From the NCBI GenBank assembly GCA_017937845.1, contig JAGBCV010000006.1, positions 1 to 64,000 of the forward strand: DNA of 64,000 nucleotides, in the 5' to 3' direction. A model generated the notes under the pieces. It did no database searches, was not told the DNA's origin, and saw only the letters and a list, made by a program, of their open reading frames with translations. Source of the DNA: Clostridia bacterium (GTDB lineage Bacteria; Bacillota; Clostridia; Oscillospirales; CAG-272). Within the stretch, counting starts at the first letter, position 1, and each line of letters starts with the position of its first letter. Position numbers and translations under genes: made by a program. Below, piece after piece: positions 1 to 64,000 of this stretch.

Positions 1-1
1 C

Positions 2-180
2 AACCGCTTCATTCCGCTTTGCGCGGTCCTGCTCGGCGCTCTCATCGGCGTCGCGGCGTTTTATGTTTATCCGTCTATCATCCCGGCGGATAACGTCATC
101 GTGGCATTGCTCATCGGCGCGGCTTCCGGCTGGGCTGCGACGGGTGCGTATGAGACGGGGAAGGGGCTGGGAAAGGAATG
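2..180 (+). CDS. 3' end of a membrane protein gene (start is outside the window)
   Basis: Open frame from the window edge to TGA at 178-180. Hydrophobic C-terminus ...IIPADNVIVALLIGAASGWAATGAYETGKGLGKE. Followed by an intrinsic terminator. Confidence 0.3.
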
Positions 181-188
181 AATAATAT

Positions 189-232
189 AAAACAGTTTCT
201 TGTTTTTATACAGGAAACTGTTTCTTTTTTTC
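189..232 (+). terminator. Rho-independent terminator
   Basis: Inverted repeat aaacagtttcttg/caggaaactgttt followed by a T-run. Confidence 0.6.
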
Positions 233-420
233 GAAATTTAACATTTTTTAGTCAAAAAACGCTGAAAATTGCATAAAATTTAACAAAATCTTTGAATAAT
301 CTGCAATGAAATTCTTGAAAAATAGGAAAAAACATGATAAAATGAAAACGGAGGAAAGCATCTAATAATATCCGTATCATTTTATTTGTCCTCAAATTTA
401 GATGAAACGGAGGGAAGGAG

Positions 421-1023
421 ATGTATTGGAAAATGAAAGAATTTGATATAGCATATGAAAAAGCGGAATTGGTTCTGAAAGAAATGAATTATAAAAAAGA
501 TAGAATGATTCCGACAGCAACTATTATTGACACCGTAGAAAAAATGTTGAAAGTGGATGTTAGGTTTGCGCTTTATGATTTTACCAAACTAAGTTCTGCG
601 ATGCCGGGTAAAAAAATCAACCTTGATGATTATGGCGCAGCAATGGCTGTTGATAACAACAGGGTGAATATCTTACTTAATGAAAATGAAACTCCGGAAA
701 TGCAACGATTTTCTTTAGTTCATGAGTTAGGACATTTAATGACACAAAAAGAGGTTGTTACTCAACCATATCGTGTAAGTACTCATATTGATATGGATAT
801 TACATCGATTCCGAAAGAAATTTTGGAAAATCCGAAGTATAAATTTCTTGTCAATGAGCAGGTTGCGAATATTTTTGCATTGTTGGTTTTAATGCCATAC
901 GAAATGCTTGTTGATGCAATGAAAAAACAGGATTCTTTTGAAGATGTTGCTAAATTCTTTGGAGTCAATGAATGTGCTCTTGACTCAAGGCTTCAGTTGA
1001 AAGATGCTGAAAAGGTGAACTAA
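421..1023 (+). CDS. ImmA/IrrE-family (DUF955) zinc metallopeptidase
   Basis: HEXXH motif in LVHELGHLM typical of ImmA/IrrE peptidases. Strong RBS ggagggaaggag before the ATG. Low-GC region. Confidence 0.65.
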   Translation: MYWKMKEFDIAYEKAELVLKEMNYKKDRMIPTATIIDTVEKMLKVDVRFALYDFTKLSSAMPGKKINLDDYGAAMAVDNNRVNILLNENETPEMQRFSLVHELGHLMTQKEVVTQPYRVSTHIDMDITSIPKEILENPKYKFLVNEQVANIFALLVLMPYEMLVDAMKKQDSFEDVAKFFGVNECALDSRLQLKDAEKVN

Positions 1024-1623
1024 ATGCAGAACCAATCGAAGAAAAAGGATGCATCCAACTTCGCATGTATAGATCAAGAGCAGAAGAGTTCACCAACTGT
1101 TTCTGATGTTCGAGAACATGAAACGGCTTCTGATATTTTTGATAAAGCATTAGAAGTTCAAGAGATTTCATTAGGTGATCCACAATATATTCTTTGGAAA
1201 GATAATGATCGGTTCAATACGATTGATGAACAGATACCAGGTTTAACAGAAAGATCGGAAGAAGCGTATATACAAATTGCCAATGATATTTTGGAAGCAT
1301 CAACCAGTCAGTTAAAAAAACAGAATGATTCGAAAAACGAACTGAAGGAAAGCTTGGTATGGTTTTTTAAGCGATTTATTTTGCTTCAGTATTGGCTTTT
1401 GATTGTACTAATGTTGGTTAGAATTGTTATACCTACTTATTTGTCCGATAATGTGCTTATTACATATATAACATCAGTCTTTGCTGAAACTTTGGGTGCT
1501 ATTATATTGATGGTAAAATATGCGTTTAATTCCGATCAAGAAGTTCAAATATTGCGCAAATTGAATGATGTTATTGCCAACTTTCAAAAGTTTGGAAACG
1601 ATAAGAAGAAAGATAAAAAATAA
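1024..1623 (+). CDS. Hypothetical protein with two C-terminal transmembrane helices
   Basis: Start overlaps the stop of the ImmA-like gene (taaATG). Hydrophobic segments WFFKRFILLQYWLLIVLMLV and ITSVFAETLGAIILMV. Low GC. Confidence 0.5.
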   Translation: MQNQSKKKDASNFACIDQEQKSSPTVSDVREHETASDIFDKALEVQEISLGDPQYILWKDNDRFNTIDEQIPGLTERSEEAYIQIANDILEASTSQLKKQNDSKNELKESLVWFFKRFILLQYWLLIVLMLVRIVIPTYLSDNVLITYITSVFAETLGAIILMVKYAFNSDQEVQILRKLNDVIANFQKFGNDKKKDKK

Positions 1624-1625
1624 AA

Positions 1626-1667
1626 ATATCGAACGAGTTTACTCGTTCGATATTTTTATTTTTTATC
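1626..1667 (+). terminator. Rho-independent terminator
   Basis: Perfect inverted repeat atatcgaacgag-ttta-ctcgttcgatat followed by a T-run. Confidence 0.7.
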
Positions 1668-1672
1668 TTTAA

Positions 1673-1801
1673 AATCATCATAAAAAACAGCTTGGCGGTC
1701 CGGATGGCGAGCTTGCCGCCGCGACCCGCTATCTCCACCAACGATACGCCATGCCCTATGGCGAGATCGTCGGGATCCTGACCGATGTCGGTACAGAAGC
1801 A
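1673..1801 (+). pseudogene. cotJC: Internal fragment of a CotJC-like Mn catalase gene (corresponds to CotJC residues ~27-68)
   Basis: In-frame translation NHHKKQLGGPDGELAAATRYLHQRYAMPYGEIVGILTDVGTE aligns with CotJC YGGADGELAAALRYLNQRYTIPDKVIGLLTDIGTEE. No start codon. The frame is broken immediately after GGTACAGAAG. Confidence 0.6.
1790..1799. repeat. Left copy of the 10-bp direct repeat GGTACAGAAG (putative attL core)
   Basis: An identical 10-mer is at 10448-10457, in the same codon phase of the split catalase gene. Confidence 0.6.
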
Positions 1802-1897
1802 AACTATCGATCCCAAAAAAAGAAAAGCACAGATACACGAGGAATCCTCTGATTTGAAAATTCCTCTATATCTATGCTGTCCGTCTTTTGAGCCAAA

Positions 1898-2269
1898 TTA
1901 TTCGCAGTTTCTTTCTACGAGGTCAACGAAGAATCTCTGCTTTTCTTTTTCGGTCAAGCGTTCATAACCGAATACCAAGATCTTGGTCTGAATTTCATTG
2001 AATGTTTTTTTACCGAGATTGCGGATGTGGATCAGCGTTTCGTTGGAGAGCGCTTCCACAACGTCGCCGATGGTAAAATAGCCCGCTCTTTTCAGCGCAT
2101 TGGTCGCACGAACGGAAAATTCGATGTCGTCGATGTTCGTGTCGCAAGCCTTTTTGGTAAACGCGACAGAAACACGAACCTTCTGACCGATTACCTCGTA
2201 AATGGTGTCAAGAAATCCGTTTTCCTTTGCAGAATTATAAAGTTCAAGCGCAATTTCTTCTTTTCTCAT
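1898..2269 (-). CDS. Stand-alone RNA polymerase alpha-subunit C-terminal-domain-like protein
   Basis: IEFSVRATNALKRAGYFTIGDVVEALSNETLIHIRNLGKKTFNEIQ matches the RpoA alpha-CTD helix-hairpin-helix ([20 protein letters not shown]...VRNLGRKSLEEV). Confidence 0.55.
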   Translation of the reverse strand: MRKEEIALELYNSAKENGFLDTIYEVIGQKVRVSVAFTKKACDTNIDDIEFSVRATNALKRAGYFTIGDVVEALSNETLIHIRNLGKKTFNEIQTKILVFGYERLTEKEKQRFFVDLVERNCE

Positions 2270-2409
2270 ATCGTATCCCTTTCATTTTTACGGAACACAT
2301 TTTCCCGTTTTTATTCTTTCATAAGAATATTTTAGCACATTTTTTGCGTTCTGTCAACAGGCAAAATTTTTAGTAAGGCAAGAATATGCATATATTTTTG
2401 ATTTTTTTG

Positions 2410-2991
2410 TCAATTTCTGCTGGTTTCCTTCAGATACGATGCTTCCAGATCCGCCATATGGAGCATCACCGCAAGAGGCGTACTTTCGTAAGCGCGGCTG
2501 AGTCCGAAATCACCACCCTTGACCGCGGCGTCAAAGGAGCCCATATGATAGCGGATCGCCAAAAGCTCGGGGACCTCAAGTCTGCCGAAGAACCACTGCA
2601 AGATGATACAGCTCTTTTCGCCGTGACCGATGGGGAATTTTTCGTTGATCTCATAGACCTCCTTTTTCACCCATTGACCGCTCGCCTCATCCTTGACGTT
2701 GCGATATCCCTTTTGGTAAAAATTCACCTTGCAAACGTCATGGAAAAGCGCGCAGATGGCGATGCTTTCGTCCGTCACAGGATATTCGGGATAATTTTTC
2801 GCAACGCGCTTCATGCAATCGTAGACGTTCAGCGAATGTTCAAGAAGCCCGCCGGGATAATTTCCGTGAAATTTCGTGCTGGCAGGCGCTTCAAAAAAGT
2901 CGCTCTTTTCAAGCCAATCGAGGACCTTGTCAAGTCCCTCGCGCTTGATATTCGTGTGGCATATTTCGAGAAATCGTTCTTTGTTTGTCAT
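2410..2991 (-). CDS. HD-domain phosphohydrolase family protein
   Basis: H...HD signature (ALFHDVCK) with later His/Asp residues. 193 aa. Confidence 0.65.
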   Translation of the reverse strand: MTNKERFLEICHTNIKREGLDKVLDWLEKSDFFEAPASTKFHGNYPGGLLEHSLNVYDCMKRVAKNYPEYPVTDESIAICALFHDVCKVNFYQKGYRNVKDEASGQWVKKEVYEINEKFPIGHGEKSCIILQWFFGRLEVPELLAIRYHMGSFDAAVKGGDFGLSRAYESTPLAVMLHMADLEASYLKETSRN

Positions 2992-2992
2992 A

Positions 2993-3556
2993 TCACGCCT
3001 CCTTATCCATCGTTACGGTGAGCTGTACGTTTCCGTCAAAATCCTTCCAAAGAAAAACGCCGTCCTCAAGCGTCATATAACCGTGATGGGTGTCATTCTT
3101 GGGAATCGAAACCGAACCGGGGTTCATATAAACGTAATCTTCATGCGATCTGCAATCCGCGATATGGGTATGTCCATGGAGCAAGACCGTCCCTTTTTTC
3201 ATTTTGGGCAGATTATTTTCATTGTATATATGTCCGTGTGTCGCAAAGATCGTGATCTTTCCCTCGTTTATCATCGCGTAATCCGCCATGATGGGAAAAT
3301 CAAGCACCATTTGGTCGACCTCCGCATCGCAATTTCCGCGGACGCAAAGGATATCGTCCTTTTTCGCGTTGAGCAGATCGATCACCGCCTTCGGTGCGTA
3401 TCCGCTCGGAAGGTCGTTGCGCGGCCCGTGATACAAAATATCACCGAGAAGCAAAAGCCTATCCGCGTTTTCTTTTTCGTAGGCATGGAGAAGCTCACGG
3501 CAGAACGTTTCCGAGCCGTGAATATCCGATGCAATCATCCATTTCATTCCAATCAT
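2993..3556 (-). CDS. yfcE: YfcE/MJ0936-family metallophosphoesterase
   Basis: Metallophosphoesterase motifs IASDIHG, GDILYHG, GNCD, THGH, GHTH. 187 aa. Confidence 0.75.
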   Translation of the reverse strand: MIGMKWMIASDIHGSETFCRELLHAYEKENADRLLLLGDILYHGPRNDLPSGYAPKAVIDLLNAKKDDILCVRGNCDAEVDQMVLDFPIMADYAMINEGKITIFATHGHIYNENNLPKMKKGTVLLHGHTHIADCRSHEDYVYMNPGSVSIPKNDTHHGYMTLEDGVFLWKDFDGNVQLTVTMDKEA

Positions 3557-3724
3557 CCTTTCTGATTTATATGATTTATGAGAATATTATAACAAACTTC
3601 TTTCTTTTTGTCAAATTATATCATTTATTATCTTGACAAATTCTTAATTTTTATATAAAATAAATATATGTTTAATCAAACTTTAACAAGATGTTGTAAA
3701 TACAAGAAAGAATGGAATACGGAC

Positions 3725-4570
3725 ATGAATCAAATTCGCATCTTTGCTGATAGCACCTGCGACCTTACCGCAGAGCTTATCAAAAAGTATCAGATCAATA
3801 TCATCCCTCTCAGCATCGTTCTGGACGATAAAAGTTATTTTGACGGCACCGAGGTCACACCCGACGAGATCTATAAATGGGCAGACGCCAATAAGACCAC
3901 GCCGAAGACCGCGGCGGCATCCTATGAGCAGATTTTCGACGCGATGAAAAGCGCCATGGATGCGGGAGAGGATATCATCTTCTTCGGCATTTCGGGCGAT
4001 ATGAGCAGCACCTGCAACGTCGCGCGCTTTGTCGGACGCGAAAACTACGAGCGTCTTTTCGTCATCGACTCCCGCAACCTTTCGACAGGTATCGGACTTC
4101 AGGTCATCAAGGCAGCGGAAATGGCGGCGGCAGGCAAGACCGCAGAAGAGATCGTCGCATATATCAATCAGAAAAAGGGTGACGTTCGCGCAAGCTTCGT
4201 CATCGATACCCTTACATACCTTGCACGCGGCGGACGTTGCACACCCGTCACCGCGCTGATGGCAAATACCTTGAAGCTCCACCCCATGATCGTCGTCAAG
4301 GACGGCAAAATGGGTGTCAGCAAGAAATTCCTCGGCAAGATGGATTTTGCCCTTGCCAAATACGTTGGCGAACTGACAAAGGACCTTTTGCAGGCGGATA
4401 AATCCCGCGTATTCATCACCCATTCCGGTTGCTCTGAGGCAACCATCGCAAAGGTGCGCTCCATGCTCGAAGACCTCGACTATTTCGACGAGATCCTCGT
4501 AACACGCGCAGGCGGCGTTATCTCCAGCCATTGCGGTCCCAATACTCTCGGCGTTCTTTTCTATATGTAA
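3725..4570 (+). CDS. DegV-family fatty-acid-binding protein
   Basis: IRIFADSTCDL N-terminus and overall DegV architecture. Start taken at the internal ATG (MNQIRIF). Confidence 0.8.
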   Translation: MNQIRIFADSTCDLTAELIKKYQINIIPLSIVLDDKSYFDGTEVTPDEIYKWADANKTTPKTAAASYEQIFDAMKSAMDAGEDIIFFGISGDMSSTCNVARFVGRENYERLFVIDSRNLSTGIGLQVIKAAEMAAAGKTAEEIVAYINQKKGDVRASFVIDTLTYLARGGRCTPVTALMANTLKLHPMIVVKDGKMGVSKKFLGKMDFALAKYVGELTKDLLQADKSRVFITHSGCSEATIAKVRSMLEDLDYFDEILVTRAGGVISSHCGPNTLGVLFYM

Positions 4571-4626
4571 GGATCACCCATTCAATTTGCATTCTTTTTT
4601 CATTTTTAATCTCCTATTAAACCTCC

Positions 4627-4662
4627 GGAAAAGCCCCGCGGATAACGCGGGGCTTTTCCTTT
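4627..4662 (+). terminator. Rho-independent terminator after degV
   Basis: aaagccccgcg-gataa-cgcggggcttt followed by a T-run. Confidence 0.7.
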
Positions 4663-4712
4663 TGCCAGGATCACCATGCAAGCGAAAATTGACAGAAATC
4701 ACAAATTTCCCC

Positions 4713-4741
4713 TTGTATGGAAACGATTTTTATGGTATACT
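4713..4741 (+). promoter_or_regulatory. Sigma-A-like promoter (TTGTAT-17-TGgTATACT) upstream of the mannosidase gene
   Basis: -35 ttgtat at 4713-4718, 17-bp spacer, extended -10 tggtatact at 4733-4741. Confidence 0.45.
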
Positions 4742-4778
4742 GAACACATCAATATTTTATCAATGCAGGAGGAATCCC

Positions 4779-7700
4779 ATGAACGCACAATATCGCAAAG
4801 TCAAAAAATATCATGACATCATCAAAAAGCATCGATATTGCAATCAGACTGCTGTCGGCAATATAACAGTATGCCCTTGCGGTTATAAAGAAGGTCACAC
4901 CCCGCCTCCGCTTTCTGATTTTCAGCCCTATACGGTCGGTACCGATTGGGGTAGCGGATTTGATAGCCACGTTTGGTTCCATTTTGAGTTCAAAATTCCC
5001 GAAAACATGAAAAATAAACCCGTGGAACTGAAGGTCGCTTGCGATAAAGAAGGCGGCGTCGGCTCCAATCCGCAGTTTATTTTGTATATCAACGGCAAGA
5101 TCCGCCAAGGTCTTGATATCCGTCATACATCCGTACCGCTCTATGATATGGACGAAACCTATGACGTATACGTTTACGCTTACACCGGCGCGAGGATCCG
5201 CACAGCAAAGCTGTTCGTTGAACTTTATAACGTCAACACCGTCTGCAACGAGTTTTTCTGGGATATCGACGTACCGTTCGACACGCTTGAATTTACCGAC
5301 GAATATTCCATCGAATACGCCGATATTTTGAAATATCTCGATCATGCAGTTTCCATGCTCGACCTTTATGATCTCGGCTCTGACGAATTTTTCGCTTCCA
5401 TAGAAAAAGCGAAAGCATATTTCGACGCAGAATTTTACGGCAAGTACTGTGGAAACGCTAAAACACAGGTCACCGCCATCGGTCATACGCATATCGACTG
5501 CGCTTGGCTTTGGACACTCAAACAGACAAGAGAAAAGGTACAGCGTTCCTTTGCGACCGTGCTTGAGCTGATGAAGCGCTATCCCGAATACAAATTCATG
5601 TCCTCTCAAGCGTTCCTTTATAAAAACATGAAAGAGGAAGCCCCCGAGCTTTACGAGGAGATCAAGGAACGCATCAAAGAGGGACGCTGGGAATGTGAGG
5701 GTGCAATGTGGGTCGAAGCCGATTGCAACCTTTCCTCCGGCGAAAGCCTTGTCCGTCAGGTCATGTACGGCAAACGCTTCTTCAAGGATGAATTTGGTGT
5801 CGATAATCGCGTATTGTGGCTTCCCGACGTATTCGGCTATGCCGCAGCGCTCCCGCAGATCCTCAAAAAGAGCGGTGTCGATTGGTTCGTGACCTCCAAG
5901 ATCAGCTGGAACGACACCAATATGATGCCCTACGATACCTTTGAATGGTACGGCATCGACGGCACCCCCGTCCACACTTACTTCCTCACCGCATCGGATT
6001 ATCAACTCGGCAAAACACCTCCTCGCGGCACAACCTATAACGCGCAGATCACACCCAAAATGGTCGCAGGCACCATCAAGCGCTATCAGAATAAGGACCT
6101 CAGCAACGACGCGCTCATCACCTATGGTTACGGTGACGGCGGTGGCGGCCCGACCGTAGAAAATCTTGAAACCGCACGCCGTACCGCAAAGGGTATCCCC
6201 GGTGTTCCGCAGACCAAGCTGGAATTTGCAGGTGACTTCCTCACCCGTTTGGAAAAGAAGATGGCAGAAGCGAAGCGCGTTCCTGCATGGCATGGCGAGC
6301 TTTATCTCGAATATCACAGAGGTACCTACACCTCCATTTCCAAGAACAAACGCAACAACCGCAAGAGCGAATTTCTCTACATGAACACCGAAACCATCGG
6401 CAGTATGGCAAAAGCGCTCATCGGTATGCCCTTCCCAAAGGAAAAGCTCCACGAGGGCTGGGAATCGCTTCTCACGAACCAGTTCCACGATATCATTCCC
6501 GGCTCGTCCATTCGTGAGGTATACGAGCAGAGCGATATCGACTACGCAAATCTCATGCAGATCGCAAGCACCGAGCTTTCGACCGCAACGGAAGCGATCG
6601 CAAAGGGCATTTCCGCAGGCAGAGGACATGTCATTTTCAACCCGAACCCGTTCGTCGGCAACGGCATCGTGAAGATCGACGGCAAGAGCGCGTACGTCGT
6701 GGGAATCCCCGCCAAGGGCTACGCCGCGGCAGGACATCTCAAGCTCTATAATCGCATCATCATTCAGAATCAGACCGTGGAAACCGACAAGCTCCGCGTT
6801 CGTTTTGATGAAAACTGGCTCATCGAATCCGTTTACGATAAGATCAATGACCGTGAAGTCATTCGCGAGGGCGAAAAAGCCAATGAGATTCGCGTATACG
6901 CTGACCATCCCGACACCTACGACGCATGGGAATGGCAGGAATACTCCCTTGAGGATTACAAGGTCATCACGGACGTCACGAGTGTTGATATCATCGATGA
7001 CGGCGCAAGACGCGGTATCCGCATCACCCGTCCGTTCATGAAATCCACGATCACACAGACCGTTTGGTTCTATGACGATATCGCCAAGATCGACTTTGAA
7101 ACGGTTGCCGATTGGCACAATCAGCACCAGATGGTCAAGGCGGCATTCCCCGTCGATATCAACTCGATGAAAGCGACCTACGATATCCAGTACGGTACGA
7201 TCGAACGCCCGACCCATAAGAACACCAGCTGGGATAACGCAAAATTTGAGGTCTGCGCGCATAAATACGCCGATCTTTCCGAAGGCGGCTATGGCGTTGC
7301 CATTCTGAGCGATTGCAAATACGGCTACGATATCCATGACGGTCTGATGCAGATTTCCCTTTTCAAGACCCCGACCTCCCCGAACGAAGTTGCCGACCAG
7401 GGCGAGATCGTATTCACGTATTCGCTCTGTCCGCACGCAGGCACGCTCGCAGATTCGAATATCCCCGCGCTGGCATATGACCTCAATAACCCCATGTTTG
7501 CCATCAAGGCGACGGGCGTGAACAGTATTCTTCCCGAAGAATTTTCCATGGTGACATCGAGCGCAGAAAACCTCCTCTGCGAAGTCATCAAGGAAGCGGA
7601 AGATTCCGACGCAACGATCCTCCGATTCTATGAATCCAAGAATATGAAGACCACCGCCGAGATCACCCTCGGTATGCAGGCTGAGCATTGCTACCTCTGC

Positions 7701-7799
7701 GACCTCATGGAAAATGAGCTCGAAGAGCTTCCCATCGTCAAAGGCAAGGTAACCGTCAACGCTCATGGCTTTGAAATTTTGACCCTCAAGGTAAAATAA
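4779..7799 (+). CDS. GH38 alpha-mannosidase (cytoplasmic)
   Basis: GH38 N-terminal signature IGHTHIDCAWLW and DxFGY motifs. RBS aggagg 8 nt before ATG 4779. ~1006 aa. Confidence 0.85.
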   Translation: MNAQYRKVKKYHDIIKKHRYCNQTAVGNITVCPCGYKEGHTPPPLSDFQPYTVGTDWGSGFDSHVWFHFEFKIPENMKNKPVELKVACDKEGGVGSNPQFILYINGKIRQGLDIRHTSVPLYDMDETYDVYVYAYTGARIRTAKLFVELYNVNTVCNEFFWDIDVPFDTLEFTDEYSIEYADILKYLDHAVSMLDLYDLGSDEFFASIEKAKAYFDAEFYGKYCGNAKTQVTAIGHTHIDCAWLWTLKQTREKVQRSFATVLELMKRYPEYKFMSSQAFLYKNMKEEAPELYEEIKERIKEGRWECEGAMWVEADCNLSSGESLVRQVMYGKRFFKDEFGVDNRVLWLPDVFGYAAALPQILKKSGVDWFVTSKISWNDTNMMPYDTFEWYGIDGTPVHTYFLTASDYQLGKTPPRGTTYNAQITPKMVAGTIKRYQNKDLSNDALITYGYGDGGGGPTVENLETARRTAKGIPGVPQTKLEFAGDFLTRLEKKMAEAKRVPAWHGELYLEYHRGTYTSISKNKRNNRKSEFLYMNTETIGSMAKALIGMPFPKEKLHEGWESLLTNQFHDIIPGSSIREVYEQSDIDYANLMQIASTELSTATEAIAKGISAGRGHVIFNPNPFVGNGIVKIDGKSAYVVGIPAKGYAAAGHLKLYNRIIIQNQTVETDKLRVRFDENWLIESVYDKINDREVIREGEKANEIRVYADHPDTYDAWEWQEYSLEDYKVITDVTSVDIIDDGARRGIRITRPFMKSTITQTVWFYDDIAKIDFETVADWHNQHQMVKAAFPVDINSMKATYDIQYGTIERPTHKNTSWDNAKFEVCAHKYADLSEGGYGVAILSDCKYGYDIHDGLMQISLFKTPTSPNEVADQGEIVFTYSLCPHAGTLADSNIPALAYDLNNPMFAIKATGVNSILPEEFSMVTSSAENLLCEVIKEAEDSDATILRFYESKNMKTTAEITLGMQAEHCYLCDLMENELEELPIVKGKVTVNAHGFEILTLKVK

Positions 7800-7807
7800 A
7801 ACAGTAC

Positions 7808-7838
7808 AAAAAATGCACCTGCTCGCAGGTGCATTTTT
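7808..7838. terminator. Bidirectional intrinsic terminator between convergent genes
   Basis: aaaaaatgcacctgc-tcg-caggtgcatttttt. Confidence 0.65.
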
Positions 7839-7846
7839 TCATATAC

Positions 7847-8701
7847 TTACATTTTCACGCCGCCGACAAACACATCTGCGTTGCAATCAAAGACCGCATC
7901 TTCACGAATGACCTCGCCCGTGCTGTCAACGGAGATCTTACCCGAGCGCGGATTTTTGATGGAATCCACGTGTCCGATGACGCTTGCTTCCACGTCGGAA
8001 TATTCAAAGGAAAGATCACAACCCTCCATCGTGCAATCGATCAGACGGAGATTTTTGCAATAGCAAAGGGGCTGTGTACCGATGATCTTACAACGAATGA
8101 GCGTCAGATTCTCCGAAAACCAACCGAGATATTCCCCTTTCACGGTGCTATCCGTAACGGTCACGTTTTTCGCGTGCCAAAAAGCGTCCTTGGTGTCAAA
8201 GTTACTGTTTCGGATGGTGAGGTTTTCCATGTACTGAAAGGAGTATTTTCCTTTCATGGAAAGACCGTCGATCTCTACGTTTTTGCTGTCAAGGAAGATA
8301 TATTCCGAGGTGATTTGCGAGTTTTTGATGTTCACACCGTCGCATTTCCAGCCAAATTCAAGAGAGGTGATATCGGAATCCTTGACCGTCATATTCTGAC
8401 ATTCGCGGAGAATTTTAATGCTGTTAACGTGGCAATTTTTAAGCGTACCGTTTTCGTCATACCACATCGCGGCTCTCGCCTTTTCATCAAATTTCGAGTT
8501 CTCGATGAGAAAATTTCTGACGTGCCAAAGCGGATAACGAAGCGAGAACGAGCAGTTTTTGACCTCGATCCCGTTACATTCCTTCAAAACCGATTCTCCG
8601 TCGGCAGGACCTGCAAACGTGCAATCGACGACCTCCGTATCGACCAAATGATAAAGCGAGCGCTCTTCGTCAAACGTTTTATGTATGATTTGATTTTTCA
8701 T
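7847..8701 (-). CDS. Right-handed beta-helix repeat protein (DUF3737-like)
   Basis: Repeated ~22-aa units (NC.F..., N.T..DS.I) typical of parallel beta-helix proteins. 284 aa. Confidence 0.5.
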   Translation of the reverse strand: MKNQIIHKTFDEERSLYHLVDTEVVDCTFAGPADGESVLKECNGIEVKNCSFSLRYPLWHVRNFLIENSKFDEKARAAMWYDENGTLKNCHVNSIKILRECQNMTVKDSDITSLEFGWKCDGVNIKNSQITSEYIFLDSKNVEIDGLSMKGKYSFQYMENLTIRNSNFDTKDAFWHAKNVTVTDSTVKGEYLGWFSENLTLIRCKIIGTQPLCYCKNLRLIDCTMEGCDLSFEYSDVEASVIGHVDSIKNPRSGKISVDSTGEVIREDAVFDCNADVFVGGVKM

Positions 8702-8764
8702 ATATTTACAACGATTCCTTTGCTTAACTTTTTCCTATTAGTCTATCACAAAAATAGGTCAGTG

Positions 8765-10231
8765 TCAATTCTCACACCCAAAAAGCAATGAATCATTTCC
8801 TTTTTTCTCTTGAATCTCATTCCATTTCACTTGATATTCTCGTCCGTTTCGCAAAATAACAAACGAAAATATCTTTTCGGTGTTTTTCAACCGTACCTCT
8901 GCCCGATCTTCATATACCGTCATATCATCTAAAATCTCCCGAAAAAAGCCTTCTTCGGAAATCGAAAGCTGCAATACCTTCTCCATTTCCGAAAGCCGTT
9001 CTTCCCTTTTATAAAAATGCGCCCTTTCCGAAAGATATTCCTCTCTTGAAATATCCCCCAAAAGATAAAGCTCCCGTAATTTTTTCGTGCATAACTCGTT
9101 TCGTTTCGTAAGCTTTGCCCAAAGGAGCGCCATGACCGCTTGCTTTGCCATATCAATTTCATTTTGAACATTCGCAAGCGTAAGCGAAAGCATCTCTGAA
9201 ACGATATCGTTTTTGATCGAAACAGATGCGTGCTTCCCTTGGCATCGCCAAAGATGATAAATGCCGTTTTTTCGTTTTTGCACCCTTGCCGTCAGAATTT
9301 TCCCGCAAATGCCGCATCGAAGCTTTCCCGAAAAGGGATAGACCGTGCTGTGTTTTTCGCGTACGTTCTTCGTTTTTCGTTCCGATAAAAGCGCCTGCGC
9401 CCGTTCAAAGATTTCCCCGGAAACAATGGGCGTGTGGTGATTTTGAATCACGATCAATTCTTCCTCGCCGTGGTTGTATTTCTTCTCATGCGAAAGATAA
9501 TCCGGCGTGATCGTCTTTTTTTGCACGAGATCACCGCAATATTTCTCATTTTTCAGTATCCGCAAAATGACGGAGGGACTCCATGTTTTTGCGCTTTTGG
9601 GGGATATTCCCACGTCGGAAAGATATCTTGCGATCTCGGAAATGCTTCGCTTTTCTTCACAAAACAGCCGAAAAATGTACCGTACTGTTTCCGCGCCGTT
9701 CTCATTTACGGTCATTTCCCCGTTTTTCACGTCATATCCAAGCAAGCTATGCCCAAAGACCACACCGTTTTCCATGCGCCGTTTCTGTCCCCATTTCACA
9801 CGCTCGGAGGTTCTTCTGCTCTCCTCTTGCGCGATGGAGGAAAGAATCGCCAACCGAAGCTCCGCATCGGCTTCTCTCGTATCAATGCCATCATTCAGAA
9901 AACATACGCCAACACCAAGATGTTTCAGCTCTCTCGTATAAGAAATGCTATCCAAAATATTCCGCGCAAATCGTGAAATTTCTTTTGTCAGAATCAGTTC
10001 AAATTTACCGTCGCGGGCATCTCGCATCATGCGCTTGAAGGCTTCCCTTTTTTTCACGTTCGTTCCCGTCGTTCCCTCGTCGGCGTAAATTTCATATAAA
10101 TTCCATTCGGGATTTTTTTCGATATATTCCCCGAAAAAACGCTTTTGACTTTCAAAGGAGCTTGCCTGTTCTCCCCTGTCTGTGGAAACACGGCAATAGG
10201 CGGCGACGTACTTTTTTTCATTCGATATCAT
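8765..10231 (-). CDS. Large serine recombinase (resolvase domain + recombinase domain + zinc ribbon)
   Basis: N-terminal YCRVSTDRGEQ...SFESQ catalytic Ser motif. 488 aa with a central recombinase domain and CGICG...C zinc ribbon. Sized like SpoIVCA/TnpX-type recombinases. Confidence 0.85.
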   Translation of the reverse strand: MISNEKKYVAAYCRVSTDRGEQASSFESQKRFFGEYIEKNPEWNLYEIYADEGTTGTNVKKREAFKRMMRDARDGKFELILTKEISRFARNILDSISYTRELKHLGVGVCFLNDGIDTREADAELRLAILSSIAQEESRRTSERVKWGQKRRMENGVVFGHSLLGYDVKNGEMTVNENGAETVRYIFRLFCEEKRSISEIARYLSDVGISPKSAKTWSPSVILRILKNEKYCGDLVQKKTITPDYLSHEKKYNHGEEELIVIQNHHTPIVSGEIFERAQALLSERKTKNVREKHSTVYPFSGKLRCGICGKILTARVQKRKNGIYHLWRCQGKHASVSIKNDIVSEMLSLTLANVQNEIDMAKQAVMALLWAKLTKRNELCTKKLRELYLLGDISREEYLSERAHFYKREERLSEMEKVLQLSISEEGFFREILDDMTVYEDRAEVRLKNTEKIFSFVILRNGREYQVKWNEIQEKKGNDSLLFGCEN

Positions 10232-10426
10232 CGGTTTGCGTCCTCATTTTTTCGCGCAAAGGTGCCGTAAAGTGCAAAAATTCCTCCTCCGAGAGCAGTT
10301 TTTTCTCCCATAACACCGCAAAAAATGCATACTGAATCCGCCAAAAAAGCAATCTTTCCATGACTTCACCTCCAAAAAAATACTACCTCATTTTATGAAG
10401 GCTTTCGGTTTTTCAGTCCAAAAAAC

Positions 10427-10858
10427 GCCATATTGTTTGCGCTTGTAGGTACAGAAGAACTCGCCCATCTCGAAATGATTGCAGCGATCCTGTATCAGCT
10501 CACGCGCAATCTCACCCCCGAGGAAATCAAAAAAACGGGCTTTGACACCTATTTTGTCGACCATACCGCGGGAATTTATCCTCAATCCGCAGGCGGAACA
10601 CCGTTTACTGCCGCTTATATCGGCATCAAGGGCGACGTTTTCGCCGATTTGAACGAGGATCTGGCGGCAGAACAGAAGGCGCGTGTAACGTATGATAACA
10701 TTCTTCGTCTCGTAGATGACCCCGACGTCCGTGACCCCATCAAATTCCTCCGCCAAAGAGAGATCACTCATTATCAGCGGTTCGGTGATGCACTTCGTAT
10801 CGCGCAGGATCATGCAGACTGCAAGAATTTTTATGCATATAACCCTGCATTTGACTGA
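10427..10858 (+). pseudogene. cotJC: C-terminal segment of the split CotJC-like Mn catalase gene
   Basis: LVGTEELAHLEMIAAILYQLTRNLTPEEIKKTGF...FTAAYIGIKGDVFADLNEDLAAEQKARVTYDNILRLVDDPDVRDPIKFLRQREITHYQRF aligns along its length with CotJC (IGTEEFAHLEMIATMVYKLT...FLREREIVHSMRF). Upstream in-frame sequence is unrelated, with a stop at 10361. Confidence 0.75.
10448..10457. repeat. Right copy of the 10-bp direct repeat GGTACAGAAG (putative attR core)
   Basis: Identical to 1790-1799. Lies in frame at the GTEE codons of the catalase C-terminal segment. Confidence 0.6.
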
Positions 10859-10934
10859 GCGTAAGTAATTTTCCCAAAAATTGACGGCGATTCTCTGTGT
10901 GAGAATCGCCGTTTCTGTATGAAGAAAACTATCA

Positions 10935-11177
10935 CTATTTTCGATATTTATTATAAAAATCAATCATCAATTTTTCAATTACTTCAAAATCAAATGTTGG
11001 AACTGGACGATGATTACTTTTCGACATCCTGCCACCAAGATTATGTCCAGCGGCGGTTAATGTCCAATCATCAAAGTTATCTTTGATGACTAAGCCCATA
11101 TCCTTCCACATACCATAAACCCACTCGGTGCTCATTCCTACCGCTCTACCTACGAAACGTGCTGACATTCTACTCAT
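10935..11177 (-). CDS. Hypothetical small protein (80 aa), low GC
   Basis: Tightly packed with two upstream genes on the same strand. No recognisable domain. Confidence 0.4.
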   Translation of the reverse strand: MSRMSARFVGRAVGMSTEWVYGMWKDMGLVIKDNFDDWTLTAAGHNLGGRMSKSNHRPVPTFDFEVIEKLMIDFYNKYRK

Positions 11178-11189
11178 AAATTACTCCTT

Positions 11190-11417
11190 TCAATCATCGT
11201 TGGAAAGATACCAACCGTGTTCTCTACGAGGAAGATTCAACGGAAAACGACTGGAAATTGTATTCACAATATCAATTCTCTTAAGATCGAGTTGCAAATA
11301 GTCCTCTGAATCATAATCCATGTCATTGAGAACGGATCGCATATCCGCCTCAACAGAGCGAAGCTCTTTTTCGGTTGCACTTTGCATCCAAGAATCCGTA
11401 ATATAACTAAATTTCAT
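11190..11417 (-). CDS. Hypothetical small acidic protein (75 aa), low GC
   Basis: 3-bp gap to the upstream gene. No recognisable domain. Confidence 0.4.
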   Translation of the reverse strand: MKFSYITDSWMQSATEKELRSVEADMRSVLNDMDYDSEDYLQLDLKRIDIVNTISSRFPLNLPRREHGWYLSNDD

Positions 11418-11419
11418 GG

Positions 11420-12292
11420 TTAACCCTCCTGCATTAAGATTTGTTTTATCTTATCGGGTTCTTGAATTACAAGAAACTCCAATACAGCTTTCATAAAAAA
11501 TTCAACCGTCTTTCCCCCAAGTACTTTGTTGGTAGCAGCAGTTATATCTGAATCGTAAGAAAATATGGAAACAAATCCGCACGCAAAATCCCATGCCGTT
11601 ATAGTTTCGTCATGACTTACAATCTTACAATAACAAAAAATCTTATGTATAATGCTTTGTACTTCATCGCAAGAGGGACTCAAATGTATCATATCCTTTA
11701 ATTCTAAAATAGCAGATAAATATTCATCTTTGGTTTCTTCACTAAGTTCTGGTACAAGTTCATGAGATAACATTTCAAGTCGGTTAATTTCTGTATCCTC
11801 AATATTCTGAATATCATCAATTTGGGATATATACTCTATTGAACTCAAAACTTTTTGCAATTTTTTATCCTTGTCAAGATATTCGATAAAATCGGTCAGA
11901 TAACTATTGAAATCTGTACTTCCCATCAATACATTTGGAGGATATGGAACAAAACCGACTCCTTTAACATATTTCATAAATTCAATCAAAACTTGAAGTT
12001 CCTTGATTTGTTGTTCATATTTTTGAATTAATTCGTTAAGAGAATCTCTAACACTGATTTTTTCTCCCTGAGTCAAATCTTTTATTTGAGCATAAGAAAG
12101 ACCCATTTTTCGACACAAGTATGCATTCCAAACGATTTCCACTTCTTCTTGCGAATAAGTTCTTGGAGTATAATTTTTATTTATAATCCATTCGTTATCA
12201 TTTCTTTTAGGAGAAATCAAACCTTGTCTTTCGCATTCACGAAGAAAATTTCGGTCAATACCTGCTTTTGTTATATCTTGTGTTTTCATGAT
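11420..12292 (-). CDS. MerR-like HTH protein with a ~200-aa C-terminal domain of unknown function
   Basis: N-terminal ITKAGIDRNFLRECERQGLISP...YSQEEVEIV...GLSYAQIKDL follows the MerR HTH pattern. Start taken at MKTQDIT. Low GC. Confidence 0.5.
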   Translation of the reverse strand: MMKTQDITKAGIDRNFLRECERQGLISPKRNDNEWIINKNYTPRTYSQEEVEIVWNAYLCRKMGLSYAQIKDLTQGEKISVRDSLNELIQKYEQQIKELQVLIEFMKYVKGVGFVPYPPNVLMGSTDFNSYLTDFIEYLDKDKKLQKVLSSIEYISQIDDIQNIEDTEINRLEMLSHELVPELSEETKDEYLSAILELKDMIHLSPSCDEVQSIIHKIFCYCKIVSHDETITAWDFACGFVSIFSYDSDITAATNKVLGGKTVEFFMKAVLEFLVIQEPDKIKQILMQEG

Positions 12293-12371
12293 TTTCCCTC
12301 CTTTGTCTATATTATAATAAATGGTATTACACCGTTTCAATAGCTTTTATAAAAATCATTAAATTTTTTGT

Positions 12372-12453
12372 AATAAATATCCACCCTCATATGAAGTGAT
12401 CCAAAAAGTGTCTATCTTTTGAGGTTCATCTCTATAATGGGTGGATATTTATT
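12372..12453. repeat. Hairpin repeat of the AAATATCCACC(C)...(G)GGTGGATATTT family (15-bp perfect arms, 52-bp loop)
   Basis: aataaatatccaccc at 12372-12386 is the reverse complement of gggtggatatttatt at 12439-12453. Related copies at 18493-18523 and 20028-20066. Confidence 0.55.
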
Positions 12454-12456
12454 ATG

Positions 12457-13749
12457 TTATTGCTCCAGCATGATCTTGATGATTTCTTTATCGGTCTCGC
12501 CCATGCCCTCTCTGGCAAGACGTCCGATGTTGCGTATGGTATTTTCAACGCCTTTCGTCACGATGCCGTCGCCTGCATAGAATTGCCGTCCCGTTTTCGC
12601 CATTTCATAGCCCAAGATGCCTGCTTCGACCGCCATTGCGATCTTCGCGGCACAGGAAGGCTTCGCGCCGTCACAAATCGTACCGGACAAAATCGCTACG
12701 GCGTTTACGATCGTATGGGCAATCTGAGAATACGTACCGCCAAGCAAAAAGGCGATACCTGCACCGCAACCACAGCCCGCACTGATCGCACCGCAATATG
12801 CAGACAGACAACCGATTCCCGCCTTTTGATGCACCGTCACGAGATTCGACACGATCAAAGCACGGAGCAAGCGTTCATGGTCGATGCCATGCTCACGGGC
12901 GTAAATGATAACGGGGACAGAAGCGGTAATGCCTTGGTTGCCGCTGCCGGAAATGATGCAGACCGCCAGCTCACAGCCACTCATGCGCGCATCTGAGCCT
13001 GCGGCGGCATACGCTCTGGCGCGTCTTGCCGTATCGGCAACGCCGATCTGCAAAAGAAGCTTGCCGATCGATGCACCGTAAGAATGTTTCAAGCCCTCCT
13101 CGGCAATCGTCATATTCAGCTCGATCTGCTTTTCCAAATATGGACGAAGCTCATCAAGCGGTACTTCCTCCGCAAACGTCACGATATCCCGCACGTTGAG
13201 AAGATTTTCCCGAAGCTCCTTGGCGGATTCCGCCGTTACGTTTTCATCATGCGTTTCACAATATCGACCGAGCAAGGAAACGTCGTTTCGCGTTACGGCT
13301 ACCACGTTCGTATGGTTTTCCTTGATGCGGACCGTCGCTACGTCATCGCCGCGCTTACCCGTCAGCTTCAGATCAAAGCTGCATCGGGAGTTGAGTTCAT
13401 ATATCTCGATGTTACATTGATCTTTATACGCCGCGATCTGCTCGATATCCTGTTCCTGCAAAACGCCCAAGACCTCAAGCTTCTGCTCGTAAGCATTGGC
13501 GATCACACCGGCAGCAACCGCGCTTTCGATTCCGTGCATACCGCCCGTCGCGGGAACGACGACGCTTTTGACGTTTTTGATGATGTTACCGCTCAGACCT
13601 ACGGAAATCGCTTCCGCTCGACCGCCAAGCACGTCGGTCAAGATAGATGCCGCATATGCAATGGATATCGGCTCTGTGCAACCCATGGCGGGGCGCAATT
13701 CGTCCTTCAGTATCGCAGTATAGCTCGTAATGATGTCAGATGAAAGCAT
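12457..13749 (-). CDS. UPF0597/YhaM-family L-cysteine desulfidase-like protein
   Basis: Conserved AMGCTEPISIAYAAS motif and length. Start chosen at the internal ATG preceded by gaggaaaa RBS. Confidence 0.75.
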   Translation of the reverse strand: MLSSDIITSYTAILKDELRPAMGCTEPISIAYAASILTDVLGGRAEAISVGLSGNIIKNVKSVVVPATGGMHGIESAVAAGVIANAYEQKLEVLGVLQEQDIEQIAAYKDQCNIEIYELNSRCSFDLKLTGKRGDDVATVRIKENHTNVVAVTRNDVSLLGRYCETHDENVTAESAKELRENLLNVRDIVTFAEEVPLDELRPYLEKQIELNMTIAEEGLKHSYGASIGKLLLQIGVADTARRARAYAAAGSDARMSGCELAVCIISGSGNQGITASVPVIIYAREHGIDHERLLRALIVSNLVTVHQKAGIGCLSAYCGAISAGCGCGAGIAFLLGGTYSQIAHTIVNAVAILSGTICDGAKPSCAAKIAMAVEAGILGYEMAKTGRQFYAGDGIVTKGVENTIRNIGRLAREGMGETDKEIIKIMLEQ

Positions 13750-13904
13750 AGTCTTATTTTCCTCACTCAAAAAATCAATATTTATTGCATATAGTTTATC
13801 ATATCCAGCCGTTTTTTTCAATAGACTTTCCTAAGATTCTTATGGGAATCACATTTCAAAGCCAAATTGATTTTTCGGCTGAATGGATTTAATTGGTATT
13901 ATAC

Positions 13905-13933
13905 TTGACTTTTTCGCTTTTATATGCTATAAT
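13905..13933 (+). promoter_or_regulatory. Consensus sigma-A promoter TTGACT-17-TATAAT
   Basis: ttgact at 13905-13910, 17-bp spacer, tataat at 13928-13933 (preceded by tgc). Confidence 0.6.
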
Positions 13934-13998
13934 ATTATCAAAAATAAAGGTATGCTTTATGCGGTGATTCGATAAGGCAGCCTCAGTAGGAGTATATT

Positions 13999-14637
13999 AT
14001 GGCAATTCAACTGTTCGCACTTCCTCATAAGCACAGCAACTTTCCTCTGCGTTTGGCGAAAGGGCATTTTGCCACCAGCCACAGCCACTTGAACTATTAT
14101 ATCGACTTCACGATGTCCAAATATCGTCTTTCTGAGGCTCGTGCCGGCGCGCAGATCCTTTGCAATCAGCTTCCTCTTACACAAATCGTGGATACGATCC
14201 TTTGCTTGGACGGCACCGAGGTGATCGGCGCTTGCATGGCAAGTGAGCTGACCCGCGCCGGCTACGTAAATATGAATGCACATCGTACCATCTACGTCAT
14301 TTCGCCCGAATACACCAGCGGCAGCCAGATGATCTTCCGCGATAACATCGCGCCCATGATCGTCGGTAAGCACGTTTTGGTTTTGGCAGCTTCTCTCGCA
14401 ACCGGTTATACCGCTCGCTCCGCTATCGAAGCGATCCGTTATTATCAAGGTATTCCCGTCGGCGTTTGCTCGATCTTTGCTTGCGTGGAAGAATGTGAAG
14501 GCTTCCCCGTTCGCAGTATCTATAACAAAAACGATATTCCCGATTACGAAAGCCATTCCGCTCACGATTGCCCCTTGTGCAAGGCAGGCATCAAGATCGA
14601 CGGCTTGGTCAACAGCCACGGCATTTCCAGCTTGTAA
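13999..14637 (+). CDS. Hypothetical protein with a degenerate phosphoribosyltransferase-like fold and C-terminal CxxC
   Basis: RBS aggagt. HVLVLAASLATGYTARSAIEAI resembles a PRTase loop but lacks the acidic pair. A spurious 276-aa ORF lies on the opposite strand. Confidence 0.45.
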   Translation: MAIQLFALPHKHSNFPLRLAKGHFATSHSHLNYYIDFTMSKYRLSEARAGAQILCNQLPLTQIVDTILCLDGTEVIGACMASELTRAGYVNMNAHRTIYVISPEYTSGSQMIFRDNIAPMIVGKHVLVLAASLATGYTARSAIEAIRYYQGIPVGVCSIFACVEECEGFPVRSIYNKNDIPDYESHSAHDCPLCKAGIKIDGLVNSHGISSL

Positions 14638-14734
14638 TACATTTTTAAGCCATCCGAGAGGGTGGCTTTTTTTGTACCAAAAACCGAAAATGCGAAAAAT
14701 TCCAAGCGTATTCCCTGCTTTTTTCCGATAAAGA

Positions 14735-14763
14735 TTGATTTTTGGTGCATAATATTGTATACT
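14735..14763 (+). promoter_or_regulatory. Sigma-A-like promoter TTGATT-17-TGtTATACT
   Basis: ttgatt at 14735-14740, 17-bp spacer, extended -10 tgtatact. Confidence 0.5.
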
Positions 14764-14804
14764 GTATATAAATAGAAATTTTTCCACAAAAAGGAGGATA
14801 TCAT

Positions 14805-16199
14805 ATGGGACTTATCAAAGCAGGACTTGGCGCTCTCGGAGGCGTACTTGCCGACCAATGGAAGGAGTTTTTCTATTGTGATGCGATGGACGAGGACGTT
14901 TTGGTCACGAAAGGCCGCAAGCGCGTAAGCGGTCGCTCTTCCAACACCAAGGCATCTGACAATATCATTTCCAACGGCTCGGGGATCGCCGTCGCAGACG
15001 GACAATGTATGATGATCGTTGAGCAAGGCAAGGTCGTGGAGGTTTGCGCGGAACCCGGTGAATTTACCTACGATACATCCACAGAACCATCGATCTTCGC
15101 AGGCTCTCTCGGTCAAAGCATTCTCGATACCTTTAAGGCGATCGGTAAGCGCTTCACCTACGGCGGTGACACAGGCAAAGACCAGAGAATCTATTATTTC
15201 AACACCAAAGAGCTGATCGACAATAAGTTCGGCACGTCGACACCGATCCCCTTCCGCGTTGTGGACCGCAAGATCGGTCTTGACGTTGACGTTTCCGTCC
15301 GTTGCTTCGGCGTATATTCCTATCGCATCGCCGACCCGCTCATGTTCTACACCAACATTTGCGGAAACGTAGAAAGCGAATATACCCGCGACCGCCTTGA
15401 CGGACAGCTCAAAACGGAATTTATCAGCGCGCTTCAGCCTGCCTTCGGCAAGCTTTCCGATATGGAGCTTCGCCCCAATCAAATCATTTCGCACAACACC
15501 GACTTGGAGATCGCCATGAACGAAGCGCTCAGCGCAAAATGGCAACGCCGCGGCTTGCAGGTCGTCAGCGTTGCACTCGGTTCGGTCACGCTTCCCGAGG
15601 AGGATGCGGAAATGATCAAGCAGGCACAGCGTACCGCCATCATGCGCGACCCCACGATGGCTGCCGCGACCATCGTCGGCGCACAGGCTGACGCGATGAA
15701 GGCTGCCGCTTCCAACTCCGCAGGCGCGATGAACGGCTTCGTCGGCATGGGTATGGCAATGAATGCAGGCGGTGTCAACGCGCAAAATCTCTTTGCGATG
15801 GGTCAAACACAGACAAGACAGGAAGCACCTGCCGTATCGCAAAGCGCCAATACTTGGAAATGCACTTGCGGTGCTACGGCAGAGGGCAAGTTCTGCCCCG
15901 AATGCGGCGCAAAGAAGCCCGCGCCCGCGGCTTTGGGCGAATGGACCTGTACTTGCGGCGCAAAAAATACGGGAAAATTCTGCATGGAATGTGGCGCGAA
16001 AAAGCCCGAGGACGGTTGGCTCTGCTCCTGCGGTGCGAAAAACAAGGGTAAATTCTGCCCCGAATGCGGCGCGAGAAAGCCCGCAGGCGTTCCGCAGTAC
16101 CGTTGCGACAAATGCGGTTGGGAACCCAAAAAGGGCGCAAAGCCGCCGAAATTCTGTCCCGAATGCGGCGACCCCTTTGACGACGGAGATATCAAATAA
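14805..16199 (+). CDS. SPFH/band-7 domain protein (YdjI-like) with four tandem C-terminal zinc-ribbon modules
   Basis: RBS aaaggagga. Central SPFH-like region. C-terminus carries 4 tandem CxCG-x7-C-x-ECG-x-KKP modules. Confidence 0.7.
   Translation: MGLIKAGLGALGGVLADQWKEFFYCDAMDEDVLVTKGRKRVSGRSSNTKASDNIISNGSGIAVADGQCMMIVEQGKVVEVCAEPGEFTYDTSTEPSIFAGSLGQSILDTFKAIGKRFTYGGDTGKDQRIYYFNTKELIDNKFGTSTPIPFRVVDRKIGLDVDVSVRCFGVYSYRIADPLMFYTNICGNVESEYTRDRLDGQLKTEFISALQPAFGKLSDMELRPNQIISHNTDLEIAMNEALSAKWQRRGLQVVSVALGSVTLPEEDAEMIKQAQRTAIMRDPTMAAATIVGAQADAMKAAASNSAGAMNGFVGMGMAMNAGGVNAQNLFAMGQTQTRQEAPAVSQSANTWKCTCGATAEGKFCPECGAKKPAPAALGEWTCTCGAKNTGKFCMECGAKKPEDGWLCSCGAKNKGKFCPECGARKPAGVPQYRCDKCGWEPKKGAKPPKFCPECGDPFDDGDIK
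15855..16196 (+). repeat. In-frame tandem repeats encoding zinc-ribbon modules (W.C.CGAK..GKFCPECGAKKP)
   Basis: Four consecutive ~75-87 bp units with conserved tgcggcgc/aaattctgc/gaatgcggcgc strings. Confidence 0.6.
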
Positions 16200-16216
16200 T
16201 CGATCGGAGGTTCATC

Positions 16217-17296
16217 ATGGCAAACGTATTGGAATATAAATGTCCCTGTTGCGGCGGCGCTGTCGCCTTTGACAGTAAGACGCAAAACATGAAATGCCCC
16301 TATTGCGATACGGAATTTGACCCCGAAGCGCTCGCGGAAGATGAAGAAAATGATACCAACCAGGACGATATGCAATGGGAAACTTCTCCCGGCGCCGATT
16401 GGCAGGAGGGCGAAGAAGAATCGCTCCGCGCTTACGTCTGCCATTCCTGCGGCGGTGAGATCGTCAGCGACGAAAATACGGCGGCGACCTCTTGCCCATT
16501 CTGCGGAAATCCCGTCATCATGACGGAAAGACTTTCGGGATCTCTCAAGCCGGATTATATCATTCCCTTCAAAATCGACAAAAAAGCGGCAAAGGATGCT
16601 TTGTTCAAGCATTACCGCGGGAAAAAGCTCCTGCCCAAAATCTTCAAGGACGAAAATCACATCGATGAGGTCAGAGGTATTTACGTGCCGTTCTGGCTTT
16701 TTGATGCAGATGCCGATGCCAATATTCGCTATAAGGCGACCCGCGTGCGCGTTTGGAGCGACAGAAATTACGATTACCGCGAAACGTCGTTCTATTCCAT
16801 TCATCGCGGCGGTTCTTTGGGCTTTGAGCGCGTTCCCGTGGACGGCTCGGAGAAGATGGCGAATGCGCTCATGGAATCCATCGAGCCCTTTGACTTTTCG
16901 GACGCGGTGGATTTTAAGACCGCTTATCTTTCGGGATTTTTGGCGGACAAATACGATGTAGATGCGGAACAGAGCATCAAACGCGCCAACGAACGCATCA
17001 AGACCAGCACGGAATCTGCTTTCGCCTCCACGGTGCATGGCTACGCTTCGGTGATCCCCGAATACAGCAACATTCGTTTGCGCGACGGCAAAGCCAAATA
17101 TGCGCTCTATCCCGTCTGGATCTTGAACACCACGTGGAACGGACAAAAATACACCTTTGCCATGAATGGGCAAACGGGAAAATTCGCAGGCGATCTTCCG
17201 CTCGATAAAAGCGCTTACGCCAAATGGCTCTTTGGGCTGACGGGGATCGGGAGCGCCGCCGCGATGGCGCTCTTCTATCTGCTTTGGCTTATATAA
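16217..17296 (+). CDS. Double zinc-ribbon membrane protein (YdjG-like)
   Basis: N-terminal CPCCGG...CPYCD and CHSCGG...CPFCGN ribbons and a C-terminal TM helix. Translationally coupled position between the SPFH and TPM genes. Confidence 0.55.
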   Translation: MANVLEYKCPCCGGAVAFDSKTQNMKCPYCDTEFDPEALAEDEENDTNQDDMQWETSPGADWQEGEEESLRAYVCHSCGGEIVSDENTAATSCPFCGNPVIMTERLSGSLKPDYIIPFKIDKKAAKDALFKHYRGKKLLPKIFKDENHIDEVRGIYVPFWLFDADADANIRYKATRVRVWSDRNYDYRETSFYSIHRGGSLGFERVPVDGSEKMANALMESIEPFDFSDAVDFKTAYLSGFLADKYDVDAEQSIKRANERIKTSTESAFASTVHGYASVIPEYSNIRLRDGKAKYALYPVWILNTTWNGQKYTFAMNGQTGKFAGDLPLDKSAYAKWLFGLTGIGSAAAMALFYLLWLI

Positions 17297-17308
17297 GGAG
17301 GTTCGGAT

Positions 17309-18091
17309 ATGAAAAGATATTTTACGCTCATACTGGTGATCTCCTTGTGTCTTTTCCTCTGCTTCCCCGTTTCCGCAGGAGAGCAGATGCCAAGACTCAT
17401 CGACGAGGCTGACCTGCTGACAAACAGCGAGGAAGCTTCCCTTTTGGCAACGCTGAATGAGATCAGCGAAAGACAAGGTATGGATATCGTCGTTTTGACG
17501 GTCTATTCCTTGGACGGCAAATCGCCGCGTGCGTATGCCGATGATTTTTATGACAACGGCGGTTACGGCTACGACGGCATTTTGCTTCTTCTCAGCATGG
17601 AATTTCGTGATTGGTACATATCGACGAGCGGTTACGGCATCACGGCGCTGACTGACGCGGGCATCGATTACATCTCCGACCAATTTCTCCCTGCGCTCAG
17701 CAGTGGGGAGTATGCAGACGCTTTTACGACCTACGCAACGCTTTGCGATGATTTCATCGACGAAGCCAAGACAGGAAAGCCCTACGATATCGGCTCACTG
17801 CCCAAGGCACCTTTTGCCGTCGGACAAAAGCTCCTGCTCTCTTTGGTCATCGGATTTGTGATCGCGTTCATCATCACAAGCATTATGAAATCCAAGCTGA
17901 AATCCGTCAAGGCGCAAGCTGCCGCGAACAATTACGTGAGAGCGGGCAGCTTACAGATCACACACAGCCATGACCGTTTTCTTTACCGACACGTTGACCG
18001 CAGAGCAAGACCCCAAAATAACGGTGGCGGCTCTTCCACACATACGTCTTCCTCGGGCAGATCGCACGGTGGCGGCGGCGGAAAATTCTAA
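17309..18091 (+). CDS. TPM-domain (YgcG/YdjH-like) membrane protein with Gly-rich tail
   Basis: Signal peptide. EADLLTNSEEASLLATLNEISERQGMDIVVLTV matches the TPM/TLP18.3 phosphatase-like domain. TM helix and GGGSS...GGGGG tail. Confidence 0.7.
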   Translation: MKRYFTLILVISLCLFLCFPVSAGEQMPRLIDEADLLTNSEEASLLATLNEISERQGMDIVVLTVYSLDGKSPRAYADDFYDNGGYGYDGILLLLSMEFRDWYISTSGYGITALTDAGIDYISDQFLPALSSGEYADAFTTYATLCDDFIDEAKTGKPYDIGSLPKAPFAVGQKLLLSLVIGFVIAFIITSIMKSKLKSVKAQAAANNYVRAGSLQITHSHDRFLYRHVDRRARPQNNGGGSSTHTSSSGRSHGGGGGKF

Positions 18092-18103
18092 GTATACGAA
18101 AAA

Positions 18104-18128
18104 GCAGGAGCGACGCTCCTGCTTTTCA
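18104..18128 (+). terminator. Rho-independent terminator
   Basis: agcaggagcg-acg-ctcctgct followed by tttc. Confidence 0.6.
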
Positions 18129-18129
18129 T

Positions 18130-18520
18130 TTGTATAACGAAAACCACGCGATAGTCGCGTGGTTCAATAAAGGCTATTGCCGATAAGCAGAAAACAAATA
18201 AAAAGTCAGGGCAGAATGTCCTTGTGTCAAAGGCTCCCTCCGGGAGGGAGCTGGCGAGCGAACGCGAGACTGAGGGAGCACGCGCACGCTCAATCATGCA
18301 GTTGAAATGAGGCGAGAGGGAGAACTATAGTTTTCGCGGGCTCCTTCCACCGCAAGCGGTCCCCCTTCCTCCCGGAGGAAGGCTTTTTACGCAACCCGTT
18401 TACGGGTAGCAAGTAGCAATTGCGTGGCTGGCAGGCCAATCTAAAACGCACTTGTGCGTAGCCAGTAGAGTGTAGGGCTATGCCCGAAAATGAAATACCA
18501 CCCGCTATGCGGGTGGATAT
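18130..18520. other. ~400-bp GC-rich, hairpin-dense convergent intergenic region (candidate sRNA or decayed element)
   Basis: Several strong hairpins (aaccacgcgatagtcgcgtggtt, ccctccgggaggg, cctcccggaggaagg, ccacccgctatgcgggtgg). No credible ORF. Confidence 0.3.
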
Positions 18521-18550
18521 TTATTGGATATGAGGAATCATTTCCGCAAT

Positions 18551-19204
18551 TTAATCCTTCCAAACGAAATGATAATTGATGGATTCACCGCCGTCCACAA
18601 GGATATTTTGTCCTGTGCAAAAGGTGTTGACAACGGTCAGAAAATACGCCCACTCGGCGATCTCCTCGGGGGTCGCCCATTTTTTCAGCGGTGTTTCCTC
18701 CATGATATGCGCCCAAAGTTCGGGATCATTCATAACACATTCATTGAGCGGAGTCAAAACGCCGCCCGGGTCAAGACTGTTACACGTTGCGCCAAACGCC
18801 GCCACACGCAGAGCGACGTTTTTGGTATAGGAGAGGATACCTCCCTTGCTCGCGCAATATTCGGGAAATTCCGCGCCCGTATGCGCGCTTGCCGAGCCGA
18901 TATTCAAAATGGATTTGATATCCTTTTGAACGCCGTAGGTTTCGGTGATATGGATCAGCGCCTTCAAATTGACGTCGATATCGTTTTCGTTTTGCGTTCC
19001 TGCGTTGTTGATGAGTATCTGGACGCCCGAAAGCGCAGGGAGATTTTGATAATCGCGCACATCACAGGTATAATGCGTATACCGCTCATGAGAAATGCTC
19101 GCTTCTTGTCTGTCGATGCCCCAAACGATATGCCCCTTTTGCAAAAAATGCGCCGCGATCGCCCGTCCGATGCCTTGTGTCGTTCCCGTGATCAAAACAT
19201 TCAT
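18551..19204 (-). CDS. SDR-family oxidoreductase
   Basis: MNVLITGTTQGIGRAIA Rossmann motif and YxxxK (YCASK). Start taken at the internal ATG that overlaps the upstream stop by ATGA. Confidence 0.8.
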   Translation of the reverse strand: MNVLITGTTQGIGRAIAAHFLQKGHIVWGIDRQEASISHERYTHYTCDVRDYQNLPALSGVQILINNAGTQNENDIDVNLKALIHITETYGVQKDIKSILNIGSASAHTGAEFPEYCASKGGILSYTKNVALRVAAFGATCNSLDPGGVLTPLNECVMNDPELWAHIMEETPLKKWATPEEIAEWAYFLTVVNTFCTGQNILVDGGESINYHFVWKD

Positions 19205-19953
19205 TTGATTTTTCTCCTTTTTTCGATATAGTCCAGATATTCTTTTCCGACGTGATTTTGTTTCCATCTCGTGGCGATGCGATAGCCGATCGGTGAAAAT
19301 ACGATCTCCATCATAAGCTCCGCGACCGCGCCCGTCAGCGCACACATCGCGCATTGCAAAACCGTCCAATGAAAGCCATCCCAAAAGACGGGAGCAAAGC
19401 CGACGAAAACGATGACCGAAAAGATGAAATTATCCAAAAATTGTCCGATAAAGGTGGAAACATAGGTACGCATCGCATACGCGAGCTTGCCGTCGGGATC
19501 TTTTTTGAAAGCGCGTCCGATCATCCAGTTAAGACGGTTATTGATGACGGCTGAGGACAGAAACGCCACCGTACTGCCAAGCAAAATAAACCACGTTCCG
19601 CCGAATATCTCATCAAAGGCGCTATAATCGTTGGCATTCGAGGGAATGACGCTCGCCACGAAAAAGATCAGACAGGTCAGCAGATTGATGCCCGTCGCCA
19701 AAATCGAAATGCGGTTGGAGGCTTCGGGTCCGAAATGCTTCGTAATGATATCCATACACATAAAAGAGAGCCACGATATCAGAATACCGCCGTCAAGCGC
19801 GATGATATCGTTTTGAAAAAGCGTTTTATTGGCAAGCAGGTTCATGCAGATGACGCTCACGACAAAGAGCGTTACCACCGTGGCGGGGATACATCTGAGC
19901 AGGATCGCCGTTTTTTCCTTTTCTTCTATCATCCATTTTTTGATGGTTGCCAT
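19201..19953 (-). CDS. YhhQ/VUT-family (DUF165) putative queuosine-precursor transporter
   Basis: ~250 aa with 6 TM segments and the family-typical layout. Confidence 0.6.
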   Translation of the reverse strand: MATIKKWMIEEKEKTAILLRCIPATVVTLFVVSVICMNLLANKTLFQNDIIALDGGILISWLSFMCMDIITKHFGPEASNRISILATGINLLTCLIFFVASVIPSNANDYSAFDEIFGGTWFILLGSTVAFLSSAVINNRLNWMIGRAFKKDPDGKLAYAMRTYVSTFIGQFLDNFIFSVIVFVGFAPVFWDGFHWTVLQCAMCALTGAVAELMMEIVFSPIGYRIATRWKQNHVGKEYLDYIEKRRKIK

Positions 19954-20027
19954 ATTGATATATACTCCGTTTTTATCCTATCAAGGGGTTTTGCCTTATT
20001 ATATCATATATTTTCATAAGTTTCAAG

Positions 20028-20066
20028 AAAAATATCCACCATTGCCGAAGCAAGGTGGATATTTTT
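20028..20066. repeat. Hairpin repeat aaaaatatccacc-N13-ggtggatattttt
   Basis: 12-bp perfect arms. Same family as 12372-12453 and 18493-18523. Confidence 0.55.
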
Positions 20067-20641
20067 ATAAAGAGAATGTATATCAAAAAGCAGGCATGAC
20101 TCTGCTTATGATATGTATTTTCAAAAGAGGCGGAGGCTACATCAAAAGTCCCAAAGCAATCCCGAGAAAAATCACGGCAAAAAACAAAAATCCCGTTGCG
20201 CGCTGAACCGTCAGACTCATCACCGTATGAAACATGTGCTTCCAGCGCCAAATGCACGGGCGCTCCACCTTTTGCAAAACGTCCTCCATCATTTGCAGAT
20301 ACGTTTCGGAAAAGGCGACTGCTTCTTCCTTTTCTTCGTTTATTTTTTCAAGTCCCTCGCAGCATGAACGAGCCAACGCTAAATTCAAAATTTCCAAGCC
20401 GTTCTTTTCCTTGCCACTCAGTTTTTTTACATCCATTTTTCTCATGCTTGCCACCTCGGTCTTTCAAAACATAATTTAGGCTTCGATCCATCTATAACAT
20501 ATAATCGTTCGGAAATGTCTCTTGGTTTCACTTTTTGCGAAAATTTTTATAAATTTTTGAAAAATCGCCCTGACAAACAAAAAAGCGGGAAACGCCCGCT
20601 TCAATACAAAACGGTCCTCCGAAGAGAACCGTTTGAAGATA

Positions 20642-23263
20642 TTATTTTTGGAAGGTATATTCGCCGCAAGGCAAGCGCCATGCGCCGTTTTCCATGTGCT
20701 CTGCCATATCGGTGAAGCGCACGCCGTTTTCCGCGAGAACGTCTGCAAATTCATCTGCAAGATACACGATACCCTCACAGCCGAACGGAATCGAAAGCGT
20801 AAGGGAAAGCGTATTTTCCGCATTTTCCCAAGCGCAAGCAACCTTGCCGTACATCGATTCATGACGCGCCTTGGCGTAGCTCATACCGCAGGAGATGGCG
20901 GGACGGAACACGATACGGCGGAAGCCGGGCGCTTCTTCGTCAGGCGCGATGCCCGCAACGTATTTATAAAGGAAAGAGGACATATCGGAGAACATATGAT
21001 GATTATGCGAGCCGCCACCGTTCCAGCACTCCCAAAGCGTCGTTGCACCGCGGCTGATCCATTCGCCAACACCGGGGAAGGTCCTTTGCGCGAGCATCTT
21101 ATGACCGACGTTGCCATAGCCCATCGAGCCAAGCGTGTGCATGACGAATTTATTGCCGAGAACACCGAAATCAAGATGGTCGTCCTTTTCTTTGATTTGG
21201 GAAAGCAAGGTATTTAGCAATCCTACGCGCTCTTCTTCGCTATCATAAAGCTTGAAGTAAAGCATGACCGCCGTTGCCGTTTGGCAATCGCCCTTGACCA
21301 TATAATGCTCCGCATCGAAAAATTTTTCGCGGAAGGTCGCGCGGATACGGGAGGCAAGGTCTTCATAATAGCAAACGTCGTCCGGATAGTCAAACATTTT
21401 CGCAAGCTTTGCCGCGGTACAAGCCGCATGATAGAAAAAGCCTGTATCCGAAACCTCGACGGGACAACGGTAAGAGCCCATATTGATGCTGATGGCAGGT
21501 CCTTCAAAGGGCGCGCACCAGTCACCTGTGCCGTAATGAAGCGTGAGATCCTCCGTCATGGTTTCCATAAAGTCGATATTTTTCTTGATGGCTTCGTAAT
21601 TCTTTCTGAGGATCTCACGGTCGCCGTTATAAAGATAGATATTCCAAGGAATCATCCAAAGCGCGCTCGACCAGTCGGGTCCCATGAGTCCGTAATAGCC
21701 CCAGCCCGTCGAAGGAATGACACAGGGAATCTGTCCCGCGGGACGCTGAGAGGTTCGGATATCTCTGCTCCATTTGGAAAGAAATGCACGCATACCGAAG
21801 TTTGTCAGCATCTGCTCGGAGGAAAGCATCGTATCGCCTGTCCAGCTATTCTTTTCTCTGTGCGGGTCATCGAGCGGTACGGATTGCATATTGGAGATCG
21901 TTGACCAGCGACAAAGATGCTGAACACGGTTCAAAAAGTCATCTGAGCAGGAAAATTCGCCGATATCGGCAAAATCGGAATGGACGGCAATCCCCAACAC
22001 GTCATCGAGAGAAGGCTCGTAATCGATGCCCGAAATTTCGATATACTGGAAGCCGTGATATACGAACGTAGGATGCCAAACCTCCACGTCATCGCTCTTT
22101 TTCGTATAGCGGTCGGTCTGGAAATCGCCGCTCTTGACAAAGCTCGTCAGCGCATAAAAGTCAAGCTCGCCGTCTTCGGTCAGCATATCGGAATAACGGA
22201 AGGTCGCCGTCGTGCCTGCCGCGCCGTGGATATGATATTCTCCGTAGCCCGCGATATTCTGCCCGATATCGAACGCCCAACCGTTTTTGGTCTGCCACTT
22301 TTTGACGGGTCTGAATGTCTTATACACACGGATCGGCTCCATTTCCTGTGCGATGAGAAGTCCGCCGGGGCTTTTGCATATCTTCGTTCTCTGCCATTCG
22401 CTGTCATCGTAAAAGGCTTCCGTCCATGCGCCAAGCTCCAAGCGCGCATCGTAATATTCGCCGTTTCGGATACCCGTGAACGTGATCGGTCCAAACGCGC
22501 TTTTCCAGGAGGTATCGGAACAGACGATCTCCGTTTCACCGTTATCATATACGAGCTTGAGCTCGCAGATCATCTTCGGGGGATTGCGCCACGTTGCCGC
22601 TGTGGTGTTCCATACGTCCTCGGTAAAACCGTTATAAAAACCATTGCCGAGAGAAACGCCGATGGCATTCTTTCCCTCTTTCAAAAGCGATGCCACGTCG
22701 TATTGCATATAATAACATTCCGCATCGTAACGGCTGTATGCGGGGGACAGGATATCGTCGCCTGTTTTTTTGCCGTTGATGTAGCTTTCAAAATAACCGA
22801 GTCCGCAAATCGTGAGATAGGCTTCTTTCAGATGCTCGCCGACAAAAAATTCTTGTCTTAAATACTGCGCGGAGGTCGTATTTTTCGGAAGCCGCGCAAG
22901 TGATATCCATTTTGCGGTGAATTTTGTACCGAGTTTGCCCGTAACGAAGGTCGCGGGGGCGCTTGTCAGCACCTCGCCCTGCTTTGTTTCACACATAACG
23001 GCGTAATAATATCGGGTAACGGGCGAAAGCGCCTTGCCTTCATACGGAATAAGCACCGTTTCGTCGGTTTCGGAAAAACCGCTATCCCAAACGTCCGCTT
23101 CGCCTTTCGTCAGCAGTTCTTCATCCGTTGCAACGAGGATTCGGCGTTTTGCTTGTGCGTCGCCTCTCGTTTCGGAGAGGACCTTATATGAAAAACGCGG
23201 GAGAGTATCCACTCCGCACGGGTCTTTCATGTAATTGACGGTTAAATCGCAGATATATGACAT
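20642..23263 (-). CDS. GH78 alpha-L-rhamnosidase
   Basis: Length ~870 aa and conserved rhamnosidase blocks (six-hairpin catalytic region ...WECWNGGGSHNHHMF...). Start at MSYICDL. Confidence 0.8.
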   Translation of the reverse strand: MSYICDLTVNYMKDPCGVDTLPRFSYKVLSETRGDAQAKRRILVATDEELLTKGEADVWDSGFSETDETVLIPYEGKALSPVTRYYYAVMCETKQGEVLTSAPATFVTGKLGTKFTAKWISLARLPKNTTSAQYLRQEFFVGEHLKEAYLTICGLGYFESYINGKKTGDDILSPAYSRYDAECYYMQYDVASLLKEGKNAIGVSLGNGFYNGFTEDVWNTTAATWRNPPKMICELKLVYDNGETEIVCSDTSWKSAFGPITFTGIRNGEYYDARLELGAWTEAFYDDSEWQRTKICKSPGGLLIAQEMEPIRVYKTFRPVKKWQTKNGWAFDIGQNIAGYGEYHIHGAAGTTATFRYSDMLTEDGELDFYALTSFVKSGDFQTDRYTKKSDDVEVWHPTFVYHGFQYIEISGIDYEPSLDDVLGIAVHSDFADIGEFSCSDDFLNRVQHLCRWSTISNMQSVPLDDPHREKNSWTGDTMLSSEQMLTNFGMRAFLSKWSRDIRTSQRPAGQIPCVIPSTGWGYYGLMGPDWSSALWMIPWNIYLYNGDREILRKNYEAIKKNIDFMETMTEDLTLHYGTGDWCAPFEGPAISINMGSYRCPVEVSDTGFFYHAACTAAKLAKMFDYPDDVCYYEDLASRIRATFREKFFDAEHYMVKGDCQTATAVMLYFKLYDSEEERVGLLNTLLSQIKEKDDHLDFGVLGNKFVMHTLGSMGYGNVGHKMLAQRTFPGVGEWISRGATTLWECWNGGGSHNHHMFSDMSSFLYKYVAGIAPDEEAPGFRRIVFRPAISCGMSYAKARHESMYGKVACAWENAENTLSLTLSIPFGCEGIVYLADEFADVLAENGVRFTDMAEHMENGAWRLPCGEYTFQK

Positions 23264-23411
23264 AAGAGTACACTCCTTTTTCTTTGATATCAACAGTATA
23301 GCAAATATTTGAAGATATTGCAAGATTTCTTCGCAAAAAGCAAGCACATGGTAGACTTTTCACCGAAATGATGCTACAATATTCTTATCAAATAGCCACA
23401 AGGAGACCCGT

Positions 23412-24344
23412 ATGAAGACCATTGCACCGAATTATTATACAAAATTTCATTGCATCGCAGACAAATGCCGTCATAGCTGTTGCATCGGCTGGGAAATCGA
23501 TATCGACGAGGATACGCTCGATTTTTACCAAAGTATTGGCGGTGATTTCGGAAATAAACTGCACGAAAACATCGAAAACGATGGAGAAAGCGCACATTTT
23601 TCGCTCGTCGGCAAGGAGGAACGCTGTCCTTTTCTGAAAGAAAACGGACTTTGCGAAATGATCCTCACGCTTGGCGAGGATGCGCTATGCGATATTTGCA
23701 GAGAACATCCCCGTTTTTATCATGTGCTTTCCGACCGCGACGAAGTGGGACTCGGGCTTTGCTGTGAGGAGGCGGCGCGCCTCATTCTCTCATGGGAGGG
23801 TGACACCGTTTTGGCGGTCATCGATGATGACGGCGAAGACACAACGCCGACCGCATGGGAAGAAACGCTTTTTTCCCTCAGAAAGCATCTTTTCGTTCTT
23901 TTGCAAGACCGAAAAAAACCGATCCATGAACGCGCAGAAGAAATGCTTGCATTTTGCCACGCTGAATTTCCAAATAAAACGCCTGCCGAGTGGCGTGATA
24001 TTTTCCTTTCTCTCGAACAGCTCGACCCCGCGTGGAGAGAAACGCTCGAAAGCCTCGGCGCATCGCAAAACGTCCCTCTCTCCGATTTGGAAAAGCCCTT
24101 TGAAAATCTGCTTTTATATTTTGTTTATCGACACACCGCAGAAGCCGCGGACGAAAAGGACTTCTCTGCCCGCGTTTCGTTTGCGTATCTCGGATATCAT
24201 ATCATTCGCTTGCTTTGCGCCACAAAAAAAGCACAAACGGGTGTCTGCGCTTTTCATGAGCTTTCAGAACTTGCCCGCCGTTATTCCTCGGAGATCGAAT
24301 ATTCCGAGGAAAATACGGAGGCTTTGCTCCACTTATTGCGATAA
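23412..24344 (+). CDS. YkgJ/FliB-family cysteine-cluster protein (flagellin lysine-N-methylase-like)
   Basis: KFHCIADKCRHSCCIGWEIDID matches the CxxxCxxCC...GW motif of the FliB/YkgJ family. Confidence 0.5.
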   Translation: MKTIAPNYYTKFHCIADKCRHSCCIGWEIDIDEDTLDFYQSIGGDFGNKLHENIENDGESAHFSLVGKEERCPFLKENGLCEMILTLGEDALCDICREHPRFYHVLSDRDEVGLGLCCEEAARLILSWEGDTVLAVIDDDGEDTTPTAWEETLFSLRKHLFVLLQDRKKPIHERAEEMLAFCHAEFPNKTPAEWRDIFLSLEQLDPAWRETLESLGASQNVPLSDLEKPFENLLLYFVYRHTAEAADEKDFSARVSFAYLGYHIIRLLCATKKAQTGVCAFHELSELARRYSSEIEYSEENTEALLHLLR

Positions 24345-24417
24345 ATTGAATGAAAGTATTTACAAAACATTATTTTTGCGGTAAAATAATACAAGTTTAT
24401 AAACAAGGAGGAGTTTT

Positions 24418-25224
24418 ATGAGCACAAAATTCGGCAAACGCGCAAAAAGACCGCCGCTTTCCAATTTGGATAAAACACTTTACGGCGTACTCATCGCGCT
24501 TTCCGTCATCATTCCGCTTTCCCTGCTCATCGTTATATATATTTATGACAGCACTTTTCTGTTTGCAGACGAAAGCATCGTAGCAAGCGATTCGTGGTTT
24601 TTGCTTGCCTGTATGCCAATTGTTCTTTTCGTTTCTCTGACGCTTGGTATCCTCGGCTCTTACGGTCTTAGAAGCAGACAACCGCTTTTCGGCAATCCCA
24701 ACTTCGTGCCGAAGGCGTTTTCACCAACGCTCAAGGTATATCCCCTCTTTTCCAAGGATTTTCGTGAAAGCCCCGAGCGAAAAAAATATCAGCGAACCGC
24801 TATTATTTTGCTATGTCTACTCGTTGTTTTTATCTTCGTTTCGATGCTCGGCTTTTTCCCAAGAGAAACGCTTGACAAAAGCGGAACGCTTCGCACACAC
24901 AATATGCTAAATCAAGTTACTCACACAGAATACCTCGAAAATGCGGATTACATTTCGTTTGAGATCGAGCGAAATGACGCTCCCAAACGCCGTACCTATT
25001 GGTATCTCCGAATGGATATCTATTTTGAAGATACAAGCTATGGATTTCGTTTGCATAATTTCGCACCCATGTCCACCAAGGAAGCCCTGCATTATATGCT
25101 TTCCGTCAAGGAACAATTCAAGGGACGATACGAGCTTCGCAATGTCGAAGCAATAGACAAGCTGATGCAAAAAAACTACACGTCAGAGGAATGCGCTCTC
25201 ATTTACGAGCTTTTTAATCAATGA
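24418..25224 (+). CDS. Hypothetical membrane protein
   Basis: RBS aggagg. Several TM helices. No domain recognised. Confidence 0.45.
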   Translation: MSTKFGKRAKRPPLSNLDKTLYGVLIALSVIIPLSLLIVIYIYDSTFLFADESIVASDSWFLLACMPIVLFVSLTLGILGSYGLRSRQPLFGNPNFVPKAFSPTLKVYPLFSKDFRESPERKKYQRTAIILLCLLVVFIFVSMLGFFPRETLDKSGTLRTHNMLNQVTHTEYLENADYISFEIERNDAPKRRTYWYLRMDIYFEDTSYGFRLHNFAPMSTKEALHYMLSVKEQFKGRYELRNVEAIDKLMQKNYTSEECALIYELFNQ

Positions 25225-25255
25225 ACATCAATTTTTTGAAAAAGGAAGTAACTTT

Positions 25256-26416
25256 ATGAAAGTCATTATCGCAATCGATTCATTCAAAGGCAGTCTTTCC
25301 ACGTTGGAAGCGGGAAAAGCCGCCGCAGAGGGCATCCAAGCCGTATACCCCGAGGCTGAGATCGTCATTTCGCCCTTGGCGGATGGCGGCGAGGGAACGG
25401 TGGATGCGATCTTATTGGCAACCAAGGGAGAGCGCAAGGTCATTCCCGTCCACGACCCGCTCGGAAGAAATATCACGGCAAGCTACGGCATCATCCGCGA
25501 AACAAAAACCGCCGTCATCGAAATGGCGGCGGCAAGCGGTATCACCTTGGTTTCCGAAAATGAACGCGATCCCTTTTATACAACAACCCTTGGCGTTGGC
25601 GAAATGATTGCCGATGCGATCAAGGAGGGCTGTCGGGAATTTATCATCGGTATCGGAGGAAGCGCAACGAACGACGGCGGTATCGGTATGCTTTCCGCGC
25701 TCGGCGTGAAATTTTTCGACAAAGACGGAAATATCGTCGAAAAAGGCGGTATCGGGCTTCGGGATCTGGAAAAAATTGAAGTGGGTTCGATGCTTTCCGC
25801 ACTCAAAGAATGTCGTTTTCATATCGCGTGCGACGTGAAAAATCCGCTTTGCGGAGAAAACGGATGCAGCGCCGTTTTCGGTCCGCAAAAGGGACTTACG
25901 GCAGAAAATATCCCTCTGATGGACGCTTGGCTTTCGCATTATGCGGAACTTACCAAAACGGTCAACCCAAGCGCAGATGAAACGTATCCCGGTTGCGGCG
26001 CGGCGGGAGGACTCGGCTTTGCCTTTTTATCGTATCTGCCCGCAGAGCTTTCTTCGGGTATCGAGCTTGTGATGCGTGCGACGGGGCTTGAACAGCATAT
26101 GAAGGATGCGGATATCGTCATCACGGGCGAAGGCAGGCTTGACGGACAATCCTGCATGGGAAAAGCACCCGTCGGTGTCGCCGCGCTCGCCAAAAAATAC
26201 GGAAAGCCCGTCATTGCCGTTGCGGGCGGTGTGACCGAGGAAGCGTCTTCCCTGCATGAATACGGCATCGACGCCTTTTTCCCCATCGTTCGCACGCCTT
26301 GCACGCTCGGGGAGGCAATGAAAACGGAAAATGCGTACCGCAATCTGAAGCATACTGCGGAGCAGATCTTCCGCGTTTTGAAAATACAAGCCCTGTATGG
26401 AGGAAACCATGTTTGA
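25256..26416 (+). CDS. Glycerate kinase
   Basis: MKVIIAIDSFKGSLS N-terminus and GGGSATNDGGIG motif. Confidence 0.85.
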   Translation: MKVIIAIDSFKGSLSTLEAGKAAAEGIQAVYPEAEIVISPLADGGEGTVDAILLATKGERKVIPVHDPLGRNITASYGIIRETKTAVIEMAAASGITLVSENERDPFYTTTLGVGEMIADAIKEGCREFIIGIGGSATNDGGIGMLSALGVKFFDKDGNIVEKGGIGLRDLEKIEVGSMLSALKECRFHIACDVKNPLCGENGCSAVFGPQKGLTAENIPLMDAWLSHYAELTKTVNPSADETYPGCGAAGGLGFAFLSYLPAELSSGIELVMRATGLEQHMKDADIVITGEGRLDGQSCMGKAPVGVAALAKKYGKPVIAVAGGVTEEASSLHEYGIDAFFPIVRTPCTLGEAMKTENAYRNLKHTAEQIFRVLKIQALYGGNHV

Positions 26417-26897
26417 ATTTTGGGATATTTATGATGAAAACCGAAACCTGACGGGCAGGATACACGAGCGCGGAAAACCGCTCGCCGACGGAGAATATCA
26501 TCTCGTCGTGCATATCTGGGTGCAAAACGAAAACGGCGATTTTCTCATCACCAAGCGCGCCGCGGATAAAATGCCTTTCCCAAACTGCTGGGAATGTACG
26601 GGCGGTTCTGCCCTTGCGGGCGAAACGAGCCTCGATGCCGCGCTCAGAGAAACGCTGGAGGAAACGGGGATCGACCATTGTGCTTCCGAAAAAAGATGCG
26701 TCATCTCCTATCGGCGCGGAGATTGGTTTGGGGACGTTTGGCTCTTTCGCACAAGCTTTTCGCTCGCAGACGTCGTTTTGCAGGACGGCGAAACGACGGA
26801 TAAACGCATGGCTGACAAAGAAACCGTTCTCAAGATGAAGCAGGACGGCACGTTTTGCGCTTACGATTATATCGAAGATTTCATGGCAAGGGTTTGA
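26397..26897 (+). CDS. NUDIX hydrolase
   Basis: Nudix box GGSALAGETSLDAALRETLEETGI. Confidence 0.8.
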   Translation: MEETMFEFWDIYDENRNLTGRIHERGKPLADGEYHLVVHIWVQNENGDFLITKRAADKMPFPNCWECTGGSALAGETSLDAALRETLEETGIDHCASEKRCVISYRRGDWFGDVWLFRTSFSLADVVLQDGETTDKRMADKETVLKMKQDGTFCAYDYIEDFMARV

Positions 26898-27348
26898 TGA
26901 CGCGCCATGCCTCGATCAGCCTTTCCATCGTCCACGCGGCGTTTGCGGGACTTGTCGAGGGCAGATAGACGGCACCTCCACCGATATGCTTTTGATACAG
27001 ATGGTGGGCAAGCTTGCCGTTTGTAAAGACCGCCCCGATATCGGCTTTTTGAAAAATCTCGGAAAAATCATTCGGAACGGCGTTGCGGATACTCGTATCG
27101 GCGGAATTTTCGATATCGCAGGACGCGATCACGTCCCATAGTGCAATGCCGTTTTGCAAAAGGAACGCTCTTTTTTCTTCGACCGTCGTCGGGAGCTTCG
27201 CACCGAAGACGGCAGAGGTCACTTTCCAGAAGCGGTTTTGCGGATGTCCGTAGAAAAAGCCCTCCTCTCGGGAACGAACGGAGGGAAAGCTCCCGAGAAT
27301 AAGTATTTTGGAGCGTTCGTCAAAAACAGGTAAAAACGGATGCTGCAT
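26881..27348 (-). CDS. UDG-superfamily DNA glycosylase (DNA-deoxyinosine glycosylase-like)
   Basis: ILILGSFPSVRS...FYGHPQNRFWKV motif. Confidence 0.65.
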   Translation of the reverse strand: MQHPFLPVFDERSKILILGSFPSVRSREEGFFYGHPQNRFWKVTSAVFGAKLPTTVEEKRAFLLQNGIALWDVIASCDIENSADTSIRNAVPNDFSEIFQKADIGAVFTNGKLAHHLYQKHIGGGAVYLPSTSPANAAWTMERLIEAWRVIKPLP

Positions 27349-27462
27349 AGTAGCCCCTTTCTTATCGCACTCGAATTTTGTATTTTTTGATAGCATATTG
27401 ACATTTGAAAAAATTCATGGTAGAATGTTCATATTACACAAACAGAAAAGGAGATAGACGGT

Positions 27463-27969
27463 ATGGAAGAAAGATTTGAAATGTTCACCCTGTTGCTGAC
27501 CAGCATTTCGAGAAGCATCCATAAAATCAAGACCGAAGAAATGGCGGAATTTAATCTGAAAAGCTCCCATCTTTCCTGTATCTATTATCTTTATAAGAAT
27601 AAATCGTTGACCGCAAAGGAGCTTTGCGATATCTGCGAGGAGGACAAAGCCAATATTTCCCGCTCCATCAAGCATCTCGAAGAAAACGGCTATCTTTCCT
27701 GCTATTCCAAAACGCAGAAGCGATACCAATGCCCGCTTCGCTTGACGGAAAGAGGTATCCAGGTCGGGAAAAAGATCTCCGAGCGTTTGGAGCAGATCAT
27801 GGAATCGGCAAGTATGCATCTGCGCGAGGAGGACCGCGAGGCAATGTATCGCAGTTTGATGCTCATCAGCGAAAATTTGCAGCAGCTTTGCGAAAAGTAT
27901 GATAAGAAAAAATCGAAATTTTTTCTCAAAAATCCGCTTCGCCGCTTAAAATTCCCCGCCAACAGTTAA
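27463..27969 (+). CDS. MarR-family transcriptional regulator
   Basis: Winged-HTH region LTAKELCDICEEDKANISRSIKHLEENGYL. Confidence 0.75.
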   Translation: MEERFEMFTLLLTSISRSIHKIKTEEMAEFNLKSSHLSCIYYLYKNKSLTAKELCDICEEDKANISRSIKHLEENGYLSCYSKTQKRYQCPLRLTERGIQVGKKISERLEQIMESASMHLREEDREAMYRSLMLISENLQQLCEKYDKKKSKFFLKNPLRRLKFPANS

Positions 27970-28025
27970 AGAAACAGACAATGCCAATAGGCGATTCTCC
28001 TTTTTGGGAGAATCGCCTTTGTTTT

Positions 28026-29789
28026 TTAAGATGACGTTGTATAGGAAAGCGGTATCTGATAGGTCGTTTCGTAGATGTGCTTCCAGATCTGCTCGTTTTC
28101 CGCCATCATATATTCGATATTTTGGCGGTAGGTGTTTTCTTCCTTGGGATAGATGGGCGCGCCGACGTGAATGGTATATTCCTGAATCGCAAAGCCATCC
28201 TCTCCGATGATATCGGAATCCTGCATCGTAATGAAGCAAGGCAAAACGGGAACGTTATTTTTCGCAGCAAACATATACGCACCCGATTTCAAGGGCTTGG
28301 GCTTACGGTAATTCCACCACATGCTCTGCTCGGGATATACGAGTACGAAATGCCCCGCCCTCAAAAGCGTATCCACCGCCTCCGTGAATTTACGGAGCGT
28401 TTTCGGATGGGAAGAAAGCGGAAGCGTATTGCAATGGCGCATGAGAAAGCCGTAAAAGCCCGGGAAGGAGGTATAATTTCCCTCGCGGATCACACGGTAA
28501 AAGGTTCTGTTTTTCTGCTCGGAGGCTTCATAGGCAAGCTGGATCGCAAAGCTATCAAACGCATTGAAGTGATTGCAGGTGATGACGGCACCGCTTTCCA
28601 AAGCTTTGAAATGCTCCAGCCCCTTGATCTCCTTGATGATGAGCTTTTTATCCTTGAGAAGATCATCGACGAATGCTCTCGCCATCTTGTACGCAGTCGC
28701 AGTCTTGACCTTTTCTGCGGCGCTTTTGCGAATGTATTCGATATCATCGGGCATGAGGACCTTGCCGGGCGGGTCGTCCTCAACGTCCTCATCAAAGCGT
28801 CCGTTTTTTTCAAATTCTTCGATCTTTTTGACGATGGCAACACGGTCGGGAGCGCGTTTTTCCTTGTTGATGCGGTTCAAAAAATTGTCTTCTCGGTTCG
28901 TTTCGCTGACGGCAAGCGCCAAGAGCTTATCGCAGGAGATGCGGTCCCTTTCGCGTTCCGCGTCCGTATATGCTTCTTGGATCGCCAAAATCTCCTCGTA
29001 GACGGAGGTCTCCTTGGCGTATTTCCAGAAGATATCCCCATGACGGCAATCGGCATAGTGCCAAGGCTTGCTGGTCATGATATAATGGAGCACGCAGGCT
29101 TCCTCGATGGGATAGGGGATCTCACCGAAGATCTCCGTATTCCATCTTTGATCGAGCCAATATACGTGATCCTTGCAGATCAGATTCAAATAGTCCTCGT
29201 CCTGCGTCACAACAAAATTGTATATATGCAGATATTCGATGAATTTATCCAATACCGCACGCAGTCTGAACTGCTCGCAGTTGATCAGAAGCACGCCCGC
29301 ATTGAAAAAATTATGACGGGAGATGCCGATGACCTTTTCCACATAGGTGCCATATTCATCGACCTGCACCATCGCCTGCTCATGGCAAGCGCCGAGATAG
29401 GAATCCCCGATATCGGTATGATAGAGCTTGCTGATATCGCCCTGCACGACGGTATCGCTATCGATATAGATGGCTTTTGTATACTCGGGGAACATTTCTG
29501 CGATAAAAAGACGGTAATACGTCGTTTTGGAATAATAATCTCTGATCGGGAGCTTATCCGAAATCGATTGCATATAGCTCGTTACGTCCTCAAAGGATAC
29601 GGTGAAATTATCGTTCGCAAGGGCGTAAAGTCTTTGCATCATGCCCTCGGTGATACCCGTATGAAGAACGTACACGTGATATTGATATTCTTTGGATGCG
29701 TTTGCGATGATGGAATGGAGGGAAACGATGGTATATTTCACGAACGTATCGTCGCAAGCATAAAAAATCGGAATGATCTGCTTATCCAT
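28026..29789 (-). CDS. Fusion protein: GT8 glycosyltransferase (N-term) + lysophospholipid acyltransferase domain (C-term)
   Basis: GT8 motifs YIDSDTVVQGDISKLY and NAGVLLIN. C-terminal NHFNAFDSFA (HX4D) and VYPEQ acyltransferase motifs. Confidence 0.7.
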   Translation of the reverse strand: MDKQIIPIFYACDDTFVKYTIVSLHSIIANASKEYQYHVYVLHTGITEGMMQRLYALANDNFTVSFEDVTSYMQSISDKLPIRDYYSKTTYYRLFIAEMFPEYTKAIYIDSDTVVQGDISKLYHTDIGDSYLGACHEQAMVQVDEYGTYVEKVIGISRHNFFNAGVLLINCEQFRLRAVLDKFIEYLHIYNFVVTQDEDYLNLICKDHVYWLDQRWNTEIFGEIPYPIEEACVLHYIMTSKPWHYADCRHGDIFWKYAKETSVYEEILAIQEAYTDAERERDRISCDKLLALAVSETNREDNFLNRINKEKRAPDRVAIVKKIEEFEKNGRFDEDVEDDPPGKVLMPDDIEYIRKSAAEKVKTATAYKMARAFVDDLLKDKKLIIKEIKGLEHFKALESGAVITCNHFNAFDSFAIQLAYEASEQKNRTFYRVIREGNYTSFPGFYGFLMRHCNTLPLSSHPKTLRKFTEAVDTLLRAGHFVLVYPEQSMWWNYRKPKPLKSGAYMFAAKNNVPVLPCFITMQDSDIIGEDGFAIQEYTIHVGAPIYPKEENTYRQNIEYMMAENEQIWKHIYETTYQIPLSYTTSS

Positions 29790-30624
29790 TTGCCATAACC
29801 TCTCTGTTATATTTTTCTTTCAGATAAATATATTCGTATAAAATATCGTCAAACTGATAATATCGGAAAATCTTATGCACACGGCTGACATGCCACTGCT
29901 TGATGTTATCCGTATGAGGATACGGAAGCCAAAAGAGTCTTTTGGAAAAATGACGCACGACAGTATGCTGATGCAAAAACTTTTGGTCATTGAAGCGCTG
30001 AGGGAGCATCTTCTTTTTCGTCGTAGCGCGAATGATGGCGCTTTGATCGGCAAAAACGAGCTTTTTCGTTTTGATGAGGGTACGCGCTTTTTCGAGAAGT
30101 CCCGTCTTTCGCATCTCCGCCAAATTGAAAAGAAGCACGCCTGCGTTGACATAATTCGGAGAAATGAGATACTTGCCGTAATGGTCACGCGCCGCCGCGT
30201 ATTCCACGCCGCTTATGTCGATATCATACAGCAAATGGATATCGCGGTTGAACATGATATCGATATCCAAATACAAAATCTTATCGGGGAGCTCCGTTAC
30301 CTTATCCGCAAAAAGACGAATGAGCGTATACGGCGAGCAATATGCGTCTTCGTTCGGGCAACCGCCAAATTCCTCCATATAAAGCGAGGTCACGTCGATC
30401 TTGATGGCACGGTTTTCCGAATGATAGGTCTTGATGACACGTTCAAAAAACGCAAGCTGTGCATCCGTTACGGGGAGATACGTTTCTTTGATATGCGAAA
30501 CGTCCATCGTAAATACGTAAAACGTGAACGGTTCTTCTGAAGCGCTTCGTTTCAAAATCGATAACGCGCAGGTAAGCATACCGTCAAATACCTTGTCGTT
30601 ACCGCAAAATAAGATATTAACCAT
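29782..30624 (-). CDS. GT8-family glycosyltransferase
   Basis: YLDIDIMF and NAGVLLFNL motifs. Confidence 0.7.
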   Translation of the reverse strand: MVNILFCGNDKVFDGMLTCALSILKRSASEEPFTFYVFTMDVSHIKETYLPVTDAQLAFFERVIKTYHSENRAIKIDVTSLYMEEFGGCPNEDAYCSPYTLIRLFADKVTELPDKILYLDIDIMFNRDIHLLYDIDISGVEYAAARDHYGKYLISPNYVNAGVLLFNLAEMRKTGLLEKARTLIKTKKLVFADQSAIIRATTKKKMLPQRFNDQKFLHQHTVVRHFSKRLFWLPYPHTDNIKQWHVSRVHKIFRYYQFDDILYEYIYLKEKYNREVMANG

Positions 30625-31402
30625 TTGTTTCTTCCCTTTTTCTATACTCAATTTGAATCACGGTTGAATGTTTTGCCCGCTCACACATGGCTTGATACAC
30701 CTTGTCGCGCAGCGCCTTTCGCCTTTCTCTCTGCGGAAGATGCTCGTCGGGATAAAAGGGTCCGTCGATATAGGTCACGATATTGGGCTTTTTGGAAAAT
30801 CTGCGCTTCTGATAGGTATTGGTAAAGCAATATACGGGCACGCCGCATTTGATGGGATAATAAAAGGAATCCTCCGTAAAGGGGCGGATCCCCGTATAAT
30901 AGGGCCAGATATGCGCCTCGGGATAGATGACGACCGCGTGATCTTCTGCGATGCGCCGTTCCACCGCCTTCAAAAAGTTGCGATACGCTTTCATATCATC
31001 GGGGAGAGGCAACGCGCCGAGAGAGGGCGTGATCCTGCCGAGAAACGGCATGGAAACGTTATTGGGATGCACGATGACATAATTTTCCTTGGGGATATTC
31101 AGCATATTGGGGATAAAGGCATCTCCGATATCCTGCGTATGATTGCCATAGAGAAAATATCCGTCACGCTTGCACAGACGGAATTTTTCGCGTCCGACGA
31201 CCGTATGATGAAATTTAAGCTTGGTATAGCCGTAAGCGATCGGCGTGAAGATCATACGATACCAAAAGAAATGCGTCAAGCGCTTCCACAGGGAATCGTG
31301 GCAATACTGATAGTTTTCGTCAATTTTTTTCGGCGTAATCATGGCAACGGAAAATTCATCGTGCAATTCGTCTGTATAATAGATCACCTTTCGCTTATCC
31401 AC
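30617..31402 (-). CDS. Lysophospholipid (1-acylglycerol-3-phosphate-like) acyltransferase family protein
   Basis: YGNHTQDIGD (HX4D) and VVIYPEAH motifs. Confidence 0.7.
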   Translation of the reverse strand: MDKRKVIYYTDELHDEFSVAMITPKKIDENYQYCHDSLWKRLTHFFWYRMIFTPIAYGYTKLKFHHTVVGREKFRLCKRDGYFLYGNHTQDIGDAFIPNMLNIPKENYVIVHPNNVSMPFLGRITPSLGALPLPDDMKAYRNFLKAVERRIAEDHAVVIYPEAHIWPYYTGIRPFTEDSFYYPIKCGVPVYCFTNTYQKRRFSKKPNIVTYIDGPFYPDEHLPQRERRKALRDKVYQAMCERAKHSTVIQIEYRKREETNG

Positions 31403-31529
31403 ACCGCAGCCTCCGTATCGTTTTCATTGCGTTATATCAACAAGTTGTATCAACAACAAGCAAAGTATAGCATAAAAATCTCATTTTGTCAACCAACATT
31501 CACCAAGTTAAGCAATTTTTAATCCTTAC

Positions 31530-31566
31530 GACGCAAAAAGAACCTCGTATATCGAGGTTCTTTTTG
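31530..31566. terminator. Intrinsic terminator (bidirectional)
   Basis: aaaaagaacctcgatatacgaggttcttttt. Confidence 0.65.
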
Positions 31567-31569
31567 CGT

Positions 31570-32307
31570 TTATGCATTTTCCGATACGTTCTTTTCAGCA
31601 TACGTTTCCACACAATAGCCCTTATGACCGCAATTCGTGCAGACGAGCTTTCTGGTGGTCGGGGTATGATTTGCCCAGAACATTTCCTTGAAACGCGGCT
31701 TGAATACCGTATGACATTCAGGACAAATATACGCAACGCGCTTGAAATAGTACATCGATGACAGTACGGCAAAGATGGTGGCAACGCCGAGCCAGATCAA
31801 GAAAAGCCACCAAAAGCCGTTCGTGATCCAAAGAATGATGGATACCCACTGCAAGATCGAAACGGGTGTGCCGAAGATCACCATGAGCGCTCTCATTTTT
31901 TTCAGTTTGTTTTTGTTTTTCATCGTGTACGCTATATCACCGATGGATTCAACGGAGAAATTCGCAACGCTTTTCAAGCCCCGTTGCAAACCGTCCAACG
32001 CATCGAGCTTTTTCTGCAAGGCATCTCGTTCCTCACAAAGCGCCGCTTTCTGCTGTTCAAGCAAAATGGAAATGACGTTTTCGGGGTGCTCCTCGGATAA
32101 AAGCTCACCGATGCTGTTGATGGAAACATCCAGTTCACGGAGAAAACAAATCGTTTGCATTCGTTTCACATCTTCCTCGGAATACAGTCTTCTGCCTCCC
32201 TCGGAAAGCTCGCTCGGAATAAGGAGCCCTCGTGTATCATAATATTGAACGGTTCGGACGGATACGCCGCAAAGCTTTGCGATCTCTCCCGTCGTGTATT
32301 TTGACAT
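31570..32307 (-). CDS. MerR-family regulator with C-terminal TM helices and zinc ribbon
   Basis: YTTGEIAKLCGVSVRTVQYYDTRGLL MerR HTH. Two TM segments. CPEC...CTNCG ribbon. Confidence 0.75.
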   Translation of the reverse strand: MSKYTTGEIAKLCGVSVRTVQYYDTRGLLIPSELSEGGRRLYSEEDVKRMQTICFLRELDVSINSIGELLSEEHPENVISILLEQQKAALCEERDALQKKLDALDGLQRGLKSVANFSVESIGDIAYTMKNKNKLKKMRALMVIFGTPVSILQWVSIILWITNGFWWLFLIWLGVATIFAVLSSMYYFKRVAYICPECHTVFKPRFKEMFWANHTPTTRKLVCTNCGHKGYCVETYAEKNVSENA

Positions 32308-32415
32308 AGCATTCACCTCCTTCGCCACCTATCATAGCACATAACGCGGCGTGACAAGCAACCCCTTACGCAAGAGGATTTTTCAATTTTTCAAAAAAAT
32401 ATTCGATTTCATAAA

Positions 32416-32445
32416 GAAAAAACGCCCGCAGGCGTTTTTTCTTTA
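32416..32445. terminator. Intrinsic terminator (bidirectional)
   Basis: aaaaaacgcccgcaggcgtttttt. Confidence 0.65.
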
Positions 32446-32458
32446 TCTGATATCCGAA

Positions 32459-34630
32459 TTATGCTTCGGGAACCCACTTAGCATAGAGCGAGAAGTCTTC
32501 TGCACCCTTTTCGATGACGGTCTTCATATCGTAAGGCTTTGTAAATTCTGCATCGTAATACCAACCTTCGAGCTTCATGCCCTTCTTCTTGTTGGAGATG
32601 CTCTTGAGCCAGCCGGAAGGAATTTCGAGCGCCTTACCGTAGGTAGCCTTAACGGTATATGCCTTTGCGTCTGCATCGCTGAACAAAGAAACGTTGCAGT
32701 TGGTCTTTTCCTTGGGAGCGGAGGACGTTGTGGTGTCGGCTGTTGCTTCTACGTAACCGAGGTCAGAGGTGAAGTAAGCTTTGTAATAATACTTGGTTTC
32801 AGGTGTCAAGCCTTCGATAAGAGCGGTAAAGGATCTGCCGTCTTCTGCCATGGTCGCATTTACTGCCTGATAATCGGTGGAGAAATCGGGGCTTGTGGAG
32901 ATCGCAACGGCACATGCGGTGATATTGGTATTGCCAATAGCAGCGAGCTGACCCTGGAGGGTGATGCTGTTGTGTGTCTTTGCGCTGTATGTAGCGGTGA
33001 GCTTGGGCAAGAAGTCCTTTCTGCCGCTTGTGATCTTGACGGTCATTTCAGAGCCGGGAGCGCTGAGGACCTCGATATGGAGATTGTAGTTTTCCGGGCC
33101 TTCCCAATCATCGGGATAGGAGTTCAGCGACTGGATACCGTTGGTTACGGAACGGAAATTACCGGAATCAAAGACAGCCGCGCTGAGATTATCGGGATCA
33201 TAGTAATAGAACGGATCGTAAGGAGCGGTGTTCATCATATAACGACCTTCTGCATCGTAGCCTTCACGGAAGAGCGGAACGATCGCAGGGTCATGACGAA
33301 CGCCGTTGAGCGCGGTGGATGTGGAGGCACTGCCTTCTACGAAAAATCTATCGCAAAGATCCTCGTCGATATGCCATACCATGATACCGCCCTTGGAATC
33401 GCCGCCTGTAAGTTTGGATTCAAATCCTTCCTTCAAACGGATCTCGATCAGATAATATTCGCCGGGGTCTGGAGTATTGACGCGGAGAATCTTATACTGG
33501 TCGGTGAGTGTAGAGCTGATGGTATAAACGCCGTCTTCTACGACCTCATAATCTGCCCAACCGAGATAGATTCTGTGGTAGGGGTCGAGGTATGCGGGAC
33601 GTGTACCGTTTGCAAGGTGGTTACCGTTACATTCGAGAGAGAAGTTATAAGCGCGAGGCCAGCCGCCGATCGTGCCGCCGCCGTGACCGTTACGGTTGGT
33701 ATCGTAAAGGTCTTCTGCGCCGAGGTTATGAGCAAGCTCGTGAGCAGGTGTACCGCACTGCATGATACCGCCGCCGCTGCCAAATTCACCAAAGTTGGAA
33801 ACCTTGGAGAAGGTCATATCGTCGCACCATGCGTTGAGGGACTGAGAAGTACCGTGAACCTGGAACTTCTGCTTACCGCCCATGTCGGTCGTACCGTTGG
33901 AAGCGTCCTGACCGGGGTTCAAAATGACGACACCAAGCTCGGTCGCGTCGATCTTGCCGTTGTCGTTGAGGTCGTACTTGGAGTAATCAACGTAGGGGTC
34001 TGTCGCTTCAAATACGTTGGTGATGGAGCCCTGAGCATTACCGGATGCGGAGGGGTGAGGAATCGGAACGGTCACTTCGATAACGCCTCTGTCGAAAGCG
34101 GAGCCTTCGGGAACGACGTCAAATACGAGAGGAACGAAGCGGAACGCACCCATGGTGAGCTCTTCGTAATAATTGGAAAGAGAATAGCCGTCGCCAAAGT
34201 ATACGTCCCAGTGGTCAGCGATATCGGAATCTGCCCACTGCTCGCCGTAATAATCCTTGGAGCCGTCGCTGTAAAGCTTCTTGGGGTCATTGGGATCCCA
34301 GTCGTCTTCGCCGTCGCCGTCCGCGTCAAAGTTCGCAAGGATAACGATAAGCGGAATTTCTTGGGTTTCTGTTACGGGGTCTGCCGTGATCTTAACGGCG
34401 TTTGCAACCTCTTCAAGAGGAAGAACGATCTTTTCTTCTTCCACGATCTGCGTTGCGAGAACGGTTTCAATATCCAAAACCGTCGTAGTTTCTGCGGGGG
34501 TGGAGTTCTCTGTGGTGGTGACGTTTGTCGAGCCGTCTGTCGTGCTTTCCGCGGGGGTCTTGTTGCACGCAACGACGCTGAACATCATGAAAACAACCAA
34601 GAGAAGAGCCAAGATTTGTTTCATTTTCAT
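32459..34630 (-). CDS. Secreted lipoprotein with an M6 (InhA-like) metalloprotease domain
   Basis: Lipobox VVAC. HELAHNLGAEDLYD zinc-binding motif as in M6 immune-inhibitor-A peptidases. Thr-rich linker. Confidence 0.7.
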   Translation of the reverse strand: MKMKQILALLLVVFMMFSVVACNKTPAESTTDGSTNVTTTENSTPAETTTVLDIETVLATQIVEEEKIVLPLEEVANAVKITADPVTETQEIPLIVILANFDADGDGEDDWDPNDPKKLYSDGSKDYYGEQWADSDIADHWDVYFGDGYSLSNYYEELTMGAFRFVPLVFDVVPEGSAFDRGVIEVTVPIPHPSASGNAQGSITNVFEATDPYVDYSKYDLNDNGKIDATELGVVILNPGQDASNGTTDMGGKQKFQVHGTSQSLNAWCDDMTFSKVSNFGEFGSGGGIMQCGTPAHELAHNLGAEDLYDTNRNGHGGGTIGGWPRAYNFSLECNGNHLANGTRPAYLDPYHRIYLGWADYEVVEDGVYTISSTLTDQYKILRVNTPDPGEYYLIEIRLKEGFESKLTGGDSKGGIMVWHIDEDLCDRFFVEGSASTSTALNGVRHDPAIVPLFREGYDAEGRYMMNTAPYDPFYYYDPDNLSAAVFDSGNFRSVTNGIQSLNSYPDDWEGPENYNLHIEVLSAPGSEMTVKITSGRKDFLPKLTATYSAKTHNSITLQGQLAAIGNTNITACAVAISTSPDFSTDYQAVNATMAEDGRSFTALIEGLTPETKYYYKAYFTSDLGYVEATADTTTSSAPKEKTNCNVSLFSDADAKAYTVKATYGKALEIPSGWLKSISNKKKGMKLEGWYYDAEFTKPYDMKTVIEKGAEDFSLYAKWVPEA

Positions 34631-34904
34631 AAAACAGTGTCCTTTCATTCATATCAATATAGGTATTTTTATTGTATCATAATTTTTTTCTTTTGTCAAT
34701 CATCTATTTTCGTCGGAGCGGACAAACTTTTCGCAAGGTTCAAAATCGGTCATATATCTTTTTGATGCAAAAAAGAGAGAAGAAGCACAAAAGGTACATT
34801 TTTTTACTTCATTCGTTGACAACGAAGAAAAGATATGATATACTGAAAATGGAAAGCATCCTTGTTTTTCCGCAAATACCAATATTTTATGAAAGGAGTA
34901 GTCT

Positions 34905-35657
34905 ATGAAAAAACTGCTTTTGCTCATTCTCGCGTCCGCTATCCTGCTTGCTGTCGGCTGTGAAAACGCGGCGCAGACTACGACTTCCCAGGAAACGACA
35001 ACGGCGGAAACGACCGCAACGGAAACAACACCTACTACAACAGAACAAACGACAACCGCTGAAATGACCACAACTTTGCCCGACGGCTTATATTGGGACT
35101 TTACAAACCCCGAAGCAGTCGAAAGTATGCAGGAATCCTTACGACAAGAAGCCATCGAAAGCATCAACGCCATTCCCAAAGAAGAAAAAGTGCAAATCAT
35201 CCTCCCGAAAATGAGTTGGATGGCAAGTCCTGTCTGCGATGAACTGAACGAAAATATCGATCCCAAGAATATCGTCGTGGAAATGGCGCAGGACACCTAT
35301 CATATTACCGACAGCACCTTTGTTGTCAACGTTACAAACAACTCGGATTACGATATTACCCTGTTCGGCTCCAAGCCCATGATCGAATCTTACCAGCCAT
35401 ATGTCTTCGGTGGTTATCATTTTGGTAACGATGCAAACGCAGGTTGGATTCGTATCCCTTATATTTACCATTATGGGATGCAAGTTCCAAAACGCACGAC
35501 CCTTGCTCCCGGTGAAACCGTATCTCTTTACTTTCACAATGATGAGCTTAATTATTTATACGATGAATTTGATATGAAACTCACCGTTGGAAAGACGCGT
35601 CTTGCCGTCTTTATGAGCGGCGGTCCTCGCTATGCGGAATTTGAAGTCATTGAATAA
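34905..35657 (+). CDS. Hypothetical lipoprotein (paralog 1)
   Basis: Signal peptide and lipobox MKKLLLLILASAILLAVGC, then a Thr-rich linker. Confidence 0.6.
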   Translation: MKKLLLLILASAILLAVGCENAAQTTTSQETTTAETTATETTPTTTEQTTTAEMTTTLPDGLYWDFTNPEAVESMQESLRQEAIESINAIPKEEKVQIILPKMSWMASPVCDELNENIDPKNIVVEMAQDTYHITDSTFVVNVTNNSDYDITLFGSKPMIESYQPYVFGGYHFGNDANAGWIRIPYIYHYGMQVPKRTTLAPGETVSLYFHNDELNYLYDEFDMKLTVGKTRLAVFMSGGPRYAEFEVIE

Positions 35658-35712
35658 ACCTCGCCTCTCCCAAAGCATACGCCCCCGAAACACATGAATA
35701 AAGGAGAACATC

Positions 35713-36333
35713 ATGAAAAAACTGCTTTTACTTATTCTCGCGTCCGCTATTTTGCTTGCTGTCGGCTGTGAAAATGCGGCGCAGACTACGACTTTACAGG
35801 ATACGACAACAGCGGAAACGACCGCAACAGAACAAACAACAGCGGCTTCCACAACAACGTACCCGAGCATGGAGCCCTTCCCAAAAATCGAAAACTGGAC
35901 ACCCGACACCAATCAGCCATGGAACTTCACCCCCGTTTGCCAACACAAAAATTGTGATAGCCACGTCACCGTCACCATGGCAAACGACACCTTTGCGGAA
36001 GTTCCCGAATCCATCGAGCTTATCATCGAATACACACCCGAAGACCCTCAAAAGAATCCCATAAATTCGACCTTCTGTTATTATGGCGTATATTTGGAAA
36101 AGCTATATGATTACGTATATTCTCCGACAGACGCTGAATATCCGAACGCTTGGATTCGTCTGCCCCTTTATCCAGAGCAAAGAGCGGGCAGAAGATTCGG
36201 TCCGAAGATCACGGAAAATATCGTATTCGAGGAAAAGCTCCCCGAAGGCGTAAAGCTGACTCACGGCAAATACCGATTTGTTATTTGCGTCGGCAATGAG
36301 CCTCAATACGTTTATTTTGAGATCAAGGCATAA
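35713..36333 (+). CDS. Hypothetical lipoprotein (paralog 2)
   Basis: First ~85 nt nearly identical to 34905-34990, with the same lipobox and Thr-rich linker. Confidence 0.6.
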   Translation: MKKLLLLILASAILLAVGCENAAQTTTLQDTTTAETTATEQTTAASTTTYPSMEPFPKIENWTPDTNQPWNFTPVCQHKNCDSHVTVTMANDTFAEVPESIELIIEYTPEDPQKNPINSTFCYYGVYLEKLYDYVYSPTDAEYPNAWIRLPLYPEQRAGRRFGPKITENIVFEEKLPEGVKLTHGKYRFVICVGNEPQYVYFEIKA

Positions 36334-36357
36334 TACGCTATTCTCCCAAAGCATACG

Positions 36358-36392
36358 CCCCCGAACCCGACAAAATGGGTTCGGGGTTCTTT
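36358..36392 (+). terminator. Rho-independent terminator
   Basis: cccgaacccgac-aaaat-gggttcgggg followed by ttctttt. Confidence 0.65.
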
Positions 36393-36475
36393 TCGCTTTT
36401 CTTTGGGGATTGACTTTTTATCCGTTTTATGGTAATATAAAATTCCAATGTTCCAAAAAAGAAAGGAGCAACACC

Positions 36476-37177
36476 ATGCGTCTTGATAAATTTCTTTCCG
36501 AAACGGGAACGGCTTCCCGCACAGAAAGTAAAAAAGCCGCTCGCGCAGGCGGTATCACCGTAAACGGCATCACGGTCAAAGACCCCTCACAGCATATCGA
36601 CCCCGAAAAGGATGCTGTCGTTTACATGGGTACGCCCGTGCTTTATCAAAAATTTATCTATCTTATGCTCAATAAGCCCGACGGCGTGCTTTCCGCAACC
36701 GAGGACGGCGAGGGACAGACCGTTCTTGACCTCGTTCCCGAAAAATACCGCAAGATGGGGCTCTTCCCTTGCGGCAGACTCGACAAAAATACGCTCGGAC
36801 TTCTCATTCTCACCAACAACGGTCCGCTTGCCCATAAACTGCTTTCCCCAAAATGCCACGTGGAAAAAACGTATCGCTTTGAATGTGAAAGACCGCTTAC
36901 CGATGCAGACTGCGACCTGCTTTGCCGCGGTGTGGACATCGGTGAAAAAAGCTCCACACAGCCTGCGAAATTGAATCTCTTTTCCGACCGCTCGGGGGAA
37001 ATTACCGTAACGGAGGGCAAATTCCATCAGATCAAGCGTATGTTTCAAGCCGTTTGTAATAAGATCACCTATCTCGAACGTGTGAAATTTGCTGACATTC
37101 CGCTGGATACGACACTCAAAAGAGGCGAGTGGCGTGAGCTGACGGATGCGGAAAGAGAGCAGATCGAAAATAAATAA
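36476..37177 (+). CDS. rsuA: 16S rRNA pseudouridine synthase RsuA
   Basis: S4 domain MRLDKFLSE... and RluA/RsuA catalytic GRLDKNTLGLLILTN. Confidence 0.85.
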   Translation: MRLDKFLSETGTASRTESKKAARAGGITVNGITVKDPSQHIDPEKDAVVYMGTPVLYQKFIYLMLNKPDGVLSATEDGEGQTVLDLVPEKYRKMGLFPCGRLDKNTLGLLILTNNGPLAHKLLSPKCHVEKTYRFECERPLTDADCDLLCRGVDIGEKSSTQPAKLNLFSDRSGEITVTEGKFHQIKRMFQAVCNKITYLERVKFADIPLDTTLKRGEWRELTDAEREQIENK

Positions 37178-37211
37178 GTAATATAAGTATCCCATTGGAG
37201 GTTCCAAAAAC

Positions 37212-39365
37212 ATGGAAATTCTTGAAAGACTCAGCGAAGAGCTTGGCATCAAGCTTTCGCAAATCGAAGCCGCGGTAAATCTTCTTGACGAGGGTAATAC
37301 CATTCCGTTTATCGCGCGTTACCGCAAGGAAGTCACAGGCTCGCTTGACGATGAACAGCTCCGCGCACTTTCCGACCGTCTGAATTATCTCCGCGGTCTG
37401 GAGAAACGCAAGGAGGAGGTCTACAACGCCATCTTTGAACAAGGCAAGATGACCCCCGAGATCGAAGAAGCGCTGAAAGAAGCGAAAATTCTCGCGGAAG
37501 TGGAGGATATCTACCGTCCGTATAAGCAGAAAAAGAAAACGCGCGCATCCGTTGCCCGTGAACGCGGACTCACTCCCTTGGCTGAGCTCCTCATGGAGCA
37601 GGCGGATAAGTACGACGCAGACCTCACCGTTCTTGCAGAAGGCTATATCAACGAAGAAAAGGGCGTGGAAACTGCGAAAGCCGCTCTTGCAGGTGCAATG
37701 GACATCATCGCGGAAGACATCTCTGACGATGCGGATTATCGCCGTGATATCCGCGCACTGACCTATGAACACGCATTTCTTTCCGCAAAGCAGGCAAAGG
37801 ACGAGGATTCCGTCTACGCCATGTATTATGATTATAATGAAAAGATCAAGGTCGTTCCCTCTCACCGTGTGCTTGCCATCAACCGCGGCGAAAAGGAAGA
37901 ATTTTTGAAGGTCTCCGTAGACATCTCCAAGGATATTCCGCTCAACTATTTGCTTTCTAAGGTCGTCAAAGCACCGAAAAGCCCTGCATTTCTCTACGTC
38001 GTTTCCGCGATGGTAGACAGCTACGACCGTCTGATCGCGCCCTCCATCGAGCGTGAGATCCGCTCCGACCTTTTTGACGTGGCAAGCGAAGGCGCGATCA
38101 AGCTTTTCTCTCAGAATCTCAAAAATCTTCTGATGCAAGCGCCCATCAAGGGAAAGACCGTCCTCGGACTTGACCCCGGTTACAGAACGGGCTGTAAGCT
38201 TGCCGTCGTCGATAAAACGGGCAAGGTTCTCGATACCGCCGTCATCTATCCGACAAAGCCCCACGAAAAGACCGAACAGGCAAAGAAGATCGTCAAAAAT
38301 CTCGTGACAAAATATAACGTCGATATCGTTTCCATCGGCAATGGTACGGCATCCAAGGAAAGCGAGATCTTCGTTGCCGAAACGCTCAAGGAAATCGGCA
38401 TCGGCACCAAGTATATCGTCACGAGCGAAGCGGGCGCGTCCGTTTATTCCGCCTCCAAGCTCGGTGCAGAGGAATTTCCCGACTTTGACGTAACGCAAAG
38501 AAGCGCCGTTTCCATTGCGCGCAGAATCCAAGACCCGCTTGCCGAGCTCGTCAAAATCGACCCAAAATCCATCGGTGTCGGACAGTATCAGCATGATATG
38601 AAGGAGGCGCGCCTTGACGAAGCGCTTTCGGGTGTCGTTGAGGAATGTGTAAACGCAGTCGGCGTAGACGTCAACACCGCATCGTATTCCCTGCTTGAGC
38701 ATATCGCGGGCATCAACGCGACCTCAGCCAAGAACATCGTCAAATACCGCGAGGAAAACGGCGAATTTAAGAAGCGCTCCGAAATCAAAAAGGTTCCCCG
38801 CATCGGCGCGAAGGCGTTTGAGCAGTGCGCGGGCTTCCTCCGCGTTTCGGGTTCGGACGAGATTTTCGATAATACGGGTATCCATCCCGAATCCTATGAA
38901 AAAGCGACGCTCCTCCTCGGCAAGTTCGGTTACACGAAAAAGGACATCACCATTCAAGGGCTCAAGGGGCTTCGCAAAGCGGCTGACCTTTACGGCATGG
39001 ATAAGCTCTGCGCGGAGCTTGCCATCGGCGAGCCGACGGTCATCGATATTTTAAGCGAGCTGGAAAAACCGGGACGCGATATCCGAGATGACCTGCCCAT
39101 GCCCGAGCTTCATTCCGATATCCTCGATATTTCCGACCTTTCCGTCGGCATGGTGCTGAACGGTGTTGTACGCAACGTCATCGACTTTGGTGCGTTTGTT
39201 GACATCGGCGTGCATCAGGACGGACTCGTTCATGTTTCTGAAATTTGCAAAAAGTTCATCAAGCACCCAAGCGAGATGCTTTCCGTAGGAGATCAGGTCA
39301 AGGTCAAGATCAAATCGCTCGATATCGCCAAAAAGCGCATCGGACTCACCATGAAAGACGTCTAA
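37212..39365 (+). CDS. tex: Transcription accessory protein Tex
   Basis: 717 aa. YqgF/RNaseH-like, HhH and C-terminal S1 domains (GMVLNGVVRNVIDFGAFVDIG). Confidence 0.9.
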   Translation: MEILERLSEELGIKLSQIEAAVNLLDEGNTIPFIARYRKEVTGSLDDEQLRALSDRLNYLRGLEKRKEEVYNAIFEQGKMTPEIEEALKEAKILAEVEDIYRPYKQKKKTRASVARERGLTPLAELLMEQADKYDADLTVLAEGYINEEKGVETAKAALAGAMDIIAEDISDDADYRRDIRALTYEHAFLSAKQAKDEDSVYAMYYDYNEKIKVVPSHRVLAINRGEKEEFLKVSVDISKDIPLNYLLSKVVKAPKSPAFLYVVSAMVDSYDRLIAPSIEREIRSDLFDVASEGAIKLFSQNLKNLLMQAPIKGKTVLGLDPGYRTGCKLAVVDKTGKVLDTAVIYPTKPHEKTEQAKKIVKNLVTKYNVDIVSIGNGTASKESEIFVAETLKEIGIGTKYIVTSEAGASVYSASKLGAEEFPDFDVTQRSAVSIARRIQDPLAELVKIDPKSIGVGQYQHDMKEARLDEALSGVVEECVNAVGVDVNTASYSLLEHIAGINATSAKNIVKYREENGEFKKRSEIKKVPRIGAKAFEQCAGFLRVSGSDEIFDNTGIHPESYEKATLLLGKFGYTKKDITIQGLKGLRKAADLYGMDKLCAELAIGEPTVIDILSELEKPGRDIRDDLPMPELHSDILDISDLSVGMVLNGVVRNVIDFGAFVDIGVHQDGLVHVSEICKKFIKHPSEMLSVGDQVKVKIKSLDIAKKRIGLTMKDV

Positions 39366-39645
39366 TAAATTAGTAAATCAAAAGTCGATTCTTACCCCCA
39401 AACCGCGTTCCGCGCTCTTTTGTGCAATTATAACAAATATATTTCTGAAATTTCGGAGATTTGCCATCTTCCAAAATTGACAAATCTCTGCTATAATAAG
39501 ATTGTTACTAAATGTAGTTAGTTTTTAGTTGTATTTTGACAAATATGGTGTTTTTCCCGATTCCTGTTTGTCTGACATCGCTCATCGGCGGCTGAGTGAT
39601 GGAATCACAAAAAATGCTTTTGTCGCCGAGAACGGAGTCAAAATT

Positions 39646-40818
39646 ATGGCAAGCCTTTCCTTGAGACACATCTACAAAAAGTACCCCGGCGGTGTAACTG
39701 CGGTTTCTGACTTCTGCCTTGAAATCAAAGATACCGAGTTTATCATCTTCGTAGGTCCTTCCGGTTGCGGTAAATCCACCACACTTCGTATGATTGCCGG
39801 ACTTGAAGAAATTTCCGAGGGCGAACTTTTCATCGGCGACAGACTCGTCAATGACGTTGCCCCCAAGGACAGAGATATCGCGATGGTATTCCAGAACTAC
39901 GCTCTGTATCCTCACATGACTATTTTCGATAACATGGCGTTCGGTCTTAAACTCCGCAAGATGCCCAAAGAAACCATCAAGCGTAAAGTTGAAGAAGCTG
40001 CTCGTATCCTCGAAATCACTCACCTTCTCGACCGTTATCCGAAGGCTCTCTCTGGTGGTCAGAAGCAGCGTGTTGCGCTCGGTCGTGCGATCGTCCGTGA
40101 CCCTAAGGTATTCCTTCTTGACGAACCGCTTTCCAACTTGGACGCAAAGCTTCGTGCTGCGATGAGAACCGAAATCACCAAGCTCCACAACAAGCTCGGT
40201 ACTACATTCATCTACGTAACACACGACCAGGTAGAAGCTATGACCATGGCTACTCGTATCGTTGTTATGAAAGACGGTATCATTCAGCAGGTTGATACTC
40301 CTCAGAACCTCTACGATAGCCCTGTTAACACCTTCGTTGCAGGCTTTATCGGCACACCTCAGATGAACTTCATCAACTGCTCTCTCGTAAAAGAAGGCAA
40401 TGGTGTATACCTCCAGTTCGGCGAAATCAAGATCAAGCTTCCTGAAGAAAAGGGCAACCTCCCCGCACTTCAGCCTTACATCGGCAAGGAAGTTATCGCA
40501 GGTGTTCGTCCCGAATGTATCGTTGATACTCCTGCTCAGATCGCAGTTATGGAAGACGCTTCCTTCGACGTATACGTTGACGTTACCGAACTTATGGGCG
40601 CTGAAATCTACCTCTACCTCATTGCAAACCGCGTAGTTGTAGACGAAGCTCTCGCTGCTAAGAAGAACATCGTTATCGACAAATCCGGTGAAGTTAAGCT
40701 CACTGCTCGTGTATCCCCCAGATCCACTGCAAGAGGCGGCGACACCATCAAGGTTGCTATCGATACTTCCAGAGTTCACATCTTTGACAAAGACACCGAA
40801 AAGTGCATCTGCCACTAA
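39646..40818 (+). CDS. msmK: Sugar ABC transporter ATP-binding protein (MalK/UgpC/MsmK type), stand-alone
   Basis: Walker A GPSGCGKST, signature LSGGQKQR, Walker B FLLDEPLSNLD. C-terminal TOBE regulatory domain. No permease genes adjacent. Confidence 0.85.
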   Translation: MASLSLRHIYKKYPGGVTAVSDFCLEIKDTEFIIFVGPSGCGKSTTLRMIAGLEEISEGELFIGDRLVNDVAPKDRDIAMVFQNYALYPHMTIFDNMAFGLKLRKMPKETIKRKVEEAARILEITHLLDRYPKALSGGQKQRVALGRAIVRDPKVFLLDEPLSNLDAKLRAAMRTEITKLHNKLGTTFIYVTHDQVEAMTMATRIVVMKDGIIQQVDTPQNLYDSPVNTFVAGFIGTPQMNFINCSLVKEGNGVYLQFGEIKIKLPEEKGNLPALQPYIGKEVIAGVRPECIVDTPAQIAVMEDASFDVYVDVTELMGAEIYLYLIANRVVVDEALAAKKNIVIDKSGEVKLTARVSPRSTARGGDTIKVAIDTSRVHIFDKDTEKCICH

Positions 40819-40828
40819 TATCTACAAT

Positions 40829-40856
40829 AAAACGCCCGCGCACGCGGGCGTTTTTA
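40829..40856 (+). terminator. Rho-independent terminator
   Basis: aaaacgcccgcg-cac-gcgggcgttttt. Confidence 0.7.
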
Positions 40857-40887
40857 ATACCCATCCATGTCAAGGAGGTTTCACATT

Positions 40888-41355
40888 ATGAAGCTTTATA
40901 TCAAGCAAAAAGTCTTTTCCATCGGCGAACGCTTCACCGTCAAGGACGAATTTGGCAACGATCGTTATTTCGTAGAGGGCGAATGGCTTTCCATTCCCAA
41001 AAAATTTCGCATCCTTGACGCGCAGAACCAAGAAGTTTTGCTTTTGGAATCGAAATTCTTTTCTTTCATGCCCGCTTATCAGATCATCCGAAACGGCGAA
41101 GTCGCGGCAGAAATCGTCAAGGAATTTTCCTTTTTCCGCCCGAAATATCGCATTGACGGCTCACCCTTTTCCGTAGAAGGCGATGTTTTTACGCATGATT
41201 ACACGATCTTACGCGACGGCACACCCGTTGCCTCCATCTCCAAGGAATGGTTCACATGGGGTGACAGCTACATGATCGACAATTACAAGGGTGAGGACGA
41301 AGAAATGCTTCTCGCCATTCTCATCGTCATCGACTTCGTTCTCTCCCGCGATTGA
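40888..41355 (+). CDS. LURP-one-related/tubby-like (DUF567, YxjI-type) protein
   Basis: RBS aaggagg. ~155 aa with the family's repeated beta-strand pattern (FTVKDEFGNDRYFVEG..., ILDAQNQEVL...). Confidence 0.55.
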   Translation: MKLYIKQKVFSIGERFTVKDEFGNDRYFVEGEWLSIPKKFRILDAQNQEVLLLESKFFSFMPAYQIIRNGEVAAEIVKEFSFFRPKYRIDGSPFSVEGDVFTHDYTILRDGTPVASISKEWFTWGDSYMIDNYKGEDEEMLLAILIVIDFVLSRD

Positions 41356-41356
41356 C

Positions 41357-41470
41357 TGCTTTTTCTTTTGGGACAAAGAAAAAGCATCGCAAAAAGAAAG
41401 CATACACTTCTTTTCTCTGCAAAGAGAAAAGAAGCAAAAGAGTTGCAAGGGACTCGTCCCTTGACCCGTT
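41357..41470. repeat. Composite palindromic repeat element (CTTTTTCTTT-loop-AAAGAAAAAG, then CTTCTTTTCTCT-gca-AGAGAAAAGAAG, then ccttgaccc)
   Basis: Same architecture as 61315-61505. First hairpin also related to 42407-42440. Confidence 0.5.
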
Positions 41471-41496
41471 TTGCGGTGTGTATCTATACATAGCGA

Positions 41497-41526
41497 AAAG
41501 CTCCGAATGTTCGGAGCTTTTTTGCT
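41497..41526. terminator. Bidirectional intrinsic terminator
   Basis: aaaagctccgaa-tgt-tcggagctttttt. Confidence 0.7.
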
Positions 41527-41573
41527 ATATAAGAAAAAATAAGATCATTCACATTCCGCTTTATGCAAATATA

Positions 41574-42215
41574 TCACTGTAATGTTCCCAACATTGCCGC
41601 TCCGCCCCATTCGACGACGGTAAATCCTTCGCGCTCAAACGGCTTGATTTCGGGCGCTTCGACCTCGATGGGCTTTGTAAGGGGCTGATAGACCATAAAT
41701 ACGCGAAGAAGGCTATCGGGAGTCGGGGTGATGCTCAAAACCGCGCTTTCGGTATAAAGCTCGTTTTGGAACGTGATAAGATTATAAGGGTTATTCGCCA
41801 TTCTCGGGAGCCAATAGGTGATAAAATCGTTGCGTTCACGGGGAGAAAGCCCCATTTTGGTGAGCGTTTCCTCCAAAAAATCCGCCGTTTCACTTCCCTT
41901 TACGACGTAACCGCGAGTCATATCCCACTTGATATCAGCAACGCCTTCCCAAAAGAGATAGAAATACTCCTTGCCTGTCGCGGCATCGTAAAGCGTACCG
42001 TCGGGAGATGCGATGACAGACCAGCCGTCAGCATATTCGGGATAGGTGCAGAGCAGCGTGCCGTTGTAATCAAGCTCGACCATGACGCCGGTTTCTTCCT
42101 CTGGATAGAGATAGATGACGGGTTTTTCTGCTTGAATCGGCTCCCATGGTGGATTGCAAGCAGTCATAGAAACGAGCATAACAAGCGTCAATAAGCATAC
42201 GATACATTTTTTCAT
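41574..42215 (-). CDS. Hypothetical lipoprotein
   Basis: Signal peptide and lipobox MTAC. No domain recognised. Confidence 0.5.
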   Translation of the reverse strand: MKKCIVCLLTLVMLVSMTACNPPWEPIQAEKPVIYLYPEEETGVMVELDYNGTLLCTYPEYADGWSVIASPDGTLYDAATGKEYFYLFWEGVADIKWDMTRGYVVKGSETADFLEETLTKMGLSPRERNDFITYWLPRMANNPYNLITFQNELYTESAVLSITPTPDSLLRVFMVYQPLTKPIEVEAPEIKPFEREGFTVVEWGGAAMLGTLQ

Positions 42216-42363
42216 AGAAAAATCCTCCTAAATTTTCGATTTCATTTCTTAGTCGAAGATTCAGGAGGATTTTCTCACCCAAAACCAAAAATTTATTCTT
42301 TTTTGAAAAATTTTTGCGACATCTCATAAATCGCGGTCGAGCTGGCTCAGCTCGCGGTTTTTT

Positions 42364-42440
42364 GGCACTTTTTTGGCGGCAAAAAAGTGCCTATGCTTTC
42401 TTTTTGGTAACTTTTTCTTTGTCCCAAAAGAAAAAGTTAC
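42364..42440. repeat. Two adjacent palindromes: ggcacttttttg-gcggc-aaaaaagtgcc and gtaactttttcttt-gtccca-aaagaaaaagttac
   Basis: The second is a 14-bp perfect-arm member of the CTTTTTCTTT/AAAGAAAAAG family. Its loop is the reverse complement of the loop at 41367-41372. Confidence 0.5.
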
Positions 42441-43105
42441 TTCTCAGAAATTGTTACATTGGCGGGGAGGATATCGGCTTGTAAGTACACGATCTCAAGA
42501 ATTTGGGAAAGCTCGTTGGGTTTAAGTCCCTCGCTCTTGACGATGATATTGGCTTTATCGCCGTTGATAACCGCGACACATTCCTCGAAGCCCTTTGCCT
42601 TGACAAGAGATTCGATATTGGCTTCGGTTTCGATGGTTGCGGCAATCGCGGCGATATCGGCAAGCGCCTGCTCCTTTGCCACGTCGAGCGCGGTCGCGTC
42701 ATCGACGACGCTTTGCAGGACTTCAATGGCTTCGTCACGTGCGCGCTGGCGTTCGATTTGAGATGCCGCAAAGAAATTCACGCCGTCATTCTTTTCGGCG
42801 TCTGTGGGCGCAGAATCGCCGTTTTCACCGCCTGTACTCGTCTGCGCGCCTGTGGGGTTATCGTTCGGGTTTTCGATATCATCCGCATTGCCGAAAAGCG
42901 ACCAATTCACGTAGACCGCCACACCGATCAAAAGAACAGAAAATACGATGACAAAATTGCGTACGCCAAACTTTTTCCAAACCTTTGCACCGCCTGCAAA
43001 AAAGCTCTTGAACGTAAAATTCTTTTCTTCGTTTTCGGGAAGCTCCAGGATGTTGGCTTCCTCCGTCTTGCCTGCTCGCATTGCGGCTCTTTCTTCGTTT
43101 CTCAT
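42437..43105 (-). CDS. spoIIIAH: Stage III sporulation protein AH
   Basis: Last gene of the spoIIIA cluster. N-terminal TM and YscJ/FliF-like C-terminal domain. Operon position. Confidence 0.7.
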   Translation of the reverse strand: MRNEERAAMRAGKTEEANILELPENEEKNFTFKSFFAGGAKVWKKFGVRNFVIVFSVLLIGVAVYVNWSLFGNADDIENPNDNPTGAQTSTGGENGDSAPTDAEKNDGVNFFAASQIERQRARDEAIEVLQSVVDDATALDVAKEQALADIAAIAATIETEANIESLVKAKGFEECVAVINGDKANIIVKSEGLKPNELSQILEIVYLQADILPANVTISEK

Positions 43106-43159
43106 CTTAAAAATCTCCTTTGATATTAAAAAATATGGTTTCTATCTCAAAATCGGGCT

Positions 43160-43654
43160 TCAAGGCGTTCCAACGATACAAATACGATTGCTGGAAAGCC
43201 CGTACGTCGTGGAGATCACGCGGATCAGCTTCGCTTGCATCTCTGGGGAATCGCCACCCTTACAAGCGACCGAAACACCGATGATTTCGGGATAGATCTC
43301 TTTAAGCAGGATCGGGGAATCCGCGCCGCCATCCGTCCGTACCGTGATATATTCCTTCGAGGTGTAATTTTCTTTGATCTCCTCATTGGAAACGTACTGA
43401 AACTCACTCCCCGAAGCAACGCTCACGATGACACGAACATGGCTCGAACCCGTGATCTGCTCCGTTATGTTACCGATTTTATTCTCGATAAGCGCGATAT
43501 ATTCCAACGTCGCGTCATTTTTTTCCGAATTTTCTAAAGTTTTTTCTTCCTTTCCCTGCATCGAGCCGAACAATATCAGCGCCACGCCAAGTATGCCGAC
43601 GATGACCAAGAAAAGACTTTTTTTCTTTCCCGAAAGTCCATCTAAAATACTCAT
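43160..43654 (-). CDS. spoIIIAG: Stage III sporulation protein AG
   Basis: TM anchor plus ring-building-like domain. Operon position. Confidence 0.7.
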   Translation of the reverse strand: MSILDGLSGKKKSLFLVIVGILGVALILFGSMQGKEEKTLENSEKNDATLEYIALIENKIGNITEQITGSSHVRVIVSVASGSEFQYVSNEEIKENYTSKEYITVRTDGGADSPILLKEIYPEIIGVSVACKGGDSPEMQAKLIRVISTTYGLSSNRICIVGTP

Positions 43655-43663
43655 AAATCTCTC

Positions 43664-44152
43664 CTAATCGGAAACCGTGATATTCGGGTTTCCCAAAAAT
43701 TGCTCCGCAAGATACCGCCGCATCTCTTCCCTTTTGGCGCTTGAAATCCCCTCTGCGCGGACATCGATGGAAACGATCTCGATATTTTCGGGGTCTTTTG
43801 CATCAAGTGCGACGGAAACCGCAAGCTTTTCCGTTGCAATATCGTATTTTTGTGAAAGCAAGGCTATGATCGAGGCTTCCATATTTTCTCGGCTTGCCGA
43901 AATCACCGCCTCGGTCAAATTTTCTTCTATCTCCACTTGATGCTCCTCCACCTCCATCTCCACCTCCTCCAGCATTTCGGGAAGCGACGAAACGACGGAG
44001 ATCATCGGTCCCATGATGGCGGCAAGCACACAAAGCGAAATGGCAAAATGGATATATTTTTTCTGTGCGCCGTCGGGTGCCATCGCATAAAACATTCCGC
44101 CGACGGCAATCACGACGATAAATTCTCCGAAAAAAGCAATAAAATCCTTCAT
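43664..44152 (-). CDS. spoIIIAF: Stage III sporulation protein AF
   Basis: Two N-terminal TM helices. Operon position. Confidence 0.65.
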   Translation of the reverse strand: MKDFIAFFGEFIVVIAVGGMFYAMAPDGAQKKYIHFAISLCVLAAIMGPMISVVSSLPEMLEEVEMEVEEHQVEIEENLTEAVISASRENMEASIIALLSQKYDIATEKLAVSVALDAKDPENIEIVSIDVRAEGISSAKREEMRRYLAEQFLGNPNITVSD

Positions 44153-44162
44153 ATTCCCTCCG

Positions 44163-45254
44163 CTACGTGCTCGCCATCATCGAAAGCGACAACACGAAAA
44201 AAACGGCAGAGATCGCCATAATGGCGGCGGTATAGCCAAGAAAGGAAGCGATCTCCGTCATCAGCCTTGTTTCGTTTCCAAGCCCCAAAAGCCCTGCAAT
44301 GAACGAAAGAAGCTCCAAAAACATCTTATGGAGCAAAATACGAATGACAGGGACCGCCACGAGCAAGCAAACGATGACCGCCCCCACAACGCCCGTCGCG
44401 GCTTTGATGGTGCCAAGACCGCCGATGACCGTGGAAAGCGCCTCGTTGACCGCGCCGCCGACGATTGGTACAAAATTACCAACGGCGAATTTGATGCCGC
44501 GCATGGCAAGAGAATCCGTGCTTTTGGCGATGATATTCTGAAACATCAGCACCGCCGAAAGACAAAGCGTCACAAAGCCGAAAATATACGAAATGATTTT
44601 GCGGATATACGGCGCGATCCCGCTGACGCCTGGCATATTGAACACCGCGGAAATGACCGAAAGGCACAAAGAAAGGCGAATCAGAGGAAATAAAACGCGC
44701 GCCGCAATACCTTCAAGTATTGCAACGGCAAGAAAAATCACGCCCGAAATGACCGAAGCAGACGTAAATTTCCCGCTTGCCGCCATGAACGCCGCCATCG
44801 TCGGCGTGATGCTTTTCATAAAAGAAGAAAGCGTCGTGATATAGGACTCGGCAAAGCCAAACGCCGTTTCCGTCACCTCGAAGATAGCCCCCGCCATGCA
44901 AAGCATACTGACAAGATCCATCGCCGTTTGCAGGCTCGAAACGGCAAGCGTCCCCTTGACAGCGTGCAAGATCGAAGAAACCAAAAACAGTCCCAGCAAA
45001 AGCGCAAAGCTCCGCGCCGCATCGGGAACGGCTTCCACCAATATTTTGACACCGATCTCCGAGAAGAAACGGAAATCAAAGGCATTCTGCACGTCAGAGG
45101 CATCCATCTCTTCAAAATCGGGAAGATAGTCCTCCAAGTCCTTCGGCGTTTCCACGTCGATTTTCGGCTCGTCCGCATCACCTGCCAATACAGGCGAAGT
45201 TAAAAATAAAAAAGAAAGCGCGAGCAAAAGCAAGGCAAAGCATCTTTTTTTCAT
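44163..45254 (-). CDS. spoIIIAE: Stage III sporulation protein AE
   Basis: Signal peptide followed by a polytopic membrane domain. Operon position. Confidence 0.75.
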   Translation of the reverse strand: MKKRCFALLLLALSFLFLTSPVLAGDADEPKIDVETPKDLEDYLPDFEEMDASDVQNAFDFRFFSEIGVKILVEAVPDAARSFALLLGLFLVSSILHAVKGTLAVSSLQTAMDLVSMLCMAGAIFEVTETAFGFAESYITTLSSFMKSITPTMAAFMAASGKFTSASVISGVIFLAVAILEGIAARVLFPLIRLSLCLSVISAVFNMPGVSGIAPYIRKIISYIFGFVTLCLSAVLMFQNIIAKSTDSLAMRGIKFAVGNFVPIVGGAVNEALSTVIGGLGTIKAATGVVGAVIVCLLVAVPVIRILLHKMFLELLSFIAGLLGLGNETRLMTEIASFLGYTAAIMAISAVFFVLSLSMMAST

Positions 45255-45634
45255 CCCAAGAACCCCGCTATGTACGAAAGCAACAGCTTCAAAATCGGTA
45301 TACAAAGACTCAAGATCAAGATCTTCGCGGCAAATTCCACCTTAGAAGCAATCGATGCCGCGCCGTTATCTCGGCAAACGTCCGCCGTCACCTGCGACAA
45401 AAGACCAATACCAAGCGTTTTCAAGATCATCGTGGTGTAAACGGAAAAGCCCGTTTCATCGGCAAGCGACGTCAGCGAACGAATCACGGAGGCAATCGAG
45501 CCGATGGAAAGCGCGAGCAAGATAAGCGCGGTCACGATACCCGTAAACGTCGCAAAATCGGGACGAAGTCCCTTGAGAACGACTGTTACGGCAAGCCCAA
45601 GCATTGCAAGCCCACAGATTCCGAGGATATTCAC
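45251..45634 (-). CDS. spoIIIAD: Stage III sporulation protein AD
   Basis: ~127-aa polytopic membrane protein. Operon position. Confidence 0.75.
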   Translation of the reverse strand: MNILGICGLAMLGLAVTVVLKGLRPDFATFTGIVTALILLALSIGSIASVIRSLTSLADETGFSVYTTMILKTLGIGLLSQVTADVCRDNGAASIASKVEFAAKILILSLCIPILKLLLSYIAGFLG

Positions 45635-45825
45635 AGGTCAAAAATGCTTTTCACCGTATCGAAAAGCCCTCCAAGCTCCTGCACGAGCATCATCAGTACG
45701 ATGATGATGCCCGAAAGCGTCACCATCAATGCTTGCTCATCTCGCCCCGATTTGCTGAGTATCTGATGCGCCACGGTGACGAGAATCCCCACCCCCGCGA
45801 CCTTCAAAAGCAGTTCTGTATTCAT
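45631..45825 (-). CDS. spoIIIAC: Stage III sporulation protein AC
   Basis: 64 aa with two TM helices. Operon position. Confidence 0.75.
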   Translation of the reverse strand: MNTELLLKVAGVGILVTVAHQILSKSGRDEQALMVTLSGIIIVLMMLVQELGGLFDTVKSIFDL

Positions 45826-45837
45826 AGCTCCAACTCC

Positions 45838-46341
45838 TCACACCACAAGAATGAGCGTCGCCGCGCCAACGGCAAAGCCCAACGTGCGGTAGACCTTGAT
45901 ATTTTTCTTCATTTCCGATTTCTGTTTTTCCGTTTCCGCCGCCAATGCTCTTGTATAATACGCCATCGTTTTGAGCTGCAATTCCTCGTTGCTTTTGCCG
46001 ATACACGCGCCAAAGCCTTGTACGATGGCAAGCTGTGCTTCCGTCAGATGCAGATTCCCCTTGCAGGCATTGAGCGCAGATGTCCACACGTCAAAATACA
46101 CTTCATCGGTTTCATGCGTTGCCAAGGCTTGCAAAAAGCCGACACGGGATAAAACATCGTTTTCTATATGCTTATAGATCAATTTTGTCGGCGCAAAAAA
46201 ATAACCGATCTGATTTTGTATATAAGCAAAAAGCTCCAAAAACGCTTCACATTCCGCCGTTCGTGCGCGTTCGGTCTTTCCTGCGGAAATTCCCCACGAA
46301 AGCGACACCAAAAAGCACACGAAAGCCCCCAAAAGCTTCAT
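45838..46341 (-). CDS. spoIIIAB: Stage III sporulation protein AB
   Basis: ~167 aa with N- and C-terminal TM helices. Operon position. Confidence 0.7.
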   Translation of the reverse strand: MKLLGAFVCFLVSLSWGISAGKTERARTAECEAFLELFAYIQNQIGYFFAPTKLIYKHIENDVLSRVGFLQALATHETDEVYFDVWTSALNACKGNLHLTEAQLAIVQGFGACIGKSNEELQLKTMAYYTRALAAETEKQKSEMKKNIKVYRTLGFAVGAATLILVV

Positions 46342-47261
46342 ACGACAAGCGCCTCCTTTTCAGCATCCAAAATATCAAAAAGAAAACTACCTGTTCCCTC
46401 TTTTCGGGAAAGCCCGATATAATACCGAAAAATATGATGGTCGTATAACGTGCGGATATTGGGGCGTTTCAAGAGCATATCAAAGCTCTCTGCGTGCGCG
46501 GTGGCGATCAGCGGAACACCGCTGTTTGCCGCGGAAAGTATCGCTTTTGCTTCCTCCGCGGAACCGATCTCGTCACAAAAGATCACCTCCGGCGAAAGCG
46601 TTCTCGTCGCAATTTCAATACCTTTGGCGCGAGGATAGCCATGCAAAACATCAACAAGACTTTCCGCAAACATACTTTTCATATAAATTTCTCCGCGGGT
46701 ATCGATCAGCGCCACGCGCTTTGCGTGGTTTCCCTTGGAAAGTGTTGCCGCCATATCACGAATCAAGGTCGTTTTGCCGACGTTCGGCGGGGCATATATC
46801 AGCGCACCTTGAATGGATTCTTGACGTATATACCGCAAAATTTCATGTGAAGCTCCGCTTATGGGGTGCGGTATGCGTATCGAAAGCGAGGTCATGCCGT
46901 AGATACTGCGAATCGAATCTCCGCTGATACCTGCCCGCCCGCAAACGCCGATACGGTATCCGTTTTCCAGCATGACATAGCCCTCTTTTATGGTTTCACC
47001 ATATGTATGCACCGAATCTTCACATAACTTTTGTAAGGTTTCCGCGACCTCTGCTTCATTGCAGATCACGTACGCTCCGCCAAAGCGCAGGACGTTTCTC
47101 CCTGCAAACGAAACAGACATCGGTGCATTGGCGCGAAGTCGGATTTCGGAAACGTATAAGGTTTGTCCCTTGATGGCGTTCAAAAACACCATCAAAGCCG
47201 AAGATACCTTTTCGGGAAAATATTTCAAAAGCTTCATGAGCTGTTCATCCAATTTTTTCAC
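46338..47261 (-). CDS. spoIIIAA: Stage III sporulation protein AA (secretion-type ATPase)
   Basis: Walker A PPNVGKTT and the ~307-aa length of SpoIIIAA. First gene of the operon. Confidence 0.85.
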   Translation of the reverse strand: MKKLDEQLMKLLKYFPEKVSSALMVFLNAIKGQTLYVSEIRLRANAPMSVSFAGRNVLRFGGAYVICNEAEVAETLQKLCEDSVHTYGETIKEGYVMLENGYRIGVCGRAGISGDSIRSIYGMTSLSIRIPHPISGASHEILRYIRQESIQGALIYAPPNVGKTTLIRDMAATLSKGNHAKRVALIDTRGEIYMKSMFAESLVDVLHGYPRAKGIEIATRTLSPEVIFCDEIGSAEEAKAILSAANSGVPLIATAHAESFDMLLKRPNIRTLYDHHIFRYYIGLSRKEGTGSFLFDILDAEKEALVV

Positions 47262-47299
47262 CTCTTTCTTTTTTGTTTCATTATATGACCTTGTCCGAG

Positions 47300-47345
47300 G
47301 AAGTATGCGTATAAAAAAAGAAAACCATCGTTTTCACGATGGTTT
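47300..47345 (-). terminator. Intrinsic terminator after the large lipoprotein gene
   Basis: gaaaaccatcgtgaaaacgatggttttc flanked by A/T runs. Confidence 0.65.
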
Positions 47346-47362
47346 TCTTTTTTTATTATGGA

Positions 47363-50300
47363 TTAAGAACCACTCTTAGTTTCATTCCACTTGCTTTCGA
47401 GAGCATTGACAACAGCCATGTAGAAGAAGTCACTACCGGTTGCTTCTTTTGCATCTGCCAAGTAAGCTTCCATATCGGTTGCGGTCTTGATACCCTGAAC
47501 ATATTTAGCGGAAGCGTCAGTTACAACGTCCTGAATGCTGACCTTGTCGCTATAATATTTGTCATATACGATTTCCAAGCAAACTGCTTCGATCACTTCG
47601 CCTTTTTCCTTGATGAGCTCGGATGTGTTATAACCCTTAGCCTGAAGGTCGCTTGCGAGAGCGTTGACGAGAGTGTTCATATAGTTCTGGTAAGTTACAG
47701 CGTTACTCTTAGCGAGCATGTAGTCACTGAGAGAGAGACCGATGTACTTAGCAAGCTCGTTTGTATAGAAGCCTGTTTCGTAAAGAAGATTGTAAAGATT
47801 GGTTTCTGCTTCTTCATAGGTCCACTTGTCGATCTGAGCGGAAGTGTACTTGGTACGAAGTGTATATACGAACATGGTCTTCATGGTGCTGATATACATA
47901 TCGTAGTTTTCCATATGTGTCTGTGCTTCGGAGAAAGTTTCGTAATCGATACCTGCGAGCTCGCACATCTTGTCGTTTACTTTGATTTCTTCCTCGAGGA
48001 AGTGGTCAAAGAGAGTTTCAAGAAGGAGTGCATTGGAGATACCGGATTCGCCCTTATCGTAAGTGATCTTGCCGAAGATTTCGATCAAAAGCTTCTTGTA
48101 TTCTTTTCTGAGGTTGTTGCATACGTTCTTGTATTCGTCAGAGGTCTTTGCGTAGGTTGCAAATTCTTCTGCGGAGGAGTTTACTTCGTTCAAGTAAATG
48201 TCCTTGATGCTGTTTTCAAATTCAGCCTTAACAAGACCGTTTTCGGTGAGGTATTCTTCATACATCACGTCGTATACGAGTTCAACGATGTCGGTCAAAG
48301 AATAGAGCTTCAAAAGACCTGCGCTTACCTTGCCTGTGAGCTTATCATAGTAAGCATCCTTGATCTTGGTTGCTGCTTCCATGTAAACCTGAGCGTTTGC
48401 CTTGGTTTCCTGGAATTCATCCCAAGATACGGTGTACTTGGTTGTCTTATCTTCGGGAGAAGTATATTCAAGGACGGATACCATGAAGTCCTGAACGAGC
48501 TTCACGTAATCTTCTTCCGTGAGGTTGTTCTGAGTTTCATAGTTCTGACGAACGTAGTTGAATACTGCGTTTTCAAAGTCAGCGTCTTTGAGGTTTGCGT
48601 ACTGAGCAGCTTCTTCTTCTGTGAAGAGAAGTTCAGCACTCATAACGCGGAGGTAGTCAATGTTGTTGTTGTAGTTGGTAGCGCTGCCTCTTGCTGTCGC
48701 CAAAACGATGCTTTCGGAAGCAGGACGGTTCGCAACTGCGTACTTGGTCAAATCGATGCCGCAAAGAGCAGCGAGCTTGTTGTTTGCAAGAGCAGCAAGT
48801 GCGGTGTTGGAAATGATATCTGCGTATTTTTCAGCGCTGATCTTTTCAACGATTTTACCTTCGTACCAGGAGATTCTGAAGATATCGTGGTTATCGTTGT
48901 TGAAGACGTCGATATAGCTCTTCGCAACGTTGGTTACGTTGAGGTTCTTGCCTTCTTCTGCGGGGATAAGGTCACGGTTAGAGATACCGAGTGTGTAGTT
49001 TGTACCGTCAACTCTGAGAAGGTCGCCGTTATAACCGCTGTTGGCATCTCTTTCAAAGATCTTGAACGTTACGTCGGGGTAGATTGCTGTGTAAGCCGCT
49101 GTGAGCTGGCTCATGATCGCTTCGATGTAACCGATGGAGTTGTTACCTGTGTTGGGCATGATGGAAATGGTACCGCTCATGTTGTTCTTCTTTACATAAG
49201 GATCTGCATTTTCATCCAAAACGGTATAACCAACGGTCTTGAGGATAGCCTGACCTTCCTTGCTGAGGACAAATTCAATGAAGTCGTTATCAAGCGCAGA
49301 AGCTGTACCCTTTGTAACGAAGTTCAAAGGAGTGGACTGAACGCCGGGTTCAGCCGCAAGGCATTCTACGAAGAAGGAGATGTAAGCAGACTTGAATTCA
49401 CGTCTCATGGTGTTACCCTGTGTGGTACCGTCAAGACGCTGATATTCGTCGTAATCGATGCCGATGGGTTCAAACACTTCGGTAAGACAAGCGCGCTTCA
49501 AGATTTCGGTGAGCATACCATCGAGTTCTTCATCGTCAACGTAGAAATACATGAACGGAGAGAGCGCGGAGTCAAGGTTGGTTTCCTTGTAGTAATCCCA
49601 AAGATCAAAGATCTGACCTTCTTCGGGATAACCCATGTAAACGTTACCGGTGAGAGCATTGTCCATCATGTAGGTATTGTTGCGTCTTGCAACGGTATAG
49701 CCGGTCTTGCCGTCTTCGGTTTCCACTTCAACGAGGTCATAGTTTGCAACCTCATCGTTTTCACCGTCGTATGCAACGCCATACTGAAGAATGTTCTTCA
49801 CTTCGGGGTTGGTGTTGATCGCTTCGAGGATCTGAAGCGCTCTGGTTTCATCTGCGGTGTAGGAAGAAACAGCCATCATGCCGTCAAAGATCGCATCCAT
49901 TTCAACGAAAGGATTCTGAAGGACCTTAACGTAGTAATCGTCACCAAGTTCTGCGGGGAGAGATGCATTGCCCTTCACAACGTTGACGGCGAACGCATCG
50001 GATTTTTCCGCAAAATAGCCGTTTTCACGGTATTCTTCCATCAAAATGAGATGGTTGGTATATTCGGGAATGTCAAAGAGGTTACGAACCTTAAAGTCTG
50101 TACCTTCTGCAACACTGTAACCGTAGATGGGGTTATAGTAGGTACCGACTGCAACGTCGCCTTCAAAGTAGGTATAGATACCGAGCGCATCGGGTTCTGT
50201 TGCGAGAACGGTTACGTTTTCGTTTGCCTTGACCTGCGCAAGGAAACCGTCCGCGTCAAGGTCGTCGTAAGAATCCACTGCTTCTACGTCGAAATCGTAC

Positions 50301-51064
50301 TTGTCGGCAATATCCTTGTCGACAACGAGGTAAGTATATTCAGCAAGGAGATTGTTGTTCGGAATCGCCTTGATGTCACCCGTGATGGTTTCGAGCTGTT
50401 CAAAGAACGTGGGGTAAATGTACTGCTTGAATTTTGTAAATTCATTCACAAGCTTATCCGAAACGGAAAGCAGATAATCCTTGGAATCGAGATAATCGTA
50501 CATTTCCTTACCGTCGATCATCAAAATGTCGATGGGAGAAGTAGCGTTCGGATATACGGTTTCGATCTTACCGTCTTCGTAAACAGTTGTCTGTTCAGCA
50601 GTGTAAACGGTGCCTGTGGAAAGCGTGGAAGCTTCGATCGTCTTGCCGTTCTGAGTCCATTTGCTGAAAAGACCCTTATTGTTGCTGCTGTCAGCCTGCG
50701 CTTTTTCAAGCTTGTCAGCGACGCTCTGCGCCATGCTGTTGTACTTTGCGATAGCGTTGAGTCTGGTTTTTGCCTGTTCAGCTTCGGCAACTCTCTCTTC
50801 GATGAGATCGATGTATTCGTCCGCTGTAACGAGGGTGAGTTCGATTCTTGTTTTGAACTGCTTCTCGAAGATTCTGTTCAAAGCTTCTTCGGTAGCGTCG
50901 ATCGCTTCGGCTGTCGTTGTATCTTCCGTGATACCAACGAAATTCAATGTCATCGGCAAGGCTTCATCCGATGCGGCCGGTGCGGTTTCTTCACAACCTG
51001 CCATCAGGAATGTGCCGGCGATCAAACCGAGACACAAAACAAGGCTAATAATTCGTTTCATCAT
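47363..51064 (-). CDS. Very large (~1230 aa) secreted lipoprotein with a central periplasmic-binding-protein-like segment
   Basis: Signal peptide and lipobox LMAGC. Acidic, Tyr-rich extracellular composition. PBP-like segment (PLNFVTKGTASALDNDFIEFVLSKEGQAILKTVGY). The 1257-aa ORF on the other strand is low-complexity antisense. Confidence 0.6.
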   Translation of the reverse strand: MMKRIISLVLCLGLIAGTFLMAGCEETAPAASDEALPMTLNFVGITEDTTTAEAIDATEEALNRIFEKQFKTRIELTLVTADEYIDLIEERVAEAEQAKTRLNAIAKYNSMAQSVADKLEKAQADSSNNKGLFSKWTQNGKTIEASTLSTGTVYTAEQTTVYEDGKIETVYPNATSPIDILMIDGKEMYDYLDSKDYLLSVSDKLVNEFTKFKQYIYPTFFEQLETITGDIKAIPNNNLLAEYTYLVVDKDIADKYDFDVEAVDSYDDLDADGFLAQVKANENVTVLATEPDALGIYTYFEGDVAVGTYYNPIYGYSVAEGTDFKVRNLFDIPEYTNHLILMEEYRENGYFAEKSDAFAVNVVKGNASLPAELGDDYYVKVLQNPFVEMDAIFDGMMAVSSYTADETRALQILEAINTNPEVKNILQYGVAYDGENDEVANYDLVEVETEDGKTGYTVARRNNTYMMDNALTGNVYMGYPEEGQIFDLWDYYKETNLDSALSPFMYFYVDDEELDGMLTEILKRACLTEVFEPIGIDYDEYQRLDGTTQGNTMRREFKSAYISFFVECLAAEPGVQSTPLNFVTKGTASALDNDFIEFVLSKEGQAILKTVGYTVLDENADPYVKKNNMSGTISIMPNTGNNSIGYIEAIMSQLTAAYTAIYPDVTFKIFERDANSGYNGDLLRVDGTNYTLGISNRDLIPAEEGKNLNVTNVAKSYIDVFNNDNHDIFRISWYEGKIVEKISAEKYADIISNTALAALANNKLAALCGIDLTKYAVANRPASESIVLATARGSATNYNNNIDYLRVMSAELLFTEEEAAQYANLKDADFENAVFNYVRQNYETQNNLTEEDYVKLVQDFMVSVLEYTSPEDKTTKYTVSWDEFQETKANAQVYMEAATKIKDAYYDKLTGKVSAGLLKLYSLTDIVELVYDVMYEEYLTENGLVKAEFENSIKDIYLNEVNSSAEEFATYAKTSDEYKNVCNNLRKEYKKLLIEIFGKITYDKGESGISNALLLETLFDHFLEEEIKVNDKMCELAGIDYETFSEAQTHMENYDMYISTMKTMFVYTLRTKYTSAQIDKWTYEEAETNLYNLLYETGFYTNELAKYIGLSLSDYMLAKSNAVTYQNYMNTLVNALASDLQAKGYNTSELIKEKGEVIEAVCLEIVYDKYYSDKVSIQDVVTDASAKYVQGIKTATDMEAYLADAKEATGSDFFYMAVVNALESKWNETKSGS

Positions 51065-51364
51065 GTGGCGTTTTCCTCCCAAAAATTTGTCTTCCGAGCA
51101 GTCGGAAACTGAGTAATAATAACACTATATATTGTATATCAAAAATGCCACTCTGTCAAGGCATTTTTCGCAAACCGTTTGATTAAAATTCGTGAAAATT
51201 TCCATCAAGAGTTGGAAAAAACTTCGCTTTTTTGGGTCATTTTGCACAATATTTCGACTCCAAAATGGAAAAATTGGCGCACTCAAGTGTGCAAATATCC
51301 CAAAAGAAATCCGACAAATTGTGCAAATCAAACCAATCGTAGAAAATTTACAATTTTTTTTGGT

Positions 51365-52549
51365 TTAGTTCAAATAATCGCGGAGCTTTTTCGAGCGGCT
51401 CGGGTGTCTGAGCTTGCGAAGCGCCTTGGCTTCGATCTGACGGATGCGTTCGCGCGTGATGTTGAACTGCTGACCGACCTCCTCAAGCGTGCGCTGACGG
51501 CCGTCTTCAAGACCGAAACGCAGACGAAGAACCTGTTCTTCGCGGGGGGTAAGGGTATGAAGGACCTCGTTAAGCTGTTCGCGGAGAAGCTCGTAGGACG
51601 CGGCTTCTGCGGGCGCGGGAGATTCCTGGTCTTCGATAAAGTCGCCGATATGGCTGTCTTCCTCTTCACCGACAGGGGTCTCGAGGGAGATGGGGTCCTG
51701 CGCGATCTTCATGATCTCACGAACCTTGTCGGGGTTCATGTTCATTTCCTTTGCGACCTCTGCCGCGGAGACCTCACGACCCTTTTCCTGAAGCATCTGA
51801 CGGGAGACCTTCGTCACCTTGTGAATGGTTTCCACCATGTGTACGGGGATACGAATGGTACGCGCCTGGTCTGCGATGGCACGGGTGATCGCCTGACGGA
51901 TCCACCACGTTGCGTAAGTCGAGAACTTATAGCCCTTGGTGTAGTCAAACTTAGAGACCGCCTTCATAAGACCGAGGTTACCCTCCTGAATGAGGTCGAG
52001 GAAGAAAAGTCCCTTACCGACGTAGCGCTTTGCGATGCTGACGACAAGACGGAGGTTCGCTTCCACAAGCTCCTTCTTCGCCTTTTCGTCGCCCTCAGAC
52101 ATTCTGCGCGCAAGGTCGGCTTCTCTGTCCGCATCCAAAAGCGGAACGCGACCGATCTCCTTGAGGTAAAGCTTGACAGGGTCGTCGATCATCAGACCCT
52201 CGGATGCGAGGATCTTTTCCATATTCTCGGGCTTATCAAAGCCGTCAAGCTCCGCTTCGATATCGTCCTCCGCGCTGCCAAGGAGCGCTTCGTCGTCAAA
52301 GCAAGCGTTAACGTCGATGCCGAGCGCGCTGAGTTCCTCGTAAAGCTTGTCGATCTGGTCGATATCATAATCGGAATCACCGAGCGCGGCGAGGATCTCG
52401 CTGTTTGTCAGCGAACCGTTCTTCTTCGCCTTATCGATCAGATTCTGGATGTCGTTCTTGCCGGCACCCTCATCCGCCTTCTGAGAAAGAGCGTCTTTTT
52501 CTTCCGCAACGGCTTTTGCCGCCTTTTCTTTCTTGTTTTCCAAATCCAT
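51365..52549 (-). CDS. rpoD: Primary RNA polymerase sigma factor SigA/RpoD
   Basis: Regions 1.2 to 4.2 recognisable (...[29 protein letters not shown]..., ...[29 protein letters not shown]). Confidence 0.9.
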
Positions 52550-52576
52550 GTTTTCTATCCTCCAAAAATTTATATA

Positions 52577-54319
52577 TCATTTCTTTTTTCTGTCCAGCAG
52601 GCTCCGAATATCCGCAAGATCGTCCTCAGATGCTTCTCTCGGCGCTTCCGCCTTGAGCGTTCGGATATGGTCCGAAAGCACCGATGCGTCGTTTTTGGAA
52701 AGGGACGCGCGCGAAACCTGCATTTTCGTGATGCGTGAGATCTCATCGAGCGTGAACGTCTCCGCAAGCGTACCGATATCAAAGGGGTCGTCACCGTCCA
52801 AAATGGCACAGAAGACCTTTTTATTGAAATCGGTGAGAAAATCCTCCGCCGAAAGCGATATCTGTCCGCTTCGTATCTCGCGCACGAGCTCGGGACGCAA
52901 AAGCAAGATACCGAGAATCGCCTCCTCTGCCCTTGCCGCCTTGGCATTCTTCACAAAATCGCGATTGACACGGTCGCCGTAGCCGAGCGTATCCGAAACG
53001 ATACGCCGACGCATTTCCGCCGTTTCATCTCTGCGGTTTCGTCGCATCTGACGCTCCACGTCGTTTTTCATGCTTTTCGGGTCAACGGAAAGCTTTTCCG
53101 CCATTCTCGTTATGTAGATCTCGCGCTCCACGTCGGAATAGACCTCGGAAAGTACACGGCAAAGCTCGTCCGCCGCCTTGGTCTTTTCCTCGGGAAGCAG
53201 AATATTATATTTTTTCAAGACCTGCTCGCAAAGATAGTCCATCTTGCCCTGACTGTCGTCAAGAAGCGTTTTGAAGCGCGTCGCTCCGTATTTTTTGATG
53301 AATTCATCGGGGTCCTTTGCGCCCTCCAAGCGGAGCATCTTGACCTCCAAGCCCACCTCCGTGAGCATCGGAATGGCGCGTTTGGCGGCGTTTACACCGG
53401 CATCGTCGCTATCGTAAGCCAAAATGACCTTTTTGGTATATTTCGCCATGATGCGCGCCTGCTCGGTCGTGAGCGCCGTACCGAGCGTGGCGACGGCATT
53501 CGGAAATCCCGCCATATTCACGGCGATCACGTCCATATAGCCTTCGCAAAGGATGAGCGATTCCGCAGACGCCTTTCTCGCAAAATTCAGCGCGAAAAGA
53601 TTGCGGCTCTTCTTAAAAACAGGTGTGTCGGAGCTGTTGAGATATTTCGGCTTGGCATCTCCGAGGATACGCCCGCCGAACGCCACGACGTTTGAAAAAT
53701 TATCAATAATGGGAAACATGACGCGTCCGCGAAAATAATCGAAATAATTGCCCGTACGCTCGCTCTTACCGCAAAGGAACGCCGTTTTCAGCTCCTCGTC
53801 GGTATAACCGAGGCTGTGCATATGCTTTCTGAGTGCATCGAATCGATCGGGCGCGTAGCCAAGACCGAAGCGCTTGACCGCCGCCGCAGTCAGTCCTCGC
53901 TTGGCAAGATACGCTCTTGCAGGCTCTGCCTCGGGGGTGTGGAGCATCTGATTGAAAAAACGAGCCGCCGCGCGGTTCATTTCGTAAAACCGCGTACGTT
54001 TATCGCTTTCGTTCTCATGCTCACCCGTATCGGGCATGGCAAGTCCCGCACGCTTTGCGAGAAATTCGATGGCACCCATGTATTCGAGATTTTCTGCACG
54101 CATCACAAAGGAGATCACGTCGCCGCCCGCACCGCAACCGAAGCAATGAAAGGTTTCGGTATTGGGAAAGACGGTAAACGACGGCGTTTTCTCGCTATGA
54201 AAAGGACAAAGTCCTTGATAATTGGAGCCGGCACGCTTCAAATTGACATACGAACCGATGACGTCATCAATTCGGTTTCGGTATTTGACTTCCTCAATGA
54301 AGCTGTGAGGAATCTTCAT
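52577..54319 (-). CDS. dnaG: DNA primase DnaG
   Basis: Zinc ribbon CPFHSEKTPSFTV, TOPRIM region (EGYMDVIA...DSDDAG), C-terminal helicase-binding domain. Classic dnaG-rpoD linkage. Confidence 0.9.
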   Translation of the reverse strand: MKIPHSFIEEVKYRNRIDDVIGSYVNLKRAGSNYQGLCPFHSEKTPSFTVFPNTETFHCFGCGAGGDVISFVMRAENLEYMGAIEFLAKRAGLAMPDTGEHENESDKRTRFYEMNRAAARFFNQMLHTPEAEPARAYLAKRGLTAAAVKRFGLGYAPDRFDALRKHMHSLGYTDEELKTAFLCGKSERTGNYFDYFRGRVMFPIIDNFSNVVAFGGRILGDAKPKYLNSSDTPVFKKSRNLFALNFARKASAESLILCEGYMDVIAVNMAGFPNAVATLGTALTTEQARIMAKYTKKVILAYDSDDAGVNAAKRAIPMLTEVGLEVKMLRLEGAKDPDEFIKKYGATRFKTLLDDSQGKMDYLCEQVLKKYNILLPEEKTKAADELCRVLSEVYSDVEREIYITRMAEKLSVDPKSMKNDVERQMRRNRRDETAEMRRRIVSDTLGYGDRVNRDFVKNAKAARAEEAILGILLLRPELVREIRSGQISLSAEDFLTDFNKKVFCAILDGDDPFDIGTLAETFTLDEISRITKMQVSRASLSKNDASVLSDHIRTLKAEAPREASEDDLADIRSLLDRKKK

Positions 54320-54349
54320 CGCACCGCCTCCTTTCCTAAGATTATATAA

Positions 54350-55381
54350 TCAATTCACCTTCCACACCTTGGGAATGAACAGATTTTCAAAAACGCTGAT
54401 GGCATAACGGTCGGTCATGCCCGCGATATAATCGCAAACGCGGCGCTCCACGGAATCCGTTTCTCCGTAGATACGGCGCTCCTCCCTCGGTATTTTATCG
54501 GGATTTTTGACAAGATATTCATACATACGGCGAAGCATACCCTTGGCGCGTATCTCCTCTCCCTTTGCCTCGGGGTTTCGATAGACGTTTTCAAAGAGAA
54601 ATGCGCGAAGCTCCATCATGGCGCTTCCGATCTCGGGTGTCATGAAAATATCGTTTTGCCCCGTCGAGCTCGTGATGATATCGTTGACAAGGGTCGCAAT
54701 ACGCTGAGAATGTGTTCTGCCGAGAAGCTCGAGTATCTCCGCGGGGATATCCTCGATGCGAAGGATCTTTCCGCGAATGGCATCGTCGATATCGTGATTG
54801 ATATAGGCGATCCTATCCGCAAATTTGATGATGCGCCCCTCCAAGGTATCCGCTTGATGTTCGCCCGCATGATTGAGGATCCCGTCCCGAACCTCGTAAG
54901 TGAGATTCAGTCCCATACCGTTGTTTTCGAGCTTATCCACCACGCGTAGACTTTGGCGGTAATGGGTAAAATCGGGAGAATAGCACTCCTGCAAGACCTG
55001 CTCGCCTGCGTGACCGAACGGCGTATGACCGAGGTCATGTCCGAGCGCCGCGGCTTCCGTCAAGTCCTCGTTGAGCCGAAGACCGCGCGCGATGGTCCTT
55101 GCGATCTGCGCCACCTCCAGCGTATGCGTAAGCCGTGTGCGATAGTGGTCATCCTCGGGACAGAGAAAGACCTGCGTCTTATGCATCAATCGGCGAAACG
55201 ATTTGGAGTGGATGATGCGGTCGCGGTCGCGCTGAAATTCCGTGCGCGTAGTACAAGGAGGCGTGAGCTGTTCTCTGCCCCGCGTGTTCTCGCTAAGACA
55301 AGCAAATTCAGAGAGATACGAATGCTCTCTCTCGCAAACCATCTGTGCAACCGTCATAAGCATCACCTCCGAGGCAGACAT
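54350..55381 (-). CDS. dGTP triphosphohydrolase-like HD-domain protein
   Basis: HD motif HTLEVAQIAR...LGHDLGHTPFGH. Position upstream of dnaG. Start approximate. Confidence 0.75.
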   Translation of the reverse strand: MSASEVMLMTVAQMVCEREHSYLSEFACLSENTRGREQLTPPCTTRTEFQRDRDRIIHSKSFRRLMHKTQVFLCPEDDHYRTRLTHTLEVAQIARTIARGLRLNEDLTEAAALGHDLGHTPFGHAGEQVLQECYSPDFTHYRQSLRVVDKLENNGMGLNLTYEVRDGILNHAGEHQADTLEGRIIKFADRIAYINHDIDDAIRGKILRIEDIPAEILELLGRTHSQRIATLVNDIITSSTGQNDIFMTPEIGSAMMELRAFLFENVYRNPEAKGEEIRAKGMLRRMYEYLVKNPDKIPREERRIYGETDSVERRVCDYIAGMTDRYAISVFENLFIPKVWKVN

Positions 55382-55479
55382 TCCGCCCGTTTTGTGTATC
55401 AACTGCTAATAAGATACGCAAAAACGCCAAAAAATCCTCTTTCTTTTTCAAAAAAATCAAAATTTTTTTGAATCTGATG

Positions 55480-56097
55480 TCAAATATCGTATCTCTCACC
55501 CGTTTTATGGGGTGTGAGCTTACCGTTTGTCATGCTGTAAACCGATTTTTCAAAGGCTTCGTATTCCTCTGAAAGCACAGCAAGACGGAGTTTGATGTTA
55601 CCGCCGAAATCCGTGTCGTCCGTGATGATGGTGCGTCTGCCGATATCGTAGAGCAATTTATCGTAAAGCCCGTAATCGCAGATAACGGTACATTCCGTGT
55701 AATTCCGATACGTAACGATACCCGCTTCCTCGACCGCCATCGCCGCCGCCTTGGAATAAGCGCGGACAAGTCCGGGCGCACCGAGCAGGATACCACCAAA
55801 ATAACGGGTCACGACGACCACCGCGCCGTCAACGCCGCTCTTTTTGAGAACTTCCAAAACGGGAACACCGCCCGTTCCCTTGGGCTCGCCGTCGTCGCTG
55901 TATCTGACGGCGTTGCCTGCCATGTAAGCGGACACGTTATGACGCGCATCGGCGTGCTTTTTCTTGATCTGCGCGATAAATTCTTCGGCTTCCTCCGCCG
56001 TTTTGATGGGCTTGGCATAGCCGATAAAAACGGATTTTTTCTCCGTAAATTCCGCGCTGGCTTCTTTTCCAAGTGTTGTCAAATTCTGTTCTGCCAT
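55480..56097 (-). CDS. YigZ/IMPACT-family (UPF0029) protein
   Basis: KKSVFIGYAKPIKTAEEAEEFI and RYFGGILLGAPGL family motifs. Start at MAEQNL. Confidence 0.75.
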   Translation of the reverse strand: MAEQNLTTLGKEASAEFTEKKSVFIGYAKPIKTAEEAEEFIAQIKKKHADARHNVSAYMAGNAVRYSDDGEPKGTGGVPVLEVLKKSGVDGAVVVVTRYFGGILLGAPGLVRAYSKAAAMAVEEAGIVTYRNYTECTVICDYGLYDKLLYDIGRRTIITDDTDFGGNIKLRLAVLSEEYEAFEKSVYSMTNGKLTPHKTGERYDI

Positions 56098-56104
56098 AAC
56101 GACC

Positions 56105-57382
56105 TCACTCGGCTTTGATGAATCTTGCAAGCTGTCCTGCCGTCTTGCTGTCGCAGACGGCTTTCACGATTGCGCCGTTTTCGGTATATTCGGTATCCAG
56201 CACGTTTGCATCGCGGTAAAGCGTATTGATCAGACCGAGCTTATCCGCAGGAAATGCAAAGGTGTATTCCTTTTTGCCCGCCGTCGCCAGCTCCTCAAGG
56301 CGCTTTACAAGCTCCTCCGTACCTTCGCCCGTTTTGGCGGAGATATAGACGTTCTGATGTGTTGGCGTTGTCGGGTGCGAGGCAAATCCACGGTCACATT
56401 TGTTATAAACGAACAAAACGGACTTATCCGATGCGCCAAGCTCGTCGATCAGGCTTCTCGTTACGTCGAGCTGTGCCATCGATTCGGGGTCGGAAGCATC
56501 GACCACGACAAGGATCGCATCTGCATAGCAGACCTCGTCAAGCGTCGAGCGGAACGCGCGAATGAGATGGTGCGGAAGATTGCGGATAAAGCCTACCGTA
56601 TCGGTAAGCAAGATTTCTTCTCCCGAGGGAAGCTCGAATTTTCTCGTCGTGGGGTCGAGCGTTGCAAAGAGCTTATCCTCCGCGAGGATTCCCGCGTCGG
56701 TCAAATAATTGAGAAGCGTAGATTTTCCCGCGTTGGTATACCCTGCGATCGCAACCTTGAAGATACCCGAACGGTCACGGCTGTTTCTCTGTACGGCGCG
56801 GTTCTTTGCCAGCTCCTCGAGCGCCTCCTCCAGCGCATCCATACGGCGCTTGACGTGTCGTCTATCGGTTTCGAGCTTGCTTTCACCCGGACCTCTCGTG
56901 CCGATACCGCCACCAAGACGGGAAAGCTCCGTACCGTGTCCCGTCAGACGCGGAACCGTATATTTGAGCTGAGCAAGCTCGACTTGGAGCTTACCTTCAC
57001 CGCTTGTCGCGTGGAGCGCGAAAATATCGAGAATGAGCATACTGCGGTCGATGACCTGCACGTCGCCAAGGTCATTTTCGAGGTTCTTGATCTGCGAGGG
57101 AGAAAGCTCGCAGTCAAAAATGACCATCGAGATCCCTCCGTTTTTGCAAAGCTCGGCAAGCTCCTGTACCTTACCGCTGCCGATATAGGTGCGCGGATCG
57201 GGAGATTCCTTTTCCTGTACCATGCGTGCGTAAACGGTCGCGCCCGCGGTCTCGGCGAGGCGCTCCAGCTCGTCAAAGGACGCTTCTCTGTCTGCGCTGT
57301 CCGCGCCCTTTTCCATAACGGCGACGAGAATGACCTCTCTTTTTTCTTCTTGTTTGGATTCAAAAATACTTTCTGTTTTCAT
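56105..57382 (-). CDS. hflX: GTPase HflX
   Basis: HflX N-terminal domain and G-domain motifs GYTNAGKST and DTVGF. Confidence 0.9.
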   Translation of the reverse strand: MKTESIFESKQEEKREVILVAVMEKGADSADREASFDELERLAETAGATVYARMVQEKESPDPRTYIGSGKVQELAELCKNGGISMVIFDCELSPSQIKNLENDLGDVQVIDRSMLILDIFALHATSGEGKLQVELAQLKYTVPRLTGHGTELSRLGGGIGTRGPGESKLETDRRHVKRRMDALEEALEELAKNRAVQRNSRDRSGIFKVAIAGYTNAGKSTLLNYLTDAGILAEDKLFATLDPTTRKFELPSGEEILLTDTVGFIRNLPHHLIRAFRSTLDEVCYADAILVVVDASDPESMAQLDVTRSLIDELGASDKSVLFVYNKCDRGFASHPTTPTHQNVYISAKTGEGTEELVKRLEELATAGKKEYTFAFPADKLGLINTLYRDANVLDTEYTENGAIVKAVCDSKTAGQLARFIKAE

Positions 57383-57471
57383 AGATTCTCCTTTGATGGA
57401 ATAAAGGATAGAAAAAGAGCAGGAAAACCATATAGGATTTCCTGCTACTAACTCTTTCGGTCATGCAATCA

Positions 57472-57675
57472 TTATTTCTTGGATTCAAGACGCTTTTTGA
57501 ATTTGTCTACACGTCCGCCGGCATCAACGAATTTCTGTTTGCCGGTAAAGAAAGGATGACATTTGGAACAAATTTCAACTTTGAAATCGCCCTTTGTGGA
57601 TTTGGTTTCGATAACTTCGCCACAAGCGCATCTAACAGTTGCATCAACGTAGTTAGGATGGATTCCTTCTTTCAT
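57472..57675 (-). CDS. rpmE: 50S ribosomal protein L31
   Basis: MKEGIHPNY...CxxC...[10 protein letters not shown], 67 aa. Confidence 0.9.
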
Positions 57676-57769
57676 TGTTTACACCTCACCTTTCATATAA
57701 TCACAGTGTTCTCATTATACCATAAATTTTTATTTTTGCAATAGTTTTTCGTAATTTTTTTCGATTTTT

Positions 57770-58480
57770 TTACAGTTTATCTTGGATTTCTTCTTTCAAA
57801 TGCGCGAGTATCCGTTTTTCAAGGCGTGATATGTAGGATTGTGAAATACCAAGCGCGTCCGCGACCTCCTTTTGGGTCATTTCTCTGCCCCCGTGAAGCC
57901 CGAATCTCATTTCGATAATTTCTCTTTCGCGCGGCGCAAGCGTTGCCACGGCATCGTAGATGATCTTTTTTTCTTCATCGGCTTCGATGCCCTGCATCGC
58001 GCTGTCCTCATCTGTCCCGAGGATATCGGAAAGCACAAGCTCGTTGCCGTCGTAATCCGTGGAAAGCGGTTCATCGATGGAAAGCTCCACGCGCAGATTG
58101 CTGCTCTTGCGTATGAACATCAAAATTTCATTTTCGATGCACCGCGACGCATAGGTCGCAAGCTTGATATTTTTATCGGGGCGAAAGGTATTCGCCGCCT
58201 TCATAAGTCCGATCGTGCCGATGGAGATAAGGTCATCCATGCCGATGCCCGTATTTTCAAATTTTTTTGCGATATAAACGACAAGGCGGAGATTTCTTTC
58301 CACAAGGATACCGCGAAAGCGCTTGTCGCCGTCGAGATTCGCTAAAAGCTCCGCTTCCTCCTCTGCGGAAAGCGGCGGCGGAAGCGTATCCGTCTTTCCG
58401 ATATAATATACCCCGCGTTCTCCGCGCATGGACAAAAAAAGTCGCACGAGCCAAAGCCTGAATTTCAAAAACCATTTCAT
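57770..58480 (-). CDS. sigE: Sporulation sigma factor SigE (pro-sigma-E with N-terminal pro-sequence)
   Basis: Hydrophobic pro-peptide MKWFLKFRLWLVRLFL, then YYIGKTDTLPPPLSAEEE as in pro-sigma-E. Immediately downstream of spoIIGA. Confidence 0.85.
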   Translation of the reverse strand: MKWFLKFRLWLVRLFLSMRGERGVYYIGKTDTLPPPLSAEEEAELLANLDGDKRFRGILVERNLRLVVYIAKKFENTGIGMDDLISIGTIGLMKAANTFRPDKNIKLATYASRCIENEILMFIRKSSNLRVELSIDEPLSTDYDGNELVLSDILGTDEDSAMQGIEADEEKKIIYDAVATLAPREREIIEMRFGLHGGREMTQKEVADALGISQSYISRLEKRILAHLKEEIQDKL

Positions 58481-58546
58481 AAAATATTCCCCCTATCATA
58501 ACACAAACATATCTTGTGTTTCACGCCCGTGTCATTCTAAGCGTAA

Positions 58547-59410
58547 TCACACCAACATCTCCGGCACGAGCGCAGAAAATCCTCCGAAATCCCCGTCCGA
58601 AAAATCCACCGCCAAAAGCGCACGACGGCTTTCCCACTTGCCTTGGACACGCAAAAAGACCGCCTTCGGCAAAGCCGCCAGCAAGATCCCGTCACCCGAA
58701 ACGGTCTTTGACGGAACGAACCTTAGCCGCGCCCCCGACATATAATCTGTGGAAGCGATACCCATTCGCATGGCTTCCAAAAGCGCCGACGGCAAAAAAT
58801 CCGCATCCTTTTCCTTGATAAAGATCACGGGCGTACCCGAAAGCGGCTCGGAAAGCAGATTGCCGCTATCCACAAGCCCTACCATTTCCTTTTCTTTTTC
58901 TGCAAATTGAATCCTGAGTTCACACGTCCGCAAGGCATTTTTGGCGCGAAAGATGCGCCCGATGCCCCACGTGGCAAGCGCGGAAAGCGAGGATAACACA
59001 ACGAAAAGCCAAACGGGCATATCGCCGTAGACCGTTGCGATGCTTCCTCCGATCTCGATATACTGCTCGTATGCGCCGAGCTTGACGAAAGCCATCGTCA
59101 TCATGCCTCCGATGAGCATATTCACACCGCAAAAAAGCACGACCGTCAGCGCAAACCGATGCAGGCTCTGCTTGCCAAACGCAAGAAAACACATGAAAAG
59201 CATGACGAGCGCCGTCAGCAAAAAGGAGACGGCTTTGCCGACGGTAAGCACAAGCTCCAAAACGCCGTAAAATGCGCCGAGCGATGCCCCGAGAATCACG
59301 CGCCATGCCTTCATGGGTATATGTAAAAGCTTCCCCACCATATAAAGGGAAAGGAAGTCCATACTGAAATTGATGATAAAGAGAACATCTCCGTAAATTT
59401 CCTCGACCAT
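58547..59410 (-). CDS. spoIIGA: Sigma-E processing peptidase SpoIIGA
   Basis: Polytopic N-terminus and C-terminal aspartic protease motif GLVDSGN. RBS aaaggagag before the chosen ATG. Confidence 0.8.
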   Translation of the reverse strand: MVEEIYGDVLFIINFSMDFLSLYMVGKLLHIPMKAWRVILGASLGAFYGVLELVLTVGKAVSFLLTALVMLFMCFLAFGKQSLHRFALTVVLFCGVNMLIGGMMTMAFVKLGAYEQYIEIGGSIATVYGDMPVWLFVVLSSLSALATWGIGRIFRAKNALRTCELRIQFAEKEKEMVGLVDSGNLLSEPLSGTPVIFIKEKDADFLPSALLEAMRMGIASTDYMSGARLRFVPSKTVSGDGILLAALPKAVFLRVQGKWESRRALLAVDFSDGDFGGFSALVPEMLV

Positions 59411-59587
59411 CACGCTCTCCTTTTCATATTGCATGATAGTATTATACATGACGCTATCCGAAAAAAAGGTCGAAATCATGGGTATAAAAAACAAAAAATG
59501 CACGAATTTTTCGTGCATTTTTCGCATAAATATAGATATTTTCATGTTGTTTTGTAGGGCGGGATGCCCTCATCCCGCCGAAATGAT

Positions 59588-61198
59588 TTATTTCTCTCGA
59601 TTCACCGTGATCATCGTACCGAGCAAAAATCTGGGGTCATTTTCCGCATAGGAGATATAACCGTTGCCGATTGCAAATTCGAGAACCGCACCGCGAGCCT
59701 CCCAAACCTGATCCTCGATGATCGCTTTGCCGATGGGATCATTCATGAAGGAGGCGGGAATTTCCGCAAGAAGGATCTTTTTGCTTGCTTCCTTGCACTC
59801 GCGGGCAGAATCCACGACCTCGCGCCATGCCGCAGAAAGCGTTTTCTTGTCTTCTTCGGGAAGCCCCTTATCTCCGATATCGCCCAAGCGTGCATCCACG
59901 ACCATCATCTGCGGAATATACGCGCCGTTTTCCTCCTTAAGATAGCCCATATTGCAAAGCTCACGAACGGCGCTTTCGTCCGCTTCTCTGCCCTCGCAAA
60001 CGGCTTCGAGCGCATCGGCAAGATAACCCTTCATCTGTTCGGGCGTCTTTTTGTAAATATTGCGGAAACCAAATTTGTACTGTGAGAAATACGCTTCGGA
60101 TTCATATGAGCCATGCAGACCGACAAAGTTAAAGCCATCGCCATGATATTCTTCATAGCCGATGATATCCCATTCACCGCCGTTCGGTCGCTTGGTTCTC
60201 GTTTCCGCTTCGGGAGAAGAAAGCTCAAAAAGTGCCACGTCCGTTGCGCGCATAAGTCTTGCCCAGCGCATATCCTCCTCGGGCTGTGCGCCGAGATTCC
60301 AGCGCAGTCCGTTTTTCGCGTAAAGCTCGTCGCGGAGCGCAAGGAATTTTTCAATCTTCTTTTCCATCGCGGGCGCCAACTTACAAAGTGTTTCAAAAAT
60401 CTTGCGCTGTGCTTCCGCGCTGATGATAGCAATGGTCGATTCATATTTTTTGCCGTTTTTACGGAGCAAAAGCTGTTTTTCGAGAACGGCGATTTCTTCC
60501 TCCAAATACGGAAGCGCAACGCCGAGCTCAAGAGAGAGCTCTTCTGCGGTCATGGGGTTTCTGTACGCCGCAAGGAGAATATTTTTCGGGAGAAGCTTTT
60601 CAAAAAGCGACCAGGGTTCGTTTCGTTTTCCCGGCTTGGGGACGTAATTCACAAAAGAAATATTTTCGGGTCTGTAACTGAGTTTACCAAATTCGCGTGC
60701 CATATCCATACCTTCTTTCAAAATTTCACGGGCTTTGATGAGCCTTGTTTTGACAGTACCGAGAGGAAGACCGGTTTCTTTGGCGATCGTGGGCAGGCTT
60801 TTATCGTCGATATAAAACGCGACGAGTACCTGTCTGTAATCCGAGCGGATAAAGGCAAGCTCACGGCGAAGAATGGCGATCGTTTCCGCATGAACGAGAT
60901 TTTCTTCCGCGTTCATTTCTTCATCTGCGATATCGATATGCTCTGCGATATCCTCGCCGTCAAAAAGCTCGTTTTTCTTGTGCTTTTTGTCTGCCCATTT
61001 GGCATAGCGGTTTTTTGCGATTTTCCACACCCACGCGGAAAAGCTTTCGGGAATCGTACCCTTATGAAGTTCCTGCAAAATGGCGATGGTGATATCGGAG
61101 GAAAGCTCCTCGGCTTCCTGCTCGCTTCCTGTCTTGCGAAGGCAATAATAGAAGATCGCGCCGAGATATTCCGATGCGTAATGTTCCGCGTATGTCAT
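59588..61198 (-). CDS. ECF-type sigma-70 family factor with a ~350-aa C-terminal extension
   Basis: Region 2 (LGAIFYYCLRK...) and region 4 (LPTIAKETGLPLGTVKTRLIKAR) in the first ~180 aa. Long extension of unknown function. Confidence 0.6.
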   Translation of the reverse strand: MTYAEHYASEYLGAIFYYCLRKTGSEQEAEELSSDITIAILQELHKGTIPESFSAWVWKIAKNRYAKWADKKHKKNELFDGEDIAEHIDIADEEMNAEENLVHAETIAILRRELAFIRSDYRQVLVAFYIDDKSLPTIAKETGLPLGTVKTRLIKAREILKEGMDMAREFGKLSYRPENISFVNYVPKPGKRNEPWSLFEKLLPKNILLAAYRNPMTAEELSLELGVALPYLEEEIAVLEKQLLLRKNGKKYESTIAIISAEAQRKIFETLCKLAPAMEKKIEKFLALRDELYAKNGLRWNLGAQPEEDMRWARLMRATDVALFELSSPEAETRTKRPNGGEWDIIGYEEYHGDGFNFVGLHGSYESEAYFSQYKFGFRNIYKKTPEQMKGYLADALEAVCEGREADESAVRELCNMGYLKEENGAYIPQMMVVDARLGDIGDKGLPEEDKKTLSAAWREVVDSARECKEASKKILLAEIPASFMNDPIGKAIIEDQVWEARGAVLEFAIGNGYISYAENDPRFLLGTMITVNREK

Positions 61199-61314
61199 GA
61201 TCTGTTCCTCTTTCGGTCTGTAATTTTGTACGGAGGGTTTGGACGTTCCGGACCGTCTTTCCTCGCTTACATCTATATAGTGTCGGCTTTTTCGATTTGG
61301 CTTTCTTTTTCCTT

Positions 61315-61505
61315 AAACTTTTTCTTTAAATATAAAGAAAAAGTTACAAAAAGAAAAACTCAGCGTTCTTTTCTTGTTCCTACAAGAAAAGAACCAAAAG
61401 AAACGGCAAGGTAGCGTAGCGGAATCGCGGGAATGAATGATAGCCTGAATGGCTGTCAGAACCGCGATTTGACCGAGTCGCAACGAGGCATTGCCCCTTG
61501 ACCCA
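61315..61505. repeat. Composite palindromic repeat element plus an embedded GC-rich structured segment
   Basis: aaactttttcttt-aaatat-aaagaaaaagtt, then gttcttttcttg-ttccta-caagaaaagaac, then a GC-rich segment with stems gaatcgcgg...ccgcgattt and gcctgaatggc, ending ccccttgaccc. Parallels 41357-41470. Confidence 0.45.
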
Positions 61506-61526
61506 ATATGAGGCAACACACGTTTA

Positions 61527-61976
61527 TTATTTTTTCGCAAATTCCTTCACAAAGGGGCGATATCCAAGCTCATCAAAGCCAAGATTTCGGTAGAGCTTCT
61601 CCGCTTTTTCGTTTTCGGGTTCAGTTTCAAGGCGCATACGGCGAAGATCCTTTCCGTAAAAATCCTCGGCAAAGGCGAAAAATTCATGTCCAAGACCTTT
61701 TCCGCGGTGAGCAGGTGTCAAATAGAGCTCCTCGATCCAAACGCAAAGACCGCCCGCCTCATGGGAATATGTCTTCGCCGTCATGGCGTATCCTGCAAGT
61801 TCATCCTTATCATATATAAGGAAACCATCGGCATACACGTCCGAGCGCATCATTTCCTCAAACGCCGCCGCATGATAATCTTCGGGGATCGGATGCAAAA
61901 CGGCATCCGAGGTATAAAATTCACGCAAAAGAGAAAGAAAGATTTCTCTATCGCAAGGAGTAAGTTTTCGTATCAT
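61527..61976 (-). CDS. GNAT-family N-acetyltransferase
   Basis: AcCoA-binding motif TPAHRGKGLGHEFF. Confidence 0.75.
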   Translation of the reverse strand: MIRKLTPCDREIFLSLLREFYTSDAVLHPIPEDYHAAAFEEMMRSDVYADGFLIYDKDELAGYAMTAKTYSHEAGGLCVWIEELYLTPAHRGKGLGHEFFAFAEDFYGKDLRRMRLETEPENEKAEKLYRNLGFDELGYRPFVKEFAKK

Positions 61977-62047
61977 AAGAACCTCACAAAACAGAAACCC
62001 TTTTGGAAAAACCCCAAAAGGGTTCGCTTTTTTTATTTTTCAAAACA

Positions 62048-63304
62048 TCATTGATGATTGCCAAGCAAATAATCTGCCGCCATCATGATGGCGTATTTAC
62101 CGCTTTCATAGGTCAGACCGCCTTGGAAAAATGCGGTATACGGAGGGCGCAGAGGACCGTCTGCGGAAAGCTCGATGGAAGCGCCCTGAATAAACGTACC
62201 TGCCGCCATGATGACCTGGTCGTCGTATCCGGGCATATCCCAAGGCTCGGGGGTCACGAAGGAATCCACGGGAGAGCCTGCCTGGATGCCGCGGCAGAAC
62301 GCACAAAGACCGTCGGGATTGCCAAATTTCACAGTCTGAATGATATCGTGGCGTGTGTCCGTATATTTGGGCTCGACCTCATAGCCGAGTTTTTCAAAGA
62401 TGTACGCCGCGAACGCCGCCGTTTTCTTCGCCTGCGCGACAACGTGAGGCGCAAAGAAGAAGCCGCGGCAAATATCTCTCGTCTGACCGAGAGAAGCGCC
62501 ACATTCCATACCGATACCGACCGTTGTCAAACGGTAAGAGCAAAGCTCGACGGCGCGTTTTGTACCTGCCACATAACCGCCCGAAGCCGCAAGACCGCCG
62601 CCGGGATTTTTAATGAGAGAGCCGACGATGACGTCTGCGCCGTGCGCGGTGGGCTCGCTGTCATCGCAAAATTCGCCGTAGCAGTTGTCAACGACAACGT
62701 AAGCATCGCTTCTCGCTTTGGAGAATTTTGCGATCTCACCGATTTCTTTCGAGGAAAGCGTGGGGCGGTTCGCATAACCCTTGGAGCGCTGAATGAACAC
62801 GACCTTCACGCGCTTGCCGTGTTCCGCGAGCTTTTTATCGATGCCGTCAAAGTCGATCCCGCCATCGGGAAGAAGCGCGACCTCGTCGTATTCCACGCCG
62901 AAATCCGCAAGAGAGCCGTCGCCGTTTTTGGTCTTATCGCCGATGACCTCGGAAAGCGTATCGTAAGGTCTGCCCGTTACGGCGAGCATGATATCACCGG
63001 GACGAAGAAGTCCGAAAAGCACCGTTGCGATGGCCTGTGTGCCGTTGACGATATTATGACGGACGAACGCGGATTCCGCACCGAAAACGTCCGCGTAGAT
63101 ATCGCCCATCGCATCTCTGCCCGTATCGCCGTAGCCGTAGCCCGTGGATCCGCCGAACATCGCGTCGGAAACGCGGTGACGGCGGAAGCTGTCAAGCACT
63201 CTCGCGGAGTTCGTGTAAGCGATTTTATCCATTTCCGCAAAAACGGGAGCAAGCTCCTTTTCCGCTTCTGCGGCAAGTGTCAAGATTTTTTCAGAAAATT
63301 CCAT
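62048..63304 (-). CDS. PLP-dependent aluminium-resistance/YnbB-family (methionine gamma-lyase-like) protein
   Basis: Length and conserved blocks (SLIKNPGGGLA..GGY) of the Cys/Met-metabolism PLP enzyme family. Start at MEFSEK. Confidence 0.75.
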   Translation of the reverse strand: MEFSEKILTLAAEAEKELAPVFAEMDKIAYTNSARVLDSFRRHRVSDAMFGGSTGYGYGDTGRDAMGDIYADVFGAESAFVRHNIVNGTQAIATVLFGLLRPGDIMLAVTGRPYDTLSEVIGDKTKNGDGSLADFGVEYDEVALLPDGGIDFDGIDKKLAEHGKRVKVVFIQRSKGYANRPTLSSKEIGEIAKFSKARSDAYVVVDNCYGEFCDDSEPTAHGADVIVGSLIKNPGGGLAASGGYVAGTKRAVELCSYRLTTVGIGMECGASLGQTRDICRGFFFAPHVVAQAKKTAAFAAYIFEKLGYEVEPKYTDTRHDIIQTVKFGNPDGLCAFCRGIQAGSPVDSFVTPEPWDMPGYDDQVIMAAGTFIQGASIELSADGPLRPPYTAFFQGGLTYESGKYAIMMAADYLLGNHQ

Positions 63305-63320
63305 GGTGCCGTCCTTTCGC

Positions 63321-64000
63321 TCATGCAAGCTCCGCTTCGCAAAGACCCGCGAGGATCTTCACGCCGCCCGCAACGTCGCCCATATCCACGATCTCCACAC
63401 CGCTATGACCGTAACGTGTGGGAACGGAGAGCGCGCCTGCGATACAGCCCGCGCCCGTCTGCTGGAGCATACAGGTGTCCGTACCGCCTCTTTCGAGGAT
63501 CTCAAGCTGATAGGGGGTCTTGGTTTCTTCCGCGATCTTTTTCATGGTGTCGACCATCGTTTTGTGGCAGATGACCATGCCGTCCTTGATTTTGATGGCG
63601 ATACCGTTTCCGAGCACGACCGCAAAGGGCGCGCAGTTCGGAACGTCACCCGAGCCGCCGATATCGACAGCCACCGCATAGTCGGGCATGATGCCGAACG
63701 CCGCAGTCTTTGCGCCGCGAACGCCGACCTCTTCCTGAACGGTAAAGACGAAATAAACGTCGTTTTCAAAATGCTTTGCGGTCCTTGCCGCTTCAAAAAG
63801 CATGACACAGCCGATTCTGTCGTCGATGGGACGGCCGTAAACGCGACCGTTCATGAGCTTGGCAAGGCTGGGGGTAAGACGGCAGGTATCGCCGATCTTG
63901 ACTTTCTTTTCGGCTTCCTTTTTGGTTCTTGCGCCGATATCCACGTAGACCTTGTTCGGTCCGAAATCGTTCGGTGCGGTATTCGCATCGGGAACGATGA
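63321..64000 (-). CDS. M42-family (FrvX-like) aminopeptidase, C-terminal part; gene continues past the window end
   Basis: M42 blocks DDRIGC, VQEEVGVRGA, GGTD. No start codon within the window. Confidence 0.7.
   Translation of the reverse strand, partial: IVPDANTAPNDFGPNKVYVDIGARTKKEAEKKVKIGDTCRLTPSLAKLMNGRVYGRPIDDRIGCVMLFEAARTAKHFENDVYFVFTVQEEVGVRGAKTAAFGIMPDYAVAVDIGGSGDVPNCAPFAVVLGNGIAIKIKDGMVICHKTMVDTMKKIAEETKTPYQLEILERGGTDTCMLQQTGAGCIAGALSVPTRYGHSGVEIVDMGDVAGGVKILAGLCEAELA

Follow-up and report, generated by a model that had tools for sequence, protein, structure and literature searches.

What is the block of small genes that stands beside a split catalase gene in this Clostridia bacterium, how did it come to be there, and what might it do? 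We have examined it within a window of 64,000 nucleotides, the whole stretch of contig JAGBCV010000006.1 that was analyzed. An earlier sequence-only reading had described a stretch of low GC content with three close-packed genes on the minus strand and a hairpin at one edge, and all three features were borne out. The GC content of 10915-12452 is 0.333, compared with 0.477 in the 5 kb to the left and 0.514 in the 5 kb to the right (0.48-0.51 in the flanks), a value below the first percentile among all windows of 1538 bp. The genes, which we term A (11420-12289, minus strand, 289 aa), B (11190-11417, minus strand, 75 aa) and C (10935-11177, minus strand, 80 aa), are separated by gaps of 2 and 12 nt, and have a single promoter and a single terminator between them. 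The start of A was taken as the ATG downstream of a ribosome-binding site, GGAGGG; the list of open reading frames extends A to a TTG at 12340. The hairpin is a perfect inverted repeat of 16 nt (12371-12386 and 12439-12454) with a spacer of 52 nt and a folding energy of −34 kcal/mol. The explanation that we favor, and consider reasonably probable, is that 10915-12452 came in by horizontal transfer as an accessory operon, framed by IS200-family sequences, in which A would induce itself on binding a ligand while B and C constitute interchangeable cargo.

The host genes around the insert converge on one common terminator. This resident bidirectional element (10884-10912) is shared by the 3′ piece of the catalase gene (10433-10858; match to Mn_catalase with E = 2.7e-31), which ends 57 nt ahead of the insert, and an SDH_alpha-like gene, and it now also ends A-B-C.

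The insertion is strain variable, because eight conspecific contigs (L022-L029; 98-99% identical) lack exactly the 1538 bp of 10915-12452, which contain the whole cassette, and have only TGA at the insertion point. The site is filled at the same position in 10 contigs (L030-L039) that are 99.6-100% identical to the window. An apparently variant left end in L035 was rejected as a scaffold gap of Ns. Exact searches of IMG/VR for the junction sequences of the cassette gave no match. The earlier proposal that an operon-like unit with a MerR-like head had been acquired horizontally, with presence and absence across strains as its test, is thus upheld by the clean empty sites, the low GC content, the conservation of B and C discussed below, and the single promoter and terminator. 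Horizontal acquisition is therefore supported, and the insertion is an accessory operon carried by only one sub-lineage of a gut Clostridia species.

IS200-family elements encode a Y1 transposase and move by a "peel-and-paste" process. The ends of the insert (TGTAT...GGATATTTATT) are the tips of a bona fide element of this family. The left-end tip (10916-10929, plus strand; TGTATGAAGAAAAC) matches at 13 of 14 bases the left end of a complete element in L040 (TGTATAAAGAAAAC), the ORF of which matches Y1_Tnp at E = 2e-40, and the same motif also begins a second insert at 18131. On the right are two right-end fragments in inverted orientation (12371-12454), together forming the long hairpin; the inverted copy occupies 12371-12391, the direct copy runs up to 12453, closing with GGGTGGATATTTATT, and about 50 unrelated nucleotides lie between them. 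The right-end tip of 15 nt is identical at all 15 positions to the right ends of both the L040 element and the second insert. The tips coincide exactly with the boundaries set by the empty sites, and elsewhere in the window IS200-end motifs are found only at the second insert. The latter (18131-18525, plus strand), 5.7 kb from the cassette, is a transposase-less copy of the same element, of the MITE/PATE type. It too is strain specific, being absent from L022-L029, and its ends are closely similar to those of the complete L040 element (97% identity over 35 nt on the left and 98% over 52 nt on the right).

The type of site that holds the insert is also one used by this family. In 90 independent flanks the element has inserted directly after a terminator hairpin and the sequence TT(T/A)T. 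Both inserts in the window occupy terminator-type sites, and the cassette follows the T-tract directly, without a target-site duplication, as do IS200/IS605 elements and their PATE and MITE derivatives. The base ahead of its left end is C and not T, as in 1 of the 90 family copies. In other respects the cassette differs from such elements. No tnpA was found in the insert; the left end has no subterminal hairpin, with the stop codon of gene C lying 20 nt from the end and a fold of just −1 kcal/mol; and the hairpin of the right end is replaced by the two inverted fragments. Because it has neither a left-end hairpin nor a transposase, the cassette is probably now immobile. Moreover it carries a passenger operon of three genes, whereas there was no cargo in any of 40 complete copies found by searching with the left-end hairpin pattern. 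The complete copies measure 698-724 bp, and there is one MITE of 494 bp. To our knowledge an operon has not been reported as the cargo of an IS200-family element. From the location immediately behind a T-tract and the IS terminal sequences that frame the insert, we infer that the cassette most likely came with, or was captured inside, an IS200-family element.

Could the cassette instead be ancestral at this locus, and have been cleanly deleted in the other lineages? Presence and absence alone give no direction to the change, and an exact look-up of B placed the cassette at one genomic site only. The junctions are also unlike those of a textbook insertion with intact flanks; the right flank of the insert differs from the empty-site allele. 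Against this, the GC content of the cassette is 15 points under that of the flanks, and A-family cassettes form low-GC islands in unrelated genomes as well (L004, L008, L062 and L063). The IS200-family tips fall exactly on both boundaries, and the empty sites retain an intact common terminator, the type of site that this family targets. Furthermore the filled contigs are a near-clonal group while the empty ones make up a more diverse set. We consider an ancestral cassette very unlikely.

The neighboring catalase gene suggests another possible origin, since the sequence-only reading had placed the cassette next to the junction of the element that splits it. The cassette might be part of this serine-recombinase element, for example as a regulator or directionality factor, and the right junction of the element is indeed 475 nt away, with C predicted to have an excisionase-like winged helix. 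It is nevertheless outside the element, as the catalase 5′ piece (1691-1798) and the 3′ piece from approximately 10448 have a common core, GGTACAGAAG. In addition, it is common for a strain to have the recombinase element and yet lack the cassette. The link between the two is thus not sustained, and we regard it as extremely improbable. The recombinase itself is a serine recombinase of 488 aa.

Having placed the cassette as an acquired operon, we turn to its regulator. A had been described as MerR-like over its N terminus and unrecognizable beyond. In the predicted structure (a monomer model) it comprises a MerR winged helix (residues ~1-75), a coiled-coil segment modeled as one 31-residue helix (81-111, pLDDT 88-95) and a TipAS-like helical domain (~125-289). 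The middle helix stands where MerR-family proteins have the long antiparallel coiled coil through which they dimerize. TipAS is the best structural match to the model and AlbA is among the best, so that the remainder of the protein is evidently recognizable by its fold. The N terminus is indeed a winged helix-turn-helix of MerR type in the model, although its direct match to the Pfam MerR family is weak (E = 0.004, under the family cut-off). A Pfam scan of A found no TipAS match; a profile search gave a match to 3qao, in its C-domain (E = 0.059), and among distant relatives in sequence there are matches to MerR_1 and weak ones to TipAS (PF07739). On the predicted structure A is a MerR regulator of the TipA/AlbA class, and we count the modeled folds of both A and C as established. 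It has the same three-part architecture as TipAL, Mta and AlbA and is of similar size, but is very divergent in sequence, with a sub-threshold match to MerR_1 and none to TipAS. TipAS has a reactive cysteine. In the family alignment of A the C-domain lacks a conserved cysteine altogether, and C19 in the N-terminal domain is the sole invariant one. Met105, a possible internal start, is common in the alignment, though not invariant. The family is rare, with 53 clusters and members in 5 of 185,579 species genomes, and no homolog was found in IMG/VR or among PLSDB plasmids (tblastn).

The promoter of the operon (12311-12340, minus strand) has TTGAAA and TATAAT separated by 18 nt, matching the consensus at 11 of 12 positions, and is kept upstream of nine A-family genes. 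A palindrome AAACGGT-N5-ACC(G/A)TTT (12319-12337) extends into the −35 box and takes up the whole spacer, and we regard this as a putative operator for A. The window copy is AAACGGT-N5-ACCATTT, and most members of the family have the ACCGTTT half-site. The half-sites are nearly invariant across nine loci whose A proteins are 35-72% identical to that of the window, and there is no second palindrome of the AAACGGT type in the window. Members of the TipA class have an autoregulated promoter, and produce a short ligand-binding isoform from an internal start. MerR-activated promoters typically have spacers of 19-20 nt, compared with the 18 nt found here, a point of difference from the TipAL/Mta/AlbA class. 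The related cassettes headed by MerR277 and MerR285 have 19-nt spacers with palindromes, as read from their sequences. Like members of that class, A has its putative operator, a palindrome, between the two boxes of the promoter from which it is itself transcribed, and an operator so placed is typical of MerR promoters (PMC8113463, PMC1526738). TipA/AlbA-class proteins are described as up-regulating themselves in a preprint (bioRxiv 10.64898/2026.09.21.753095).

Because the putative operator lies on its own promoter, A probably regulates itself. MerR regulators activate in response to a ligand, by distorting the DNA of the promoter. A dimer of A would bind the palindrome, and a small molecule bound by the TipAS-like domain would then cause A to activate A, B and C together, a positive autoregulation modeled on TipAL and AlbA. 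Given a spacer of 18 nt, one or two short of the usual length, A may act by simple repression instead of activation.

The two small proteins had been said to lack detectable domains, and their conservation at the protein level was a test of the earlier reading. Homologs of B fall into 74 clusters and those of C into 118, and judged from these sequences both are real families conserved as proteins. B is acidic (pI 4.6), with an invariant C-terminal motif SRFPLNLPxREHGWYLxNDD, and C is basic (pI 9.5). No Pfam family was found for B; member-wise Pfam scans of the alignments of B or C gave nothing consistent; and scans of A, B and C against Pfam, NCBIfam, PHROGs and PADLOC gave only sub-threshold matches. 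The lack of a known family therefore stands for both proteins, but not the lack of a domain in C, which is predicted to be a DNA-binding protein with a winged helix of the MerR/excisionase type.

Genes for B and C are met elsewhere too, one without the other or both as a B-C pair, in prophages and integrative elements where they follow different MerR or XRE regulators. The related cassettes have the orders MerR277-(Zn-ribbon/TM/B fusion)-C, MerR285-MSNLG124-B, A-MSNLG124-Zn ribbon, XRE153-TM134-DUF1294-C and XRE153-TM140-B. In L074 and P0199/P0240 a zinc ribbon and/or a membrane segment precedes the B domain in a fusion protein. Relatives of B and C are located in a prophage and near integrases, a relaxase and tRNA genes, and tblastn found no homolog of either in GenBank phages. 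Thus B and C are interchangeable cargo behind MerR- or XRE-type regulators. A-B-C resembles prophage morons and the cargo of integrative elements, units in which the relatives of B and C occur, in having its own promoter and regulator, low GC content and variable content. It differs from them in standing alone in a housekeeping region, where no gene for an integrase, a phage or conjugation lies nearby. It also sets A apart from the TipAL/Mta/AlbA class, whose members stand alone or control an efflux pump, that A heads a variable operon of small cargo genes on mobile DNA.

What might such cargo do? The sequence-only reading suggested a toxin-antitoxin-like or defense-associated cassette, and A-B-C could be a regulator-controlled anti-phage, superinfection-exclusion or abortive-infection unit in which A senses infection or stress and B and C are effectors. 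One prophage has genes of the B and C types in moron-like, self-regulated cassettes that lie between its portal gene and the HNH/TerL genes, and integrase-borne islands have such genes at their cargo ends. The neighbors of A homologs recall defense islands (NERD as direct cargo, AAA ATPase, NERD/Zn-ribbon, DndB/HATPase and WYL), and AbiEii adjoins a related MerR cassette. With PADLOC-DB 2.0, residues 3-56 of C gave a partial and weak match to PDC-S69, a candidate model with 289 positions, over its positions 79-131 (E = 1.5e-4), and residues 8-56 of A gave another such match to mad1 (E = 1e-3). B and C are also like a type II toxin-antitoxin system in being two small adjacent genes on acquired DNA, one product acidic and the other basic, with one DNA-binding fold. 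However, nothing lay above the family threshold in PADLOC, Pfam or NCBIfam, and there was no match to a toxin or antitoxin family. The fold predicted for C is that of a winged-helix DNA-binding protein, and no toxin or nuclease fold is recognizable in B or C. The two are found apart, unlike an obligate toxin-antitoxin pair, and have a sensor-regulator of 289 aa upstream; nor do the searches of IMG/VR for A and of GenBank phages for B and C lend this explanation support. The toxin-antitoxin or defense assignment is thus not borne out by these comparisons; a role in defense or superinfection exclusion is possible, and as an explanation of the whole cassette we find it doubtful.

A quite different role would make A itself the effector, a drug-sequestering resistance protein in the manner of TipAS and AlbA, self-induced by a thiopeptide-like or other natural product, with B and C as passengers. 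TipAL and TipAS are known for antibiotic binding and self-induction. The structural matches of A to TipAS and AlbA, and the operator on its own promoter, are consistent with this role, as is the statement in the preprint cited above (bioRxiv 10.64898/2026.09.21.753095) that TipA and AlbA neutralize antibiotics by binding them and are self-induced. Yet the sequence of A does not match TipAS, and its C-domain lacks a conserved cysteine. Furthermore A homologs always have co-transcribed cargo genes behind them, suggesting that it is the regulated output that matters. We consider sequestration by A unlikely.

Returning to the acquired, self-inducing operon that we favor, we can set it in a broader frame. 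It may be that regulators of two kinds, MerR/TipAS-type and membrane-anchored XRE-type, draw on a common stock of small cargo genes, among them those for B, C, the MSNLG membrane protein, the TM134 protein and zinc-ribbon proteins. Such cassettes would be inducible, would belong to the mobile elements of Clostridia as an accessory class not described before, and would act for example in superinfection exclusion or defense; the one in this window would have been brought to a terminator as peel-and-paste cargo of an IS200-family element. We offer this as speculation, and think it fairly unlikely. If the regulator and its shuffled cargo do constitute a functional system, it would be a self-inducible accessory cassette that recurs in mobile elements of gut Clostridia with uncharacterized cargo. 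The conserved operator and TipAS-like sensor would provide a direct handle on the inducing signal and a ready reporter. The IS200-family framing hints that tiny single-strand transposons could set passenger operons precisely behind terminators, and if true, such delivery would be a new way for individual strains to gain genes. Should none of it hold true, what is left is an ordinary strain-specific islet.

Some structured elements of the region were also considered. An Rfam scan of 10300-20300 returned nothing but one spurious sRNA match. A structured RNA resembling tracrRNA or omega RNA beside the hairpin was rejected, as the neighboring ORFs encode IS200 TnpA. The GGTGGATATTT hairpin was likewise rejected as an element specific to the cassette: one copy belongs to an ordinary native terminator (20030-20064) that is present in all strains, and the others are right ends of the IS200 family.

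Three genes lie packed on the minus strand of the window. They encode a MerR/TipA-type regulator (A, 11420-12289, 289 aa counted from the ATG that follows a GGAGGG ribosome-binding site) and two small proteins, B (11190-11417, 75 aa, pI 4.6) and C (10935-11177, 80 aa, pI 9.5), with intergenic gaps of 2 and 12 nt. The cassette segment has a GC content of 0.333, below the 1st percentile of the window's same-size windows; the adjoining 5 kb reach 0.477 on the left and 0.514 on the right. The 3′ piece of a Mn-catalase gene (10433-10858) ends just upstream of the cassette, an SDH_alpha-family gene (12457-13749/13821, minus strand) lies on the other side, and the border on the promoter side carries a perfect inverted repeat of 16 nt with a 52-nt spacer (12371-12386 / 12439-12454). 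The packing, the low GC content and a bordering hairpin had all been noted in the sequence-only reading, and are confirmed.

Conspecific contigs were retrieved by exact look-up of the neighboring SDH_alpha-like protein, giving eight (L022-L029) with 98-99% identical DNA. In these the catalase piece and a serine recombinase directly follow the SDH_alpha-like gene, and alignment shows that three bases stand in for window 10915-12452 (1538 bp). The empty allele has a single bidirectional terminator common to both convergent host genes. When protein B was looked up exactly, ten more contigs proved to carry the cassette, every one at the same site; their identity of 99.6-100% to the window indicates a near-clonal sub-lineage. 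The segment 10915-12452 is a strain-variable insertion. The horizontal acquisition proposed from sequence, for which a comparison across strains had been advised, is thus upheld by the empty site, the GC content below that of the flanks, and insertion sequence (IS) tips at both ends.

A second insert (18131-18525), absent from the same eight contigs, is a strain-specific, transposase-less (MITE/PATE-type) IS200-family copy of 395 bp, with hairpins at both ends and a repeat-rich interior, placed directly behind the upstream gene's terminator. Both inserts start with TGTAT[G/A]A[A/C]GAAAAC and end with GGGTGGATATTTATT; neither motif was found elsewhere in the window, save for an inverted copy of GGGTGGATATTTATT in the cassette hairpin. 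The hairpin of the second insert, CCACCCGCTATGCGGGTGG, is present in 22 IMG/VR contigs, where it adjoins ORFs of SLAHTKW.CKYH..F.PKYRRK type. One such ORF, in the complete element of contig L040, matches Y1_Tnp (IS200 transposase) with E 2e-40. This element of 718 bp comprises a left end TGTATAAAGAAAAC plus hairpin, tnpA, and a right end ...CCACCCGCTATGCGGGTGGATATTTATT, and the second insert matches it at 97% over 35 nt on the left and 98% over 52 nt on the right. The left-end pattern occurs >120 times in gut metagenome contigs; in that search no cargo was found in any complete copy (698-724 bp) or in the one 494-bp MITE. The 90 distinct left flanks are nearly always an intrinsic-terminator hairpin, then TT(T/A)T. 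The family (L040, L083-L212) is abundant in gut metagenomes and has a striking target preference, and its own right end (…TTTATT) recreates a TT(T/A)T-type target site.

The cassette insert retains only a 14-nt left tip (13/14) and a 15-nt right tip (15/15). The left-end hairpin is missing because the stop codon of gene C lies 20 nt from the end. On the right side there are two right-end fragments of ~20 nt in inverted orientation with ~50 unrelated bases between them, and the right flank reads ATGTTATTGC as against GATATTTATTGC in the empty allele. The cassette deviates from the site pattern in that C precedes the left end. Target duplication was found at neither window insert, and both sit after a terminator hairpin and T-rich tract, as in the IS family. 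We conclude that an IS200-family element had a part in placing the cassette at this site, either by transposition of the whole unit or by capture of the operon in a resident MITE. A second A-family cassette adjoins this IS200 family, in contig L001, where the end hairpin CCACCCGCTATGCGGGTGG followed by GTTATAC (7788-7806) lies ~100 nt downstream of the cassette at the contig end. A native terminator of the window (20030-20064, AAATATCCACC-loop-GGTGGATATTT) occurs in every strain and contains the GGTGGATATTT motif common to the IS ends, so that the motif alone is no marker of mobile DNA.

Could the locus instead be ancestral, and deleted in the other strains? The low GC content, the IS tips and the restriction of the cassette to one near-clonal group speak against this, and we regard it as very improbable. 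Even less credible is that the cassette forms part of its neighbor, an element of ~8.6 kb (~1799-10447) that splits a CotJC-type Mn-catalase gene into pieces at 1691-1798 (5′) and 10433-10858 (3′). The core GGTACAGAAG is common to both junctions (5′ piece 1691-1798; 3′ piece from ~10448), a large serine recombinase of 488 aa (8765-10231, minus strand) adjoins the right junction, and the whole resembles the intervening elements of sporulation genes. This element is found in strains both with and without the cassette. The cassette is outside it and independent of it, and a link to this element is not supported.

The A family comprises 53 clusters at 90% identity, every member 280-297 aa long and lacking a precomputed Pfam domain. 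Members are present in 5 of 185,579 species genomes, each of them a MAG assigned to Eubacteriales, Ruminococcus, Clostridia or Christensenellaceae, and homologs were not found in IMG/VR or PLSDB. The AlphaFold model (pLDDT 88.7, 35-sequence alignment) has a winged helix (~1-75), a 31-residue helix (81-111) and a helical bundle (~125-289). Searching 1.8 billion representatives with a profile gave 251 relatives; nine of ten distant ones scanned (~270-345 aa, one 521 aa) pass the MerR_1 threshold, three of the nine with weak TipAS matches, and hhalign of the A family with the MerR protein of locus L074 gave 98.5% probability over 254 columns. From the model, these relatives and the L074 alignment, the C-domain is a divergent TipAS-type predicted sensor domain, and A is a new, divergent member of the known TipAL/Mta/AlbA class. 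The MerR assignment made earlier therefore stands, while the supposed novelty of the C-domain does not.

Every A homolog with upstream sequence (nine loci, A proteins 35-72% identical to that of the window) has the promoter TTGAAA-CGGT-N5-ACC(G/A)TTT-..-TATAAT. The palindrome AAACGGT-N5-ACCGTTT overlaps the -35 box and occupies the 18-nt spacer. MerR operators have the same layout, although their spacers are usually 19-20 nt (PMC8113463, PMC1526738). Cassettes headed by two related regulators, MerR277 and MerR285, have 19-nt spacers, each with its own palindrome. As the palindrome lies in the A promoter and is the sole such site in the window, A most likely controls its own operon through this putative operator. 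The operon ends at the resident terminator (10884-10912). At three loci (L004 5150-5979, L010 6152-6931, L011 6161-6930) the A gene is preceded by an XRE-type protein of 167-169 aa (74-83% identical, Cys-rich motif CNxYCANECPIG) and a lysine-rich micro-ORF of 31-57 aa, which suggests that some cassette versions carry a larger conserved regulatory module.

With 74 clusters for B and 118 for C, both small ORFs belong to conserved protein families, in line with the earlier reading of them as proteins. In a 'Clostridia bacterium' MAG, identical copies carry the annotation hypothetical protein, and neither B nor C matched Pfam, NCBIfam or PHROG families; the sole PADLOC match is partial, of C to the candidate PDC-S69. 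The C model (pLDDT 93.8) is a small winged helix of the MerR superfamily, closest to RacA, RppC, pSK1 Par, the TerS N-domain, Xis and TorI. B has an acidic helical N-part and an invariant tail SRFPLNLPxREHGWYLxNDD, and fusions exist in which it follows a membrane segment, alone or together with a zinc ribbon. Homolog contexts, compiled and then summarized by tblastn, show three kinds of leading regulator: A-type MerR, MerR277/285 (24% identical to A) and a probably membrane-anchored XRE of 153 aa. The genes behind each come from a single common pool. Beside A-B-C in the window we find MerR277-(Zn-ribbon/TM/B fusion)-C-141 aa (L074), MerR285-MSNLG124-B (L079), A-MSNLG124-Zn ribbon (L062, L063), A-TM134-like-73 aa (L008), A-NERD-two small genes (L004), XRE153-TM134-DUF1294-C (L012) and XRE153-TM140-B (L017). 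B-C adjacency is seen twice, with regulators only 24% identical, and B and C are each also found alone. B and C are shuffled among regulators. The cassettes lie in a prophage, between portal and HNH/TerL genes, and at the cargo ends of integrase-borne islands; one adjoins a relaxase (MobA/MobL) plus primase module and two adjoin tRNA genes. Cassettes in GC-rich hosts are low-GC islands.

The cassette is probably an acquired, self-regulated accessory operon, with B and C as mobile-element cargo. A would bind the palindrome in its own promoter, its TipAS-like domain would sense a ligand, and A would then switch on A, B and C, of which C would bind DNA. These genomic contexts are also suggestive of a defense, exclusion or toxin-antitoxin-like unit, as the sequence-only reading had proposed; however, there is no family match or toxin fold, and B and C are separable, making that assignment unlikely. 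Somewhat more doubtful still is that A is a drug-sequestering resistance protein with the other genes as passengers. Neither the cassette type, in which a regulator heads exchangeable small cargo genes, nor the IS200-family ends around it make up a new category; both are unusual forms of known kinds.

The XRE153 regulators (L012 4508-4969, L017 5060-5521) carry a hydrophobic C-terminal segment that probably spans the membrane, and may be membrane-anchored transcription factors. The catalase 5′ piece lacks any start codon and about the first 28 codons. Window 151-1688, which has the lowest GC of the whole window (0.32), lies directly upstream of the truncated piece and encodes a Peptidase_M78 (ImmA/IrrE-like) protein (421-1023) and an unknown protein of 199 aa (1024-1623). 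This stretch may be a further acquisition, one that took away the beginning of the catalase gene. Inside the recombinase element, a 123-aa protein (1898-2269, minus strand) consists mostly of an RNA polymerase alpha C-terminal domain (PF03118, E 3e-17), which is unusual as a small stand-alone protein.
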